Both the position numbers and the translations under genes were made by a program. From NCBI GenBank assembly GCA_964466945.1, contig CAYXPA010000002.1, positions 24,837-88,836 on the forward strand: a stretch of DNA of 64,000 bases, read 5' to 3'. Origin of the DNA: an uncultured Verrucomicrobiota bacterium (GTDB lineage: Bacteria > Verrucomicrobiota > Verrucomicrobiia > Limisphaerales > J093). Shown here one piece after another: positions 1 to 64,000 of this stretch (its first letter is position 1; every line of letters begins with the position of its first letter). The notes under the pieces were generated by a model. That model had not been told where the DNA came from. It ran no database searches and saw only the letters and a list, made by a program, of their open reading frames with translations.

Positions 1-46
1 GAGCGCTACTCAACCAGGTCACAACAACGGCTTACCATCCGTCAAT

Positions 47-1141
47 TCAGCCACCCATTCGACGAGCCAGCCAGAGACCCAGTTTGGGGCAACCCAACAG
101 CCGATCCGCCACCCATCGCCGTGCGCGACCCGGCAGGTACAGTAGCGCCGGGGGCAAGATCCTGGGGCGGGCCCCCAAGCGCAAGTTAAACGCGTATCGG
201 CTCTTCGCCAATGCTTCTTCCATCGGTTCGTGCTCCTGCCAGCGCAAGGCTAGGGAACGGTCCATGCCCACAAAATCAACCTCGTCACACTGCCAATCGG
301 CGGCCAGGAGCATGGCACGATGATTCAAAAAGGCGTTTGCGTGCAGTCCAGGGCAGGCTTCGTTCCACCCCTTTTTCCAGAATGTGCAACGACGATTGAA
401 ACGTATCAAAAGCAAGCCCGCCACCCACTGGCCTTGGTATCTTGCCAATAACAAGCGCACCTCCGGAAACCACACATCCCACAAATGCTCGACCAGCTCC
501 AACCGACTCGGATTGGGCGTCACCCCCTGTCGGTGGCAACTGCCCAACATCAACTCGAAGAAAATCGGCAATGTCTCGCGCCCGCACTCGACAACCTCCA
601 CGCCCGCTTTCTGAGCAAAACGCGAGTGTTGCTTGGCTTTACGGCTCATCCGCGCTTCGATGGCCTCTGGACCGCCGGTCACATCCGCGACCAACGTGGC
701 ATCCAATACCCCAGGTACCGGACTTTTCCCAAAACCTTGCCGCCAAAGCAACCCCGGCGCAATTTGACTCCCGTCGGGCAGCTGCAGGGTCACCGCGCGG
801 AGATGCTGCTCGCGCGCAACTCGTTGAATACTCGCAAGAGCCTTGGCAAGCTCCGCATCCGTTTCCTCGCGCAGCACCGGCCCTTTGTTGACAAATCCGA
901 CCCGACCTAATCGCGTCGGCTTAATCAGCATCAAAAAACCGCCGGCCAAATCTGCCGCTCGTGCCGGCCAGGCCTCTAATACGCCTTGCCAACCTTCGGC
1001 CGCTTTGACCTCTGCCCAGCGCCAGGACTGCTGAAACTGTCCGCGCGGATTGGCGGTCAGGAAAGCCTCCCAGCGCTCTTTGACCGCGGGTTTGGACGCT
1101 GGGTTAACCGGCAACTCGTTGGTGGACAGTTCCGTTTGCAT
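47..1141 (-). CDS. FemAB-family (GNAT-fold, BioF2-like) acyl/aminoacyl transferase
   Basis: 364-aa ORF with no competing ORF. Layout and motifs (QQSWRWAEVK, FWKKGWNE, LHANAFLNHRAM) fit the two-lobed FemAB / lipid II glycyltransferase-like family as I recall it. Same architecture as 21339-22436 and 32247-33419. Recognised by eye, not searched. Confidence 0.7.
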   Translation of the reverse strand: MQTELSTNELPVNPASKPAVKERWEAFLTANPRGQFQQSWRWAEVKAAEGWQGVLEAWPARAADLAGGFLMLIKPTRLGRVGFVNKGPVLREETDAELAKALASIQRVAREQHLRAVTLQLPDGSQIAPGLLWRQGFGKSPVPGVLDATLVADVTGGPEAIEARMSRKAKQHSRFAQKAGVEVVECGRETLPIFFELMLGSCHRQGVTPNPSRLELVEHLWDVWFPEVRLLLARYQGQWVAGLLLIRFNRRCTFWKKGWNEACPGLHANAFLNHRAMLLAADWQCDEVDFVGMDRSLALRWQEHEPMEEALAKSRYAFNLRLGARPRILPPALLYLPGRARRWVADRLLGCPKLGLWLARRMGG

Positions 1142-1161
1142 CCTTCTGGAGGAATTTTATT

Positions 1162-2073
1162 TCAGGCCTCGGTTCCCCCCTCACGCACCGCATGAGACAG
1201 TGGCTCCGCAGCCTCAGTCCCCTTGCCGACAATTCCTGTAATCTTATCCATGTACCGAGGCATCAGCAGCCGCAACCCGCTTTCGATCAAGGGATTGAGG
1301 TGGTAACGCGCGGGCAAAGACACCGCCTCACACCCGCGCTGCAAGTAGAATTCATCCACGCCGGCTTCCCGTCCCTGCTTGCGCTGCCCCGCGTACACTT
1401 GGGCCCATCCGCACGCCGCCGCATGGGTCCGGACTGCGTGTAACATCAGACTGGCCACGTGGAGTTTGAGAGCGCGTTCCCGGGCGAAAAATGTGGCATA
1501 AAACAAGGTGCTTTCGACCGGCACAGCGATGACCACCGCCTGCAACACTCCGGCTTCAATCGCGCCCCAGACCAAGACCTTGGGAATGCGTACCACCTCG
1601 GTAGCCCAAGCGGCAAACCGCTCCGGGTCTTCCCGATCGGCTCGATACCTATAGCCGGTACGTTGGCGAAACTCCAAGTACACGACATGCCCTTCGCGCG
1701 CCAGAAGCTGCGGCTCCAACATCCGCTGTACTTGGAAATTCTTCAACGCCGTGCGCACCTCCCAGCGCCGTTTTTTCTCCAAGGACTCCAACCGGTATTC
1801 ATTCGCCCGCCGAAACAGCAAGAACGTCATGCGCGAATTGGCCCGGGCCGACTCGCCAACCACATGCTGAAACCCGCCCCAGCGGCTGGCTTGGGACTGG
1901 CGAACCTGTTCCGGATTAAGCACCTGGAATGGGATCAATGGCCGGTAGAAAAACGGACGCACCTGTCGCCACCACACCCCGCCGGATTCCAGCACCCGTG
2001 CCCCCATGGCCCGCTCGTAAGCGGCAAACTCCGCCACGGTCATGGACTCAACGCCGGTCATGCCTAATGCCAA
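1162..2073 (-). CDS. GNAT/FemAB-related acyltransferase-like protein (weak assignment)
   Basis: 303-aa ORF packed in the operon, 20 nt from the next gene. The C-terminal half (VLVWGAIEAGVLQAVVIAVPVESTLFYATFFARERALKLHVASLMLH) resembles a GNAT acyl-CoA-binding lobe. Confidence 0.5.
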   Translation of the reverse strand: MALGMTGVESMTVAEFAAYERAMGARVLESGGVWWRQVRPFFYRPLIPFQVLNPEQVRQSQASRWGGFQHVVGESARANSRMTFLLFRRANEYRLESLEKKRRWEVRTALKNFQVQRMLEPQLLAREGHVVYLEFRQRTGYRYRADREDPERFAAWATEVVRIPKVLVWGAIEAGVLQAVVIAVPVESTLFYATFFARERALKLHVASLMLHAVRTHAAACGWAQVYAGQRKQGREAGVDEFYLQRGCEAVSLPARYHLNPLIESGLRLLMPRYMDKITGIVGKGTEAAEPLSHAVREGGTEA

Positions 2074-2127
2074 CTTTCCCGACCTAGTTCCGATTTAGTC
2101 CGGGGGCTTGCTGCAGACCGTTTCCAT

Positions 2128-3543
2128 TCAGTTGCCCGGGCCACTAGGCCCGAGTGTCTCGGCTGCGCGAACCGCTGCTGTATTGCTAGTCGCGACCGCG
2201 ACCTCAGAACATTCATCATGTGATTCTGGGGGCAGTGTTCCCGCATCGGAGGTCGTCTGGCCGAGCAAAGTAACAATCACTTCCTCCAAGCGAGTTCGGG
2301 CCGACATTGCTGCCGACATTAAAGGCTGTCGAACCACATCCCGCTTACGATGCAACTCCAGAACTTTTCGTAATGCCTGCTCGGTGTCCACTTCCCGGCC
2401 GTCCACCACCCAATCTCCCATGCCAACCATTTCGAAGACACCCCGAAACTTGCGGCTGTAGGCAATTCCGACAGCCGGAACCCCCTGAGACAGCGCGGCG
2501 ATGCAGGCGTGCATGCGGGATCCTACGAAAAAGTCGCAGCAGCCAATGACGCCCTTGATTTCGTGGCAGTCGTATTCGCCGGTAACGATGCGTACACGGT
2601 TGCGAACCGCCGGCGGCAGCGCGCCGCGGACTTTGCGGCACGCTGCCGGATCACTTTCGACGCTCTCCGGCGGACCGTAGGTATGGGGAATCAGCCAGAG
2701 CTCACCGGGGTGGTGCTGAAGCAATGTTTCCACGAGCCGGGGCAACATGGCACAGTAGTCGAGTTTCAGTCCGAACATGTTGTCCCGCGTGTAACCGCCG
2801 TTGTACATGAGCCCGTTGACGTTGAGCCCGATGGGTCGGGGTTCCTTGTCCGAAGCTGGATCTTGCCCCGGGGCCAGCGGCGGGTCCGTTTCCAGCCGAG
2901 CCGGTATGCGCGCTTGCAAAGCAAAGGCGACGTCCGGGCTCAACCAGACCTCGCGCGCCTTACCCACTAATCCTTGTACCACGCGCTGGCTTTCCCGGTC
3001 GCGAGCCACAATCACCGAGGACCGTCGCAGAAGGTACCCAGCCAGCCAGCGTGTCCACCCACGCTGGTACGGTCCGTACGTCTGCGGGAAATGCACCAGT
3101 CCACCTTTGACCAGCACGACCGTCCAGCTAGCCAAAAAGCCGGTCAGAAACCTTCGCCACCCGTACAGGTCGCTGAAGCTGTCTCCCCCGCGGATGTCCC
3201 CCACGAAGGTCATCTCCTCCAACGCGGCGATCCAGCGCACCGAACGGCGCAACCAGCCTCGCAGCCTTCTCCATGGCATGACCCGGTACAAAACACAGGC
3301 CAAGACAATCCCCAGCAGGTGTTCAGAGGGGCGGGCCCTCGGCGAAAGGCGGTAATTCACCACCTGCGCTCTCACTGTCTCTTCGCCGACCCGAAACGCC
3401 GCTTCGCCCGGGGTGCGATGTCCCACGAAAAGGGCCACTTTCTCCACGCCCGATTGTCGGCACAAGCCGACCAGCGAGGCGCCCAGGGCCATGACCCCTC
3501 GGTTCCCGGAGCTGACCGGTGTTCCCAGGATGCCGACCCTCAT
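2128..3543 (-). CDS. polysaccharide pyruvyl transferase family protein
   Basis: ORF 2128-3573. Start moved to ATG 3543 (MRVGILGT), which forms an ATGA overlap with the upstream stop. The C-terminal motif CDFFVGSRMHACIAALSQGVPAVGIAYSRKF is typical of CsaB/WcaK-type pyruvyl transferases. Confidence 0.8.
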   Translation of the reverse strand: MRVGILGTPVSSGNRGVMALGASLVGLCRQSGVEKVALFVGHRTPGEAAFRVGEETVRAQVVNYRLSPRARPSEHLLGIVLACVLYRVMPWRRLRGWLRRSVRWIAALEEMTFVGDIRGGDSFSDLYGWRRFLTGFLASWTVVLVKGGLVHFPQTYGPYQRGWTRWLAGYLLRRSSVIVARDRESQRVVQGLVGKAREVWLSPDVAFALQARIPARLETDPPLAPGQDPASDKEPRPIGLNVNGLMYNGGYTRDNMFGLKLDYCAMLPRLVETLLQHHPGELWLIPHTYGPPESVESDPAACRKVRGALPPAVRNRVRIVTGEYDCHEIKGVIGCCDFFVGSRMHACIAALSQGVPAVGIAYSRKFRGVFEMVGMGDWVVDGREVDTEQALRKVLELHRKRDVVRQPLMSAAMSARTRLEEVIVTLLGQTTSDAGTLPPESHDECSEVAVATSNTAAVRAAETLGPSGPGN

Positions 3544-4694
3544 ACCGGCGTGCCCCCCGGCGAAAACCACCACCGATCGAACACAGTCTGCAACAACTCC
3601 CGATGGGTTTCACACAACACCATGTTGCGCACCCCTCGCAGGCGCCGTTCTCCCACCCAGAATCGTTCGACCCAGCCCCTCCGGTTCTGTCGGGTTAGGA
3701 TGGGGCCGTGCCCCAGCACGGTGCTCAGAGCGTCGTGCCGCTGCTCCTCACAGAACCGGAGCCACTCGGCTTCCACAAAGGCCGGGTCGGACACGCAACG
3801 GTTGCGTTGCTCCATGCGCTGCCGCCAGGCGTCCGCTTCTGCGGCCGCAAGCAGCCGTGCTCCCGGCACGGGTTTGGACTGCCGAAACGGAATGCATTCC
3901 ATCTGCGCTCGTCCTCCCGGCTCCAGGTCGAGCTGAACCAGAAACCCCTCGTGGAATCCCGGCTTGTCGCGGTAGATTTCCTCGTCCATGACCAGGGCCC
4001 CTTGTCCATAAACGATGTACCCGTGTTGGTATGGTTCCCAACCGCCCAGGGCATGCGGATGCTGCACGAGAACCGCAGTGGCGCCCAACTCGATCAAAAA
4101 CCGGCAGAGTCGCTGCACCCGGGGTGTGACGGGTTGGAACTCGGCCGCCCCATGGTAAAGAACGATCCAGTGATCCCACTGGGTTGCCTGCTCCCGGAGG
4201 GTGCGCACGAGGCCGATGAGATCGAGCGGATTGGCTCCCGGCGCATCCGGCCCTGCGATGGAAAACTCGTGCTCGGCGACGGCCAGAAAGGCCACCCGCA
4301 GCCCGGCCCCGTTCCAAACGTAAGGGCGCGACGCTTCAGTCAGATTCTCTCCCGCACCCACCGTGGCGATCCCTGCTTGCCGGCACACTTCCATGGTGTA
4401 ACACAGACCGGCGGCGCCGTGATCGAGGATGTGATTGTTTGCCAATGTGAGCAGCCCAATGCCGGCCCGACGCAAAGCCTCTGCACACAAGCCCGGGGCC
4501 CCGAGGACGGGCCCCGTTTTCCGGATGGGAGACGGTCGCTCGATCAAGGGACACTCCAGGTTGACCACCACCAGGTCCGCTTCCTGGAACCGAGGTAAGA
4601 GATTTCCAAACAGGGCCTCCGCGTCGCCCCGCTCGAAGTAAGGCCGGTTGTCGCCAATAGGGCAAATATCAGCACCAATAACGATTTTGGCCAT
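3540..4694 (-). CDS. CapA/PGA_cap family metallophosphatase-like protein
   Basis: 384-aa ORF. Motifs IVIGADICP, LTLANNHILDHG, WIVLYHGAAEF and VLVQHPHALGG match the CapA (poly-gamma-glutamate capsule) family signature. Confidence 0.8.
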   Translation of the reverse strand: MAKIVIGADICPIGDNRPYFERGDAEALFGNLLPRFQEADLVVVNLECPLIERPSPIRKTGPVLGAPGLCAEALRRAGIGLLTLANNHILDHGAAGLCYTMEVCRQAGIATVGAGENLTEASRPYVWNGAGLRVAFLAVAEHEFSIAGPDAPGANPLDLIGLVRTLREQATQWDHWIVLYHGAAEFQPVTPRVQRLCRFLIELGATAVLVQHPHALGGWEPYQHGYIVYGQGALVMDEEIYRDKPGFHEGFLVQLDLEPGGRAQMECIPFRQSKPVPGARLLAAAEADAWRQRMEQRNRCVSDPAFVEAEWLRFCEEQRHDALSTVLGHGPILTRQNRRGWVERFWVGERRLRGVRNMVLCETHRELLQTVFDRWWFSPGGTPV

Positions 4695-4715
4695 GGGCCC
4701 AAATCCAACTGCGCT

Positions 4716-5402
4716 TCACTTTGCCGTTGGCGCGGAGGGCACCCCGGGGACCTGGCGCACTTCGAGGATCTCACCCAACCGGCTCGGGGACCGCTCCCAC
4801 CACCGTGACTCCAAAACCTCTGGAATTTTGTCCTTGGGAATCCGCCAACCCACTCGGCGGGCAGGGAAACCACTCACCACGGCGTAATCCGGGACATCCA
4901 TGCAGACGACCGATCCCGGACGCACCACCGCCCCGATCCCGATGCGGCGCGTAGGCGGGACCACAGTCACGTTGTGGCCTAACCAGGCTCCGTGAGCGAT
5001 CTCCAGCTCTCCAAAGCAAAGCGGCGGGCCGCTGACCTTGCCCAAGCTCGGGTTGTAAAAGAAACCGTGGGTGGAGAGCAGATCGAACGGATGATTTCGC
5101 GTAAAAGTTCGCACGGTGTCGGCCACCCAGCAATATCGGCTGATTCGCGTCCCCCGGTGCAGGACCGAAGGCTTCTGGCGCCAGGGCCAGTAATTATAGG
5201 CCCCGATGCTCACTCCGTAGTAGCGCTCGACCAATCGCCGAATCGACAGCGAATAAGCCGGGCCGCCCTCTGCCAGTACGATCCAACGGCGCAAATGAAG
5301 CCGAAGCGTCTCGCTCGGCACGCGCGCATAAATCGGCAACAGCCAGGCAGCGCACGTGCGCATCCCTTCCGCCACTTCCGGACTTCCCCCGTCGATGTTC
5401 AC
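4716..5402 (-). CDS. hexapeptide-repeat acyltransferase (XAT/CatB-Vat-like class)
   Basis: 228-aa ORF. Left-handed beta-helix repeats are present (GAWLGHNVTVVPPTRRIGIGAVVRPGSVVCMDVPDYAVVSGFPARRV). Upstream segment ISRYCWVA...NHPFDLLSTHGFFYN. 4-nt overlap with the upstream gene. Confidence 0.8.
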   Translation of the reverse strand: MNIDGGSPEVAEGMRTCAAWLLPIYARVPSETLRLHLRRWIVLAEGGPAYSLSIRRLVERYYGVSIGAYNYWPWRQKPSVLHRGTRISRYCWVADTVRTFTRNHPFDLLSTHGFFYNPSLGKVSGPPLCFGELEIAHGAWLGHNVTVVPPTRRIGIGAVVRPGSVVCMDVPDYAVVSGFPARRVGWRIPKDKIPEVLESRWWERSPSRLGEILEVRQVPGVPSAPTAK

Positions 5403-6181
5403 AAGACGCGGCTCTCCTGCTCCGGCCGCCCATCCTGCTCCAGCCGGGCATTCAATGGCCTGCCGGAGGCCACTAGCTCATCGATCGATTTCAGCCACCA
5501 CTGCTCCTGCAACAGGTGCTGAATGGTTTCCGGACGAAAGCGGTAACGCACAACCCTGGCTGGATTGCCTGTAACCACGGCGTAAGGTGGCACATCTTCA
5601 TGCACCACAGATCCGGCGCCGATCACCGCGCCATGGCCAATGCGCCGGACCGAGGGCAGGATGACCGCGTTGTGGCCGATGTAGACGTCATGACCGACGA
5701 CCAAACCAGCCCCGGCAGAGCGGGTGGGTCGGGTCTCTTTGGACCACAGATTCCAAGCCGGCCCGCCGGCTGGCAAGATCTCGACAGGTCCATCCGATGC
5801 CATAATTCGCGCCGTGCAATAAACCGAGCAGTAGCGCCCAATAACCGTCCCGGCAGCGAACTGATCCGGGTCGGTCTCGCAGGGCCCAATGGTGTACAAC
5901 CCTACCTCGACGCCATGGTAGCGGGCCAGGATTTCCCGGACACTCCACGAATACACGGGGCCTTTTTCCAGACGCAGGACGCAGCGGCGTGCCCAAGGCC
6001 GCCATCCGACAGGAAGACCGGGATAGACAACCCGTGCGATCCAGCGACCCAGGCCGGATTGGACCCCTTCAGCCGGAGAGCCTGCAGTGGCTCGGGGCGG
6101 CTGGCCCGATGCCGAAGAACCCTCCCGCGATTCCAAGTTCAAGCGGCCTTCGTCTGTCATCAAGGCGCCTCTGTTTTGCAA
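5399..6181 (-). CDS. hexapeptide-repeat acyltransferase (XAT-like paralog)
   Basis: 260-aa ORF with hexapeptide repeats (VVGHDVYIGHNAVILPSVRRIGHGAVIGAGSVVHEDVPPYAVVTGNPARVVRYRF). It shares an N-terminal block (GPVYSWSVREILARYHGVEVGLYTIGP) with 4716-5402 and 12811-13758. Confidence 0.8.
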   Translation of the reverse strand: MQNRGALMTDEGRLNLESREGSSASGQPPRATAGSPAEGVQSGLGRWIARVVYPGLPVGWRPWARRCVLRLEKGPVYSWSVREILARYHGVEVGLYTIGPCETDPDQFAAGTVIGRYCSVYCTARIMASDGPVEILPAGGPAWNLWSKETRPTRSAGAGLVVGHDVYIGHNAVILPSVRRIGHGAVIGAGSVVHEDVPPYAVVTGNPARVVRYRFRPETIQHLLQEQWWLKSIDELVASGRPLNARLEQDGRPEQESRVL

Positions 6182-6194
6182 GGGCGGCTGGGTT

Positions 6195-6515
6195 TCACAA
6201 TCCCGATGAAGGGCTTTCCCCGCACCGTTCCTGCTGTCTTCTCGTTACAAATGCGACCAGACGCTCCAAGGTTCCGAAGTTTTCCTCTCCCACGTCGCCA
6301 TCGCCGACCCGGATGCGAAACTCCTCTTCTAGAAACTGAATGAGGCGCAGCAAGCCCAGCGAGTCCAGAAGCCCGTCCACCCCCACCAAGGGCTCCTGAG
6401 GGTCCAGTCCAGGCCGTCCTCCGCTCAAGATGTCTTCCAGAAGGAATCGTTCGATTTGTGCTTTCAGTTCCATATGTCGTTTAGGTTTCGTCGCCGCACC
6501 GACCGCAGAGTTCAC
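6195..6515 (-). CDS. acyl/peptidyl carrier protein
   Basis: 106-aa ORF, or 92 aa from internal ATG 6473. GVDGLLDSLGLLRLIQFLEEEF is carrier-protein helix II with the DSL serine for phosphopantetheine. The start overlaps the stop of the adenylation gene by 4 nt. Confidence 0.8.
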   Translation of the reverse strand: MNSAVGAATKPKRHMELKAQIERFLLEDILSGGRPGLDPQEPLVGVDGLLDSLGLLRLIQFLEEEFRIRVGDGDVGEENFGTLERLVAFVTRRQQERCGESPSSGL

Positions 6516-8200
6516 TCGTCCCCGGCGGGTGGATGCCTCAAAGTTTGCGGCCCGCTCTGAGCCCCGCCCTGGAGCTGCTTCAAAAGAGCCGGACGATCCG
6601 TTTTGCCCGTGGGAGTCTTGGGCAATGCGTCCAACAAATGAAATCGCTCAGGCACCATGTAAGCCGGCAGATGTTGCTGGCAAAACCCCACCAGATCGGA
6701 CGGAGCGAGGGAATGGCCTTCCCCCAGTACCACAAAGGCGTGGATGCGATTGCCCACCAAATCATCCGGCACCGCCACGGCAGCTGCTTCCTTGATCCCC
6801 TCATGTCGATAGAGGATGCTCTCGATCTCGCCTAATTCGATTCGGTATCCCCGGCTTTTGACCATGTGATCCCGTCGCCCCAGAAACAACCAGGTCCGAC
6901 CGTCCGCTCCCAGTTTGACCTGATCCCCCGTGCGATAGACGATTTCCGGGTAGTGATGATGCAGGGGATTTTGCTGGAAGTACCGCGCCGTTTTGGCCGG
7001 GTCGCCCCAGTAGCCCTGGGCGACTGTCGGGCCCCTGACCCAAAGCTCGCCCTCCTGCCCTGGCGCGGTCACCATTTGCCCGTCCTCGGTCAGGGCAAAG
7101 ACTTGGGTGTTCTCGCAGGCCCACCCGATGGGCAACGAGGCGGGTGCATCTTCCGCCAGATCCGAGGGCTGGACCCGGTAGTAAGTGCACACGTTGGTTT
7201 CCGTCGGTCCGTACAAGTTGTAATATGCGGCTCCCGGGATGGCCTGAACGAGTCGGCGCAGGTATTTCACAGGAAACACCTCACCGGCAAAGAGGATCAG
7301 ACGCAATGCGGACAGATCGTGGGTCTCCAACCGACCGTATTGGACCAGGAGGCTGAGGATGGACGGGACCATGTACGTGACGGTGATGCGTTCGTCCTGC
7401 CATAGGTCAGCTAGCTTCACCGGCAGGGCCGCAAGTTTCTCCGGAACCAGGACCACGCTCGCGCCGGCCCGTGCCGTTGCGTAAAGGTCGAACGTGGACA
7501 GGTCAAAGTGCAGAGGGGCCATGCTCGTGGTACGGTCCTCGACGTGCAGCTGGAACGTGTGGGACGCCCAGTGAATGAAGGTCAGGCAGGTGCGGTGGGA
7601 GATCATGACCCCCTTGGGCATGCCCGTGGACCCCGACGTATACAGGATGTAGGCCAGGTCCTTTTCGCTGGCAGGGCAGTGCACCGGGGTTGCCTCCTGG
7701 GCCTCAACAGCCTCCGGTCCGCACAGCTCTCCCCCCGGCCACCGTGCGGCTTCGCCTTGCAGGGGCTGATCCAGACAGAGCGCACCGCGGATGGGTGCAC
7801 CCTCCGCGACCAGGGCCGGTAGCTGAGCTGCGTGGGTGCCGTCCACAAGGATCACCTGTACCTCGCAGTCCCTGGCGATATAGGCCGCACGTCGCACCGG
7901 TGCCTGCGGGTCCAAGGGGACATACGCAGCACCGCATTTCATGACCGCATAGACCGCCTCGACGGAATGCAAGGATTTGTGCAGCCACAGGGCGACTCGA
8001 TCGCCTTTGCGCACCCCCGCCGCTCGGAGGGCGCGGGCCAGCCGATTGCTGCGCGCCTCGAGCTGACCGTAACTCCAGGTCTGGCCAAGAAACCGGGCCG
8101 CGGGCCGGTCCGCCGCGCGCTCGGCTGAGTTACTCAGAAGATGAGGAAGCAGGTATTCCATGTTGACACTATTCGCTCCGGACACAGCCCGATCGGGCAC
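6512..8200 (-). CDS. stand-alone amino-acid adenylation enzyme (DltA/NRPS A-domain-like AMP-ligase)
   Basis: 562-aa ORF with the full ANL core motif set: LAYILYTSGSTGMPKGV, HFDLSTFDLY, NLYGPTE, YRTGD, GRRDHMVKSRGYRIELGEIE, PKTPTGKTDR. Confidence 0.9.
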   Translation of the reverse strand: MPDRAVSGANSVNMEYLLPHLLSNSAERAADRPAARFLGQTWSYGQLEARSNRLARALRAAGVRKGDRVALWLHKSLHSVEAVYAVMKCGAAYVPLDPQAPVRRAAYIARDCEVQVILVDGTHAAQLPALVAEGAPIRGALCLDQPLQGEAARWPGGELCGPEAVEAQEATPVHCPASEKDLAYILYTSGSTGMPKGVMISHRTCLTFIHWASHTFQLHVEDRTTSMAPLHFDLSTFDLYATARAGASVVLVPEKLAALPVKLADLWQDERITVTYMVPSILSLLVQYGRLETHDLSALRLILFAGEVFPVKYLRRLVQAIPGAAYYNLYGPTETNVCTYYRVQPSDLAEDAPASLPIGWACENTQVFALTEDGQMVTAPGQEGELWVRGPTVAQGYWGDPAKTARYFQQNPLHHHYPEIVYRTGDQVKLGADGRTWLFLGRRDHMVKSRGYRIELGEIESILYRHEGIKEAAAVAVPDDLVGNRIHAFVVLGEGHSLAPSDLVGFCQQHLPAYMVPERFHLLDALPKTPTGKTDRPALLKQLQGGAQSGPQTLRHPPAGDE

Positions 8201-8249
8201 CGTCGGTCTCGGGCCGGGTGCCCGCCCGAGTCCGCCGGGTCGTGTACCG

Positions 8250-9404
8250 TTACAATCCCAGTAGCGAGGCTACCAGGTTGCACTGAATCTCGTTGGTCCC
8301 CGAGTACAACCGGCTGCCGATGGCATCCCGCAGTTCCCGTTCCAGTCCCGTCTCGACCCTGTATCCCAGTCCCCCGTGGATCTGGATGGCCTCCTCACAG
8401 GATTGGACCCATGCCTCGCTGATGTGCCTCTTGGTAAGGGCAGCCTCCAGGTACGCCGGTCGCTCTTGCGCCAGCAGCCAGGCCGTTCGATACAGCAGCA
8501 GGCGGGACGTCTCCAGACGCTCCCGCATGGCCACAATGCGGCCTGCCACCTGCTGATATTTCCCGATGGGCTCCCCGTACTGGCGTCGCTGCCGGGCGTA
8601 GCGGATCGAGGCTTCCAGCAACCGCCGCTGCGCACCCACCGCACTTGCAAGGATGCAGCCCCGTTCCCAGGTCATCGAGCGCATGAACACAAAAGTCCCT
8701 GCGCCCTCGTCGCCCAGTCGGTTGGCCACGGGCACCCGACAGTCGGTGAACATCACTTCGCCCGTGGGCGTGGTCCGCAACCCGGCCTTGTCCACGGGAC
8801 GCATGGTCAGACCAGCTCGATCTGTCTCCACCAAAAACACCGTGATCCCGGCGGGGCCTTTGCTCCGGTCCACGGTGGCATAAACCGTCAGGATGTGAGC
8901 CACCGGCGCATTGCTCACGAAGTTCTTGTGTCCGTTGAGGACATAGGAATCCCCCTCCCGCCGTGCCGTGGTTTCCAAGGCGAAGGCGTCGGAGCCCGCC
9001 TTGGGCTCCGTCATGGCATTGCCTCCGATCCATGCCCCACGGGCCAGCGCCGGTAAAAACCTCAGCTTCTGCTCGTTCGTTCCCAGCGCCAGCAAGGGCG
9101 TGACCACCGTCCAGAGATGCGCATGCAACGAGAACATCAGGCCGTTGTCGCAACAGGCGTAGCCAAGCCTCTCCAACGCCCCCACCATGGTCAGCGCATC
9201 GCACTCGAGCCCGCCGAATTGCTTCGGCACCGGCAAGCCGGGCAAGCCGAACCGGCCCAAAGCCTTCCACCCCGCGTGGTTGAAGCGCCCTTCCCGGTCT
9301 GCGGCCACCAGGTCACCGGTGAGCTCCGCCTTCGCAAACGCCTCCACTTCGTCGAAAAAACGCCGCTGTGTCTCGGTCCACGAAAATTCCATGCAGCCCT
9401 CCAA
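8250..9404 (-). CDS. acyl-CoA dehydrogenase-fold flavoprotein
   Basis: 384-aa ORF. Motifs GGNAMTEPKAGSD, GHKNFVSNAP, IQIHGGLGY and a C-terminal RDAIGSRLYSGTNEIQ. First gene of the dehydrogenase/adenylation/carrier triad. Confidence 0.85.
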   Translation of the reverse strand: MEGCMEFSWTETQRRFFDEVEAFAKAELTGDLVAADREGRFNHAGWKALGRFGLPGLPVPKQFGGLECDALTMVGALERLGYACCDNGLMFSLHAHLWTVVTPLLALGTNEQKLRFLPALARGAWIGGNAMTEPKAGSDAFALETTARREGDSYVLNGHKNFVSNAPVAHILTVYATVDRSKGPAGITVFLVETDRAGLTMRPVDKAGLRTTPTGEVMFTDCRVPVANRLGDEGAGTFVFMRSMTWERGCILASAVGAQRRLLEASIRYARQRRQYGEPIGKYQQVAGRIVAMRERLETSRLLLYRTAWLLAQERPAYLEAALTKRHISEAWVQSCEEAIQIHGGLGYRVETGLERELRDAIGSRLYSGTNEIQCNLVASLLGL

Positions 9405-9452
9405 TCACCCTGCCGATGCTCCCCCGGGCTAACCCCTCTCCCCGATCGTGCC

Positions 9453-10973
9453 TCAACGATGGGGAGAAGCCGTCTGCGCCGAGACAGTCTCGGCAGTTTC
9501 ACTTCGCGTCCCCAACCAGGATCGTAAGGCTTCCCGGGGCCCGGCGCAGACCAGCGCCCGGCACAAAGTCATCGCTTCGCTCCGCAGTTCGGCTCTGCTC
9601 AGCACCACGAGCGCGCCCGATGCCAGCCCGAGCAGACATGCCAGCAGGATGGCAGGGCCTACGGACAGACCGGCTGTCCACGACCCCACCCAGCCACAGA
9701 CCGCAGTGAGGACGAGGATCCCGAGCGCCGGGCGAGCCGTCAGTGCCACGGGGACCCCGGCTCCTTGCCTCAGGCGCCATACGCAGACGCCCGTGGCCAA
9801 CAGCTCTCCGACCAGACCACACGCGGCAATCCACCATAAGGGGCGCCCCTGCGACGCCACCCAAAAAGCCGGCAGAAGAGAGCAAGCCCGCACCAGATTC
9901 GCGATCAACTGGCTCTGGGAATCGCCCTTCGCAATGTTGGCCACCGCCACCGCCATCCGCAGGGCTCGAAATGCAGCCACCGCTGCCAAACAGGCCATCA
10001 ACACGCCAGCCCCTGCATATTTCGAGCCATACACGCCGCGCATCCAAGCCTCGGCCCCCACCATGAGCAGCGTCGTCGAAATGGCCGCATACAGTGTCAT
10101 CGCACCCACGACCTGCTGATAGCGACGCACGAACAGGACCGCATCGTCCTGTACGCGCGCCACCAGTGGCAGCGTCACCGTATTGAACACCCGACCAAAC
10201 AAAAACTGCGGGGCCATTACGAGGGTGACTGCTGCCGCGTAGGGCGCCAGATCTGTCATGCTGTAGAACGTGGCCACAAGGAATTGATCTCCCTGCATGA
10301 TCCCGAACATGAGAAAACCGGTCAGCAGCAAAGGCCAACCGAATCGGAGCATGCGCCGGCCATATTCGGGATGCCACGTCCACCGGTAGGGTCGTTCGGC
10401 CAGGGCGTGCGAGAGGGCCAAGCTGGCCAACGCTTTCGTCACCAGGACGATCAGCACGGCCCTGTAGTCCTTCAACCACGTGGCCAACGGCCAGGCCGCC
10501 AGTGTGATGAAAACCTGGGGCACCGCTTCGGTCATTGCGGAGGGGCCAAACCGCAAATGCCGCTCGAATCGTTGCACATCCAGGTGCTGCAGGCCCCGGG
10601 CCAGCACCACCCCAGCCAACACCGCCAGCGCCCAGGCATGATCCCCAACCCCGAACCAGCGCGCCAACACCGGGGCACAACAGATCATGAGCAGGGCACT
10701 GCACAGCGCTGCCGCCGCCTGCAACCCGTGGCCGGTCGCCACAAACGTGGGATTATCCCCCTCCTTGTCCCGGACCAAAAACCGTCCTACCCCCAGCTTT
10801 GCAGTGAACTCCAGCAGGCTGATGACCATGCCGAAGACGGCTGCCATCCCGAACTCGGCCTTGCTCAGGAGGCGGGCCAGGATCATGTTGCGGACAAAGG
10901 AGGCTACATAGCCGATCCCCTCACCTACAGCGATCCAAGCACTCCCCTTTAGGACTTGTCTTCGCGTTGACAC
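9453..10973 (-). CDS. Wzx-like oligosaccharide flippase (Polysacc_synt family)
   Basis: 506-aa ORF that is hydrophobic throughout, with many predicted TM spans. The N-terminus VLKGSAWIAVGEGIGYVASFVRNMILARLL is typical of MOP/Wzx flippases. Confidence 0.8.
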   Translation of the reverse strand: MSTRRQVLKGSAWIAVGEGIGYVASFVRNMILARLLSKAEFGMAAVFGMVISLLEFTAKLGVGRFLVRDKEGDNPTFVATGHGLQAAAALCSALLMICCAPVLARWFGVGDHAWALAVLAGVVLARGLQHLDVQRFERHLRFGPSAMTEAVPQVFITLAAWPLATWLKDYRAVLIVLVTKALASLALSHALAERPYRWTWHPEYGRRMLRFGWPLLLTGFLMFGIMQGDQFLVATFYSMTDLAPYAAAVTLVMAPQFLFGRVFNTVTLPLVARVQDDAVLFVRRYQQVVGAMTLYAAISTTLLMVGAEAWMRGVYGSKYAGAGVLMACLAAVAAFRALRMAVAVANIAKGDSQSQLIANLVRACSLLPAFWVASQGRPLWWIAACGLVGELLATGVCVWRLRQGAGVPVALTARPALGILVLTAVCGWVGSWTAGLSVGPAILLACLLGLASGALVVLSRAELRSEAMTLCRALVCAGPREALRSWLGTRSETAETVSAQTASPHR

Positions 10974-11195
10974 GCTCCTCAGGTCATCACGATCGTATCA
11001 GTGCCGGACACCTCCTCCACCAACCAATGCTTCCTCCGTAGTCAGATGCTAAGCAGCGCAAGGTAACTAAAGGCTGTTTGTTCTTGTCCCTCGTTGAAAA
11101 CCGGTGGAGGCTGAATAACCACTCGATACCTGCTCAGGGGCAGACACGCCTTAACTCCGTTTTGAATCAACGATGAGACTCAGTCCCTCCAGAGA

Positions 11196-12294
11196 TCAGG
11201 CCCAAGCTTTGTCCTCCCCCGACCCGGCCCGGTCCACTAAGAGCACATCGGCACGCTGCCGCCGCGCAGAAATGGCAACTCGCCACATTGGAGGTGGATG
11301 CCCCACCGCCACCAACACGATGATGTTCTCGCTGGGTGGTATTCTCAGATAAGAGCGAAGCTCTAGATCTTTTTCCTTACGCTTCGACCAGTTTAGCATG
11401 CAAGTCACAAGTCCGCGCGAATGCAGAGCCCACACCAAGCTCATAGCAAACAGCGCCCCGTCGATCCATGCCTGGCACCGCTCCCCGGCAGATTGAAAGC
11501 ATGCCAGGTCTGCGGTGATGATTAGCAGCATGGGGACCTGTTCCTTGAACCCTCGAGCCCCTTCCTGAATGTCCAGAACGCCCTGGATGCGCTCGGGTTC
11601 GCGTACCATCAAGACGCGCGCCGCTTGGCGATTGCAACACGATGGAGTGTGCATGGCCAACAGAACGGCTGCTTCAATGTCGAGTATGTCCACCTGCTGG
11701 TCCGAAAACTCCCGGACGCTGTGTCGGGATGCAAAAAAGACGTGTCAGATCAATTCGGGCCTCCTCCAGTAACTGTTCCTTGCGAATTACAGAATATCCT
11801 CCCAACTCCGGACTGCAGTTTTTCGCCCGAGGTGGCCCCATGGCCTCGAGCTCTGCAATCCTAGCTGCCAAACCTGGATCTGATAGTCCGTGCTGTGCAT
11901 TGAAGTCTCTGTAAGCGCGTAGAGCATCCGCAGCAGCCTGCGTTGCTCCGTCCGGGCCGAAGCTGAAAAGATAAAGTTCCATTCTGCATAGAAGCAACTG
12001 AATCAATTCTTTCCCAAACCCCGGTCTTGGAGCTGGTAGGCTGAGCCCCTTCTCGACCCCATGTGTTGCCATCGTCACCAAGGCAGCCAGCTTTCGCCGG
12101 TTGTTGCCTGTCCAAACCGCGCTGCTATATCGCCAAACACGCACAAAATCATACCAGAAATTAGCAGCCAAGATCAACGTATCGCGCACCACCTTACCAG
12201 CTAACCATAGTCGGTTACTCCAGGCAATTCGTCGAGCCGCTTTGTAACGGACACGGCCCTTCTTCTCTTGCATAATCAGCCAACCCGTTTTCAC
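11196..12294 (-). pseudogene. nitroreductase-family gene with N-terminal extension, split by a 1-nt frameshift in a T6 (plus-strand A6) run
   Basis: ORFs 11674-12294 and 11196-11693 overlap in different frames. Removing one T from the run at 11733-11738 gives a continuous ...RIDLTRLFASRHSVREFSDQQVDILDIEAAVLLAMHTPSCCNRQ..., a classical nitroreductase N-terminus (RHSVREF). Confidence 0.7.
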
Positions 12295-12810
12295 TGGCGT
12301 CTTTGCTTCGCGAGCTGGCTCTTGAGCGCTGGATATTGCAGATTTTGGGCTTTTTGCGGCGCCTTTTTCTTGTTTGACAAGCTCTTAGTTGTGCATACAC
12401 ATGGTCGTTTTCGATAGACCTGCGCTCAAACCTTATGACGGTTCAGTATTTCACAAGAACGCAGCCAGTCGATGCCTGCATGCCCTGAACGGGTTCCTGG
12501 AAGCAGGTCTGCGGCGCATCTGCTCAGCCTGCCTTCCCAGTCATGTGCGGCTCGTGTCAGGCCCAGACCCACGTTCAATTGGCCAACGTCCCGGCCGGTG
12601 GATGGAGCAGAACTACCGGATCGCTCGGGATAGATTCCATCCGGCATCCGGCACGTTCCGGCGACGCGATCTGAATCACACAATCAAACCCTACGAGCAT
12701 CTTCGCTAGCGCTGATCTCTTCTAAGAATCCGGTTCTGCGGCTTGTAGCTGCATGCGGAAACTCAAAGCAACTTTACAGCCTGGTTTGAGTAGAGAGCAT
12801 GAGGCCCACG

Positions 12811-13758
12811 CTACGTACACCGGATTCCCGAAGTACCCGATGACCGAGCGAAGAGTGCACACAGCCTCCTAGCCCGATCCACCGTCACCGGTTGGGTGAG
12901 TAGCTCCAAGTGTGGCAACAGTTCTTCCAGCGAGCGCCGCCACCAGGCAGAAGCCCGCACCAGGGCCTCGATTTCCGGGTCGAATCTGGGCCGAATGACA
13001 CGGGCGGGATTGCCCGCGACGATCCGATAGGGTTCCACATCACGGGTTACGACGGCTCCCGCCCCGACCACCGCTCCGTCGCCGATCTGACGGCAGCCGG
13101 GCAGGATGATCACCCGGGCACCAATCCACACGTCATGGCCAATGGTGAGGGGATTGGCTTCCGGCCGTTTCACAGCATCCTCCCGCAACAAGCCCACCTC
13201 CGCGTTAAAAAAGAAGGGATGCTGGGAGGCAAAGTTCGTGGGATGATTACGGCGCAAGACGATCAGACCGTGCGCAATGCTGCAGTAGCGCCCCACGGTG
13301 GTGCCCGGAGGAAAATCGCCGGGGCGCAATCGCGGTCCGTACGTATAGGCGCCAATGCGGACACCGTAGTACTCCTGGGCGATCGCGCGCCAGGTCGGCG
13401 ATAAACGGTTTCCGCCGTCGAGGTATTCGACGAGTGAGCGCAAGATCGGTCGCAGAAAACGGCAGCGGTAAAGGCCCAAACAAAGCCCACCCCACCAAGT
13501 TAATTGGCCGCTTTCCAAACGGCGGGCACGGGCCAACAACCGGGCCAGTTGCGGAGCTGGCGCCAGCTCGGGTAAAAGGGCTTCGCTCACTCCACCGCAC
13601 GACGTTTGGTCTGCGGTTGAACGCCATTCCGTCTGCTTCATCTCGGCCAAGGTCCACTGCATCCGCGGTCTGAGTCGGCTGCTGAACGAGTCTCCTTCCC
13701 GCAAAAGACATCGGAATTTCCCGGAAAATGCGAGGTGCGTTTTTCGAAGACACCACAT
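12811..13758 (-). CDS. hexapeptide-repeat acyltransferase (XAT-like paralog)
   Basis: ORF 12811-14034. Its first 92 codons overlap the 3' end of 13772-15571, so the start was moved to ATG 13758 (alternative ATG 13662). Motifs [31 protein letters not shown] and [50 protein letters not shown]. Confidence 0.75.
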
Positions 13759-13771
13759 TTTCAGCTCCCCG

Positions 13772-15571
13772 CTAGCGTCGCAGTCGGAAAAACCGGGCCA
13801 GGTGGTCTGTTTCGAGCAAGATCTCCCAGCGATTCCCCTGCAGCGTGGGCGCGTTGGTGAGAAGATCCCAAGGGCCCGGAAGACTCCCTGCGGCCTCCAA
13901 CGACCAGGACCCGGACTGCGCAGGCCAGTGCAGCAAGATCCGGCCGGCGTCTCCGCCAGCCGCAATTTCGAGTCGCACAGGCGGCAGGGCCGCCGGGCCG
14001 TACGCGCCGGGGGTCGCCCAGCCCGCGCCCGCACCGATCAACCGGGAATCCGGTCGCAACTGCAGACCGTCGTCTTCGGTGAAGGGCCAACCGTCCGGGC
14101 CCAAGGGATCGTTAATGTTCAGGAAGCCCGGATCGCCTCCGTTCAACGCGGGCGATTCCGGCCAAGACGTCTTCGGCGCGAAGTCGGGGGGCCCTCCGGC
14201 CACAAAATTGCCCTCCACCAGCGCTGAGTCTATCGGGCCGGTGAAGCGGTACCAGCCCACCTGGTCTGGCCGCACCTGACCAGTGGCCTGGCCACAGTCC
14301 ACGAAAACGTTGTTCCGCACGATACAGTTCGTTGCGTAGTTGTCCGAGTTGATAATCAGGGGATGTCGTTCCACCTGTACTGCAACATTCCCCTGTTTGG
14401 CGACGCGGAGGAACGTATTGTGCTCGACGACGCAATTGGGCATGACCAGCCCGAGCCATCCCACATCCACAAACACATTGTGGCGGATGTAGAGCGGTCT
14501 GCTGACTGTGGCGTTCCGTTTCTGGGCGTTGATCACGCCGATCATATTCACCACCATGTTGTGGGTGAAATGGATGTTCTCGTATCGCACCGGCCAGTTG
14601 TCGAACACATCGGGCGAAGGCTCATAGACACCCCAGCCGAGGTTGATGAAGAGATTGCTTCGTACGACATGATTGGTGCCGCTCCAGAAGAGCAGATCCC
14701 AGCCGTTGTTGCGATCGAACACGTTGCATTCGAGGAGATGACTCAAACCCTGGATGAAGACATATCGATAGGACAGGTCGCTGAACCGATTGCTTCGGAT
14801 GAGGCAGCCCTGGGTCCCCGAGCCCAACAGAAGCCCGTAATTCGCGGATCCGGTAATGTAGGCCGGCTTCGGACCGTCGTCCACCACGTTCGTCACAACG
14901 ATGGTAAGCGCATGTTCTTCCACGCTGGCGATGACATACGAGAGCCGGTTACTTAGCGCGATGTTGGTCCCGCGCCAGACGGAAATCGTCTGCCCCACCT
15001 GAAAACCCGCCTCCAGAAAGTTGCCGGCTGTTGACTCGATGCGGTTCGGTGATCGAAATATGATGTCGTTCTGTTTGATGGCCATGCCGTCTCGAATCAC
15101 GCAGGAAGTCAGTTCAAAATACGAGCCGCCATCGTTCACACGAACATACGCCTCATGGTTGGAAGGAGCCGAGTGTCCCGTAATGTCGAAACCCCGAACG
15201 GAAACATAGGCATGGTTGATGACCCAGCCGCGCATCACGACCAGGCCAACGGCTTCGAAGACGATGCGGTTCTGTTCGCTCGTTCCTCCGCGGACCGTGA
15301 TGATACGCTCGGGATAGGTGCCGGTTCTGACACGAATCACATCCCCCGGCTGCGCCCTGTTGGCACCTTGCTGGATGGTGCGCCACGGTTGGTCGGATGT
15401 CCCGGGGCCGGAGTCATCTCCGTCCGGGGCGACCCAGTACTCGGCCCCCATTGCCCGAGCACACAACCATAGGCTCAGGCAAAGGCCGATCCGTATTGTC
15501 CTGAGACCGAGGGCGGGTCTGGCCAAGGGCCAGGTGGCGGCCCCGAACTGTCTAAACCGCTCAGAAATCAT
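13772..15571 (-). CDS. secreted right-handed parallel beta-helix (pectate-lyase-fold) protein
   Basis: 599-aa ORF with a signal-like N-terminus ([15 protein letters not shown]). An N-cap follows ([44 protein letters not shown]), then repeated NxxF/V turns (RSNLFIN, HNMVVN, HNVFVD, HNTFL, NNVFVD). An extra C-terminal domain of about 70 aa ends in FFRLRR. Confidence 0.7.
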
Positions 15572-16817
15572 GGCGTAGCCAGAGTCTGGATTGAGGTCGG
15601 CGCCAGCGGGCCGGCAGCCGGAGCTGGATACGGCGATACCAAATTTTGTGGAGTCCCAACCGCAGGGCTTTTTGGAGACCTAGAAGGCATGCCAGACGCA
15701 CGCGCAGTCCGGCGCCTCTGGGGCGGCGGAACCATAAATTGTATACCGGATATTCACGCGCCCCGAGCCGGAGCTTGTACTCATAATGCCCCAGCCCTCC
15801 TTCGACCCGCCGCACTCCCTCCTTGATCGCTTCTCCAAACATCACCACCAGCGCCGTCGGCCCGAGGCTGTACCGGTTCCACCGCTCGCCAATGGCCCGA
15901 CTTGGCAGCTCCCAAAACCAGCGGTCCCCGTGAGCGAATGCATACTGCCCGGCCACCAGCTCTTCGCCAGCCCAAATCTCCATCAGCCGTGCTCGCCTCT
16001 CCGCCACCATGACAGGGAGCATGGCCCGGTGGTACTCGAGCGCGCGTGGCCACGCACCGAAATGGCCGGGTTGCCCTTCCGCCTGCCACTGTCGTGTATG
16101 CTGTTCGACAAACCGCTCGAACGCCACCTGCACGGCTGCCAGAGGTTCTCGAATCGTCTGGACCCGGACCGGATAGTCCTTCCGGAGCAGACGAAGTTCA
16201 TATTTTCGGCGATTCTTCTGCTCGTTTTTTCCAAGTGAATCCAAATGTGCTTCCAGCGATTCTGGGAGCTCGAAGGCCGTGTAAACCCCGGCGGTGCGGC
16301 GTTGGACGATCCGGCCGGGTACAAGTCCGGGTGCGCCGCTTTCCGGCTGATGGGCCTCCACCCACGCGGCTGACACCGGCCCAATGCTGACCAGATCGCA
16401 ACCGTCGCGCTGCTTCAACATGGCCACGGCCCAATCCAGACAGGTGCGACCTACGCCGCTGGCCAGGGGGGGATCGAACACCTTGGGCGGGATGTTCGCC
16501 CCCAGCAGCCGGGCCACTCGGACGTCCAAAGCGCCGAATCCGAGATGACTGACATAGAAGGGCAAGAGGCCCACAATGTCTCCGCCCCGCCGGAAGACGA
16601 AGATCCGCAGCAGATCCCGCTCTCCGTAAAACTGCCACCAGGTGCGCAGCCAATTAAGGGTCAAGTAAATGGGCCCTTTCAAAGTCTGAACTGTAGCATC
16701 CCATGTCTGGGGCCCGATAGGAAGCGCCTCAAAGCTTTCAAACGTCTCGACGTTCAAGGATGTCGCGCACTGCAGCCCTGCATATACTACCCCTTTTGTA
16801 AATACAGGCTGACTCAC
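15561..16817 (-). CDS. CelD/BcsL-like GNAT-fold acyltransferase (FemAB-related)
   Basis: 418-aa ORF with a GTG start and an 11-nt overlap with the downstream gene. Features recalled from CelD-type proteins: LTLNWLRTWWQFYG, HLDSLGKNEQKNRRKYELRLL, YAFAHGDRWFWELPSR. Confidence 0.65.
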   Translation of the reverse strand: MSQPVFTKGVVYAGLQCATSLNVETFESFEALPIGPQTWDATVQTLKGPIYLTLNWLRTWWQFYGERDLLRIFVFRRGGDIVGLLPFYVSHLGFGALDVRVARLLGANIPPKVFDPPLASGVGRTCLDWAVAMLKQRDGCDLVSIGPVSAAWVEAHQPESGAPGLVPGRIVQRRTAGVYTAFELPESLEAHLDSLGKNEQKNRRKYELRLLRKDYPVRVQTIREPLAAVQVAFERFVEQHTRQWQAEGQPGHFGAWPRALEYHRAMLPVMVAERRARLMEIWAGEELVAGQYAFAHGDRWFWELPSRAIGERWNRYSLGPTALVVMFGEAIKEGVRRVEGGLGHYEYKLRLGAREYPVYNLWFRRPRGAGLRVRLACLLGLQKALRLGLHKIWYRRIQLRLPARWRRPQSRLWLRHDF

Positions 16818-16837
16818 AAGATATACGCAAAAAAACG

Positions 16838-16868
16838 CTTCTAAATAAAAGCTACATTTGTAGCTCTA
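16838..16868 (-). terminator. possible intrinsic terminator (hairpin plus T-rich tail on the minus strand)
   Basis: Perfect 7-bp stem agctaca/tgtagct with a ttt loop at about 16850-16866. On the minus strand it is followed by tttatttag. It lies between the beta-helix gene and the CelD-like gene, 220 nt downstream of the stop. Confidence 0.35.
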
Positions 16869-17087
16869 AATGGCGCTCGGGACCCCTCCTTGGTAACAGG
16901 TCACCCGCTTCTAGCGTGACTGTGATCCGACAACTCAGAAACCGCTGGCACGATGGTAACGTTGGCCCCAAGCCAACAGGTCACAAATGCCGAAGTAACC
17001 TTCAAAAAGAGATACTGAACGACTACGAGGTACCGCGGCATCAGCAACCATAGATGGCAGTACGCCTAGCTCCCTTGGGCGCAACGA

Positions 17088-18548
17088 TCAGGGTCTCAGC
17101 ACCCTGAGTGATGCCGGGGGCGATGGAAGTGAGCTCGCTTCCTCCAGATATTCGAATGGGCCAATGTCCCAGCGAGCACCTCTAGGCTGCCCCAGCCGGT
17201 CGTAGCTGAGGCCTGACAATCGAAGGCCACGGTCCACCAGCTGACTATCTGGTCGCAAACGAAAATTCAACTGATTAAGGTCCACAAACCCGGGTTCGCC
17301 CCCATTGATCCCGTTGGGTTCCCACCAGCCTCCCCAAGTCGCCCACCCACCCGGGTTGCCGACAGGTCTTTGGAGCGGGTCCTGATCCACGGGGGCAAAG
17401 CCGGCTTTGGCGACGTAGTTGTAGTCGGCTACGACATTGGTCAAGAGTTGATTAAATCCGTACCAACCCACGGTATTTCGATCATCGCCACAATCCAGGA
17501 AGATGTTGTTGATGACCTGGCTGCCGTGGGCATAGTTGGTTCCGCTCTGGCCGCTGTAGGTGGTGGCGTAGTACCGGGCACCGAATGTCAGTGCGTGACC
17601 CTTGTTGGTCTTGTTGCAGCGGAAAAACACGTTGTTGTAATACTTGACCTCCGGGATGGTGCAACTGGCCTGCAACGCAATATCCACAAAGACGTTGTTG
17701 CGGAAAGTCCAGTCGCGAATCTCGGGCACAAGATTGCCCTCGATCTGGGTGAGTTGTCCGCCTTCGATGCGGGTGACCCAGTTGCCCTCGATGACATGCC
17801 CCATGCTACCGTCACCGTTATTTCCGAAGCTCTGAATAAAATCCGGGTGGTTTCCGATTCCTTCCGCCAAGTAATTGTTGGAGCACACATTGTAACCGAT
17901 GTAGTTGTTACGGCCGAACAGACGAAAGAAATCCACGGCACCACCATCCCGAATAAAGTTGCCCACGACCCGGTTGGAATCGCCCATGATGGAGAGCATA
18001 GTGATTCCGAGCATATTGCGAACTTCGTTGCTGATTATCAGGCAGTAACTGGCAGCTTCTCCTTTTCCAAACGGCTTGGTGCGAGGTGCCCGCCATTCAA
18101 TGCCGTACACGCGCAGAGCGGCTCCAGCGTCTAAAACGCAGTTCGAGAGCACACTCCAATGCGCTCCGTGATCGAAATACACCAACCGCGAATACCACTG
18201 GGTAACACCGGTTAAATATACATTCTGTACCGTGATGTAAGGGTGTCGGAATGTAAATTGTTGAAGCGTTGCCCGTCCTTGACCATCCAGAACTATACGT
18301 CTTTCAGAACTCCCTCCGCGTACGGTGGCCACCATTTCCGGATAGACACCAGGAGACAGCAACACGATGTCCCCTGGCTGCGCCGCATTCATCGCAGCTT
18401 GAACCGTCGCGAACTCGTTCGGAACAACGAGTGTCTTGGCGAGCACGTCAGTAACTGTGGCAAGGGCGATCAACCACAAAAATTGGCACAACCTCCAACC
18501 ACACTGACTTACCGCTTGCAGTTTGCACCTCATAAATTTGGAGTTCAA
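17088..18548 (-). CDS. secreted right-handed parallel beta-helix protein (paralog of 13772-15571)
   Basis: 486-aa ORF with a signal-like N-terminus (LCQFLWLIALATVTDVLA). The N-cap VPNEFATVQAAMNAAQPGDIVLLSPGVYPEMVATVRGGSSERRIVLDG parallels the other beta-helix protein. Near the C-terminus, GGEPGFVDLNQLNFRLRPDSQLVDRG matches GGDPGFLN...[13 protein letters not shown]. Lower GC than its neighbours. Confidence 0.7.
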   Translation of the reverse strand: MNSKFMRCKLQAVSQCGWRLCQFLWLIALATVTDVLAKTLVVPNEFATVQAAMNAAQPGDIVLLSPGVYPEMVATVRGGSSERRIVLDGQGRATLQQFTFRHPYITVQNVYLTGVTQWYSRLVYFDHGAHWSVLSNCVLDAGAALRVYGIEWRAPRTKPFGKGEAASYCLIISNEVRNMLGITMLSIMGDSNRVVGNFIRDGGAVDFFRLFGRNNYIGYNVCSNNYLAEGIGNHPDFIQSFGNNGDGSMGHVIEGNWVTRIEGGQLTQIEGNLVPEIRDWTFRNNVFVDIALQASCTIPEVKYYNNVFFRCNKTNKGHALTFGARYYATTYSGQSGTNYAHGSQVINNIFLDCGDDRNTVGWYGFNQLLTNVVADYNYVAKAGFAPVDQDPLQRPVGNPGGWATWGGWWEPNGINGGEPGFVDLNQLNFRLRPDSQLVDRGLRLSGLSYDRLGQPRGARWDIGPFEYLEEASSLPSPPASLRVLRP

Positions 18549-18669
18549 ACGTTTTCAAAACATTACAGCACCCTATATGCCAATCACCTCATCACTTTAC
18601 TATAATGCCAAAAAATCTTCGTTGAGTATGCCAAAGCAGCAGCTCGCGTTTGGTATATGCCGGAGTACT

Positions 18670-18860
18670 AAACCGAACAATTCGGTTGGGGCACCGGGGG
18701 CACGGCCGATTTGGAGGAGGCCGGCCTGCCATCCGGCAGGCAGGCGGCCCATCTGCAAGCGAGTTCGAGTTTTCAAGCGGCACCCTTAAAAGGTGCAACG
18801 AACCGGCCTCGCTTAACAGGCTGGTAACCTGTGCAGCCACGGGCAAGTTGCCCGTACCTC
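18670..18860. repeat. cluster of short GC-rich palindromic hairpins (REP-like) in an intergenic spacer
   Basis: Three hairpins read directly: aaccgaa-caa-ttcggtt (about 18672-18688), gcctgcc-atcc-ggcaggc (18724-18741) and acgggcaa-g-ttgcccgt (18839-18855). Confidence 0.6.
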
Positions 18861-18917
18861 CTTGCAGGTTAACAGCACCTTATCAGCTGACAAAATTGCA
18901 GGGATACTTGAAAACCA

Positions 18918-20279
18918 TTAATTTTTGAACATCTGCTCTTCCGGTGCATTCCACAGACTCGAATGAATAGGCGTACTCTCCACCGCATTCGCTTTGCCAT
19001 ATATGTGTTCCACCGAACTGAGGTGGGTGTCCATAATTGAGACACGAACCGTGGCGTGCGCAGCCAGTGTCAAATAAAAAAACACGATAGATTGATCGAA
19101 GTACGCAACCGAGACACAACTGGTGGCGTGAGCAAACAGCCCGGCCCCAATCGCCCAAGTAAAAAACTCCCGTTCCTCGTCCAAGCCCCGCAGATTTCGA
19201 GTGGTCTGACCCGCATACCGAAACCCACACCAGACCAAGGTAATAAAAAGCGCCATGAGCGGTAGTCCTCCCCGTACTCCCTGGGCCAAGTAATGGTTGG
19301 TGATGTCCACGTGGTCTTCACTCCAAGGCACTCCATACGCCAGCCAGTGTCGGGTATAATCCGTGCCCGCCCACCACCAGTCCTTGAGATTTTGAAGAGC
19401 CGCCTCGATCAATGCCGCACGATGATAGGAGGAACTGCCTCCGGTCAGATCGATCCGGGCGATCAGATAGTACGCCGGAGCCTTCATCACCAGTTCCAGT
19501 AGCATGTATCCGACCACAGCCGCCACGCGCATTTGATGGGTGAGATGCCGCCAACGCCAGAGCACCAAGGCAAACAGGCCGAAGATCACGCTCATCAACG
19601 GACCGCTGGAGGCTGAGGCCAAGACCATCAGGCTGCAGGCGGCCAATCCGACCTTGGCCGAGACCGGATCCCGCCGCCACAGTCCGACCATCATGGGGAT
19701 GCACACGGCCCCGACCGTCCCGGCCAGAATGGCGTGAGCAAATGGTCCCTGCGAGCGAACCCGGTTGTTGCGTATGGCCGGCTCGTCGGGAACTGCGCCA
19801 AACATGGCAAACAGATTTTTCTGGGTCAGTTGTTCGAACACCATCTCGAAGGCAACCGGGACCAAAATCCAGGCACTGACCCGAACCAATCGGTAGAGGT
19901 CTTCCTCGGTTTGGCAGAAGCACCGGGTCAGAAAGTAGATGCAAAAGGCGTTATAGACCATCCCCAGGTGAAATTGGAAAGTTGCGCCCGGGGATTCGTG
20001 GAAGGCGCTGGCAAACACAGCCCAAGCACCCCAGGCCAAGAACAGTTTGTCCATGCCCAGCAGCCCCCCTGCAGGTCGTTCTCCTCGGACCAGTACCCGT
20101 GCCACGCCGGCCAGTAGCAAAAGCCGGATGATAGGAAAGTTGAGGCCTGCCACCTCGATCCCCTGGCCCAGGGTCATGTAACAGGCACCGGCCAGCAGTG
20201 GCACCGGGGCCCATGCCCGGGGGAGCATCCAGATGGCCACCGTGGCGGCCAGCAGAAAGATCAACGCCAGAAAGGTCAT
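18918..20279 (-). CDS. O-antigen ligase/polymerase-like (Wzy_C) membrane protein
   Basis: 453-aa multi-TM ORF. A loop segment NNRVRSQGPFAHAILAGTVGAV plus SASSGPLMS resembles the O-antigen ligase/Wzy family. 4-nt overlap with the downstream GT2 gene. GC lower than the flanks. Confidence 0.7.
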   Translation of the reverse strand: MTFLALIFLLAATVAIWMLPRAWAPVPLLAGACYMTLGQGIEVAGLNFPIIRLLLLAGVARVLVRGERPAGGLLGMDKLFLAWGAWAVFASAFHESPGATFQFHLGMVYNAFCIYFLTRCFCQTEEDLYRLVRVSAWILVPVAFEMVFEQLTQKNLFAMFGAVPDEPAIRNNRVRSQGPFAHAILAGTVGAVCIPMMVGLWRRDPVSAKVGLAACSLMVLASASSGPLMSVIFGLFALVLWRWRHLTHQMRVAAVVGYMLLELVMKAPAYYLIARIDLTGGSSSYHRAALIEAALQNLKDWWWAGTDYTRHWLAYGVPWSEDHVDITNHYLAQGVRGGLPLMALFITLVWCGFRYAGQTTRNLRGLDEEREFFTWAIGAGLFAHATSCVSVAYFDQSIVFFYLTLAAHATVRVSIMDTHLSSVEHIYGKANAVESTPIHSSLWNAPEEQMFKN

Positions 20280-21325
20280 GAGGGTTGGTTCTGCACGCGA
20301 AAACCCTTTGGGGCAGGCGCGCCCCGGTTGTCTGGCGCACTAGGGATGCTTGCCTCACGTCCCTTGCAGGCCCATTCCCAGAGCAAGAGGCTTCGCTGCC
20401 AAGCATGCTCGAGCCGACCTGGGGCAGCTATTCGTCCCATCCCCAACATCCGCGCCAAGCCCCCCCCCACAAGCCGGAAGCCGGCAGCCATTCCCACGGC
20501 CCATTGATGCCGCCGCGCTGCGAACGGCCCCTGATACTTCTCAATCAATTGCCGAACGGAAAGCTGTTTCATGAGAACCGAGAAACCGCTGGGCGCTTTC
20601 TGGCTACTCGCACCACAAGCATGCATGATTGCACAATCTGCATCATAGTAGAGTTGCCAGCCCAGTTCCCGCACTGTGCGGGACAAATCCACATCCTCGG
20701 CGTACATGAAATACCGCTCGTCAAACCAACCGGCGGCATCCAGTACCGGCTTCCGGACCAAAAGAAATCCACCGTAAAGCTTCTCGACGGGCCCACTGTG
20801 GTGCGGATCCTGTCGCGGGACCCAGCGCTTAAGGAAGGATCGGCGCAAAAGAGAGGGCGCTACCAGCTCCAAGAAGACCCGACCGGGCGTCGGAAACCAT
20901 TGCAGGCCCAATTCCTGCACGGTCCCGTCCGGATACCGCATTTGACAACCGAGCATGCCGACCCGCGGTCGGTTCAACAGCGAACGCGCGGCCTTCTCCA
21001 GTGTATCCGGAAACAGCTCTGTGTCCGGGTTCAGGAACAGAACCAGCGGGGTATCCACATAAGGGCGCGCAAAGTTGTTGCCGCGCCCGAAGCCCAAGTT
21101 TGCGCCGGCGTTCAGAACCAGGAACTCGGGAAAGTCGGCTGCCGCCTGTTGCCAACTGCCGTCGCGGGAGTCGTTGTCCACCACGATCACCTTGACCGGG
21201 AACGTGGTCCGACTTGCCCGGATGGAGTGGAGGCAGCGAAGCAGTTTCTCTCCGCCGTTCCAGTTCACAATCACGACCGTCAATCCGGCCGGCTGGGATA
21301 TCGCGGATGGAACAGGGCCTCCCAT
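20276..21325 (-). CDS. glycosyltransferase family 2
   Basis: ORF 20276-21493. Start moved to ATG 21325 (MGGPVPS), downstream of the upstream gene's stop. Motifs LTVVIVNWNGGEKLLRCLHSI, KVIVVDNDSRDGS, YFMYAEDVDL. Confidence 0.85.
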   Translation of the reverse strand: MGGPVPSAISQPAGLTVVIVNWNGGEKLLRCLHSIRASRTTFPVKVIVVDNDSRDGSWQQAAADFPEFLVLNAGANLGFGRGNNFARPYVDTPLVLFLNPDTELFPDTLEKAARSLLNRPRVGMLGCQMRYPDGTVQELGLQWFPTPGRVFLELVAPSLLRRSFLKRWVPRQDPHHSGPVEKLYGGFLLVRKPVLDAAGWFDERYFMYAEDVDLSRTVRELGWQLYYDADCAIMHACGASSQKAPSGFSVLMKQLSVRQLIEKYQGPFAARRHQWAVGMAAGFRLVGGGLARMLGMGRIAAPGRLEHAWQRSLLLWEWACKGREASIPSAPDNRGAPAPKGFRVQNQPS

Positions 21326-21338
21326 GGCCGTGGGCTCC

Positions 21339-22436
21339 TCAGGGACGCGCGCGGACTCGCCAGCGCCGCCACAGTCGCTGGAATCTTTCCGCCCAGTGCA
21401 GGAGTTTCCGGCGGCTGGCCGAAGGGGCCCGCTCAAACCGGCCAAGCTGCACGACTTCCTCCCCGCCCATCCCTGACTTGAAATGGTAAACACCAGGGTT
21501 GGTCGCCGGATTAATACCGCCGAGGTCGTAGAACTGCCAACCGGCTGACTTCAAATTATCCATCATTTGCCACTGCAACAGATAGGACGCCTTGCTTTTG
21601 AGCCCCTCTTCACCGGTCGCCCCGAGCAAGTAAATACCCGTCTCGCCCAGCGCCGTTGCCACCAATCCAGCGTGATACCGACCCGACCCGGCCGCCAGTG
21701 CCACCCTCAACTGCTCCCCGGGCGCCAGTCGCTCCTGCATCCGCTCGAAGTCGGCCACATCCACGGTGGTCTCGAACCGTTTGCGGGCCATCATCTCGTC
21801 GTAAAGCGCGCGGAACTCCCGGAAAAGCTGCCTGTCATTGCCTTCGCGGATCTCCAATCCGCTCCGGATCGCCGCGTTTAACTGATTCCTCCACTTCCCG
21901 TCGAGCCGCTTGCGGATGGTCTCAAGGGGCGGGGTCAAATCCACACGAAAGGTCCGGTAGGCAGGGCCGACTTCGTCCCGCTCGAATCCCAGTGCTTGCA
22001 AAGTTTGCAATGCGATTGTGGCCTCGGAATCCTGCCGAAACAAGTTGGGCACAACCCGCAGCACCCACCCCCGACACTGCACGAACTCCTCGCCCAGCGC
22101 CGCCAGGGCGCGGCGAAAGGCTGCCGCATCCCATGCGGCGCCACGGCGTCGTGCGCACGGTCCCCAGCGCACGTAGGCCACGCCGAACCAACGGCCCAGT
22201 CGGATCTGACGCACCTGAGCCAACGCCCGAACATGCTCCTGCTGTCGGACGACCAGGTGCGTGAGCGAGCCCTCTCCCCAGGATACGCTTCCGTAGGCGT
22301 GTGTCTGGTAGAAGTTGGCGTCCGCGAATTCGGCCAGCAGTGCGCTCCATTTCCCTGAACCGAGCGGCTCCAAGCTGGTCTGCCAGAGTTCGCCCGGCGG
22401 CGGTTCCGGCGTCTGCGCCAGGGCACGATTCATCAT
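21339..22436 (-). CDS. FemAB-family (GNAT-fold) acyl/aminoacyl transferase
   Basis: ORF 21339-22487. The ATG at 22436 forms an ATGA overlap with the upstream stop. Motifs FYQTHAYGSVSW, RKRLDGKWRNQLNAAIRSGLEI, GIYLLGATGEEGLKSKASYLLQWQMM, GVYHFKSGMGG. Confidence 0.75.
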   Translation of the reverse strand: MMNRALAQTPEPPPGELWQTSLEPLGSGKWSALLAEFADANFYQTHAYGSVSWGEGSLTHLVVRQQEHVRALAQVRQIRLGRWFGVAYVRWGPCARRRGAAWDAAAFRRALAALGEEFVQCRGWVLRVVPNLFRQDSEATIALQTLQALGFERDEVGPAYRTFRVDLTPPLETIRKRLDGKWRNQLNAAIRSGLEIREGNDRQLFREFRALYDEMMARKRFETTVDVADFERMQERLAPGEQLRVALAAGSGRYHAGLVATALGETGIYLLGATGEEGLKSKASYLLQWQMMDNLKSAGWQFYDLGGINPATNPGVYHFKSGMGGEEVVQLGRFERAPSASRRKLLHWAERFQRLWRRWRVRARP

Positions 22437-23239
22437 GGGTTGCGCTGCACTGTGACTCGACAACCTGGATGGGAACGAGCCGCCCACCGGTAACAGCCCT
22501 TCAGTTTGAGGAGAAACTCCAACATTGTGTCGCTGGGCTCGACAGCGACCCGTCCCACCACAGGGGGCAACGTGGTGCCCTCGACTCGGACAGGCTCGAT
22601 GCCGAACAATCGCCGGTAGCCCGCCGCCCGCGCCACGTCCACCAACCGCGCATTCCAGTCGCCATGCGGGAAACTGAGCAACTCCACAGGGCGTCCTGTG
22701 AGATCCTCAAGGGCGCGTTTGGAGTCCTTCAGTTCGCGTTCTGCCTCAGCCTTCGAAAGCCGCGTCAAGCGCGGATGGCTGACGGTGTGGGATCCCAGGG
22801 TCACGGACGGCAGGGCCGCCAGCTCACGAATCCGCTCCGCTGCCATGACCTTCTCCTGCCAGAAAGGGTGTCGCTCTGAATGCACCCAGCCCGGGCGACG
22901 GCCAAGACTTCCGGTGGGTACGAAGATGGTGAACGGGATTGCGAGCTGTTGCAGCTCCGGCACGGCATTCTCCCACACCGATTCGTACGCATCGTCAAAG
23001 CTGATTCCCACCCAGCGCGATGCGCGGGGCAAGGGCGCTTCCAGTGCCCAAAACTGCGCCCACCGTCGGAGACGCTGCATCTGCCGGGCGAAGGCCCCCT
23101 GCTGCGCCTGCGGCACGGCGTGGTAATAGAGGACCACGCCGCACGAGCTGGTCGCAGCACCACTTCGGGCCATCCGCGCCAGTCGATCCCTTAGATCGGC
23201 GCCGAAGCTGAGGGCGAGTTTGACGAGCCGTCGGAGCAT
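22433..23239 (-). CDS. polysaccharide deacetylase (CE4/NodB-type)
   Basis: ORF 22433-23692. The long N-terminus overlaps the AsnB-like gene, so the start is set at ATG 23239 (alternative 23173). Motifs ISFDDAYESV, LGSHTVSHPRL, LSFPHGDWN. Confidence 0.8.
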   Translation of the reverse strand: MLRRLVKLALSFGADLRDRLARMARSGAATSSCGVVLYYHAVPQAQQGAFARQMQRLRRWAQFWALEAPLPRASRWVGISFDDAYESVWENAVPELQQLAIPFTIFVPTGSLGRRPGWVHSERHPFWQEKVMAAERIRELAALPSVTLGSHTVSHPRLTRLSKAEAERELKDSKRALEDLTGRPVELLSFPHGDWNARLVDVARAAGYRRLFGIEPVRVEGTTLPPVVGRVAVEPSDTMLEFLLKLKGCYRWAARSHPGCRVTVQRNP

Positions 23240-25038
23240 GCACGGCGCAGCCACCAGAGCTTCAAGGTCAACAGCGCCACGAACAGGAAACACTGTTCTT
23301 CCGGGAAATCCGCCGGCCGCTGGGGGAGCTGCTTCCAACCCAGCACACAGCGGAAGAAATCCTCCATCTCGGGCGCCGGCTCCGCCCAGTACTGCTGGAG
23401 GGCGGGGCTGTGGCGGTAGTAGAAGCGCCAGTTGGGCCAGGAACCGTCGGACACGATCGAAGCTCGGGCCCGCAATCGTCGCCGGATCCGGCGCCACTGC
23501 CAGGACAGGGACTCGAGCCACGCTGATGCATTCAAGGGTGCGCCCGTGTTGGCATCCGGGACACGCATCAGTGGAGATCCGGCCAACAAGCGCTGAGCTG
23601 TGCGCAAAAACAGGCCACGGTTCACTTTGCAGCGGGAAGGAACCCTCCGGTAAACGTGCAGCACCCCGAGATCGGTCACCGGCGGTGTCCAAGAAATGAG
23701 GCGCTGGGGAACAAGCCGTTGCTGGTTGTCGCCCTCGTGATACAGGGGAAAGGTGCGAAGCAATTCGATTTGGAACAGGGTTTGATCGTCGCTGCGGGTT
23801 CGTAAACTTGGCGGAAACCGATCCTCCCAGCGTTGCATGGCCTGCCGCGCCAGCGGAGTCTCAAAGCACCAGTGCTGGAAATAGAACTCATGCCGGAAGG
23901 GCTCGATCGTCTCCCGCCCGTCCCATGCACGGACTCGGCGGTTCAGTGGCAAACCCTTGAACAGGTAATCGCAGTAACAACCGGTCAGGAGCATCTGCGC
24001 TCCCAGCGTCCGCACGGGTTCAATCGCACCCAGAAAGTGGTTGTTGGCGAAGGTGCCCATGCCCCCCGCGATCCGGACGCCCGCCGGGGCATGCTCCCCG
24101 TAGTAATCAGGAGAGCGCCGGATGGGATAAAACTCCGCCTTCACCGCCTGCGCGATGGCCCGCGCGGTCGCCAACTCACGGTTCGGCCCATCGTAGCAGG
24201 TGAAGGCCAGGGCGCGGGACGGTTCCGGCATACATCCCAAGATCAGGCGGGAGTCCAGTCCGCCGCTCAACGCCACAGCGACACGTCCCAGGCGGGGGAG
24301 CGTCCGACGACGCAGGGCGGTCCTCCAGGCCCCGGCGAGGGCATCGGCCAGGTCTTCCTCGGACGCGTTCGGATCGGGCTGGTGGTTCAGCGCGAAATAG
24401 TTACGGCATTGGAGCTGACCCGTGCGCAGGTCCAGGGTCGTCACTGTGCCGGGGGCGATGCCTTCGATCCCCTCGTAATAGGTCCATGGCGGGGTTACTG
24501 TGCTCGCCAGGACAAATTCCGCCAGAGAGACTTCGTTCAACCGGTGGGCGCGGCCGGCCGCCGCTGCCAGGACATCAGGATGAGAACCTGCGGTCCAGTG
24601 ACCCGCCACAGAGCAGCCGTACACGGGGCAACACCCGGCCGGGTCGGAGCGCACGTGCAGCCGGGCATTCGGAGCATCGTACAGGATGATCACGCAGTTG
24701 CCGCTCCATGCGTCCCAACCCTCGGTGCCCGAGGTGGCGTACCGGCGCCACGCAGCGCAAGCGGCCAGACCGCCCTCGGGGTCGGCAACCAGCTCCTTCT
24801 CCGCCGCTGCCCACTCCTCCTCGTCCAGGGCCAGGAACCCGACCACGGCGGCGAGGGTTCCATCCGGGCGTGTCCACGGCCTCCAGAGCGCGTCGGGCTC
24901 CGTCCAAGTGACTGTCAGCCGAAATTCCCGCAGATCCCAGGTCCGGGAGCGGATGCGACTGGTCCAGCTCAATGCCTGCGCCGCATCGGCCGGCGGGCGT
25001 CGGTCCAAAGGCCGTGTATCCAATAAAAAGTCGGGCAT
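23191..25038 (-). CDS. asparagine synthetase (AsnB)-like amidotransferase/adenylating enzyme
   Basis: ORF 23191-25419. Start moved to ATG 25038 (MPDFLLD), downstream of the upstream gene's stop at 25062. PP-loop motif VAVALSGGLDSRLILG. The N-terminal Ntn-like domain is retained (CVIILYDAPNARLHVRSDPAGCCPVYG). Confidence 0.85.
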   Translation of the reverse strand: MPDFLLDTRPLDRRPPADAAQALSWTSRIRSRTWDLREFRLTVTWTEPDALWRPWTRPDGTLAAVVGFLALDEEEWAAAEKELVADPEGGLAACAAWRRYATSGTEGWDAWSGNCVIILYDAPNARLHVRSDPAGCCPVYGCSVAGHWTAGSHPDVLAAAAGRAHRLNEVSLAEFVLASTVTPPWTYYEGIEGIAPGTVTTLDLRTGQLQCRNYFALNHQPDPNASEEDLADALAGAWRTALRRRTLPRLGRVAVALSGGLDSRLILGCMPEPSRALAFTCYDGPNRELATARAIAQAVKAEFYPIRRSPDYYGEHAPAGVRIAGGMGTFANNHFLGAIEPVRTLGAQMLLTGCYCDYLFKGLPLNRRVRAWDGRETIEPFRHEFYFQHWCFETPLARQAMQRWEDRFPPSLRTRSDDQTLFQIELLRTFPLYHEGDNQQRLVPQRLISWTPPVTDLGVLHVYRRVPSRCKVNRGLFLRTAQRLLAGSPLMRVPDANTGAPLNASAWLESLSWQWRRIRRRLRARASIVSDGSWPNWRFYYRHSPALQQYWAEPAPEMEDFFRCVLGWKQLPQRPADFPEEQCFLFVALLTLKLWWLRRACSDGSSNSPSASAPI

Positions 25039-25061
25039 CGCAAATCCCAAACGTTTCAGGG

Positions 25062-26039
25062 TCAGCTTGGCCCCTTGCCGCCGGGAGCTTGCTGGGAGTT
25101 CGAGCCCGTTGGGGGCGCCACATCGGCGGCCACCGACGCGAGCCGGGGCGGACCTTCTGGAAGCCGGAGTCGTTCCGACCAAAGGCTGGGCCGGCGCCAG
25201 AGGCATCTCCATTGCTGCCGGCGCACGTACCGCCGGAACTCCGGGTCTTGCACCCGCGGCAGCCGCTTCACGCACGCACCGAAGTAACCCCACGCCAAGG
25301 CCAAACCGCCGAAGAGGTAGGGACGCTGAAGCGCTCGGCGAAGGCACTTGCCCAGCATGAACGCGGGATGATAACAGGCGACATAATTGGCCACGCCGTT
25401 CTTCACCCCATTGCGCCACCGCCCGTCGGCCGAGCCGGTGCTCTTAAGTTGTTCAACCTGAAGTTCGGGGAAGGTCCGAGTACGCCAACCTAGCATGTTG
25501 GCTCTCAGCTCGTCCACCGTGTCCCAGCCCGGGAGGGCTATGAGGCCGCCGATTTGTTCCCAGCAGGTCCGGCGATAGATCTTGGTGGCACCCCGGACGT
25601 GGAACGCAGGGTCATCCGGTGCCTCGGGCACCAACCGGTCGCCGACCCTCGTGCAGATGATGCTGCCGCCAATCCCCAGGCGCGGATCGTGCTCGAAGTG
25701 GGCCAGGCAGTGCTCAAAGTACTCGGGGGCAAACGCCAGGTCGCCATCCAGCTTGACCAGGAACCGCCAAGACAAATTCGCAACCAGAGTGCAGCCCTCG
25801 ATAAACGCCTGCATGACGCCGCTGCCCGGCAGTCGCCGTCCCCGGTCCGGGCGGTGCACGACCTGGATCCAATCGTGCGCTCGCGCCGCCTGGTCGGCCA
25901 GCACGCCCGTGCCATCGCTCGAACCATCGTTCACAATGACCCACCGGAGCGGCCGCACCGTCTGCGCCACCATGGAAGCGATCGTCTTCGGGAAATGGGC
26001 TTTTTCGTTGCGAACTGGCGTGATGACGACGTAGCGCAT
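25062..26039 (-). CDS. glycosyltransferase family 2
   Basis: ORF 25062-26147. The preferred start is ATG 26039 (MRYVVITPVRNEKAHFPKTIASMVAQT); the longer start cannot be excluded. Motifs WVIVNDGSSDGTG and KLDGDLAF. Confidence 0.85.
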   Translation of the reverse strand: MRYVVITPVRNEKAHFPKTIASMVAQTVRPLRWVIVNDGSSDGTGVLADQAARAHDWIQVVHRPDRGRRLPGSGVMQAFIEGCTLVANLSWRFLVKLDGDLAFAPEYFEHCLAHFEHDPRLGIGGSIICTRVGDRLVPEAPDDPAFHVRGATKIYRRTCWEQIGGLIALPGWDTVDELRANMLGWRTRTFPELQVEQLKSTGSADGRWRNGVKNGVANYVACYHPAFMLGKCLRRALQRPYLFGGLALAWGYFGACVKRLPRVQDPEFRRYVRRQQWRCLWRRPSLWSERLRLPEGPPRLASVAADVAPPTGSNSQQAPGGKGPS

Positions 26040-26157
26040 GATCGGGCCCAATCGCGCAAGTCGGAGACCCGGAAGCGGACCGACGGCAGCGCCGCGCCCC
26101 TGCTGTCCCGACGACGCAACGGACACTGCCAGCCTTGGAGACTCCACAGCGAAAGCG

Positions 26158-27147
26158 TTACGGCCTGCTGGCCAGGCGGGGAACGGGGGCAGCGGAGCGT
26201 TGCCGCGCCCGGCGGAGCTGCCATTTCAGCAGCTTGATCACCGCCTGCGCGACCGCCAGCCAATCGTAGTGACCAGCCAGTTTGGCCGCCAGCATCTCCG
26301 GGTCGTCAGAATCGTTCACCGGCAACCGCCTCAGAGCGAACCGGTCGTCTTCCGGGCGCACGCGGCCAATGCGGGTGGTCACCGCATTAGTGTAGCCGAG
26401 GCCTTGCAGAGAGGCCGCCAGCCGGCGCAACCGGGCCGGGTCTTGCCAAGGAAAGGCATACGGATGGGCAAAGGACAGGACGGGAGCACCCACGCGGGAT
26501 TCAATTTCGAGTTTCGAGTCCCGCGTTTGGCGCTCCACCTCTGACCAACACAACTCCCCCAGGCTGCGATGGTGGACGGTATGCGAGCCGAATTCGATCC
26601 CCGCCCGATGCAGTTCGCGGACCTCGGGCCAGGTGAGGCACTCCCGACCGGCGCCCTTGGTCGGGCAACCATCCGACGTGCGGGCGGGCGCAAAGACACG
26701 CCGGGTCTCGCCAATAAACGCGGTCGGCAGAAAGACTGTGGCGGCAAAACCGTGCTGCTGCAACACGGGCCACGCGGCGGTATGGAAATCCCGGAAACCG
26801 TCGTCGAATGTCAAGACCACCGGACGGGGATCTTGCGCGGATTCCCCACTGTGCGTCTCCGGCGCCGCATTCAGCCACGCCAGCCCCTCGCGCAGGGTGA
26901 CGCCGCGATAGCCGGCGTGTTTGATCCATTCCATCTGCTCGGCAAATCGGCGGGGGCTGGTGCAAAGGCGGTAATACGCGCGCATGCCAGGCTCCGGATC
27001 ATCCGAGATGCTGTGGTACATGAGGATGGGAAGACGCTTCTTGCAGCAGGAAGCTTTGCCGACGGCGGACCACGCGTCCCGACCCAACCTGCCCAACGGC
27101 CGCGCCAAATACAGGGTGGTGAAGCGATCCAAACCCACGCAGCTCAA
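26158..27147 (-). CDS. polysaccharide deacetylase (CE4/NodB-type)
   Basis: 329-aa ORF. Motifs LPILMYHSISDDPEPG, VVLTFDDGFRDFHT, GSHTVHHRSL, SFAHPYAFPW. Confidence 0.85.
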   Translation of the reverse strand: MSCVGLDRFTTLYLARPLGRLGRDAWSAVGKASCCKKRLPILMYHSISDDPEPGMRAYYRLCTSPRRFAEQMEWIKHAGYRGVTLREGLAWLNAAPETHSGESAQDPRPVVLTFDDGFRDFHTAAWPVLQQHGFAATVFLPTAFIGETRRVFAPARTSDGCPTKGAGRECLTWPEVRELHRAGIEFGSHTVHHRSLGELCWSEVERQTRDSKLEIESRVGAPVLSFAHPYAFPWQDPARLRRLAASLQGLGYTNAVTTRIGRVRPEDDRFALRRLPVNDSDDPEMLAAKLAGHYDWLAVAQAVIKLLKWQLRRARQRSAAPVPRLASRP

Positions 27148-27214
27148 CCGCCAGAGAACAAGGCACAGAGGGCGGAAGTCCCCGGTGATGTTCCCTCCCC
27201 ACTTCGGTCTCCGG

Positions 27215-29419
27215 TCATTGGTTCAGCAGCCGGTCCACCAGCCGCAGGTAGTCGCCCTTGCGTGATCCCCAACTGTTGCGCGCGGCAAGGGCCAGCCCGC
27301 GCGCCACCCGTTCCCGACGGACGGCGCCGTCGCTCAGCACCCGCAGCAGGGCCTCCGCCAGCGCGGTTTCGTTGCCGGACTCGAAGAATTCCACCACGGA
27401 ATCATCGAAGTAAAAGCGGTCAATTTGGGTGTCGGAAACCACCATCGGCACGCCCAGGGCCAGGAACTCGAGGATTTTGGTGCTGAAGGCCTCGTTACCG
27501 AAAGTATCGGCGCGTTTGGGCACCACCCCCACGTCGGCCACGGCCATGCGGTCGGCGATCTCGCGCGGCGGCAGAAAATCAAAGAATCGCACCTTGTCGG
27601 CCAGTCCCAACTCGCGCGCCAGCGCTTCCAGCTCTCCCCGCAGGTTGCCCTCGCCGTAGATGTGGAATTCGGCCTCCGGCAACCTGGCGCAGAGCTTCGC
27701 CATGGCGCGGATGGCAATGTCCACTCCCTGATGCCATTGCAACCCGCCCGGGAACATGACGATGCGCCGTCCGTTGGGCGGCGGCCGCGGCCGCGGGCGG
27801 AACATCTCGGTGTCCACGTAGTTGATGAACACCGAGCACTTCTCCGGCGGCGCCGAGCGGCGGGTGAACTTCTCGAACCACAGATGGTTGGACAGGATCA
27901 CATGGTCGGCGAAGGCCGCGGCCCGCCGCTCGATCCACTGCAACATCCGCACCGCAGGAGCAGTCGGCGACACGCCAAATTTGCTGACGAAGAACTCGGG
28001 CACGATGTCATGGATGTCCAGGATGATCCGCGCCCCGGCAAGACGCGGATACCAAGCGGCAAAAACGAGAAAATCCGGCACGTTGTGCACGTGCACGAGG
28101 TCATAGCGGTTGGCTCGGTGCCGCCGTCTCAGCCACGAGGAGGCCACCCAGGAAAAACGCAACAAGGGCAGGAGGTAGGAAAGCTTGGAGCGCTCTTTCC
28201 GGCCCGCGCGGGTCTGAAGGTAGAAGACCCGCACCCCGTCCACGATCTGCTCGCGCGGCCCGCTGCCGTTGCGTCGCAAGGCGATCGCCTCGACCTCGTC
28301 GCCCCGCTCGGCCAGGGCTTCGCCATAGCGCCGCACGCGCCGGTCCGACTCGTAATACGAGTGGGTCACCATGCACACGCGGCGGCGCGGCACGGGCGGA
28401 GAAGCGAGGCCCGCCACAAATCTCGCCATGTCCCGGGGCAACGGATGCCAGTAGGCCGCCGCGTAACGCTGGCGAACGTATTGCAACAGTTCCTCGTAGA
28501 AGGCCGAGGGGTACGTGCGTGAATCGGCCGATTGGCCCGGGAATCGCACGTAATCCGGATGCACATTGACCAGCACCATGCCGCCGTGCTGCGCCACCCA
28601 GTCCAGTTTCCGGCGCCACACGTCTATACTCCGCTCGCCGAACAGCAAAAAGAGCGTCGAGTCCTGCGGCAGCGTGTAGGGCAATTCCACATATCCCGAG
28701 GGCGGCGAGCCGAGGGCAGAATGCAAAACCCCGGCCGGCACGGCATCGTTGCCCGTGGCCGCGCTGCTCGGCGTCAGCTCGGGCTGTTGCTCCCCGACCT
28801 CCGGTTTCCGGACGAAAAACGGGAAAATGGTGCGTTGGCCGTCCGGCTGCGGCTCGAAGGGATCGGTGTCAAACGTCGAGGCGTCGTAGAGGATGTCCAA
28901 GTCGTGGAGCCAGCTCAGTTCATGGAGCATGAAGCCCGACCGGAACCCGACGGCGCCCCAGTCGCGCAGGTACCGGTTGATGCGGACCGCCTTGTCCGCA
29001 AAGGTGCGCCGGCTTTGGTAGAGCTTCCCATCATGACGCAGGTCGTGCACGCCGACCTCGAACCCTTGGCGGGTAAGCTCTTGGCGCAGGTCCGCCGGGA
29101 TGGGGCGTTCGCCCTCGGGGATGAAGTTGAACGAGGAGCGGAACCCGAGTCGCAACTCCAGCTCCATCAGTTGGCGACATTTCGTCATGCCGGCACGTCC
29201 CTCGACATCGTGCGTGAGGACGAGCGCGAACTGCTTGCCCTCGGGCCAGCCGGGCCAGCCAGGGGGCGGCTTTTCCGAGCCGGGCAGGATGGGCCACACC
29301 TCGGCCGAGCGCCGCCGCTTGCGCAGGGCAAACCAGTGGCGGATAGCAAGGCGCGCGCGCCAGGGCAGAAACGGCTTTAGGCCGTAGTAAAAGCGGCGGG
29401 AAAGCATTGGTGCAGCCAT
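27215..29419 (-). CDS. two-domain protein: N-terminal deacetylase-like (CE4-superfamily-like) domain fused to a C-terminal GT4 (GT-B) glycosyltransferase
   Basis: ORF 27215-29584, start set at ATG 29419 (alternative 29407). The N-terminal half has FALVLTHDVEGRAG, FEVGVHDLRHDG and VNVHPDY. The C-terminal half has VCMVTHSYYESDRRVRRYGEALAERGDEV, VHVHNVPDFLVF and a GT-B E-x7-E-type region (FGNEAFSTKILEFLALGVPMVVS). Confidence 0.75.
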   Translation of the reverse strand: MAAPMLSRRFYYGLKPFLPWRARLAIRHWFALRKRRRSAEVWPILPGSEKPPPGWPGWPEGKQFALVLTHDVEGRAGMTKCRQLMELELRLGFRSSFNFIPEGERPIPADLRQELTRQGFEVGVHDLRHDGKLYQSRRTFADKAVRINRYLRDWGAVGFRSGFMLHELSWLHDLDILYDASTFDTDPFEPQPDGQRTIFPFFVRKPEVGEQQPELTPSSAATGNDAVPAGVLHSALGSPPSGYVELPYTLPQDSTLFLLFGERSIDVWRRKLDWVAQHGGMVLVNVHPDYVRFPGQSADSRTYPSAFYEELLQYVRQRYAAAYWHPLPRDMARFVAGLASPPVPRRRVCMVTHSYYESDRRVRRYGEALAERGDEVEAIALRRNGSGPREQIVDGVRVFYLQTRAGRKERSKLSYLLPLLRFSWVASSWLRRRHRANRYDLVHVHNVPDFLVFAAWYPRLAGARIILDIHDIVPEFFVSKFGVSPTAPAVRMLQWIERRAAAFADHVILSNHLWFEKFTRRSAPPEKCSVFINYVDTEMFRPRPRPPPNGRRIVMFPGGLQWHQGVDIAIRAMAKLCARLPEAEFHIYGEGNLRGELEALARELGLADKVRFFDFLPPREIADRMAVADVGVVPKRADTFGNEAFSTKILEFLALGVPMVVSDTQIDRFYFDDSVVEFFESGNETALAEALLRVLSDGAVRRERVARGLALAARNSWGSRKGDYLRLVDRLLNQ

Positions 29420-29935
29420 CAGCGTTCTCGCTGGCCCGGATACTCCACGCGGTGGGAGCGCCTTCCGACGGGGCGCGCGCTTCGGGTCCGCTGCCTGCCA
29501 CCTCTTGCTTGGCGCCAGCAGGGAGCGGTGGCTTGCAACCTGTTGGCAGCGCACCGGAGTGGGAGCAGCCGCACGGCGCGCCAAAGGAAGGCTAGCGATG
29601 GCTGGTAGGGAACCTGCGCCCCGCCAGAACGAGCCGGACCGCCAGCGTGATGAGTGTGAGATGTCCGGGATGGCCCTCTGCTGACAGGTTCACAAACGGG
29701 AGGGCAGACTTCGTCCCCGTCACTTCGCAGCACCCCGAACTTTTGGCGCCGCAAGTTGCGGTCTTGTTGCTTCTTCCCAGGTACCCTTTGTTCACGGGCA
29801 GGGGCATTTTCGCCATCAAGCCCAGCACAATACCCGATATGGCCCAAGGACTAGAGGCTCGTTTCGCCTAGCCATGCCTTCTGAACCGGGCAAAGGAGGC
29901 CCGGCGGCACACAGCATTATCCCGGACCGCTGCCG

Positions 29936-32233
29936 TCAAACATCGGTTTGCAACCGCGCCGGCAAGTAGTTGTGATAGCGGTTCAAGACTGCCGTCACAT
30001 TGGCCCGGCTTTCCGCCAGCATGGCGGCGCAACGTTTGGCTTGCTCGGTGTTGCTGCGCTCGGCCTCGATCACCAAAAAAGTCATGTCCAACAAGCCAGC
30101 CACCTTCGCCGTGACGCTGGTCTGACTGACCGGCGGCATGTCGAAAATGATGTAGTCGTAGTCGCTGGCCTTCATCTTAGGCAACAGACTGGCAAAACGT
30201 TTGGGGACCACCCCTAGCCGGCCACCGTCGGCGCGATTGAGCGACACCACGTAAAGATTATCCTGTACCTGCGCCGACTCGCGGCGGCTACCGTCCAGCA
30301 CCTCATTCAGGCCGCAACCCGGTTTGCCGCGATAAAACGGATACACCGAAGGGCCATGTTCGGGATTCATGTCCACGAGCAGTACGTTGCCTTCGCCGGT
30401 TTCGGACAGACTCTCCGCCAGTCCGGCAGCGATCGAGGAAACCCCGGCGCCGTGATGGGTGCCGGTAATGCCGACCAGCTTCGGCTTGTGGTGCATTTCT
30501 TTCAGTTCAAAAAACATGATCAACCGGTCTCGAAGAGCCTCGTGGTAGGTACGCATTGGGTGCACCGGGGCGGTCGGCGCCGGCAGGTTGGCGGGGTCCG
30601 CTTGGGAAGCGGCCGGGTCAGCGCCCGCGCTTAGCAAAGCCGACGCGGGGGGCGGCCGAACCCGCGGATGTCCGTTGCGGCTGAAATCCGGGATGGATAG
30701 AAACAGCGGCAAATGCAGCTTCTGTTCGACGTCGCTAGAACGTTTGATCGAAGAGTCCAGGAACTGCTCAATCAAAAACGCTAAGGCCAAGCCGGCGGCG
30801 ATTCCTCCAAACAGAATGAGCAATGTCGGCTTGATGGCTTGTTTTGTGTTATAAACCGGAGCGGTAGGCTCTTGGACGACGTTGATGTTGGCCAAGGAGC
30901 TGGCCCCGAGTGTTTCATCAATACGGGCCTGTTCCAAGCTGGTGCTGTAATACAGGTACTTGGTTTCCTCGCGTTGCTTGCGGCGCTGGAGCTCGGTGAT
31001 GGCCTGCTCAACCTCGTTAATCTTGGCGGTTTCGGCCCGAAGTTCTTCGAGATAATCGCGGAAGCGTTTGACCCGGGCTTCCAAGGCCGCCACCTCCGCC
31101 TCGACGGTACCGATGTCCTGGGTTTCCGCACTCAGCCCGGCCCGACCCGTGGAACTGGTAACCAAGCTGCCGGCGCGCGCAGCGGACTGCGCCAGGCGTT
31201 GCAGCCGTGGCTCACTCGCCTCCAATTCGCGGCGGTTGTTTTCCACGGCCGCAATCAGCTCGCGCACCTGGCGCACGTCCTGACTTTCGGGGGTAAACTG
31301 CGCGAGCAGCTCGACCTCCCTTCGGCGCAAGGCCTCCAGCCGCGCCAAAATGGCGTTGTATTGGCGCTCGAGCTCGGGGTCGAGCGGCTTTTCTGCCAAC
31401 GCTTCTGTCGCATTGGTCACCGGGGCCGCAGCTTGGCCGGCCAAAAGGCGGAGCTTCTCCAGCACGGTTTTGCGCTCGGCCAGTTCCGCCTCGGCGGTAA
31501 TCAATTCCTGGCGGGCGCGGGAGGATTGTTCGGCCAACATGCGTTTGGACTCCTCGAGCGAAGTCACATTGGCCTGGCGCTTGAGCTCCTGCAACTGTCG
31601 CTCGGTCTCGCTGAGTTGGGACCGGAGCAGATCGGTCTGCTTGGTTAGGAACTCGTCAAAGACTCCCACGGCCCGGTGAACCTCGGCGTGCTTGCGAAGA
31701 TACTTCTGGACCAGTTCGCGCAGGATGGGTTGGACCATTGTCGGGTCGGGGTGATTTAGCGCAACCCGGATGACACTGCTCTTACGGGGCACATCCACTT
31801 CCAAACCCTTCATGATTAAACCCGCCGCGGCAAAGCGATTGGTTCCTCCGCCGGCGCGGGCCAGGATTTTTTCCGCCCCCAACTGGTCTACCACCTCGAG
31901 GACCAGGTCCCGGCTGGTGAGAATTTCCAACTCGGAATTGATGATGTTTTCACCCCGGCTGTCCGGAGATTTGACCTCGCCCTGCGCACCCAGGTTGACA
32001 TCCACCGCGCGGGAATCACGCACGTAGCGCACCAGCAGTTTGGCCTCGGACTGAAACTGCGGGCCCTGTAAAAACCAGAAACCCGCTGCCCCCGCGACGC
32101 CCAACAAAGCGCAGGTGACGATTTTCCACTTGTGGCGGAAAAGCATGTAGTACACGTCGCCCAATTTGAGGCCGCCGGGCGGCGGGCCGGGCGAGCGTGC
32201 AGCGGTTGCAGTGGGGGAAAGCGGAGGATTCAT
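29936..32233 (-). CDS. polysaccharide co-polymerase (Wzz domain, coiled coil) fused to a BY-kinase-like P-loop domain with degenerate Walker A
   Basis: 765-aa ORF. N-terminal TM plus Wzz block (YYMLFRHKWKIVTCALLGVAG...SEAKLLV). Long coiled-coil periplasmic region, then a second TM (LLILFGGIAAGLALAFLI). C-terminal MinD/BY-kinase-like domain with Walker A' VLLVDMN and Walker B YIIFDMPPV, but Walker A reads GITGTHHGAGVS. Confidence 0.85.
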   Translation of the reverse strand: MNPPLSPTATAARSPGPPPGGLKLGDVYYMLFRHKWKIVTCALLGVAGAAGFWFLQGPQFQSEAKLLVRYVRDSRAVDVNLGAQGEVKSPDSRGENIINSELEILTSRDLVLEVVDQLGAEKILARAGGGTNRFAAAGLIMKGLEVDVPRKSSVIRVALNHPDPTMVQPILRELVQKYLRKHAEVHRAVGVFDEFLTKQTDLLRSQLSETERQLQELKRQANVTSLEESKRMLAEQSSRARQELITAEAELAERKTVLEKLRLLAGQAAAPVTNATEALAEKPLDPELERQYNAILARLEALRRREVELLAQFTPESQDVRQVRELIAAVENNRRELEASEPRLQRLAQSAARAGSLVTSSTGRAGLSAETQDIGTVEAEVAALEARVKRFRDYLEELRAETAKINEVEQAITELQRRKQREETKYLYYSTSLEQARIDETLGASSLANINVVQEPTAPVYNTKQAIKPTLLILFGGIAAGLALAFLIEQFLDSSIKRSSDVEQKLHLPLFLSIPDFSRNGHPRVRPPPASALLSAGADPAASQADPANLPAPTAPVHPMRTYHEALRDRLIMFFELKEMHHKPKLVGITGTHHGAGVSSIAAGLAESLSETGEGNVLLVDMNPEHGPSVYPFYRGKPGCGLNEVLDGSRRESAQVQDNLYVVSLNRADGGRLGVVPKRFASLLPKMKASDYDYIIFDMPPVSQTSVTAKVAGLLDMTFLVIEAERSNTEQAKRCAAMLAESRANVTAVLNRYHNYLPARLQTDV

Positions 32234-32246
32234 GTGGTCCGTGCGG

Positions 32247-33419
32247 TCAGGTTAAATGCGGGTAGAGGCGCTCACCCAGCCACCGCAGCACGGGAACCGG
32301 GAGGCGGCGGAAGAATGCCGTGTGCCAACCCATGCTGCGATCCGGTTGCCGGACAAAGCGGTCCCGGCGGAGGTCATAATGCCAATAGCCGATCGGGGTT
32401 TCCTCGGCGCCCCAACTTAGTTTGAACCGCCGCAGTCCTTGCTGCCCGACGGTGGTGCGTCCCAAGTCCAAGGTCGCACATCCCGTAGCCGCGTAGTGAC
32501 GAATGGCCGCCCACATGACCGCGTTGTTGGCCCGCAAGCGCAAATGCTCGGGTTCCGACGCTCCGAACTTGTACACGACGTGGGGGCCCGTCTGCAAGAA
32601 AATCGCGGCGGCCAAGGGGCGTCCCTGCCGGTAGGCGCAAAAGACCGCCCCCGCGCCTCGCGCGATGAGCCCGGCGTGCAAATGCCGGAAAAATCGAAGC
32701 GGCTGGGGCGGGAGGCCGTGCGTGCGCCGGGTCTGGCCGTGAAGCTCGTAAAAAGCTGCCACTGCGTCCCACGAGGTTTCTTGCCGCACCTCCACACCTT
32801 CCCGGACCGCCTTGCGAATGGCTTGGCGCACCGATCCTTCCAAACCGGCAAACAACACCGCTTCCTCCCGGTCCAGTCGCAAAACGTGTCGCCAAAAGCG
32901 CACCGCTTCCCGCCCAGCCGCAACGCCGCCATCCTCGCCGCCGCTGCGACCTTCCACGTAACGCCAACCGCGAGCGCGACCCAACTCGATGGCCGCCTCC
33001 AGCAATTCCTGTTGCTCGGCGGGGGTCGCGGCCAGCATCTCGAGGTGATCGCTGAACGGCAGCGCCACCCCGCGCCGCCCCTGCCAAAGACTGGCGCATT
33101 CCATCAAGGGCAGCAGGGCTCGGCGACCGTCGGCCGCGGGCCGCACCAGAGCCAGGGGTTTGAAGCCATAGGTGTTGGCCAACACCGCCATCCATGCCGC
33201 CGTGTGAAACACACTAGCCTGCGGCCAGGCGCGCACCCATTCGTCCCAGGTAGGCGTAGTCAGCGGGTCCACCACCGCCCACGAGCCTACTGTCGCGCCG
33301 GCACCGGCCTGTTCACCGGCAGACGCCATGCGCGTCGTAGGGAGCGTGGCCGCCCATCGGATTTCCGGCCACATCGCGGCGACACCCGTCCCGACTAACT
33401 TGTGTACGAACAGCGGCAT
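32247..33419 (-). CDS. FemAB-family (GNAT-fold) acyl/aminoacyl transferase
   Basis: 390-aa ORF. Motifs VFHTAAWMAVLANTYGFKP, GSVRQAIRKAVREGVEV, VVYKFGASEPEHLRLRANNAVMWAAI, GLRRFKLSWGAEE. Confidence 0.8.
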   Translation of the reverse strand: MPLFVHKLVGTGVAAMWPEIRWAATLPTTRMASAGEQAGAGATVGSWAVVDPLTTPTWDEWVRAWPQASVFHTAAWMAVLANTYGFKPLALVRPAADGRRALLPLMECASLWQGRRGVALPFSDHLEMLAATPAEQQELLEAAIELGRARGWRYVEGRSGGEDGGVAAGREAVRFWRHVLRLDREEAVLFAGLEGSVRQAIRKAVREGVEVRQETSWDAVAAFYELHGQTRRTHGLPPQPLRFFRHLHAGLIARGAGAVFCAYRQGRPLAAAIFLQTGPHVVYKFGASEPEHLRLRANNAVMWAAIRHYAATGCATLDLGRTTVGQQGLRRFKLSWGAEETPIGYWHYDLRRDRFVRQPDRSMGWHTAFFRRLPVPVLRWLGERLYPHLT

Positions 33420-33432
33420 CGTTCAGGTCGCT

Positions 33433-34605
33433 TCACGCGCAGGGAACCAACAGGGCCGTCACTTCCGGGACTGCGACGGCGGACCGGGTTGCTGCGTGGC
33501 GGCTCAGGCAACCCTTGAGTTCCTCGGCCACGTATTCCACTTGGTCTTCGGTCAACTCCGGATACATCGGGAGCGAGAGCACCTCTGCGGCGCACTGCTC
33601 GCTCACCGGGAACATACCGACGCGCAATCCCAGGTCGCGATACGCTTCCTGCAGGTGCACCGGGATGGGATAATGGATGCCGCAGTACACACCGCGCTCG
33701 CCCAGTTCGCGGAGCACGGCGTCGCGGTCCGGCACCCGGACCACGAAAAGATGGTAAACGTGGCGCGAGCCGGGGCGCTCGACCGGCAGGAACACACCAC
33801 CTGCGTCGGACAGGAGGGTGCGATACTGCGCGGCGTGACGGCGCCGGGCCTCGTTGCCCGCCTCCAGACGCTTGAGCTTGATCTGGAGCGCAGCGCCCTG
33901 GATGCCGTCCATGCGTGCGTTCCAGCCCACCCGGTCGTGATAGTATTTCCGGGCCTGGCCGTGGTCGCGGAGCATCGCGACCGTGCGCGCCAACTTTTCA
34001 TCATTGGTGACCACCGCTCCGCCTTCGCCCAGTGCGCCCAGGTTTTTACCGGGATAAAAACTAAAGCATCCCAGGTCACCCCAGGAGCCGGCGCGGCGCC
34101 CCTGATATGTAGCACCGTGGGCCTGGCAGGCGTCTTCCACGACCGGAATGCCATGTGCACGGGCGATGGCCAGGATGGGCTCCATGTCGGCCATCTGGCC
34201 GTACAAGTGCACGGGGATGATCGCGCGGGTCCGCGGCGTGATGGCCTGTTTGAGCAGGCGCGGGTCCATCGTATAGGTATCGCGGTCAATGTCCACAAAC
34301 ACCGGACGCGCGCCGGCGTAAGTGATGGCCTCGGCCGTGGCCATGAAAGTCATCGGCACGGTGATGACCTCGTCACCCGGTCCCACGCCCAGGGCCAAGA
34401 GCGCCAACCACAGCGCGTCCGTGCCGCTGCCGACAGCCACGCAGTGGCGCGTGCCACAGTATGTGGCGAAGTCTTTCTCGAACTGTTGCACGAAGGGACC
34501 GCCGGCGAAGGCGCTGGTCTCGAGCACGGCCTCGAAAGCCGCCACAAGCTCGTCGCGAATCGGCGCGTGATGCCGGCGCAGGTCCAGGAAGGGAACTTGA
34601 GTCAT
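33433..34605 (-). CDS. DegT/DnrJ/EryC1/StrS-family sugar aminotransferase (WbpE-like)
   Basis: ORF 33433-34812. Start moved to ATG 34605 (MTQVPFLDLRRHH), which forms an ATGA overlap with the upstream stop. PLP-lysine region CFSFYPGKNLGALGEGGAVVTND. Confidence 0.9.
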   Translation of the reverse strand: MTQVPFLDLRRHHAPIRDELVAAFEAVLETSAFAGGPFVQQFEKDFATYCGTRHCVAVGSGTDALWLALLALGVGPGDEVITVPMTFMATAEAITYAGARPVFVDIDRDTYTMDPRLLKQAITPRTRAIIPVHLYGQMADMEPILAIARAHGIPVVEDACQAHGATYQGRRAGSWGDLGCFSFYPGKNLGALGEGGAVVTNDEKLARTVAMLRDHGQARKYYHDRVGWNARMDGIQGAALQIKLKRLEAGNEARRRHAAQYRTLLSDAGGVFLPVERPGSRHVYHLFVVRVPDRDAVLRELGERGVYCGIHYPIPVHLQEAYRDLGLRVGMFPVSEQCAAEVLSLPMYPELTEDQVEYVAEELKGCLSRHAATRSAVAVPEVTALLVPCA

Positions 34606-35141
34606 AGGATGCAATTGGAGGGGCAGGGTTCGGGAGATTCCAGGCGGCGTAAAATCCGCGCGGGATTGCCGGCCACGACAGTCCACGGCGGTACGTCCCG
34701 GGTCACCACGCTGCCCGCGCCCACGAGGGCATGTTCGCCCACGGTGATGCCGGCCAGGAGCGTGGCGCCCGAGCCGATCGAGGCGCCGCGTTTGATCCGG
34801 GTGGGTACACATTCCCAGTCGGCCTCGGTTTGCAGTTCACCTTCGGCGTTGGTGGCGCGCGGGTAGAGGTCGTTGATGAAAGTCACGTTGTGCCCCACAA
34901 AGACCTCGTCCTCGATAATGACGCCCTCGCAGATGAAGGTATGGCTGGAGATTTTGCAGCGGCGGCCGATGCGGGCGCCCTTCTGAATTTCCACGAAGGT
35001 ACCGATCTTGGTGTCGTCGCCGATTTCGCAACCGTAAAGGTTGGTGAAACTGTATATGCGGACATTGACCCCGAGCTTGACGTCGGGAGCGATCAGGCAA
35101 AACGGCCGCTCCGGCAGGCGAGTGGAACCGACGGGGTGCAT
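34602..35141 (-). CDS. hexapeptide-repeat N-acetyltransferase (WbpD/WlbB-like)
   Basis: ORF 34602-35453. Start moved to ATG 35141 (MHPVGSTRLPERP), downstream of the upstream stop at 35177. Motifs IGDDTKIGTFVEIQKGARIGRRCKISSHTFICEGVIIEDEVFVGHNVTFIND and GAGSVVTRDVPPWTVVAGNPARI. Confidence 0.8.
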   Translation of the reverse strand: MHPVGSTRLPERPFCLIAPDVKLGVNVRIYSFTNLYGCEIGDDTKIGTFVEIQKGARIGRRCKISSHTFICEGVIIEDEVFVGHNVTFINDLYPRATNAEGELQTEADWECVPTRIKRGASIGSGATLLAGITVGEHALVGAGSVVTRDVPPWTVVAGNPARILRRLESPEPCPSNCIL

Positions 35142-35176
35142 GGCGCGCGGCGAGTTTGGAGGGCGTGCGGTCGTTC

Positions 35177-36334
35177 TCAATGCACGGCGAGTTCCGCAGG
35201 CGCCGCGTGGGTCTTGCCGGCGCCATTGCGCGCGGGGTGGACGCGTCCCGCCGTAGCGCCGGCCCGGGGGCGGCCGTTGGTCGGCTTGATTAACACGGGC
35301 ACGGGCTCTTCCGCTTCGGCGAGCGAGACCGGGGCTCCCTGGTTCTTGAGCGAGCGCGAGGCGGCTTCGAGGATACGAACCATCTCGAGCGCCTGGCGTC
35401 CGCCGGAGAGAGGCTCCTGGCGGGTGCGGATGCAGTCCAAGAAATGCTGGCATTCGACCTTGAGCGGCTCTTCCTGTTTGATGTACGGGGCGTACACGTC
35501 CCCGTAGTGGTACGAGTAGTGGAACTCGGCGAAGGTGTCGTAGTGCGGCGGGGTTTCCACCCGCGTGTCGAAGATGCGGAGCTTCTCGTGCGGGGTGACG
35601 TCATCGTACACGATCATGCGGCGGCTGCCCACGATGGTCATCTCACGCACCTTGCGGGGGTCGAGCCAACTGCTGTGAATCTGGGCCGAGCGTTGGCGGC
35701 GGAACTCGAGGTTGAGCAGCGTGACGTCCTCGACGCCCGGGGTCACGTGCGCGCTGCCCCGGCAGTTCACGCTCAGCGGGGTTTCTTCGAGGATGTACAG
35801 GATGATCGAGATGTCATGGGGCGCCAGGTCCCAGGTGACGTTGATGTCCTTCTGGTACAGGCCCAGATTGAGGCGCCGGGAGGCGATGTAGCGGATGTCG
35901 CCGATGTCGCCGCGGTCCACGATTTCCTTGATGCGCCGGACCACCGGGGAATACAGGAAGGTATGGCCCACCATCAGGGTCAGCCCCCGGCGGGTGCTTT
36001 CTCGAATGAGGTCCTCGCACTCAGCCACGGAGCGAGCGAGGGGTTTTTCCACAAAAACGTGCTTGCCGGCCTGGAGGGCAGCCAAAGCCAGGGCGTGGTG
36101 GGTGCCGACCGGCGTGGCCACGACGACCGCGTCGAGGCTCTTGCACTCGATCAGGTCCTCGAAGCGTGGCGTGGTGTCCACCTCCGGGTAGAGGGACTTG
36201 ACGTGGCGCAGCCGGTTTTCGTCCCGGTCGCACACGTATTTGACCCGGCAGCCGGGCAGGGCCCGGAAGTTCCGAATCAGGTTGGGTCCCCAGTAGCCGC
36301 AGCCGACTACTCCGACGTTCAGAACGCTGTTCAT
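35177..36334 (-). CDS. Gfo/Idh/MocA-family sugar-nucleotide oxidoreductase (WbpB-like)
   Basis: 385-aa ORF. Rossmann N-terminus LNVGVVGCGYWGPNLIRNF, then GKHVFVEKPLA. Sits directly upstream of the acetyltransferase and aminotransferase. Confidence 0.8.
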   Translation of the reverse strand: MNSVLNVGVVGCGYWGPNLIRNFRALPGCRVKYVCDRDENRLRHVKSLYPEVDTTPRFEDLIECKSLDAVVVATPVGTHHALALAALQAGKHVFVEKPLARSVAECEDLIRESTRRGLTLMVGHTFLYSPVVRRIKEIVDRGDIGDIRYIASRRLNLGLYQKDINVTWDLAPHDISIILYILEETPLSVNCRGSAHVTPGVEDVTLLNLEFRRQRSAQIHSSWLDPRKVREMTIVGSRRMIVYDDVTPHEKLRIFDTRVETPPHYDTFAEFHYSYHYGDVYAPYIKQEEPLKVECQHFLDCIRTRQEPLSGGRQALEMVRILEAASRSLKNQGAPVSLAEAEEPVPVLIKPTNGRPRAGATAGRVHPARNGAGKTHAAPAELAVH

Positions 36335-36370
36335 TGGGTCGAATGGCAGTTGAGGGTTTGCACAACAGGC

Positions 36371-37144
36371 TTACACGGAATCGGAAAGTGAACTGGGCGC
36401 GATGCCCTTGGCCACACCCGGGACTGGGTTGAGGAACGCGCGGCGGGCCGCCCGCCGTTGCCGCCAGCGCCGCCAGGCCGCCGCGATTTCCCGGCTCACC
36501 GCGCCCGGCGTCCGCAGCAGAATCCACACGTCCCGCCAGAGGCGCTGGCTTCGGGCGTAGCGGATGTCCAGGCGCATCATCTGGTCCGTGACCAGGTGGT
36601 TTTTGCCGCTGACCTGCCACAGACCGGTCATCCCGGGCAGGCACTCGAAGCGATGGAAGTACCAGGGCTTGTAACTTTCGGTCTCGTAAGGGATGCACGG
36701 GCGCGGGCCAACCAGGCTCATCTCGCCCCGCAGCACATTCAGAAGCTGGGGCAACTCGTCCAGGGACGTCGCCCGCAGGTAGCGGCCCAGCGGAGTGATC
36801 CGGGAATCTTTCTCCGCATCGAGCTTTTCCATGGGCACCCCGGCAGCCAGCAACTGCTGGACGTAACGACGGTGCACCTCCGGGTCCGCGTCCACGTACA
36901 TGGTGCGGAACTTGAACATGGGGAACGGCCGCCGCAGCAACCCCACCCGTTCCTGCCGGAACAGCACCGGCCCGGGCGAGCTCAACTTCACCGCCAGCGC
37001 CACCAGCAACCACAACGGCGCGAGCACCAAAAGCAGCAGCAGACTCAGCGTGAAATCCACGGGCCGCTTCCAGGCCGGGACGCGCGGCACCAAAGGCCGC
37101 TTGGGACTCCGCCCGGGCGCGGCGGCGAGCAGAGCCGCTGGCAT
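36371..37144 (-). CDS. priming sugar-phosphate transferase (bacterial sugar transferase family, PglC/WbaP C-terminal type)
   Basis: ORF 36371-37522. The conserved part starts near RPVDFTLSLLLLLVLAPLWLLVALAVKLSSPGPVLFRQERVG. Motifs KFRTM, LDELPQLLNVLRGEMSLVGPRP, PGMTGLWQVSG. The start is uncertain (ATG 37144, 37315 or further upstream). Confidence 0.85.
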   Translation of the reverse strand: MPAALLAAAPGRSPKRPLVPRVPAWKRPVDFTLSLLLLLVLAPLWLLVALAVKLSSPGPVLFRQERVGLLRRPFPMFKFRTMYVDADPEVHRRYVQQLLAAGVPMEKLDAEKDSRITPLGRYLRATSLDELPQLLNVLRGEMSLVGPRPCIPYETESYKPWYFHRFECLPGMTGLWQVSGKNHLVTDQMMRLDIRYARSQRLWRDVWILLRTPGAVSREIAAAWRRWRQRRAARRAFLNPVPGVAKGIAPSSLSDSV

Positions 37145-37636
37145 GCCGGGGGGAATCGCACCGCTGCCGGCCTGGTGAGCCGGCCCGCTCAAATCCGCAG
37201 GGCTACCCGCTGGTGGGAAGTTGCAACTTCCCGCTGCCGCGTTCCCACCGGTGCACGATTCCGCAGGGTTGGTGGGAGCGTGCGGTCGTTCTCCTTTGCC
37301 AGATTTTCCCCACATACCTTTGCCTTTGGTCCCGTCGTTGCCCAAATCCAGTTTTTGCCTTTCGAGGGCGGATTTTGGGAAATCGCGGCTCCCGCGGAAG
37401 TCGGGGAAAGTACTACATTTTTGTCGGGGAATCCCCCGACGCGTCGGGAAGGGCATTCCGGCTGTTCCAGTCGCCGGTTCGTGCCGGGGGACGAATGGAT
37501 GTTGGCCGAGCGGGTCAACCACGCTGCCCTGCCAGGCCTACGCCGCAAAGACGGACCCAGCCGAGAGCGACCCACCCGGCCGGGTTCAAGGAGCGTCAAC
37601 GAGCCGAGTACGGGCCGGCGCGGCGGCGTGGCGGTT

Positions 37637-38668
37637 TCAGGCCCGCGGGTGGGCCTGGTCGTACACCTGCTTGAGCCGCTCGGTGGTGAGGTGGGTATAG
37701 ACCTGCGTGGTGGCCAGGTGCGCGTGGCCGAGCAGTTCCTGCACGCTGCGCAGGTCCGCGCCGGCCTCGAGCAGGTGGGTGGCGAAACTGTGGCGCAATT
37801 TGTGCGGCGTGATCGCCGGGTCGAGCCGCACGGCGGCCAGATATCGCTTGAGCCGGAGCTGGACCGTGCGCGGCTGCACTGGTTTGGCCGAGCCTGCGCG
37901 GCCGGGGAATACCGGCTTGCCCGGACCGGGCGACGGGGCCAGGCGCTGCCAGTATGCCCGCAGGGCCTCCAACGCCGGCGCGCCGATGGGTACCAACCGC
38001 TCCTTCCGCCCCTTGCCCCGCACGCACACCAGTTGCTCGCTGAGGTTCACGTCCTCGACCCGCAGTCCGCACACTTCGCTGATGCGCAGCCCGCAGGAAT
38101 AAATCGTTTCCAAGATCGCGGCGTCGCGCCAGTACTCCGCCTCGACATCGGCAGACACGGTTTCCCCGGCCGCGCGCCGGGCGGCCAGTTCTTGCAAGGG
38201 CGCAGCCAACAGCGCCTCGGTTTGCGCTACCGTGAGAAACAACGGCAGCCGTCGCGGACCGCGCGGCAGGGCCAGCTCCCGCACCGGCATCTGGGTCGCC
38301 ACGCCGCGGCGGATCAAGAAGTGGTAAAACGTGCGCAGGGCGCTGAAGCGGACCCGTAGCGCCGAGCGGCCCAGTCCACGGCGGCCCAGAAACCGCAGGT
38401 AGGCGCGGAACGTGTCGCGCTCGAGCGCGCTCCAAACCGGGTCGGCGCCCTGTTCTTGGCGGTACCAGCCGGCGAATTCGGCCAAGGCCTGTGCGTAATT
38501 GCGCCGCGTGTAGGGCGAGGCGCCGCGGTCAGCCGCCAGGTGTTCGAGAAAAGCGGCAACCAGCGGGTCCGCCGGCGGCGGCGCCACGTCGGGCACGGGC
38601 GCTCGTCCGGCGTTGGCCGGTTCGGCAGCCGTCGCCGACGCGGGGTCGGGCCGAGATCCCGAATTCAC
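37637..38668 (-). CDS. tyrosine recombinase XerC/XerD family
   Basis: 343-aa ORF. N-terminal SAM-like domain (FLEHLAADRGASPYTRRNYAQALAEFAGWY). Catalytic region ETIYSCGLRISEV, LRHSFATHLLEAGADLRSVQELLGHAHLATTQVYTHL. Confidence 0.9.
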   Translation of the reverse strand: MNSGSRPDPASATAAEPANAGRAPVPDVAPPPADPLVAAFLEHLAADRGASPYTRRNYAQALAEFAGWYRQEQGADPVWSALERDTFRAYLRFLGRRGLGRSALRVRFSALRTFYHFLIRRGVATQMPVRELALPRGPRRLPLFLTVAQTEALLAAPLQELAARRAAGETVSADVEAEYWRDAAILETIYSCGLRISEVCGLRVEDVNLSEQLVCVRGKGRKERLVPIGAPALEALRAYWQRLAPSPGPGKPVFPGRAGSAKPVQPRTVQLRLKRYLAAVRLDPAITPHKLRHSFATHLLEAGADLRSVQELLGHAHLATTQVYTHLTTERLKQVYDQAHPRA

Positions 38669-38754
38669 CGGGCCAGTGTAAGCCGCCGTTGCGCGGAAAC
38701 CACCTCAAACGTGGCGTCCAACGGCGCGGCGGGGCGGTGGGATATTCGGCGACT

Positions 38755-39168
38755 TCAGTTCGCCGCCGGCCGGTACTTGAGCGCCACGCCCACGATGACG
38801 CGGGACTGGGTGGCGGTGACCGCCGGGCTCCACCACGGGCCGCTCACCCACCAGCCGGTCGTCTGGGCGCGGTCTTGCACGATGAACACCGCATCCGCGC
38901 CCAGCTTGGCGGCCTCGCGGCGGAAGCGTTCCTCGATCTTGCGCGCGTCCGGCGGGGGGGAAAGCGAAGCGTCCACCACGATTTCGCCCAGCCGGTCGTG
39001 CGGCCGCTCGGGCGGGCGGTGCAAGATTTCGATGCGGCCCGGGTCGGTGGGCGCCGGGCGGGGCGCGCCGATGTAGCTGATGGTGTGGGACTGATAGTAG
39101 CTGCAACCGGCGGGCAGCAACGCCGCCGCCAGCAGCAAGCCGGTCAGCAAAGTCCGGGGCATCTTCAT
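38755..39168 (-). CDS. small putative lipoprotein
   Basis: ORF 38755-39255, start set at ATG 39168 (MKMPRTLLTGLLLAAALLPAGC), giving a signal peptide plus lipobox LPAGC. No family recognised. Confidence 0.55.
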   Translation of the reverse strand: MKMPRTLLTGLLLAAALLPAGCSYYQSHTISYIGAPRPAPTDPGRIEILHRPPERPHDRLGEIVVDASLSPPPDARKIEERFRREAAKLGADAVFIVQDRAQTTGWWVSGPWWSPAVTATQSRVIVGVALKYRPAAN

Positions 39169-39215
39169 GGCGAGAGAAACGTGACTTTCCAGGTCGGGTC
39201 GGTGACGCCGGCTGC

Positions 39216-39719
39216 TTAACTCAGGCGCCGCAGCACCCGGGGCGGGAGCAACCACTCAAGCGTGGCACAGCGGCCGGCCTCGAGGACCGGCGCCTCCAAC
39301 CGGGCCAGGCCGCCTTTCTTGAAGGCGAGCGCGGCACCCGTGGTTCCGGCGATGAGCAGGGCCGCGAATTCGCTCAGGTGCGGTTCGTGGCCCACGAGCA
39401 TCACGGCGTCGGGCCGGGGACGCAGTTTGCTGATCTGGCGAACGAGGGCGGTGGAGTCCGGTGGCACGCCCAGGTGCTCGGTTTCTTCGAGGCGGTCGCC
39501 CAAGCCCAGGACCTCGGCGACGATGTCCGCGGTTTGGCGGGCCCGGACCAGCGGACTGGTGAGGATGACCTCGGGCTTGACGCCCAACCGGCGCAGGCCG
39601 CGGGCGATTTCGTGAACCCGCTCGGCGCCTTCCGGGGTCAGGCGCCGCTCGCGGTCGCGCACGGGGTCTCCGTGGCCGGTTTCTTCGGCAATCCCATGAC
39701 GCAACAGGTACAGTTTCAT
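39216..39719 (-). CDS. sixA: phosphohistidine phosphatase SixA-like (histidine phosphatase superfamily)
   Basis: ORF 39216-40034, start moved to ATG 39719 (MKLYLLRHGIAEE). Motifs RHG, ILTSPLVRARQTA, MLVGHEPHL. Confidence 0.8.
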   Translation of the reverse strand: MKLYLLRHGIAEETGHGDPVRDRERRLTPEGAERVHEIARGLRRLGVKPEVILTSPLVRARQTADIVAEVLGLGDRLEETEHLGVPPDSTALVRQISKLRPRPDAVMLVGHEPHLSEFAALLIAGTTGAALAFKKGGLARLEAPVLEAGRCATLEWLLPPRVLRRLS

Positions 39720-39823
39720 GACTTCAAAAATCTCATGCCCGGGGCCGCTGGCAAGCGGCCAGGCCACACAAAAAAGGGCGCCGGGGACGCCGGCGCCCGT
39801 GAAGATTGGGTGAAGCCGCGGGC

Positions 39824-41206
39824 TCAGGCCTCCCAGCCTTGGCGGTTCTGGCGGCTGACGAACTGGGCGGCTTCGGGCACGTTGGGCGAGCGCATGTTCG
39901 GCCCGTCCCATTCCATGCGCCGGCCCTCGCCCACGCGCAGCGCCACGCAGCCGAGCAGGATGATCTCGGTGAGGTAGGCGGCGATGTCGAAGTTCGAGTA
40001 GGCGGGGGTGCCGTCGCGCATCATGCGGAACCATTCCTCCATGTGGCCGGGCGAGCGGGGGATGCTCTGGGGCACGTTCTTGCAGGCTTCGTGTTTGTCG
40101 CCGGCCTTGAATTCCTCCTCGCCCTTCATGGCGATGTAGAACTGGGCGCCGTAGTCATCGGGCGAAAACAGCTTGCCCTTTTCGCCGATGACGAGGGCGC
40201 CGCTGCCGGGCAGGTTGCCCTGGGTGGCGAGGATTTCCTTCACCCGGTCGGCGTCGGGGCGCAGGGGCTTGAGGGGGTCGTTGGGATTGCCGTCGTACCA
40301 CCAAAACTTGAGCGGCGGCAGGCCCTCGCGCTCGGGGAATTCGAACCGGATGCGGGTGGTCTTGGGGAAGGTCTCCGGGTAATAGCGGGACCCCATCTCG
40401 TACTCGACCACGGTGGGGTAACCCAGCTTCAGCGCGCGGAAAGGCATGTTGACCGTGTGGCAGGCCATGTCGCCCAATGCGCCGGTCCCGAAGTCGAACC
40501 ACCCGCGCCAGGCGAACGTGTGGTAGAGGCCCTTCTTGTACGGGCGCATCGCGGCGGGGCCGATCCAGGCGTCCCAGTTGAGCGTGTCGGGCACGGGGTC
40601 TTCGCCGGGCGGGCGGTCGAAGCCCTGGGGCCAGATCGGGCGGTTGGACCAGACGTGCAGTTCGAGGGGCTTGCCGATGACGCCGGCCTGGATGACCTCG
40701 ACGGCGCGGCGCAGGCCGGGCTCGGCGCTGCCCTGGTTGCCCATCTGGGTGGCCAGTTTTTTCTCGTTGGCCAGTTGCCGGACCATGCGGGCCTCGGCCA
40801 CGGTTTGCACCAGCGGTTTTTGGACAAAGGCGTGCTTGCCCATTTTGAGGGCGCGGATGGTGGCCACTCCGTGGTTGTGGTCCGGCGTGGACACGGTCAC
40901 CGCGTCAATGCTCTTGGCCAGCTCGTCGAGCAGTTTCCGGTAATCCGTGTACTGCTTGGCCTGGGGGAACTGCTTGGCCTTTTTGGCCAGTGTGTTCCGG
41001 TCCACGTCGCAAATGGCGACGATGTTGCCCCCGCAACGCGCGGCGTCGCTGCTGTCGCTGTCGCCCTTACCGCCCACACCGATGCAGGCGATGTTGATGC
41101 GTTCGTTGGCACCGAGCACCCGGCCCACAAACGGGAACGCGAGGGTGACCGTGCCCACCGCCGCGGAGGTGCGGCTGAGAAACTGACGGCGAGTCAATGT
41201 GTTCAT
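39824..41206 (-). CDS. Tat-signal Gfo/Idh/MocA-family oxidoreductase
   Basis: 460-aa ORF. Twin-arginine leader MNTLTRRQFLSRTSAAVG, then INIACIGVGGKGDSD and GKHAFVQKPL. Confidence 0.85.
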   Translation of the reverse strand: MNTLTRRQFLSRTSAAVGTVTLAFPFVGRVLGANERINIACIGVGGKGDSDSSDAARCGGNIVAICDVDRNTLAKKAKQFPQAKQYTDYRKLLDELAKSIDAVTVSTPDHNHGVATIRALKMGKHAFVQKPLVQTVAEARMVRQLANEKKLATQMGNQGSAEPGLRRAVEVIQAGVIGKPLELHVWSNRPIWPQGFDRPPGEDPVPDTLNWDAWIGPAAMRPYKKGLYHTFAWRGWFDFGTGALGDMACHTVNMPFRALKLGYPTVVEYEMGSRYYPETFPKTTRIRFEFPEREGLPPLKFWWYDGNPNDPLKPLRPDADRVKEILATQGNLPGSGALVIGEKGKLFSPDDYGAQFYIAMKGEEEFKAGDKHEACKNVPQSIPRSPGHMEEWFRMMRDGTPAYSNFDIAAYLTEIILLGCVALRVGEGRRMEWDGPNMRSPNVPEAAQFVSRQNRQGWEA

Positions 41207-41517
41207 GTCTGCTGTCGCTCGGAATCACACCGCCCGAGGGCGGCGGCCCGGGGCGGCCTTGCCGGCGGCCGGACCGGGCAGATTGGTTTTGTTCGACCGG
41301 CAGCGCCTCCGACGCCAAGCCAGGAAACCGTGTTCAACCGGCGCGTCGAGGCGGCAGCCCTTTGTGCCGCGAAGGGCCCCGGCGCACAAGTCCAATTCTC
41401 GCGCTGCCCTCGGGCCCACTCCCGCTCGCCCGCGGCGCGTTTCCGGGGAATGTGCTTTACACACCCCGGCCCGGCGCCTACTGTCGCGCCTTGGAATCGA
41501 AGTTGCATTGAACGGGT

Positions 41518-41775
41518 ATGGAATCGAAGAGCAAAACGATCGCGGAGTTCCGCATCCACGAAAAGGATACGGGCTCGGCGGACGTGCAGGTGGCGCTGTT
41601 GACCCAGCGCATCAATCACCTGACCGAACACCTGCAAGTCCACAAAAAGGACCACAGCTCCCGTCGCGGCCTGCTCATGATGGTGGGCCAGCGACGCCGT
41701 CTGCTGGAATACCTCAAGTCGAGGGATTTTCAGCGCTATCAGGCGGTCACCCAGAAGCTCAACCTCCGCAAGTAA
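41518..41775 (+). CDS. rpsO: 30S ribosomal protein S15
   Basis: 85-aa ORF with [50 protein letters not shown], the canonical S15 sequence. Located upstream of pnp, as in many bacteria. Confidence 0.95.
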
Positions 41776-42001
41776 GCCCTCCGTCGGCGTTTCTGCGCTC
41801 GTCCCCTTCCAACTTCCTTCACCGCCAGTCGTCCCGGAATACCGGGCGACACCCGAGGTTCAAGCGTGCGCCTCAACCCGGCGGTCACAAACCGGCACGC
41901 GCATCCTGTGAACCCGTTGGCTTAGGGAAATTTCATTCAGCTTCCCATCTGGGGCGGTTGACTGAAGTTCCTCGGGCCGACGGGTTCCCAACCAGTCAGT
42001 T

Positions 42002-44353
42002 ATGCCAGAAAAAGTCACAGTCAAAGTCGGAACCCAAGACATCCAGATCGAAACCGGCCTCCTGGCCAAACAAGCGGACGGCTCGGTAACCGTCCGCCTC
42101 GGCGACACCATCGTCCTGGTGGCCGCGGTCGCTGCCACCAACCCCCGCGAAGGGCAGGATTTCTTCCCCCTCACGGTGGATTACCGAGAAAAAGCCGCCG
42201 CGGCGGGTCGCTTCCCCGGCGGTTATTTCAAACGGGAAGGCCGCCCCACCGAGAAGGAAATCCTCACCTGCCGCATGACCGACCGGCCCATCCGGCCGCT
42301 CTTCCCCAAGGGCTGGTTCAACGAGGTCCAGGTCCAGAGCCTCTTGCTCAGCGCCGACGGCGAAAACGACCCGGACATCCTGAGCATCCTGGGCGCCTCG
42401 GCCGCGCTCATGGTCAGCGACATCCCCTGGGCCGGGCCGCTGGGCGCGGTGCGCGTGGGGCGCGTGGGCGGGCAGTTCATCGCCAACCCCACCCACTCGC
42501 AACTGGCCGAAAGCGACCTGGACCTGGTCTATGTCGGCAGCGAAACCGAGGTGGTCATGTTTGAAGGTTCGGCCCGGGAAGTCAGCGAGGCGGACTTCAC
42601 GGCCGCGCTGGCCTTTGGTCACGCCTGCTGCCAGCCGCTCATTACGGCCCAGAAGGAACTGGCCGCCCGCGCCGGCAAGCCCAAACGCGCCATCCAGGTC
42701 AACGTGGTGCCCGAAGAAATCCTCGCCGAGGCCCGCGCCCTGGCCGGCGACCGTGGCATCCAGGCCCTGCTCACCCCGGGCAAGCTGGCCCGCGAGGCCG
42801 CCTGGCGCGCCGTGTGCGACGAGGTGGGCGCCAAACTCGTCGAGAAATTCGGCGCCGAAAAGGTCACGCCCTTCGTCCTCAAGGACGCCATGCACCAGGT
42901 GCAGGAAGAGGCGGTGCGCGACCTGATCATGAACCAGAACAAGCGCCTGGACAGCCGGGGCATGGACGAGCTGCGCCCGATTTCCTGCGCCGTCGGCTTC
43001 CTGCCGCGCGCCCACGGCTCGGCCCTGTTTGCCCGCGGCGAAACCCAGGCCGTGTGCCTCGTGACCTTGGGCACCACCGAAGACGCCCAGGAGCTGGACG
43101 CCTACACCGGCGGCGAAAGCGAAAAGCAGTTCATCCTCCACTACAACTTCCCCAACTTCTCCGTCGGCGAAACCGGCCGCATCTCCGGCCCCGGCCGGCG
43201 CGAGATCGGCCACGGCGCCCTGGCCGAGCGTTCCATCGAGCCGATGGTCCCGCTCAAGGACTTCCCCTACGCCGTGCGCGTGACCAGCGAGATCATGGAG
43301 TCCAACGGCTCCACCTCGATGGCCACGGTCTGCGCCGGCAGCCTGGCCCTCATGGACGCCGGCGTGCCGCTCATCCGCCCCGTGGCCGGCATCAGCATCG
43401 GCCTCTGCACCGAGTCCGCCCCCCACGGCGGCATCCTGCGCCACAAGCTCCTCACCGACATCATCGGCTGGGAAGACCATTTCGGGGACATGGACTGCAA
43501 GATCGCCGGCACCGAGCGGGGCATCACCGGCTTCCAACTCGACCTCAAACTCAAAGGGCTGCCTCACCCCATCATCGCCGAAGCCCTCGAACGCGCGCGC
43601 GTGGCCCGGCTCAAGATTCTCGAGATCATGGGCCAGACCCTGGCCGCGCCCCGGCCCGAGCTCAGCCCCTACGCCCCGCGCATCCTCAGCCTCAAGATCA
43701 ACCCCGAGAAAATCGGCGCTCTCATCGGGCCCGGCGGCAAGAACATCAAACGCATCTGCGACGAGTCCGGCTGCGAAATCAACATCGAAGACGACGGCAC
43801 CGTGCAGATTTACTCCCGCAGCGCCGAGGGCATGGAAATCGCCCGACGCGAGGTCGAAGCCCTCAGCGCCGAAATCGAGGTCGGCAAAATCTACCGGGGC
43901 AAGGTGGTTACGATCAAAGATTTCGGCGCCTTCGTCGAAGTCCTCCCCGGCAAGGACGGCCTGGTCCACGTCAGCGAACTGGCCGGCTTCCGCGTCAAAC
44001 GCGTCGAGGACATCGTCAAGCTCGGCGACGAAATCTGGGTCAAGTGCCTGGGCGTGGACGAAAAAGGCCGGGTGCGCCTCTCCCGCCGCGCCGCCATGGA
44101 AGAGCGCGACCGCGCCGAACGCGGCAAGGATTCCGCCGAAGCCGAGGCCACGGCCGGTGGCGAACCCGCCGCCAAGACCGAAGCCGCGCCGGAACCCGCC
44201 CCGGCCTCCGGCGGCGAACCCCGGCCCGAACCCCGGCGCAGCGAGGAGCGGCGCGGCGAGGCGTCGCGACACCGCGGCGGAGGCGAACGCGGCGGCGAAC
44301 GCCGTGGCCACGGTCATCGCCGGGGCGGCGGCAACCGCGGTCCCCGCGAATAA
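42002..44353 (+). CDS. pnp: polyribonucleotide nucleotidyltransferase (PNPase) with a C-terminal Arg/Gly-rich tail
   Basis: 783-aa ORF with two RNase PH domains ([28 protein letters not shown]; [14 protein letters not shown]). KH region ([16 protein letters not shown]). S1 region ([28 protein letters not shown]). Confidence 0.97.
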
Positions 44354-44389
44354 ATTCCCCGGCCGGCCCGCCGGCTTTCCGCCTCCATC

Positions 44390-44421
44390 AAAAAAACCGC
44401 CCGACTTGGGCGGTTTTTTTG
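44390..44421 (+). terminator. intrinsic (bidirectional-looking) terminator after pnp
   Basis: aaaaaaa-ccgccc-gactt-gggcgg-ttttttt: a GC stem flanked by an A7 run upstream and a T7 run downstream, 37 nt after the pnp stop. Confidence 0.8.
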
Positions 44422-44644
44422 TCGAAGCACGCGCCGATCCCCGCACGTTGAGAACCGGGCGGGCCTGCGCGAGCAGAGGGCTTGGCCGGAACGATGCAAC
44501 CCGGACGCGGGTGGAACGGGCCACTGGGCTTGCCACCCGAAACCGGAAAGCGGCAGCAAGCTGCCGCACTCCAAGCGCGGACGCGTGGTAGGGCCGCGCG
44601 GCGGCGCGGCCGTTGGGGCGGTGCCGGCGCTGTGGGATGGGGGG

Positions 44645-44700
44645 CAGATACCAGATGCCAGATGCCGGATGCCAGAGACCGGATGCCGGATGCCAGAGAC
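44645..44700. repeat. tandem heptamer repeat (8 units, consensus CRGATGC/CAGAGAC)
   Basis: Units read directly: cagatac cagatgc cagatgc cggatgc cagagac cggatgc cggatgc cagagac. Intergenic. Confidence 0.85.
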
Positions 44701-44740
44701 GGAAATCGGGAGCGGCGGGCGACTCGCTTGGCCGCGAAGC

Positions 44741-44843
44741 GCCGATTGGCAAGCGGCTGTACCGCCGACTGGCAGTCGGTCTGCCTGCCGCGACGGGGCG
44801 GCGCAGGCAGGCGATACGGCAGGCTGACCGCTTGCGCTACGAA
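44741..44843 (+). repeat. GC-rich palindromic intergenic element (long copy of the family also seen at 49631-49767)
   Basis: gccgattggcaagcggctgta...ccgactg-g-cagtcgg...ctgcctgc...gcaggcag...gatacggcagg-ctgaccgct-tgcgctacg. It shares the gattgg...gcggt(a) head and the gatacggcag...tgcgctacg tail with the 49.6-kb copies. Further hairpins lie at about 44550-44567, 44592-44611 and 44850-44871. Confidence 0.6.
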
Positions 44844-44935
44844 GCCGGACCGACGGCGGGGGCGCCGTCGGCGGCACGCGGGGGCACGGGCGGTTCGGGA
44901 CCAGGCGCGGTTTCGCCCACGCTCGACACCGCGGC

Positions 44936-46720
44936 TTAACGCGGTGGCTCGGGGGACTCACCGCCAGAGCGAGTCTCTTCCGATGCAGCGGCCGCCGGAG
45001 ATTCGGCGCTTGTCCCGGGCACGTTCGCATCGGGCGCGGGAGTCAGAGGCGTCGCGGCGCGTTCTTCGGGGACGGGCGCAGCCGGCTCCGACGCGGGCGT
45101 GGCTGGGGGTTCGGCCGCAGACTGCACCGGCGTAGCCGGCACCGCGGCTTCCGCTTGTGGGGCCTCGGCCGCGGGTGAACCGGCGGCCGGGGGTTCGGCC
45201 TTGGACGTCTCGGCTTTGGGCGCACCGGGTTGGGATTCAGCCTTGGGCGCGGGGGCCGGCTTGGGCTTGGGCGGCTGGGCCGTCTCCATCCGGCCGTCGG
45301 TGAACTCGATCACGTGGCCCTGGTGGATCAGCCAGTGCAGGTCGGTGATGATGGCCGTCTGCTCCGGGGTGGGGCCGGGTTCGGCGGGAGCGGGCGCCGG
45401 CGCAGCCGCGGTGGTGGCCGCCTCGGTGGCCCCCGTTTCGCCGGCCGGGGCCGCGGATGCGGGCGCGGGGGCCGGGGCGGGCGGCGGCGGCGGGGCGGGC
45501 GCCAGGGCGTCCAGGAGCTTGCGTCGGTTGCAACCCGGATGGGCCTGGATGAATTCGATGATGCGCCGCACGCGGTCGGACACCACGGCCGTGTTGAGGT
45601 CCAGATGATGTGGTCGCGCCACGCAGACGTGGACCACGGTCTTGTTGACCTTGAAGAAGTGCAGTCCGTGCCCGGCCAGTTGCTGGCTGAGCTGGGAGGC
45701 CACCTTCAACGGGAACCGGCGCTGCTCGTCCAGGGTGTGGCGCAGGAGCGCCCGCAGGCCGCGGGACATGTAGCGCCGGCTCTCGGGGGTGGTGAGCGTG
45801 TGTTCCTCGACGTTCTTGATCAGGTTGGGCAGGTGCGTGGCGCGGAAGTGCTGCTCGACCTGCTCGCGGTCCGCAAACCGCACCGGCTCGGGCAGGTTCA
45901 ACCCGATGTACTCGGCCTTCCAGCTTTGTTCCTCGAGCCATTTCTTCACCACGGCCTCGTCCTTGACGATGCGCACGCGCGCCTTGTACGCCTCGAAGGG
46001 CATGTGGGCGAAACGCTCGCTGTGGAGCTTGCGCAGCTTGTTCTGGTAATCGTGGTAATTGGGCGGCCCGAGGATGGTCCCGCTCAGGCCGCACATGGCG
46101 ACCAGCGTGTACGTGCCCTTGGGCGGCTCGCAGGGGACTTTCTCGGTCTGGTAAAACGTGTCGAAGTGCTGCCGCAGGACGTGCTGCGCCACCTCCTCCT
46201 CGCTCAGCCACACCGTCTCGTCCAGGGAGCAAACAAACAGCGGGTGCAGAATCTGGCCCTCCGGCCCCTTCTTGACGTGGAATTGCACCAGCAGCCGGTC
46301 CGGTTGCTGCAAAAACAGGCCGGCCAGTTGAAACAGCGGGTACGCCCGGCCGGTCAGGCGGATTTGCCGCGCGAGCAACTCGACCCCTTCCTTTTCCGGG
46401 AGCAGGTTCACCAACACCTCGGGCAGCGGCTCCTCCGGCGCCTTCACCCGCTCGGGACGGCGCTCGGCCGGACGCCCGGCCCGGGGGGCGCCGGGGGGGC
46501 CGTTGGGCCGGGACTCGCGCCGCGGACCGGATCGCGGCTCGCGCGGGCCTTCATCCCGGGCGCGGTCCCGCCGGAACGGTCGCTCGCCCCGGCGTCGCTC
46601 GCGCGCTTCGTCGCCTCCGCCGGCATAATTGGCGTAACGGTTCACCGAGGCCGGCAGGCGCGCCCAGGCGGGCAGCAGTTGCAGGTCTTGATCGAGCTCG
46701 AACTCGGACGGTTTGTTCAT
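44936..46720 (-). CDS. uncharacterised protein: Arg-rich disordered N-terminus, conserved-looking globular core, Pro/Ala-rich tail
   Basis: ORF 44936-46741, ATG at 46720 (MNKPSEFELD) preferred. The central part, about 330 aa, is non-repetitive (e.g. YPLFQLAGLFLQQPDRLLVQFHVKKGPEG, GTYTLVAMCGLSGTILGPPNYHDYQNKLRKLHSERF, TDLHWLIHQGHVIEF). I recognise no family. Confidence 0.7.
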   Translation of the reverse strand: MNKPSEFELDQDLQLLPAWARLPASVNRYANYAGGGDEARERRRGERPFRRDRARDEGPREPRSGPRRESRPNGPPGAPRAGRPAERRPERVKAPEEPLPEVLVNLLPEKEGVELLARQIRLTGRAYPLFQLAGLFLQQPDRLLVQFHVKKGPEGQILHPLFVCSLDETVWLSEEEVAQHVLRQHFDTFYQTEKVPCEPPKGTYTLVAMCGLSGTILGPPNYHDYQNKLRKLHSERFAHMPFEAYKARVRIVKDEAVVKKWLEEQSWKAEYIGLNLPEPVRFADREQVEQHFRATHLPNLIKNVEEHTLTTPESRRYMSRGLRALLRHTLDEQRRFPLKVASQLSQQLAGHGLHFFKVNKTVVHVCVARPHHLDLNTAVVSDRVRRIIEFIQAHPGCNRRKLLDALAPAPPPPPAPAPAPASAAPAGETGATEAATTAAAPAPAPAEPGPTPEQTAIITDLHWLIHQGHVIEFTDGRMETAQPPKPKPAPAPKAESQPGAPKAETSKAEPPAAGSPAAEAPQAEAAVPATPVQSAAEPPATPASEPAAPVPEERAATPLTPAPDANVPGTSAESPAAAASEETRSGGESPEPPR

Positions 46721-46862
46721 GCGCTTTCGTCCCGGCGCCAACCTCGCGGTCAGCGGGAATCAACGCCAGCGAGCATGGGCGCCGGCGCGCGATAATGCAA
46801 GCCCCGCCGGCTGGCGCGCTGCCGGCTCGACAGGGCGGTGAGCCCTTTGTCACAGTGACGGC

Positions 46863-47471
46863 ATGGGCATTTCGCCCCGCCAGTTCGAGACGCTCCGCCA
46901 GCGGCTCGCCGCGCCGCGGCGCCAAACGGCCGCTGCCGATCCTTCCCCCGCGGCGGCCGAGCCCGCCCGGCACAGCGTGATCCTGGGCATTGACCCTTCG
47001 CTGCGGGGGACCGGGTTGGGCGTGATCCGCGCCGCGCGCGGCCAAATGGTCGCGCTCGAGTTTGCCGTCATTCATTGCCCTCCGGCCTGGGAGCGCTCCC
47101 GCTGTCTGGGGCACATCGCCGGCACGGTGCGAGCGATGATCCAGCGGCACCGGCCCACGGTGGGCGTGGTCGAGGGTCTTTTCCACGCCCGCAACTACCA
47201 GACGGCGCTGATCCTGGGCGAGGCCCGCGGCGCCAGCCTCGCGGTCGCGGCCGAGGCGGGCCTCGCGCTTTACGAACTGGCCCCGCGCCGCGTCAAACAG
47301 GCCATCGTCGGCTACGGCGCCGCGAGCAAAACCGCCGTCGCCCGGATGGTCCAACGCCTCCTCCATCTCGCGGAAGAACCGCCGCCGGACGCCGCCGACG
47401 CCCTGGCCCTGGCCCTGGCCTTCGCTCAGGAGCAGGGTCGCGCGCCGTTGAGCCCGCTCAAGCGCCTCTGA
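46863..47471 (+). CDS. ruvC: crossover junction endodeoxyribonuclease RuvC
   Basis: 202-aa ORF with VILGIDPSLRGTGLGVI (catalytic Asp), VVEGLFHARNYQTALILGEARG and AIVGYGAASKTAVARMV. The first 38 or so aa are an unusual extension, so the true start may be further downstream. Confidence 0.85.
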   Translation: MGISPRQFETLRQRLAAPRRQTAAADPSPAAAEPARHSVILGIDPSLRGTGLGVIRAARGQMVALEFAVIHCPPAWERSRCLGHIAGTVRAMIQRHRPTVGVVEGLFHARNYQTALILGEARGASLAVAAEAGLALYELAPRRVKQAIVGYGAASKTAVARMVQRLLHLAEEPPPDAADALALALAFAQEQGRAPLSPLKRL

Positions 47472-47473
47472 CC

Positions 47474-48073
47474 ATGATCGCCTTTCTCGAAGGCCGCCTC
47501 GTCGAAGCCCTCCCCACCCAGGTCGTGGTCGAGGTCCACGGCGTCGGCTACGAAGTGTTCATCCCGCTGTCCTCATTCGACAAGCTGCCCGCCCCCGGCC
47601 AGCCCGTGCGCCTGCTCACCCACCTGGCGGTGCGCGAAGACGCGCACGTGCTCTACGGCTTTGCCACCGCCGCCGAGCGCGACCTGTTCCGCCTGCTGGT
47701 CAACCACGTCAGCGGCATCGGCCCCAAGCTCGCCCTGAACATCCTCAGCGGCATGTCGCCCGCCGCCTTCCGCGGCGCCGTGGCCGCCGGCGACGTGAAG
47801 GCGCTCTCGCGCATCTCCGGCGTGGGCCGCAAGACCGCCGAACGGCTGGTGGTGGAACTCCGCGACAAGGTCGGCGCCGCCGGCACCTGGGAGGCGGCCA
47901 GCGAACAGCGGGCGTTGACCCCCGCCGATCAGCGCCTCAACGACGCCGTGCTGGCGCTCATCGCGCTGGACTTCAAGCCGCCCGAGGCCCACGAGGCCGT
48001 GCGCGCCGCCCAGGCCATGCTGGGCCCCGACGCCACCGTCGAGGAACTGGTCCGCGCCGCGCTCAAGCGCTGA
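47474..48073 (+). CDS. ruvA: Holliday junction branch migration complex subunit RuvA
   Basis: ATG 47474 lies inside ORF 47075-48073 and begins 3 nt after the ruvC stop. Motifs MIAFLEGRLVE, VSGIGPKLALNILSG, ISGVGRKTAERLVVELRDK (HhH motifs). Confidence 0.9.
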   Translation: MIAFLEGRLVEALPTQVVVEVHGVGYEVFIPLSSFDKLPAPGQPVRLLTHLAVREDAHVLYGFATAAERDLFRLLVNHVSGIGPKLALNILSGMSPAAFRGAVAAGDVKALSRISGVGRKTAERLVVELRDKVGAAGTWEAASEQRALTPADQRLNDAVLALIALDFKPPEAHEAVRAAQAMLGPDATVEELVRAALKR

Positions 48074-48079
48074 TCGCCG

Positions 48080-48856
48080 ATGCCCGCCGTCCCGCCCGCC
48101 CCGGAAAACGCCCCGCCGCGGCCGCCGCGCCGCTCGGGCGTGGTGGTGCCCCACCGGGCCGGCCCCGGCGCCCGCCTGGCCGCGCGCCTGATCTGGCTGG
48201 CCGTGCACGCCGTGGACGCCACGCTCCGGTACGACTTGGTGACCGATCAGGCGGCCTGGACCGCGATGCAACGCGGCCGGGCCATCTTCGCCGTCTGGCA
48301 CAACCGGCTGGCCCTGAGCCTGCGCTTGTACGCCCGGTTCATCCAAAAGCACGACCCGCCCCGTCGCTTGGCGGCGATGGTCAGCGCCAGCCGCGACGGC
48401 GGCCTCTTGGCGCAAGTGTTGACGCTGTTCGGCGTGCAACCGGTGCGCGGCTCGACCAGCCGCCGCGGCGCGCAGGCCCTGCGGGAAATGACCTCCTGGG
48501 CCGAGCAGGGCTACGACCTGGCCATCACACCCGACGGCCCGCGCGGCCCGCGTTACCACGTGCACTCCGGCGCGGTGGACCTGGCGGCGTTGTGCGGCCT
48601 GCCGCTTATTCCGGTGAGTTACGACCTCGACTGGTGCCGGCGGCTCCGGAGCTGGGATGGGTTCCTGGTACCGCTGCCTTTCTCGGTCTGCCGTGTCCGC
48701 TTCGGCGAACCGCTGGTGGTGCCCCGCTCGATCGAGGACGCCGCCCGGGAGCACTACCGGGCCGAGTTCGAGCGCCGCCTGCGGGCGATCTCGGACTGGC
48801 CCACTCCGGCCGGGACGTTGTCGCCCGCGAACCCGGGACGCCCAAATGGCGTGTAA
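48080..48856 (+). CDS. DUF374 / lysophospholipid acyltransferase-like family protein
   Basis: 258-aa ORF with IFAVWHNRLAL, MVSASRDGGLLAQVLTLFGVQPVRGSTSRRG and ITPDGPRGPRY, typical of the DUF374 family as I recall it. Confidence 0.7.
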   Translation: MPAVPPAPENAPPRPPRRSGVVVPHRAGPGARLAARLIWLAVHAVDATLRYDLVTDQAAWTAMQRGRAIFAVWHNRLALSLRLYARFIQKHDPPRRLAAMVSASRDGGLLAQVLTLFGVQPVRGSTSRRGAQALREMTSWAEQGYDLAITPDGPRGPRYHVHSGAVDLAALCGLPLIPVSYDLDWCRRLRSWDGFLVPLPFSVCRVRFGEPLVVPRSIEDAAREHYRAEFERRLRAISDWPTPAGTLSPANPGRPNGV

Positions 48857-48961
48857 CCGAAACGCCGCCGGCGGCTCGTCATCTCGACAGGGCCAGAGGC
48901 CGCGCCAACACGGTTTCGTCCCGCGGCGAAAATCGAGGCGGGCGCGCCGTGGCCCGGGACC

Positions 48962-49537
48962 ATGCGCATGATGAACTTGATCTTGAGTATCGGTGTGGGT
49001 GCCGCCCTGGGCGCGGCATTGGGCTGGCTGGGCTCGTGCAGCTCCGGCGCGTGCCCGCTCACGGCCACGTGGTGGCGCGGCGCGCTTTTCGGCGGCCTGC
49101 TGGGGCTGTTCTTTTACGCCTCCTCGGGCCGCGACCTCGCGGGAAGCCGCGAATTGCGCCGCACCGACGGCCCGGTCCAGCCGATACGCGAGGCTGACTT
49201 TGACGCCGCGGTCCTGCAGGCACCCGGGCCGGTGCTAGTGGACTTTTACGCCACTTGGTGCGGCCCGTGCAAACGCCTCGCCCCGGTGCTGGCCGAGGTG
49301 GCGGGCGAGTACGCCGGGCGCGTAAAGTTCGTGAAGGTGGACGTGGACCGCGACCGGGCGCTGGCCGCGCGCTACCAGATCACCGGCGTGCCCACGCTGA
49401 TCTGGTTTCACCAAGGCAAGGCCGTGGCCAGCCTGACCGGAGCGCCAGGCGCGCGCGAGTTGCGCGAGCGGCTGGACGCCTGGCTGGCGGCGGCCGGTTC
49501 GCCCGCGGTCGCCGCCCCGGCGAACCTGGCCCGTTGA
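48962..49537 (+). CDS. thioredoxin fused to an N-terminal membrane domain with a CxxxxC motif
   Basis: 191-aa ORF. The N-terminal 55 or so aa are hydrophobic, with GWLGSCSSGACPLT. The C-terminal domain has VLVDFYATWCGPCKRLAP, KVDVDRDRALAARYQITGVPTLIWF. Confidence 0.85.
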   Translation: MRMMNLILSIGVGAALGAALGWLGSCSSGACPLTATWWRGALFGGLLGLFFYASSGRDLAGSRELRRTDGPVQPIREADFDAAVLQAPGPVLVDFYATWCGPCKRLAPVLAEVAGEYAGRVKFVKVDVDRDRALAARYQITGVPTLIWFHQGKAVASLTGAPGARELRERLDAWLAAAGSPAVAAPANLAR

Positions 49538-49630
49538 ACGGCCCCCCGCGTCCGCCAGCCCCCGGCCGCGGCGGGCGGGGTTGGGCCGCGCGCGGGCGCA
49601 TCTGAGTTTATTGCTGGTTGGCATTCCAGG

Positions 49631-49677
49631 CGTAGCGCAGGTTTCCCAACCTGCCGTATCGCCAACTTCCAGTCGCC
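49631..49677 (-). repeat. palindromic intergenic repeat element, copy in minus orientation
   Basis: cgtagcgcag-gtttcccaac-ctgccgtatcgccaacttccagtcgcc. The reverse complement reads ggcgactggaagttggcgatacggcag...ctgcgctacg, matching the head and tail of 49717-49767. Contains the hairpin gcaggtt-tccc-aacctgc. Confidence 0.65.
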
Positions 49678-49716
49678 CGGCCCAGACCAGTCGCTACCGT
49701 TCGGGAGTTCGCCGCG

Positions 49717-49767
49717 CTGGCGGATTGGAAATCCGCGGTACGGCAGACTCGGAAGTCTGCGCTACGG
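49717..49767 (+). repeat. palindromic intergenic repeat element, copy in plus orientation
   Basis: ctggcggattggaaatccgcggtacggcagactcggaagtctgcgctacgg. Two perfect 7-bp hairpins: gcggatt-gga-aatccgc and gcagact-cgga-agtctgc. Forms an inverted pair with 49631-49677. Confidence 0.65.
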
Positions 49768-49907
49768 CATGGCCTCCGGGGATACACTGCCAGAGAACGA
49801 GGCGAGCCTGCCGCGCCGGGATTGCCGCCGAAGCGAGTTGGCAGCCGATGGCGGGGCGCGTAGATTACGGCGTCAAACGCAGCACCACCCATGAAACGGA
49901 GGCCCCG

Positions 49908-50183
49908 ATGAGCACAACCGAAAAACTGATCCCCCAAGAGTTCACCCTGCGCGCGCCCGGCGCTTCCCACGTCGCGCTGGTTGGCGACTTCACCCACTGG
50001 CAAGAGCGCCCCATCGCCATGAAGCCGGTCGGCGGCGGCCTGTGGAAGGCCCGCGTCTCCCTGGCCCCGGGCACTTACCACTATCGCTTCCTGGTGGACG
50101 GCGAGTGGCGCGACGATCCCGAGTGCACGCTGCGGGTGCCCAATCCCTTCGGCACCGAAAACGCCGTGCGCGAGGTGAAGTAG
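49908..50183 (+). CDS. small glycogen-binding/early-set (CBM48, AMPK beta-like) domain protein
   Basis: ATG 49908 is preceded by ggagg. The 91-aa product has FTLRAPGASHVALVGDFTHWQERPIAMKPVGGGLWKARVSLAPGTYHYRFLVDGEW, typical of this domain. Confidence 0.7.
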   Translation: MSTTEKLIPQEFTLRAPGASHVALVGDFTHWQERPIAMKPVGGGLWKARVSLAPGTYHYRFLVDGEWRDDPECTLRVPNPFGTENAVREVK

Positions 50184-50210
50184 CGCGCGCCGTTTTGCCT
50201 TTTCGAGTAT

Positions 50211-50241
50211 CGCCGGCGCGGCGGGCCATTCCGCGCCGGCG
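50211..50241 (+). terminator. strong GC hairpin downstream of the CBM48 gene (possible terminator)
   Basis: Perfect 11-bp stem cgccggcgcgg / ccgcgccggcg with a 9-nt loop, 28 nt after the stop. It is followed by a weakly T-rich stretch (gtgaagacttttcttcc). Confidence 0.45.
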
Positions 50242-50392
50242 GTGAAGACTTTTCTTCCACGCGCCATCGCGGTCAACCCTGCTCACGCCCGAGCCGCCCG
50301 GGCCCGGGGAAGCGGGAAGACCTGTAACCTCGGCCCCGCTCGCGGCTCGGTGCGGGGCGTCAACGAATCATCACCGTTGGCGTGACACAACC

Positions 50393-50614
50393 ATGAAACT
50401 CGAAAATGCCATTCGCGTCCTGGCCGGCAGCCTGGTGCTGCTGAGCCTGGCGCTCTCGCAACTGGTCAGCCCGTGGTGGCTGTTGCTGGCCGCCTTCGTG
50501 GGCGTGAACCTCATCCAGTCCGCCTTCACGGGCTTTTGTCCCGCGGAGAACATCCTCCGCAAACTGGGCGTGGGCCGGGGCGAGACCGGCAGTTGCTGCG
50601 GCACGAGCACCTGA
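50393..50614 (+). CDS. DUF2892 (YgaP-like) small membrane protein
   Basis: 73-aa ORF with NAIRVLAGSLVLLSLAL...WWLLLAAFVGVNLIQSAFTGFCPAENILRKLG, the characteristic two-TM DUF2892 pattern. Cys-rich tail GSCCGTST. Confidence 0.7.
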   Translation: MKLENAIRVLAGSLVLLSLALSQLVSPWWLLLAAFVGVNLIQSAFTGFCPAENILRKLGVGRGETGSCCGTST

Positions 50615-50721
50615 CCGCGCCCGGCCTCCGCCCCGGGTCCAAACCGCGCCGCGCGCGACCGCCCGGCGTCCCGCAAACCGGGCAGGCAGGGGGGGCCGTG
50701 CGCCACGCCAACCAATCGCCC

Positions 50722-51615
50722 ATGAACTCCGAACCGGTCTTTTCGCCGCGGCACATTCTGTGCCCGGTGGACTTGAGCGAGCACGCCGCGCTCGCCCTGA
50801 AATACGCCGCCAGCGGCGCGCGCGCGTTCGGCGCCACGCTCACCGTCCTGCAAGCGGTTGAACTCGTGCTGCCGCCCTATTTCACCCCGGGCCAGATGCC
50901 CCAACTGCGCGGCGAAGCTCAACAGGCCCGCGACGCCGCGGAACAAGCCCTGGCGCGGTACGTGGACGCCGTGCTGGGCGAGGCGGCCCGGGACCTCGCG
51001 CCGCGCGTGCGCGCGGTCGAGGGCCATCCCACCGACGTCATCCTCGACACCGCGGAACGCGAGCACATCGAGCTCCTCGTCATGGGCACGCACGGCCGGG
51101 GTGGCGCGCGCCGGTTGCTGCTGGGCTCGGTGACGGAAAACGTGGTCCGCCAGGCGCGGGTGCCGGTGTTTGTGGTGCGGCAAAAACAGCACGAATTCCT
51201 CGCGCCCAACCAGCCGGCCGCGCAGCCCAACCTGCGGCGCATCCTCTGCGCCATCGTCCCCGGGGCCGCCGCGCACGCCTGCCTGCAAACCGCCGCCGCG
51301 CTCGCCAACCGTTTCGGCGCCGAACTCACCGCGCTGCACGTGGTCGAGGACCCCGCGGCCGCCACCGAGGCCGCCCGGGCGCAATTGTGCGCGTGGCTGC
51401 CCGCGGCCGTTGCGCAGTGCGCGGTACGCCCGGAAGTGCGTCGCGGCCGGGCGGCGGAACAGATTGTGGCCTTCGCCGCCGAGACCCGGCAGGACCTGAT
51501 CGTGCTGGCGGCACAGGCCAAACCCGAGCGCCACGGCCTGTTTTACGGCACCACCGCCGAGACCGTGCTCCGCCGGGCGCCCGTGCCCGTCCTGGTCATT
51601 CCGCAACAGCCATGA
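50722..51615 (+). CDS. tandem universal stress protein (UspA) domains
   Basis: ATG 50722 in frame within ORF 50473-51615. ILCPVDLSEHAALALKYA...LVMGTHGRGGARRLLLGSVTENVVRQARVPVFVV, then a second copy ILCAIVPG...VLRRAPVPVLVIP. Confidence 0.85.
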   Translation: MNSEPVFSPRHILCPVDLSEHAALALKYAASGARAFGATLTVLQAVELVLPPYFTPGQMPQLRGEAQQARDAAEQALARYVDAVLGEAARDLAPRVRAVEGHPTDVILDTAEREHIELLVMGTHGRGGARRLLLGSVTENVVRQARVPVFVVRQKQHEFLAPNQPAAQPNLRRILCAIVPGAAAHACLQTAAALANRFGAELTALHVVEDPAAATEAARAQLCAWLPAAVAQCAVRPEVRRGRAAEQIVAFAAETRQDLIVLAAQAKPERHGLFYGTTAETVLRRAPVPVLVIPQQP

Positions 51616-53063
51616 AAACCCGCCTGTTTTTCGCCCGGCCCGGCGCCGCCGGCCGCCGCCTCCGCGCGACCGGCGCGACCGGGGACTCCTGCAGGCCCTC
51701 GAGCCTCGCAGCCCGCGCCCGACGGTTCGCCGCGGCAGCCCTCCCGCGCCTGGCTCTGGGAACCATGCTGCTGACCCTTGCCACCGCGCGAGCCGGCCAA
51801 GCGTCGTGGACCCTCGAGCAGTGCGTCCGGCACGCCCTGACCAACAGCCCCGATGCCGTGCTCGCCGAGCAGCGCGTGCGCGCCGCGCAGGCCGTTTTAC
51901 AGCAGGCCCGGGCACAGGCCTGGCCCACGCTCCAGTTCCAGTCCGGCTACCTGCGCACGGACAATCCGATGTTCGTGCTGGGCTCGGCGCTCAACCAGCA
52001 GGCCTTCGGCCCGGCCCTGAGTGATTTCAACCACCTGCCCGATGTGGACAACTGGAACGTGAAAGGCCTGGCCAGTGTGCCGCTCTACACCGGCGGCGCC
52101 CTCACCGCCGGCCGGCGCGCCGCCCGCAGCGGCGTGCAGGCCAACGCCGCGCAAGCCGAGGCGGTGCGCCAGGCCCTGGCCTTCGAGACGGTGCGCGCCT
52201 TCCACACCATCCAGAAGACGCGCGCCTTTGTGCGTGCCGCCGAGGCGGCGGTGGCCTCCTTCGAGCAACACCTGGCGCTGGCGCAAAAGCGCTTCGACGC
52301 CGGCACCCTCCTGCGGGCCGACGTGCTGGACGTCGAGGTCCGCCTGGCCCAGGCCCGCGAGGACCTCGCCCGCACCCGCAACGCCCGCGCCCTGGCCCTC
52401 GAGGGCCTGCGCACGCTGCTCGGGCTGGAGCCGGGCGAGTTCGACGTGGCCGAGACCGCGCCCGAGGTGCCCGCGCCCGAACCGCCGGAAGCGGCCGATT
52501 ACTCGGCCCGGCCCGAGCTGGCCGCCGTGCGCCACCAGATCGCGGCCGCCGAAGCCCAGACCCGCGTGGCCCGCAGCGGCTACCTGCCGCGCCTGGCCGC
52601 CTTCGGCAGCGTGGACTACGACCGCGGCTGGAAACTCGAGGGCGAGGGCACCAGCTACACCGCCGGGCTGTTGCTGCAATGGAATGTGTTCGACGGCCGG
52701 CTCACCCGCGGCAAGGTGGCCGAGGCCCGGGCCCACTTGGACCAGGCCCGGGAGCAGGAGCGCAAACTCAAACTGGGGCTGGGCTTCGAGGTCGAGCAAG
52801 CCCGGCTCAATCTGCGCGAGGCCAACGAACGCCTCGCCGTCACCGCCCGCGCCATCGCCCAGGCCGAGGAAAGCGTGAAGCTGACCCGCGACCGCTTCGA
52901 GCAGGGCCTGGCCTTGACGATCCAGCTCCTGGACGCCGAGACCGCGCTCACCCTGGCCCGCGTGCGCCGCGCCGAGGCCGAGGCCGATCAACGCATCGCC
53001 ATCGCCGCCCTGCGCCGGGCCCTGGGCCTGGACCAACTGCCCGTCGAACCTGCCACTCGTTGA
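51612..53063 (+). CDS. TolC-family outer membrane efflux protein
   Basis: ATG 51612 overlaps the USP stop (ATGA). After a signal-like region: WTLEQCVRHALTNSPDAVLAEQRVRAAQAVLQQARAQAWPTL. Two repeats of the TolC coiled-coil/beta pattern are present (e.g. GRLTRGKVAEARAHLDQA). Confidence 0.8.
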   Translation: MKTRLFFARPGAAGRRLRATGATGDSCRPSSLAARARRFAAAALPRLALGTMLLTLATARAGQASWTLEQCVRHALTNSPDAVLAEQRVRAAQAVLQQARAQAWPTLQFQSGYLRTDNPMFVLGSALNQQAFGPALSDFNHLPDVDNWNVKGLASVPLYTGGALTAGRRAARSGVQANAAQAEAVRQALAFETVRAFHTIQKTRAFVRAAEAAVASFEQHLALAQKRFDAGTLLRADVLDVEVRLAQAREDLARTRNARALALEGLRTLLGLEPGEFDVAETAPEVPAPEPPEAADYSARPELAAVRHQIAAAEAQTRVARSGYLPRLAAFGSVDYDRGWKLEGEGTSYTAGLLLQWNVFDGRLTRGKVAEARAHLDQAREQERKLKLGLGFEVEQARLNLREANERLAVTARAIAQAEESVKLTRDRFEQGLALTIQLLDAETALTLARVRRAEAEADQRIAIAALRRALGLDQLPVEPATR

Positions 53064-53068
53064 ACCGC

Positions 53069-54163
53069 ATGAACCCCCTCCGTTCCACCCCTTCAGCATC
53101 CGCGTCCCGTTTCGATGCGCGCCCTCACGCGCGGCTCCGGGCCACCGCTCTCGCCACCGGCTTGTTGACGCTGGCCGGGCTGGCGGCCGGTTGCCGGCGC
53201 GAACACCCGCCCGCCGCCGCCGCGCCGCCGAACCAGCCGGCGGTGCCGGTCAAGGTCCTCAAGGCCGAGCTGCGGCCCGTGCGGGCCACTGAAGAGGTCG
53301 TGGGCACCGTGCGCGCCCGGCTCCGCGCCAGCCTCGAGGCCAAGGTGCCCGGCCGCATCGTCCAGTTGCCCGTGGTCACCGGCCAACTGGTGCGGCGCGG
53401 CGACCTCATCGCCCAGCTCGAGGTCCAGGAAATCCAGGCCCGGCTCGACCAGGCCCGCGCCGCGGCCGAGCAGGCCGAGCGCGACCTCGAGCGCTACGCC
53501 GCGCTGCTCAAACAGGCGGCGGTGACCCGCGCCGAGTACGACGGCATGGAAGCGCGCGCCCGCATCGCCCGGGCCACCGTGGCCGAGGCCCTTTCGATGC
53601 TCGAGTATGCCCGCATCACCGCGCCGTTCGATGGCGTGGTGTCGCGCAAGTTTGCCGACGTGGGCGACCTGGCCACGCCCGGCCGCCCGTTGGTGGAGCT
53701 GGAGGACCCGGCGGCGTTGCGGGTCGAGGCCGACGTGGCCGAGGCGCTCATCGGGCAAGTCCAGCCCGGCGCGCGGATGCGCGTGCACGCCGCCGGCCGG
53801 GACACGCCCCTCGAGGCGGTCGTCTCGGAAATCGCGCCCGCGGCCGATCCCAACAGCCGCACCTTCCGCGTGAAGCTGGACCTGCCGCCCGGCGCGGGCC
53901 TGCGCCTGGGCCAGTTCGCCCGCGTGCTCATCCCGCTGGGCGAGACCCCGGCCTTGTGCGTGCCGGCCGCGGCCGTGGTCCGGCGCGGTCAGATGGACCT
54001 GGTGTACGTGGTCGAGGACGGCCGCGCGCGGCTGCGGCTGGTCAAGGTGGGCAAGTCCCTCGGCCCGGAGGTGGAACTGCTTTCCGGCGTCCAGGCCGGG
54101 GACCTGGTGGTCAGCGAAGGCGCCGCCCGGCTCCGGGATGGCCAGCCCGTGGAATTGCCCTGA
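53069..54163 (+). CDS. efflux RND periplasmic adaptor (MFP/HlyD family), lipoprotein-type
   Basis: ATG 53069 lies 6 nt after the TolC stop. Lipobox-like LAGLAAGC. Motifs VGTVRARLRASLEAKVPGRIVQLPVVTGQLVRRGDLIAQLE, ITAPFDGVVSRKFADVGDLATPG. Confidence 0.85.
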   Translation: MNPLRSTPSASASRFDARPHARLRATALATGLLTLAGLAAGCRREHPPAAAAPPNQPAVPVKVLKAELRPVRATEEVVGTVRARLRASLEAKVPGRIVQLPVVTGQLVRRGDLIAQLEVQEIQARLDQARAAAEQAERDLERYAALLKQAAVTRAEYDGMEARARIARATVAEALSMLEYARITAPFDGVVSRKFADVGDLATPGRPLVELEDPAALRVEADVAEALIGQVQPGARMRVHAAGRDTPLEAVVSEIAPAADPNSRTFRVKLDLPPGAGLRLGQFARVLIPLGETPALCVPAAAVVRRGQMDLVYVVEDGRARLRLVKVGKSLGPEVELLSGVQAGDLVVSEGAARLRDGQPVELP

Positions 54164-54213
54164 AGCGGCGCGCCGCCCGCCCCGGTGAACGCAACCCGGT
54201 TTGATGCTGCCCC

Positions 54214-57200
54214 ATGAAGGACCCGACTTCCCCCGCCCCGTCCGCCCCGCTCGGCCTGGCCGGCAAGGTGGCGCGGGCGTTCATTGACTCGAAGCTCACC
54301 CCGCTGATTGTCCTCACCTCGGTGCTGCTGGGCGTGTTCGCCACGCTGCTGCTGCCGCGCGAGGAGGAGCCGCAAATCAAGGTGCCGATGATTGACGTGA
54401 TGGTGGCCATGCCCGGCTCCAGCGCGGCCGAGGTCGAGGAGCGCGTCACCCGGCCGATGGAAAAGCTGCTCTGGGAAATCCCCGGCGTCGAATACCTCTA
54501 TTCGACCTCCCGCGAGGGCCAGAGCCTGGTGATCGTGCGCTTCAAGGTGGGCGAGGACATCGAGAAGAGCCTGGTCAAGCTGAACCAGAAGTTGCAATCC
54601 AACTTCGACCGCATCCCGCCGGGCGTGTCCTTCCCGCTCATCAAGCCCAAGAGCATTGACGACGTGCCCATCCTGGCGCTGACCTTCCACAGCCCGCACC
54701 ACGACCACCTCACGCTCCGTCGGCTGGTGGCGCAAGTGGATGACGCGGTCAAACAGGTGCCCCAGGTGGCCGAGACCACGCTCCTCGGCGGCGCGCGCCG
54801 CCAGGTGCGGGTGCTGCTGGACCCGGCGCGGCTGGCCGCCCGCGGGCTCACCCCGGCGGGGCTGGTGCCCATGCTGCGGCAGAGCAACCGGCAGTTCGCC
54901 TCTGGCGCGCTGACCACCGGCGACCGCGAGGTGCTGGTCGAGACCGGCGGATTCCTCGCCTCCGCCCGGGACGTGGGCAACGTGGTGGTGGGCGTCTTCG
55001 GCGGCAAACCGGTGTACCTGCGCGAGGTGGCGGATATCGAGGACGGTGCGGAAGAGCCCGCGCAGTACGTCTTCTTCGGGCGCGGCGCGGCGGCGGGCGG
55101 GCCGGCGCCGGAAGAGCCGGCGGTGACGCTGAGCATCGCCAAGCGGCCCGGGGCCAACGCCATTGACGTGGCCCACGCGGTCCTGCGCAAGGTGGACACC
55201 CTCAAGGGCTGGATCATCCCGGCCGACGTCGAGGTCAGCATCACCCGTCACTACGGCGAGACCGCGGCGGAGAAGTCCAACGAGCTGCTCCTGCACATGG
55301 GCATCGCGGTGGTGAGCGTCTCGCTGCTGATCCTGCTGGTGCTGGGCTGGCGCGAGTCGTTGATCGTGGCCATCGCCATCCCCGCCACGCTCGCCCTGAC
55401 GCTGCTGGTGTTCTACCTGTACGGCTTCACCCTCAACCGCATCACGCTCTTCGCGCTGATCTTCTCGATCGGCATCCTGGTGGACGACGCCATCGTGGTG
55501 GTCGAGAACATCGTCCGCCACTTTCACCTGCCGCAAAACCGCGGGCGCTCCCGCCTGGCCGTGGCGGTCGAGGCGGTCAGCGAAGTGGGCAACCCGACCA
55601 TTCTGGCCACGTTTGCGGTGATCGCGGCCGTGCTGCCCATGGCCTCGGTGGGCGGCCTGATGGGCCCGTACATGCGCCCCATCCCCATCGGCTCCAGCGC
55701 GGCGATGGTCTTCTCGCTCTTGATCTCGTTCATCGTCACGCCGTGGGCGGCCGTGCGCATCCTCGCCTGGCGGCGCGCCCGCGCGGGTGAGGCCGCCGCC
55801 ACTCACGTGCACGTGGCGGGCGGGGAAGGCCTGTTTGCCCGCCTGTACCGCCGGTTGATGGCGCCGCTGATTGCCCACCGGGCCTGGCAGGTGTTGTTCC
55901 TGGGCGGGCTGGCGCTGTTGTTGGTCGGCGCGATGGCGCTGGTGGGCGTGGGCTGGGTGAAGGTCAAGATGCTGCCCTTCGACAACAAGAGCGAGTTTCA
56001 GGTGATCCTGAACATGCCCGAGGGCAGCTCGCTCGAGCGCACCGCCCGGGCGGCCCGCGAGATCGCCGCGGCGCTGCGCACCGAGCCGGAGGTGACCGAC
56101 TACCAGATTTACGTGGGCACGGCGGCGCCGTTCAACTTCAACGGCCTGGTCCGGCACTATTTCCTGCGCCGCGGCGCGCACGTGGCCGACCTCCAGGTCA
56201 ACCTGGTCAACAAACATGACCGCCGGGCCCAGAGTCACGACATCGCCAAGCGCGTGCGCCCGCGCGTGGCCGCCATCGCCGAGCGCTACGGCGCCCGCGT
56301 GGCCGTGGCCGAAGTGCCGCCCGGCCCGCCCGTGCTCCAGACGCTGGTCGCGGAAATCTACGGCGCCGACGAAGCCGCCCGGCTCAAGCTCGCCGCCAAG
56401 GTCCGCGAGATTTTCCGGCAGACCCCGGGCGTGGTGGACGTGGACTGGTACGTCGAGGCGGACCAGCCCAAGGCCCGGTTCGTCATCGACAAGGAAAAGG
56501 CCGCCCTGCACGGCATCAGCGCCGAGACCATCTCGATGACGCTGCGCCTGGCCCTGGCCGGCGACCGTCTGGACCTGGTGCACGTGCCGCACGAAAAGGA
56601 GGACGTGGACATCGTGATGCAACTGCCCCTGGCCCACCGCACCTCGCCCGAGGACCTGCTGGCCTTGCGCGTGCGCTCCGGCGACGCCAACGCCCTGCCC
56701 GAGCCGGGCCGGCTTGCGGACGCCCCGCCGCTGGTGCCGTTGCGCGAGCTGGTGCGCGTCGAGCACACCCTCGCCGACAAGAGCCGGTACCGGAAAAACC
56801 TCCTGCCCGTGACGTACGTCATTGGCGACGTGGCCGGGGAGATCGAAAGCCCGGTGTACGCCATCCTCCAGATGAACCGGGCGCTGCGCGCGCTGGACCT
56901 GCGGGAATTCGGCGACGACCGGGCGCAACTGCGCCTTTACAACGCCCAACTGCCCTTCTCCGACGAGCACCTGGCGCTGAAGTGGGACGGCGAGTGGCAC
57001 ATCACCCTCGAGGTCTTCCGCGACCTGGGCCTGGCCTTCGGCGCCGTGCTGGTGCTCATCTACGTGCTCATGGTCGGCTGGTTCCGCTCCTTCCTGACCC
57101 CGTTCATCGTGATGACGGTGATTCCGTTTTCGCTGGTGGGCATCCTGCCGGCGCACGGCGCCTTGCACGCCTTCTTCACCGCGACCTCGATGATCGGGTT

Positions 57201-57606
57201 CATGGCCGGCGCGGGCATCGTGGTGCGCAACTCGATCATCCTGGTGGACTTCATCGAAATCCGGCTGGCCGAGGGCAAGCCCCTGGCCGAGGCGGTGGTC
57301 GAGGCCGGCATGATCCGTTTCCGGCCGATCCTGCTCACGGCCATGGCGGTGGTGGTGGGCGCGGCGGTCATCCTCTTCGACCCGATCTTCCAGGGCCTGG
57401 CCATTTCCCTGATGGCCGGCGGCATCATCTCGATGTTGATCGCCCCCGTGGCCGTGCCCGTGCTCTACTACATGGCCTACGCGCGAAAGGCGGGCCCCGG
57501 GCCGGAACCGGCGCTGCCCACCCCGCCGACGCCGCCCGCGTCCGCGTCCGCGCCGCCGGCTCAGGGCGCAGCGGGCGACGGCGGGACCACGACGGGCGCC
57601 GGTTGA
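54214..57606 (+). CDS. RND efflux transporter permease (AcrB/CzcA superfamily)
   Basis: 1130-aa ORF with the 12-TM RND topology. Motifs [65 protein letters not shown]. Pro/Ala-rich C-terminal tail. Confidence 0.95.
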
Positions 57607-58526
57607 GGGGTGTCGCGCGTGGCGCGGCTGAGGAGACGGCCCTGCTCGTCGAACCACAGCGGGTCCAGGGCGATGAACCGGTCCCACTCGACCCGCGCGG
57701 TGCGTTTCTGGTGGTAGAGGTGCCACCACTGCCCGGCGGCGTCCCGCACCGCGCAGCCGTGGCCGGGGCCGAAGACGTTGCCCCCGCGGTGCACGATCGG
57801 GTTGTGCGGCGCGCGGGTAAACGGCCCCAGCGGGCTGTCCGCCGTGGCGTAGCCCACCGCGTAGTCCGGCGTATCCGCGCCCGAGCCGCTGTACAGCAGG
57901 TAGTACCGCCCGCGGTGCTTGATCAACCACGGCCCTTCGGTCACGCGGCCGGCGCGCGTTTCCCAGTCCGCTTCCGGGTGCAGGATTTCGCGCGGTTCGC
58001 CCTGCGGCTCGGTGGGCGAGGCCATCGGTTGCACGTGGATGCGGAAGCCGGGCAGTTGGACGTAGTACAGGTAGAGCCGGCCGTCGTCGTCGCGGAACAG
58101 GTGCGCGTCAATGGCCCGGTCGAAAAACTTGCGCCCGATCTGGAAGGGGCCCAGCGGGCCGTCGGCCTCGGCCACGCCCACGGTCTGGTTCACGGTGTAG
58201 TAGAGGTAAAAACGGCCCGTGGCGGGATCGCGCCACACGTCCGGCGCCCAGACGTGCGGCGGGCCGGGGCGAAACACCACCGGCCCGTGCTGCCAGTGGA
58301 CCAGGTTGGTTGAGGTGTACACGCGCGTACCGTTGTCGCCGTCCACCTCGCCCGTGGCGTAGAGGTAGTACACGCCCTGGTGGAGCAGCACGGCCGGGTC
58401 GGCCAGGTTGCCCGGGATGAGCGGGTTTTGGTACGTAGCCGCGGGGGCCTCGGTGCCGGTCAGCCCGGGCGAGTGCAGGAGCGCCAGCGCCAGCAGCGCC
58501 ACGCCGGGGAAGGGGGAAGTATTCAT
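57561..58526 (-). CDS. secreted glycoside hydrolase family 43 protein
   Basis: ORF 57561-58595, start set at ATG 58526 ([17 protein letters not shown], signal peptide). Motifs [55 protein letters not shown]. Confidence 0.85.
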
Positions 58527-58609
58527 GGTCGGGAGATTTTTGAATTCAACGGGAGGCGACTCGGTGCGGCGGGTGGAAAGTTTCGGCGGCAGCAAAACCC
58601 GGGGCCAGT

Positions 58610-59254
58610 TCAGGCTTCACGCGGCTCCGGGCGCCGCCGGCGGAAGCGGCGGCCTTCGACCACCCAGTCCCCGGCCAGCACACGCGCGATGGCCTCGGGG
58701 TAAAGCCGGTGCTCGACCTCCTGGATGCGCGCGTGAAGCGTTTCCGGCGTGTCGTCGTCCTCCACCGGCACCGGGGCCTGGGCCACGATAGGCCCGGTGT
58801 CCACGCCGTGGTCCACCAGGTGCACGGTCACGCCGGTCACCTTCACGCCGTAGTCCAGCGCCTGCTTCCACGCCTCCAGGCCCGGGAAGGCGGGCAACAA
58901 CGAGGGGTGGATGTTCACGATCCGTTGCGGGAAGGCCCGCAACAGCGGGGCCTTGAGGATGCGCATGAACCCCGCCAGCACCACCAGGTCCACGCGCGCC
59001 GCGCGCAACGCGGCGATGTACGCCGCCTCCGCCGCGTCGTCCAGCTTCGCCCGGAACGGGCCCGGCGGCAGGTACTGCGCGGGGATGCCCAGCTCGCGCG
59101 CGCGCGCGAGGATGCCGGCATCGGGCACGTCGCTGAGCACCAGCACCACCTCGGCGGGCAGCCGGCCCGCCGCGCACGCCCCGGCCAGGGCCATGAAGTT
59201 GGACCCCTTGCCCGAACCCAGCACGCCCAAGCGAAAGCGCGACGCCGCTTGCAT
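58610..59254 (-). CDS. purN: phosphoribosylglycinamide formyltransferase
   Basis: ORF 58610-59278, ATG 59254 preferred. Motifs [50 protein letters not shown]. Confidence 0.9.
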
Positions 59255-59419
59255 GGCTGCCGTCCTAACACACCCCATCCCTCAAACAAGCGCAAAGGAC
59301 CGGCACCGGGCGGGCCGCGCTCCGCAGCCCGCCGCGCGAACCCCCGAAAACCTACGCCTTCCCTCGCGACCCGATTTTTCCGGCTGGCAGCGCCGGGGCC
59401 GGGTGGTAAGCTTCGCGTC

Positions 59420-60247
<828 letters not shown>

Positions 60248-60979
60248 CCGGCACCCGCCGGGCGGCCACCGAAAATGCCGCTCCTGAACGGAGCTGGCCG
60301 CCGATGGGGCCGCGGGCTGCTACAAAGATGTCGCGCCGGACGGCGCTGGCCTGTCGCGCACTCCTTGCCCGGCAGCGTTTCTGGCGCGCAACCGCCCCGC
60401 ACGCCAACCGACACCCCCCAGGTCGCTTGCCGTTCAACGCCGCTTGTGTCGAACCCCTCGGAGAGGACGCCAACCACGGGCCCTGCTTGGTACGGCTGAT
60501 GAGGCGTTTGTCGGGATGCCGCCGGCCAACGCTGAGGCCGAGGGCCGGGGTCGCGTCAGCGGCACACGGAACCCGTTACGCCACCACTCGCCGCTCACCC
60601 CTTCGTTGCCGCGCGCGACCTGGACCGCGCCGCTCCGGAGGAGCGGAATCTTTGCAGCCCCCGCGACCAACAACAACCCGTCCAGCCCGTCGGGGCGGCA
60701 TCGGCTGTCGGCCGCCGTGACCGACCCACGCGCAGCCGGTACTTCGCTCCGCCCTCCGTGCGGCCGGTGGTCGGTTCGTCCTGAAAATGAACCCGGTGCG
60801 TACCCACGAGCTGCGAATGCCGGAGCGCCCCTCCCACGCAGCTCCGATAGGCGCGGCGTGCTCGTAACGGTTGTCGCGGACCACCTCGCCCCGCTTCGTC
60901 GCCGCGGCGGCAGCCGGGGTCAAGCTGCCGCGCCACAGCGCCGGATTGCCCGCGCGCGCCGGCCGGGTATGCTGCCGGC

Positions 60980-62734
60980 ATGGACAAAGACCAGGTGGCC
61001 GCCGTGCTGGCCGAGATCGGCGTCTTGCTCGAGCTCAAGGGCGAAAACCCCTTCAAGTGCCGCGCCTACGCCAACGCCGCCCGCCAGCTCGAGGGCCTCA
61101 CCGAGCCGTTGGAAAAACTCGTGGCCGAAAACCGCCTGGGCCAGCTCAAGGGCGTCGGCGAGGCCCTCCAGGAAAAGATCACCACCCTGGTCACCACCGG
61201 CCGGCTGCCGTACTACGAGGAACTGAAAGCCTCAATCCCCCCCGGGCTGGTCGAGATGCTCCAGATTCCCGGCCTGGGCCCCAAGCGCATCAAGCTCCTG
61301 CACGAGCGCCTGGGCGTGGATTCAGTGGACCGGCTCGAGGCTGCCTGCCGTGCGGGTCAGGTGGCGGCGCTCGAGGGCTTTGGCGAAAAGACCCAGGCCA
61401 AAATCCTCGAAGGCATCGCCCACCGCCGCCAGTACGCCGAACGGCACCTGCTCAGCGACGCGCTCGACGCGGCCGAGCCCATCCTCGAGGCGCTGCGCGC
61501 GCACCCGGCCGTGACCCGTTGCAGCACCGCCGGCAGCCTGCGCCGTTGGCGGGAGACCATCGGCGACGTGGACTTCGTGGTCTCTTCGCGCCAGCCCGAG
61601 GCGGTGGTCGAGTTCTTCGTCACCCGCCCGGGCGTCGAGCGCGTGCTGGCCCGCGGCGGCACCAAGGCCAGCGTGGTCCTGCCCGGCGGTCTCCAGGCCG
61701 ACCTCCGGGTGGTCAGTGACGCCGAATACCCCTTCGCCCTGGCCTACTTCACCGGCAGCAAGGCCCACAACATCGTCATGCGCCAGCGCGCCATCGCCCG
61801 CGGCCTGCGCCTCAACGAATACGGCCTGTTCCGCTCGACCGAAGAGACCCGCGACCCCGCCCTGCGCGTGCCCTGCGTGGACGAGGCGGAACTCTTCGCC
61901 CGGCTCGACCTGGCCTACATCCCGCCCGAACTGCGCGAAGACTTGGGTGAATTCGCCGCCGCCGAGGCCGGGCCGTTGCCGCGCCTGATCGAGTGGACCG
62001 ACCTCAAGGGCGCCCTGCACGGACACTCGGACTGGAGCGACGGCCGCAATCCGCTCGAGGACATCGCCCGGCACGCCGAGGAACTGGGCCTGCAGTACTG
62101 GGCCATTACCGACCACTCCCGCGCCTCCTTCCAGGCCAATGGACTGGACCCCGCCCGCTTGCGCCAGCAAATCCGCGCCATCGCCGCCATCAACCGCCGC
62201 CTGGCCGACGCCGGCCGCCGCTTCCGCCTGCTCACCGGCACCGAGGTGGACATCCTGCGCGAGGGGCTGGACTACCCGGACGAGCTGTTGGCCGAACTGG
62301 ACGTGGTCGTGGCCAGCCTGCACGTGCCCGCCGGGTCCGAGGCCGAAAACACCAAGCGCCTCATCCGCGCCGCCGAAAACCCGCACGTCCACATGTTGGG
62401 TCACCTCACCGGCCGCCTGCTTCTGCGCCGGGAGCCGGCCCCGGTCAACGCTCAGGCGGTCATTGACGCCTGCGCCGCCACGGGCACCTGGATCGAGCTC
62501 AACTGCAACCCGTACCGCTTCGACCTGGACTGGCGGCTCTGGCCCTACGCGCGCAGCCAGGGCGTCAAATGCGTCATCAACCCCGACGCCCACCGCCTCG
62601 AACACTTTGGCTTTCTGCGCCTGGGCGCGGGCGTGGCCCGCAAGGGCTGGCTCACCCCGGCCGAGGTCATCAACACCCTGCCCTTGGACCAACTGCGCCG
62701 CGCCCTGGCCGCCAAACGCGCCCGACGCCGGTGA
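60980..62734 (+). CDS. polX: family X DNA polymerase with C-terminal PHP phosphoesterase domain (PolX)
   Basis: 584-aa ORF. N-terminal HhH (ELKGENPFKCRAYANAARQL; LKGVGEALQEKI; IPGLGPKRIKLL). Palm region (GSLRRWRETIGDVDFVV). PHP domain (LHGHSDWSDG, LQYWAITDHS, LGHLTGRLL). Confidence 0.9.
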   Translation: MDKDQVAAVLAEIGVLLELKGENPFKCRAYANAARQLEGLTEPLEKLVAENRLGQLKGVGEALQEKITTLVTTGRLPYYEELKASIPPGLVEMLQIPGLGPKRIKLLHERLGVDSVDRLEAACRAGQVAALEGFGEKTQAKILEGIAHRRQYAERHLLSDALDAAEPILEALRAHPAVTRCSTAGSLRRWRETIGDVDFVVSSRQPEAVVEFFVTRPGVERVLARGGTKASVVLPGGLQADLRVVSDAEYPFALAYFTGSKAHNIVMRQRAIARGLRLNEYGLFRSTEETRDPALRVPCVDEAELFARLDLAYIPPELREDLGEFAAAEAGPLPRLIEWTDLKGALHGHSDWSDGRNPLEDIARHAEELGLQYWAITDHSRASFQANGLDPARLRQQIRAIAAINRRLADAGRRFRLLTGTEVDILREGLDYPDELLAELDVVVASLHVPAGSEAENTKRLIRAAENPHVHMLGHLTGRLLLRREPAPVNAQAVIDACAATGTWIELNCNPYRFDLDWRLWPYARSQGVKCVINPDAHRLEHFGFLRLGAGVARKGWLTPAEVINTLPLDQLRRALAAKRARRR

Positions 62735-62834
62735 ACCCGGCGGCCCACCGCCGCCCCGCCCCGCCCGCCCGGCCTCCCGGCGGCCAAAAAGGAATCGCCT
62801 TGCCGGCGCGCGGACGGTTTGATTGCCGTCGGTC

Positions 62835-64000
62835 ATGCCGAAACGCACCGACATCCACAGCGTCCTGATCATCGGCGCCGGCCCGATCATCATCGGGCAG
62901 GCCTGCGAGTTCGACTACTCCGGCACCCAGGCCTGCAAGGCGCTCAAGGAAGAAGGCTACCGGGTCGTACTGGTGAACTCCAACCCGGCCACCATCATGA
63001 CCGACCCGGAGTTCGCCGACCGCACCTACATCGAGCCGATCACCCCCGAGGTGGTGGAAAAAATCATCGTGCGCGAGCTCGAGGAAATGCGTCGCCTGAG
63101 CGTACCCCCGGCCTCTGAAATCTCGAATCTCAAATCTCAAATTCCTCACAAGCTCGTCCTGCTCCCCACCCTCGGCGGCCAGACCGCCCTCAACACCGCC
63201 ATGGCCCTGCACCGCCAGGGCGTTCTGGCCAAGTACGGCATCGAACTCATCGGCGCCAAGCCCGAAGCCATCGAGCGCGGCGAGGACCGGCTGGCCTTCA
63301 AGGAGTTGATGCTCTCGATCGGCCTGGACGTGCCCGTCAGCGGCGTGGCCCACACCCCGGCCGAGGCCCGCGCCATCGCGGAGCAGATCGGCCGGTTCCC
63401 CCTCATCATCCGGCCCGCCTACACCCTGGGCGGCACCGGTGGCGGCATCGCCTACAACCGCGAGGAGTTCGAAGAAATGGCCAAGCGCGGGCTGGACCTC
63501 TCGCCCGTGAGCGAAATTCTTGTCGAAGAATCGCTCCTGGGCTGGAAGGAATTCGAGATGGAGGTCATGCGCGACCGGGCGGACAACTGCGTGGTCATCT
63601 GCTCGATCGAAAACTTCGACCCCATGGGCATCCACACCGGCGACTCGATCACCGTCGCGCCCATCCAGACGCTGACCGACAAGGAATACCAGATCATGCG
63701 TGACGCCAGCTTCGCGGTGATCCGCGCCGTGGGCGTCGAGACCGGCGGCTCGAACATCCAGTTCGCCGTCAACCCGGACAACGGCCGCATGGTGGTCATC
63801 GAGATGAACCCGCGCGTCTCGCGCAGCTCGGCCCTGGCCTCGAAGGCCACCGGCTTTCCCATCGCCAAGATCGCCGCCAAACTGGCCGTGGGCTACACCC
63901 TGGACGAAATCCCCAACGACATCACCCGCGAGACGCCCGCCAGCTTCGAGCCGACCATTGACTATGTGGTGGTGAAGGTGCCGCGCTTTGCCTTCGAGAA
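62835..64000 (+). CDS. carB: carbamoyl-phosphate synthase large subunit, 5' part (runs off the window)
   Basis: Open frame from ATG 62835 to the window end, so it is absent from the ORF track. [62 protein letters not shown]...[19 protein letters not shown]...[34 protein letters not shown] is near-identical in pattern to the E. coli CarB N-terminus as I recall it. Confidence 0.97.

Follow-up and report, generated by a model that had tools for sequence, protein, structure and literature searches.

Organization of the locus

The 64-kb window, by which we mean the whole stretch of DNA analysed, contains a surface-polysaccharide gene cluster from a Limisphaera-like verrucomicrobium. Three tightly spaced, co-directional genes on the minus strand, encoding in this order an ACAD-fold flavoprotein, a stand-alone adenylation (A) enzyme, and a small carrier protein (CP), lie inside a run of Wzx, Wzy-like, GT2, GT4, Wzz/kinase-like, deacetylase, and DegT genes. 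The gene content of the cluster suggests an undescribed proline-derived glycan decoration. All three open reading frames were found where an earlier note on this DNA had placed them, between a Wzx flippase and two hexapeptide transferases of the XAT class (Table 1), and every motif quoted in that note was present in the translations. A third XAT of the locus, XAT3, which retained the catalytic His (NHP), was located away from the triad. The CapA/PGA_cap-family protein had an MslH epimerase as its top NCBIfam match, at 44 bits and far under the cut-off.

While the open reading frames were as first described, the start positions were not retained. Orthologues of the flavoprotein, the A enzyme, and the CP had lengths of 380, 539–544, and 85–88 aa, respectively, and the genes therefore probably begin at the ATG codons given in Table 1. 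The 4-nt GTG/TGA overlap previously interpreted as translational coupling of the CP to the ligase is uncertain evidence of such coupling.

Table 1. Genes of the triad and its conserved surroundings in the window
Feature	Position	Strand	Remarks
Wzx/MOP-family flippase	9453..10973	(-)	Directly upstream of the triad; Pfam Polysacc_synt_3 149 bits, Polysacc_synt 81 bits
ACAD-fold flavoprotein, predicted prolyl-carrier-protein dehydrogenase	8250..9404	(-)	Probable start ATG 9392 (380 aa)
Stand-alone A enzyme, predicted L-proline-specific	6512..8200	(-)	Probable start ATG 8161
CP with DSL serine	6195..6515	(-)	Probable start ATG 6473 (about 92 aa)
XAT1, hexapeptide (XAT-class) transferase paralogue	5399..6181	(-)	Catalytic His absent; conserved IGPCE motif
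XAT2, hexapeptide (XAT-class) transferase	4716..5402	(-)	Catalytic His present; candidate catalytic acyltransferase
CapA/PGA_cap-family protein	3540..4694	(-)	Pfam PGA_cap 151 bits
Polysaccharide pyruvyl transferase	2128..3573	(-)	Last of the conserved block; Pfam PS_pyruv_trans 82 bits; probable start ATG 3543

The flavoprotein and the likely extent of proline oxidation

Pfam assigned three ACAD domains to the flavoprotein. Among the NCBIfam models, PigA (394 bits) and RedW (372 bits) outscored every acyl-CoA dehydrogenase model (at most 265 bits) by about 100 bits or more. Since both scores were under the equivalog cut-offs (500 and 650, respectively), the protein was considered a member of this family and not an orthologue. 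The best PDB matches were AnaB (4irn, 426 bits, about 50% identity), Bmp3 (6cxt_B, 278 bits), and PigA (5zw0, 272 bits), the latter two with 40–42% identity, compared with 250 bits for the best generic ACAD.

The translation contained the motifs MTWERG and LYSGT. In the alignment, YSGT occupied the position of YEGT in the ordinary ACAD 4u83, which in turn had Gly at the position of the WER Glu. PigA, Bmp3, and AnaB share this arrangement of Ser and Glu, in agreement with the active site proposed earlier. The Glu of MTWERG aligned with the PigA residue mutated to Ala in PDB 6af6, and a published account gives this Glu as the catalytic base (PMC10849742).

In a neighbour-joining tree, the cassette-borne ACADs formed one clade (73% bootstrap), whose sister group (42% bootstrap) consisted of ACADs accompanied by ETF and having no A or CP gene within 10 kb, indicating that coupling to a carrier protein is not a constant feature of the subfamily. 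The window itself yielded no ETF homologue. One cassette (L012) carried EtfB-EtfA-EtfD between the ACAD and A genes, a placement that speaks for a dehydrogenase role of the flavoprotein.

The oxidation may stop after two electrons, as with AnaB, in which case the same module would attach to the same glycan a dehydroprolyl (1-pyrroline-5-carboxyl) group, a reactive cyclic imine. AnaB was by far the top solved-structure match, and no halogenase or other pyrrole-tailoring gene was found among the locus genes scanned. However, AnaB grouped with cyanobacterial sequences (99% bootstrap), apart from the clade of the window, and all other characterised family members carry out a four-electron oxidation to pyrrole (PMC10849742, in line with established knowledge). 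Furthermore, flavin halogenase genes stood in line with the triad in two of the three cyanobacterial relatives of AnaB, so that a two-electron outcome does not follow from similarity to AnaB. For these last two reasons pyrrole was preferred over dehydroproline, and the two-electron stop was considered possible but unlikely.

Specificity of the A enzyme and identity of the CP

The A enzyme contained the Pfam domains AMP-binding and AMP-binding_C and passed the NCBIfam model for amino-acid adenylation domains (TIGR01733) with a score of 383 against a cut-off of 317. Its A1–A10-type core motifs included HFDLSTFDLY, LAYILYTSGSTGMPKG, NLYGPTE, YRTGDQ, GRRDHMVKSRGYRIELGEIE, and PTGKTDR. The Asp of HFDLSTFDLY, already singled out as corresponding to the alpha-amino-binding residue, is the equivalent of Asp235. 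PltF (6o6e) was the top single-domain PDB match with 328 bits, followed by PigI among the stand-alone structures, and the core fragment that bears the specificity residues scored 125 bits with PltF, 89 with PigI, and 63 with DltA.

The extracted specificity code was DLFYLALVCK. Over the nine PltF positions visible in the alignment (DLLYLALVC) it showed a single difference, at which the residue of PigI (DLFYIAWVC) matches that of the A enzyme. The identical code was found in 32 of the 61 A enzymes neighbouring this ACAD family, and the PltF code in 17 more. The enzyme thus bears the code that the pyrrole pathways use for proline, from which specificity for L-proline is predicted.

The CP translation contained the motif LLDSLGLL, although its Pfam PP-binding match was weak (17.6 bits, under the cut-off). 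Its best PDB matches were PigG (5jdx and 7thn_E; E 6e-8), the carrier domain of Bmp1 (6cxt_A), and PltL, with DltC weaker (E 8e-5). Of the 85 loci analysed, 84 had a clustered ACAD; a homologous CP reading frame adjoined the ACAD gene in 56, and an A gene did so in 68. Judged by homology, all three proteins independently point to one known system, the oxidation of a prolyl-carrier protein.

Dlt-like chemistry, in which D-alanine or another amino acid would be loaded and transferred unoxidised and the ACAD would be unrelated, finds some footing in the detectable relationship of the proteins to DltA (models at 264–280 bits) and DltC, and in the FDLS motif common to the A enzyme and DltA. It had been disfavoured in the earlier note, and we likewise regard it as very improbable: the PltF score for the core was roughly double that of DltA, the code matches that for proline, the ACAD gene adjoins the A gene in most loci, and family scans of the locus genes revealed no DltB or DltD homologue. 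Hardly credible is the alternative that an ordinary ligase for fatty or aryl acids is paired with an acyl-CoA dehydrogenase of the beta-oxidation type to give a dehydro-acyl substituent. A long-chain fatty-acid-CoA ligase model (325 bits), the exosortase-A-associated ligase model TIGR03098 (344 bits), and generic ACAD models did score well, all under their cut-offs. Such a pairing is at odds with an A enzyme that scores above the cut-off of the amino-acid adenylation model and has both the Asp235 equivalent and the proline code, as well as with a flavoprotein that lacks the YEGT Glu, bears the prolyl-carrier-protein dehydrogenase signature, and has its best models and structures among these dehydrogenases.

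The XAT pair

XAT1 gave Vat/CatB-type NCBIfam matches of 82–98 bits, under the cut-offs, and the best PDB matches of XAT2 were CatB and VatD. Annotation pipelines name the XATs CatB-related or virginiamycin acetyltransferases. The His of RNHP in XAT2 aligned with the His of ANH in VatD and of QGH in CatB. XAT1 and its orthologues had SDGP where XAT2 and XAT3 had NHP. Among 120 cluster representatives, the His was missing in 88, while the Cys was present in 102. The 120 best-scoring XAT1 relatives listed included no CP-XAT fusion. The catalytic His was kept in variants of the cassette with a single XAT (Wzx-XAT-ACAD-A).

Because XAT1 lacks the His but has a conserved Cys, its role may lie in carrier-protein docking or in retaining the acyl group, as a candidate partner or acyl-acceptor subunit. 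XAT1 orthologues with at least 47% identity had CP-A directly upstream in 11 of the 12 contigs with enough upstream sequence, and XAT2 always followed XAT1 in the cassette. To our knowledge, the characterised XAT-class enzymes take their acyl groups from acyl-CoA donors and not from carrier proteins.

Recurrence of the cassette

Some 16 verrucomicrobial genomes and contigs had the block ACAD-A-CP-XAT1-XAT2 with a nearby Wzx gene, including Limisphaera sp. VF-2, other Limisphaera and Verrucomicrobiales MAGs, and metagenome contigs, with ACAD identities as low as 56–60%. Since the same block recurs so widely, its arrangement is not due to chance, and the linkage of the triad to Wzx, XAT, and glycan genes, until then noted for this locus, was found to extend to related Verrucomicrobia. 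In ten loci (L001, L002, L005, L011, L012, L090, L091, L097, L100, and L104), no more than about 3 kb separated the triad from a Wzx homologue. The pyruvyl transferase gene was syntenic in the first seven of these. The CapA/PGA_cap gene was present in the same seven and in L110, and was not in the L097 and L100 sequence examined; it goes with the cassette in Limisphaera and Verrucomicrobiales, though not universally.

In distant phyla, the same triad occurred in NRPS-like clusters, in halogenase modules, or beside a membrane-SGNH protein. In one such locus (L054), genes for NRPS-like A-PCP and P450-A-PCP-TE proteins came after it. It is therefore this cassette, and not the family as a whole, that is linked to glycan genes, and since the triad feeds NRPS-like and halogenase pathways elsewhere, a small-molecule product would be conceivable from the triad alone. 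In that case, the CP-bound pyrrolyl or dehydroprolyl group would be finished into a small molecule or lipid by genes elsewhere, and the XATs would be ordinary acetyl-CoA-dependent sugar O- or N-acetyltransferases sharing the operon, as their pipeline annotations and the His-bearing XAT3 of the same locus would allow. We consider this improbable, since the locus genes showed no condensation, ketosynthase, thioesterase, or halogenase domain in Pfam and NCBIfam scans, XAT1 orthologues occur almost only beside CP-A, the five-gene block moves as a unit within Wzx/Wzy loci across Verrucomicrobia, and the catalytic residue of acetyl-CoA-dependent XATs has been lost from XAT1.

Proposed function of the five-gene module

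With moderate confidence, we propose that the five genes form a module that attaches a proline-derived heterocyclic acyl group to the repeat unit of a surface polysaccharide of the Wzx/Wzy type. The specificity code and homology suggest that the A enzyme would activate L-proline with ATP and load it onto the phosphopantetheine arm of the CP, for which a phosphopantetheinyl transferase would be needed. The flavoprotein would then oxidise prolyl-S-CP with the Glu of MTWERG as the catalytic base and with ETF or O2 as the electron acceptor. A four-electron oxidation to pyrrolyl-2-carboxyl-S-CP is the most likely outcome, and the stop at dehydroprolyl the main alternative. As synteny suggests, the XAT pair may take the acyl group from the CP on the cytoplasmic side and place it on a nucleotide sugar or a lipid-linked repeat unit, at either a hydroxyl or an amino group, with XAT2 supplying the usual catalytic His. 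Once decorated, the unit would be flipped by the adjacent Wzx, and the locus would supply the Wzy-like, glycosyltransferase, and chain-length functions for building the polymer. The oxidised aminoacyl, possibly pyrrolyl-type, glycan substituent put forward in the earlier note thus gains support from the code, the ACAD family, and the glycan linkage. We found no paper describing such a proline-derived glycan decoration.

Comparison with known systems

Thiotemplated pyrrole starter modules include PltF/PltL/PltE of pyoluteorin, PigI/PigG/PigA and RedM/RedO/RedW of the prodiginines, Bmp4/Bmp1/Bmp3 of the bromopyrroles, and CloN4/CloN5/CloN3 of clorobiocin, in which a sugar finally carries the pyrrolyl group as an ester. 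They consist of the same three parts as the triad, namely a stand-alone A enzyme with a proline code, a small stand-alone CP, and a flavoprotein with the shifted Glu, and for each of the three proteins the top match among structures and HMMs came from these systems; the gene order is presumably that of CloN3-N4-N5. Unlike these modules, the triad of the window is part of a Wzx/Wzy polysaccharide locus, with two XAT-class transferases coming after it. No polyketide or NRPS enzyme and no halogenase was found nearby, nor was a transfer protein of the CloN1/N2/N7 type apparent among the genes there. In the AnaC/AnaD/AnaB system of anatoxin-a, the prolyl-ACP oxidase AnaB shares MxWERG and YSGTxEIQ with the flavoprotein; it stops at dehydroproline and feeds a polyketide synthase, whereas no PKS was found in the window.

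The DltABCD system for D-alanylation of teichoic acids follows a shared logic, with an A enzyme loading an amino acid onto a small CP and a surface polymer being acylated. It differs in that the code of the window specifies proline instead of D-alanine, the system of the window includes an oxidising flavoprotein, neither an MBOAT protein (DltB) nor DltD was found there, and transfer is predicted to occur in the cytoplasm through soluble hexapeptide transferases before Wzx flipping. LpxA and LpxD, left-handed beta-helix acyltransferases with an acyl-ACP donor, provide a precedent for a hexapeptide-repeat transferase that acylates a sugar nucleotide from a carrier-protein thioester. They belong to another subfamily, while the enzymes of the window are XAT-class (best matches CatB and Vat), a class for which we know of no use of carrier proteins.

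The tetronate genes of Vibrio cholerae encode an ACP, an AMP-ligase-like protein, redox enzymes, and a hexapeptide acetyltransferase-like protein. They lie within the O1 antigen locus, which has its own genes for tetronate N-acylation, VC0248-VC0252 (wbeK-O) (PMC3441752). While its acyl group and redox enzymes differ, this locus resembles that of the window, as an analogy only, in that the genes for decorating a sugar backbone with an unusual acyl group are part of the locus itself.

Organization of the locus

Translation of the three triad ORFs and their matches to Pfam and NCBIfam models confirmed that, as the earlier note had described, an ACAD-fold flavoprotein (ACAD), a stand-alone adenylation (A) enzyme, and a carrier protein (CP) are encoded at this place on the minus strand, and every motif named in that note was found in the translations. 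The three ORFs belong to an extended series of polysaccharide genes, all transcribed in the same direction, in which the gaps between the genes of the block are short. A consensus scan of positions 1–13000 of the window for terminator-like and promoter sites gave counts not above those of shuffled sequence, and none of the sites was informative. Because the orthologues are shorter than the maximal ORFs, the triad genes were suggested to start later, probably at ATG 9392 (ACAD), ATG 8161 (A enzyme), and ATG 6473 (CP). The 4-nt overlap between the GTG of the CP gene and the stop codon of the ligase gene, from which translational coupling had been proposed, is present in the maximal ORFs but is therefore not certain.

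Features of the glycan locus, with coordinates of maximal ORFs for the triad
Feature	Coordinates	Strand	Basis of assignment	5′–3′ order or position
Wzx flippase	9453–10973	−	Pfam/NCBIfam	First
ACAD-fold protein	8250–9404	−	Pfam/NCBIfam	Second
Adenylation (A) enzyme	6512–8200	−	Pfam/NCBIfam	Third
Carrier protein (CP)	6195–6515	−	Pfam/NCBIfam	Fourth
XAT-class hexapeptide transferase 1 (XAT1)	5399–6181	−	Pfam/NCBIfam	Fifth
XAT-class hexapeptide transferase 2 (XAT2)	4716–5402	−	Pfam/NCBIfam	Sixth
CapA/PGA_cap-family protein	3540–4694	−	Pfam/NCBIfam	Seventh
Polysaccharide pyruvyl transferase	2128–3573	−	Pfam/NCBIfam	Eighth
Third XAT (XAT3)	12811–13500			Apart from the triad
Nitroreductase-family gene, two overlapping ORFs	11674–12294, 11196–11693	−		Between XAT3 and Wzx
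Right-handed β-helix proteins	13772–15571, 17088–18548	−		
FemAB/Acetyltransf_6-type paralogues	47–1141, 15561–16817, 21339–22487, 32247–33419	−		
DegT aminotransferase, NeuD-like hexapeptide transferase, GFO/IDH/MocA oxidoreductase	33433–36334	−		Side by side
Polysaccharide deacetylases	22433–23692, 26158–27147	−		

The nitroreductase gene, which appears to be split, had no homologue in any of the related loci and thus resembles an insertion specific to this lineage, perhaps with a frameshift. Homologues of the two large β-helix proteins, both with hydrophobic N-termini, recur in related loci; the protein at 13772–15571 gave weak Pel9A-like and DUF1565 matches and that at 17088–18548 no Pfam match, and both may be polymer-modifying or polymer-degrading enzymes. 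The four FemAB paralogues, whose best NCBIfam match was the XrtA/PEP-CTERM-associated FemAB family at scores below its cut-off, could add amino acids. The G + C content was 54%–65% over the triad and surrounding glycan genes (1–22000) versus 67%–74% in the final 20 kb (44000–64000), and the glycan locus may have been gained by horizontal transfer or may differ in composition.

The DegT, NeuD-like, and GFO/IDH/MocA genes form a cluster that we take to resemble a WbpB/E/D-type trio. Since the locus contains these genes and the two deacetylase genes, the polymer probably contains amino sugars. It may also carry free amines able to accept an acyl group, and this set of genes could supply such amine acceptors.

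A predicted proline-loading and proline-oxidizing triad

The A enzyme passed the amino acid adenylation model TIGR01733 with 383 bits (cut-off 317) and stayed under the cut-offs of the exosortase-A-associated acyl-CoA ligase (TIGR03098, 344 against 592) and of the DltA equivalogs (TIGR01734, 264 against 560; NF003417, 280 against 476). Its closest stand-alone structures were PltF and then PigI, and a 170-residue core fragment containing the specificity residues scored 125 bits with PltF, 89 with PigI, and 63 with DltA. With code positions presumed from GrsA numbering relative to the FDxS, AG, and YGPTE motifs, the HMMER alignments gave the specificity code DLFYLALVCK, and at the nine visible positions PltF reads DLLYLALVC and PigI DLFYIAWVC. 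The code analysis that the earlier note had called for returned an L-proline code like those of PltF and PigI, not that of a fatty-acid or aryl-acid ligase.

The CP has the phosphopantetheine-attachment Ser in LLDSLGLL, and its closest PDB entries were PigG, the carrier domain of Bmp1, and PltL, with DltC weaker; the Pfam PP-binding model gave only 17.6 bits, below its cut-off.

The best NCBIfam models for the ACAD were PigA (NF053553, 394 bits) and the L-prolyl-PCP dehydrogenase RedW (NF045652, 372 bits), followed by acryloyl-CoA reductase with 265 bits. As the first two scores stay under the equivalog cut-offs (500 for PigA and 650 for RedW), the ACAD is best classed, on sequence grounds, as a family relative of PigA and RedW and not as an orthologue. 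The top three PDB matches, AnaB (4irn, 426 bits), Bmp3 (6cxt_B, 278 bits), and PigA (5zw0, 272 bits), are all prolyl-carrier-protein oxidases, and the best ordinary ACAD reached 250 bits. Alignment with these proteins agreed with the active-site reading made from the sequence earlier: YSGT stands where an ordinary ACAD has YEGT, so that the C-terminal catalytic Glu is absent, and the Glu of MTWERG occupies a position that is Gly in that ordinary ACAD. This Ser/Glu arrangement is common to PigA, Bmp3, and AnaB (in 6af6, a PigA mutant, Ala replaces that Glu), and the ACAD carries the signature of the triad flavoproteins, namely no C-terminal Glu and a Glu in the M-x-W-E-[RK]-G helix. A chalkophomycin paper assigns the role of catalytic base in AnaB and Bmp3 to the Glu of this helix and also restates the logic of the proline-oxidation triad (PMC10849742). 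Because all three proteins match such systems independently, the A enzyme, CP, and ACAD each point to a putative proline-loading, proline-oxidizing triad.

Conservation of the cassette in verrucomicrobial glycan loci

The nearest homologues of the ACAD came from Limisphaera (Verrucomicrobiota): a metagenomic sequence was 96% identical and the protein of Limisphaera sp. VF-2 84%. Three MAGs, two from Limisphaera/Verrucomicrobiales and one from Verrucomicrobiales with the ACAD at 60% identity, share with VF-2 the order ACAD-A-CP-XAT-XAT-PGA_cap-pyruvyl transferase, and Wzx was found before or inside the block in VF-2 and the three MAGs. The linkage of the triad to glycan genes, which the earlier note had proposed to check, thus extends to relatives down to 60% ACAD identity. 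In the reverse direction, starting from XAT1 in metagenomes, 12 contigs carrying orthologues with at least 47% identity extended far enough upstream to be judged, and in 11 of them CP and A directly preceded XAT1. Since the available sequence of two related contigs (L097 and L100) contained neither PGA_cap nor the pyruvyl transferase, the core of the cassette consists of ACAD, A, CP, XAT1, and XAT2, with Wzx adjoining.

In a neighbor-joining tree, the cassette ACADs formed one clade (73% bootstrap), and its sister was, with weak bootstrap (42%), a Chthoniobacterales ACAD-EtfB-EtfA-EtfD clade without a nearby A enzyme, a placement that speaks against the proposed role. One cassette from an uncultured verrucomicrobium (L012, 10001–17049) contains EtfB-EtfA and a membrane Fe-S/CCG oxidoreductase between the ACAD and A genes, which argues that the flavoprotein would work as a dehydrogenase feeding ETF; a search of the 64-kb window found no ETF genes, and this counts against the proposal.

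An unusual pair of XAT-class transferases

The best NCBIfam matches of XAT1, XAT2, and XAT3 were Vat, CatB, and TIGR03308, all under their equivalog cut-offs. The proteins have left-handed β-helix hexapeptide repeats with XAT-type sequence, and their best PDB matches were CatB and VatD. XAT2 and XAT3 keep a His, in an RNHP motif aligned with ANH of VatD and QGH of CatB; we take the His at the position of VatD His82 to be the catalytic base of XATs. XAT1 and its orthologues (L001, L002, L005, L011, L012, and L090–L101) have no His at this position, with SDGP (Asp-Gly), DYP (Asp-Tyr), or similar replacing NHP, and share a conserved IGPCE motif containing a Cys as well as a conserved GHN. Among the best 120 of 538 XAT1-like relatives, taken as cluster representatives, 88 had no His, 102 had the Cys, and 85 combined both features. 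Pipelines annotate these relatives as virginiamycin or CatB-type (antibiotic) acetyltransferases. Cassette variants with a single XAT retain the His.

From these motifs we infer that XAT2 may be the catalytic subunit, and XAT1 a specialized partner that either docks the CP or accepts the acyl group at its Cys. To our knowledge, XAT-class enzymes use only acyl-CoA, and XAT1 has lost the usual base; both points count against CP-dependent transfer, and no CP-XAT fusion was seen among the best 120 of the 538 XAT1 relatives.

Other settings of the triad

A signature-peptide pattern scan with one genome per species returned at least 590 loci; the best 80 of these and nine loci from a protein look-up, less four duplicates, gave the 85 loci that were analyzed. 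Of the 85, 84 had a clustered ACAD, 68 an A enzyme beside it, and 56 a carrier protein. The A-enzyme code was DLFYLALVCK in 32 of 61 cases and that of PltF in 17. Partners vary by lineage: flavin halogenases are collinear with the triad in cyanobacteria, for instance, the Chthoniobacterales have ETF genes without an A enzyme close by, and in Acidobacteriaceae (L054, 8042–19155, and related loci) the genes encode an O-methyltransferase, an EpsC/CysE-like hexapeptide transferase, ACAD, A, CP, A-PCP, and P450-A-PCP-TE. The triad is therefore a mobile module, and a Wzx/Wzy glycan locus with an XAT pair is one of the contexts in which it is employed.

The NRPS-like cluster of L054 has a UpxY-family antiterminator and a tyrosine-kinase-like protein upstream. 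Reading the Acidobacteriaceae loci as exopolysaccharide loci from these neighbors and the hexapeptide transferase was rejected on the downstream Pfam matches (A-PCP, P450-A-PCP-TE, O-methyltransferase); the cluster looks like an uncharacterized pathway for a pyrrole-containing natural product and was dropped as support for the glycan link.

In 20 of the 85 loci, the triad adjoins a membrane-plus-SGNH fusion protein (L006–L009, L013, L023, L024, L026, L036, L039, L040, L042, L043, L052, L071, L072, L076, L077, L082, and L084). This protein of about 730–940 aa has a membrane domain of about 500 aa, followed by an SGNH/GDSL domain. A motif conserved in the membrane domain, GFNLPETHHxYxLxSSFTDFWRRINIYWKDF, recalls by eye the MBOAT block of AlgI/DltB, a likeness that no search backed: eight N-terminal domains gave no Pfam match up to E 10, no PDB match was obtained, and an MBOAT/DltB identity is therefore not claimed.

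In three related loci (L049, L074, and L087), the same ACAD family occurs with an A enzyme of another code, DLFNHS[IV]SSK. XAT, Wzx, Wzy, glycosyltransferase, or pyruvyl-transferase homologues surround this enzyme in L049 and L087, and L074 has no XAT, Wzx, or glycosyltransferase. L049 and L087 possibly represent a second system of aminoacyl oxidation that is tied to glycans and acts on a different substrate, and they hint that glycan acylation with oxidized aminoacyl groups could form a wider family.

Proposed pathway and its implications

In the proposed pathway, L-proline would be adenylated and loaded on the CP and the prolyl-S-CP oxidized by the flavoprotein, two steps predicted from strong homology. 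From the conserved synteny, the XAT pair would then transfer the product in the cytoplasm to a sugar nucleotide or lipid-linked repeat unit, with a hydroxyl or an amino group as acceptor, and the decorated unit would be flipped by Wzx.

No sequence rule for a two- versus four-electron outcome was found, we know of no such determinant, and the two outcomes are not resolved into different parts of the tree. We prefer a pyrrolyl-2-carboxyl over a dehydroprolyl product because every characterized member of the family except AnaB carries out a four-electron oxidation (PMC10849742) and the closest relatives of AnaB are halogenase-linked, for which reason closeness to AnaB was also rejected as a predictor of a two-electron outcome.

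The triad could instead feed a small-molecule pathway as in other phyla, and NRPS-like and halogenase partners do adjoin it in distant relatives; the 29 ORFs of the locus searched with Pfam (13 of the 29 also with NCBIfam), however, showed no KS, C, TE, halogenase, or CloN2/N7-type transferase domain in these scans, which argues against such a role here. The idea of an oxidized, possibly pyrrolyl-type aminoacyl group destined for a glycan, put forward in the earlier note, is supported by the homology of the triad and its conserved synteny with the XATs and Wzx. A more far-reaching proposal, which we find possible while leaning slightly against it, is that bacteria of several phyla attach pyrrole-2-carboxyl or dehydroprolyl groups to their surface glycans through a carrier-protein route borrowed from antibiotic pathways, the Verrucomicrobia doing so by a new XAT pair with His replaced by Cys in one subunit, which would take the acyl group directly from the CP.

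What is new is the setting of a thiotemplated proline-oxidation module in exopolysaccharide biosynthesis and its coupling to an unusual XAT pair. If the predicted pathway holds, bacterial exopolysaccharides would carry a new class of non-sugar substituent, either an aromatic pyrrole in ester or amide linkage or a reactive cyclic imine, which would alter charge, hydrophobicity, UV absorbance, antigenicity, and recognition by phages or enzymes. Thiotemplated amino acid tailoring, usually classed as secondary metabolism, would be wired into Wzx/Wzy glycan assembly, the large XAT1 subfamily now annotated as antibiotic acetyltransferases would gain a function, and genome-mining tools that flag the triad would miscall such loci as natural-product clusters. 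The hypothesis is within reach of a test with four small soluble proteins and the polymer of a cultivable Limisphaera.

Comparison with known systems

In the literature searched, with subscription journals thinly covered, no bacterial polysaccharide was described as bearing a pyrrolyl or prolyl-derived substituent, and this combination of genes did not appear either. At the sequence level, the triad agrees in three respects with the starter modules PltF/L/E, PigI/G/A, Bmp, and CloN4/N5/N3. Those modules hand over to an assembly line, whereas no assembly-line partner was found in the 29 locus ORFs that were searched, and the ACAD scores under the PigA and RedW cut-offs. The system also differs from Dlt, the alternative already disfavored in the earlier note: no MBOAT (DltB) or DltD-type match turned up in those locus ORFs that were scanned, the code is that for proline, an oxidase is added, and PltF outscored DltA two-fold on the core fragment of the A enzyme. 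The tetronate genes of Vibrio cholerae O1 (PMC3441752) and LpxA/LpxD may be regarded as functional analogies only.
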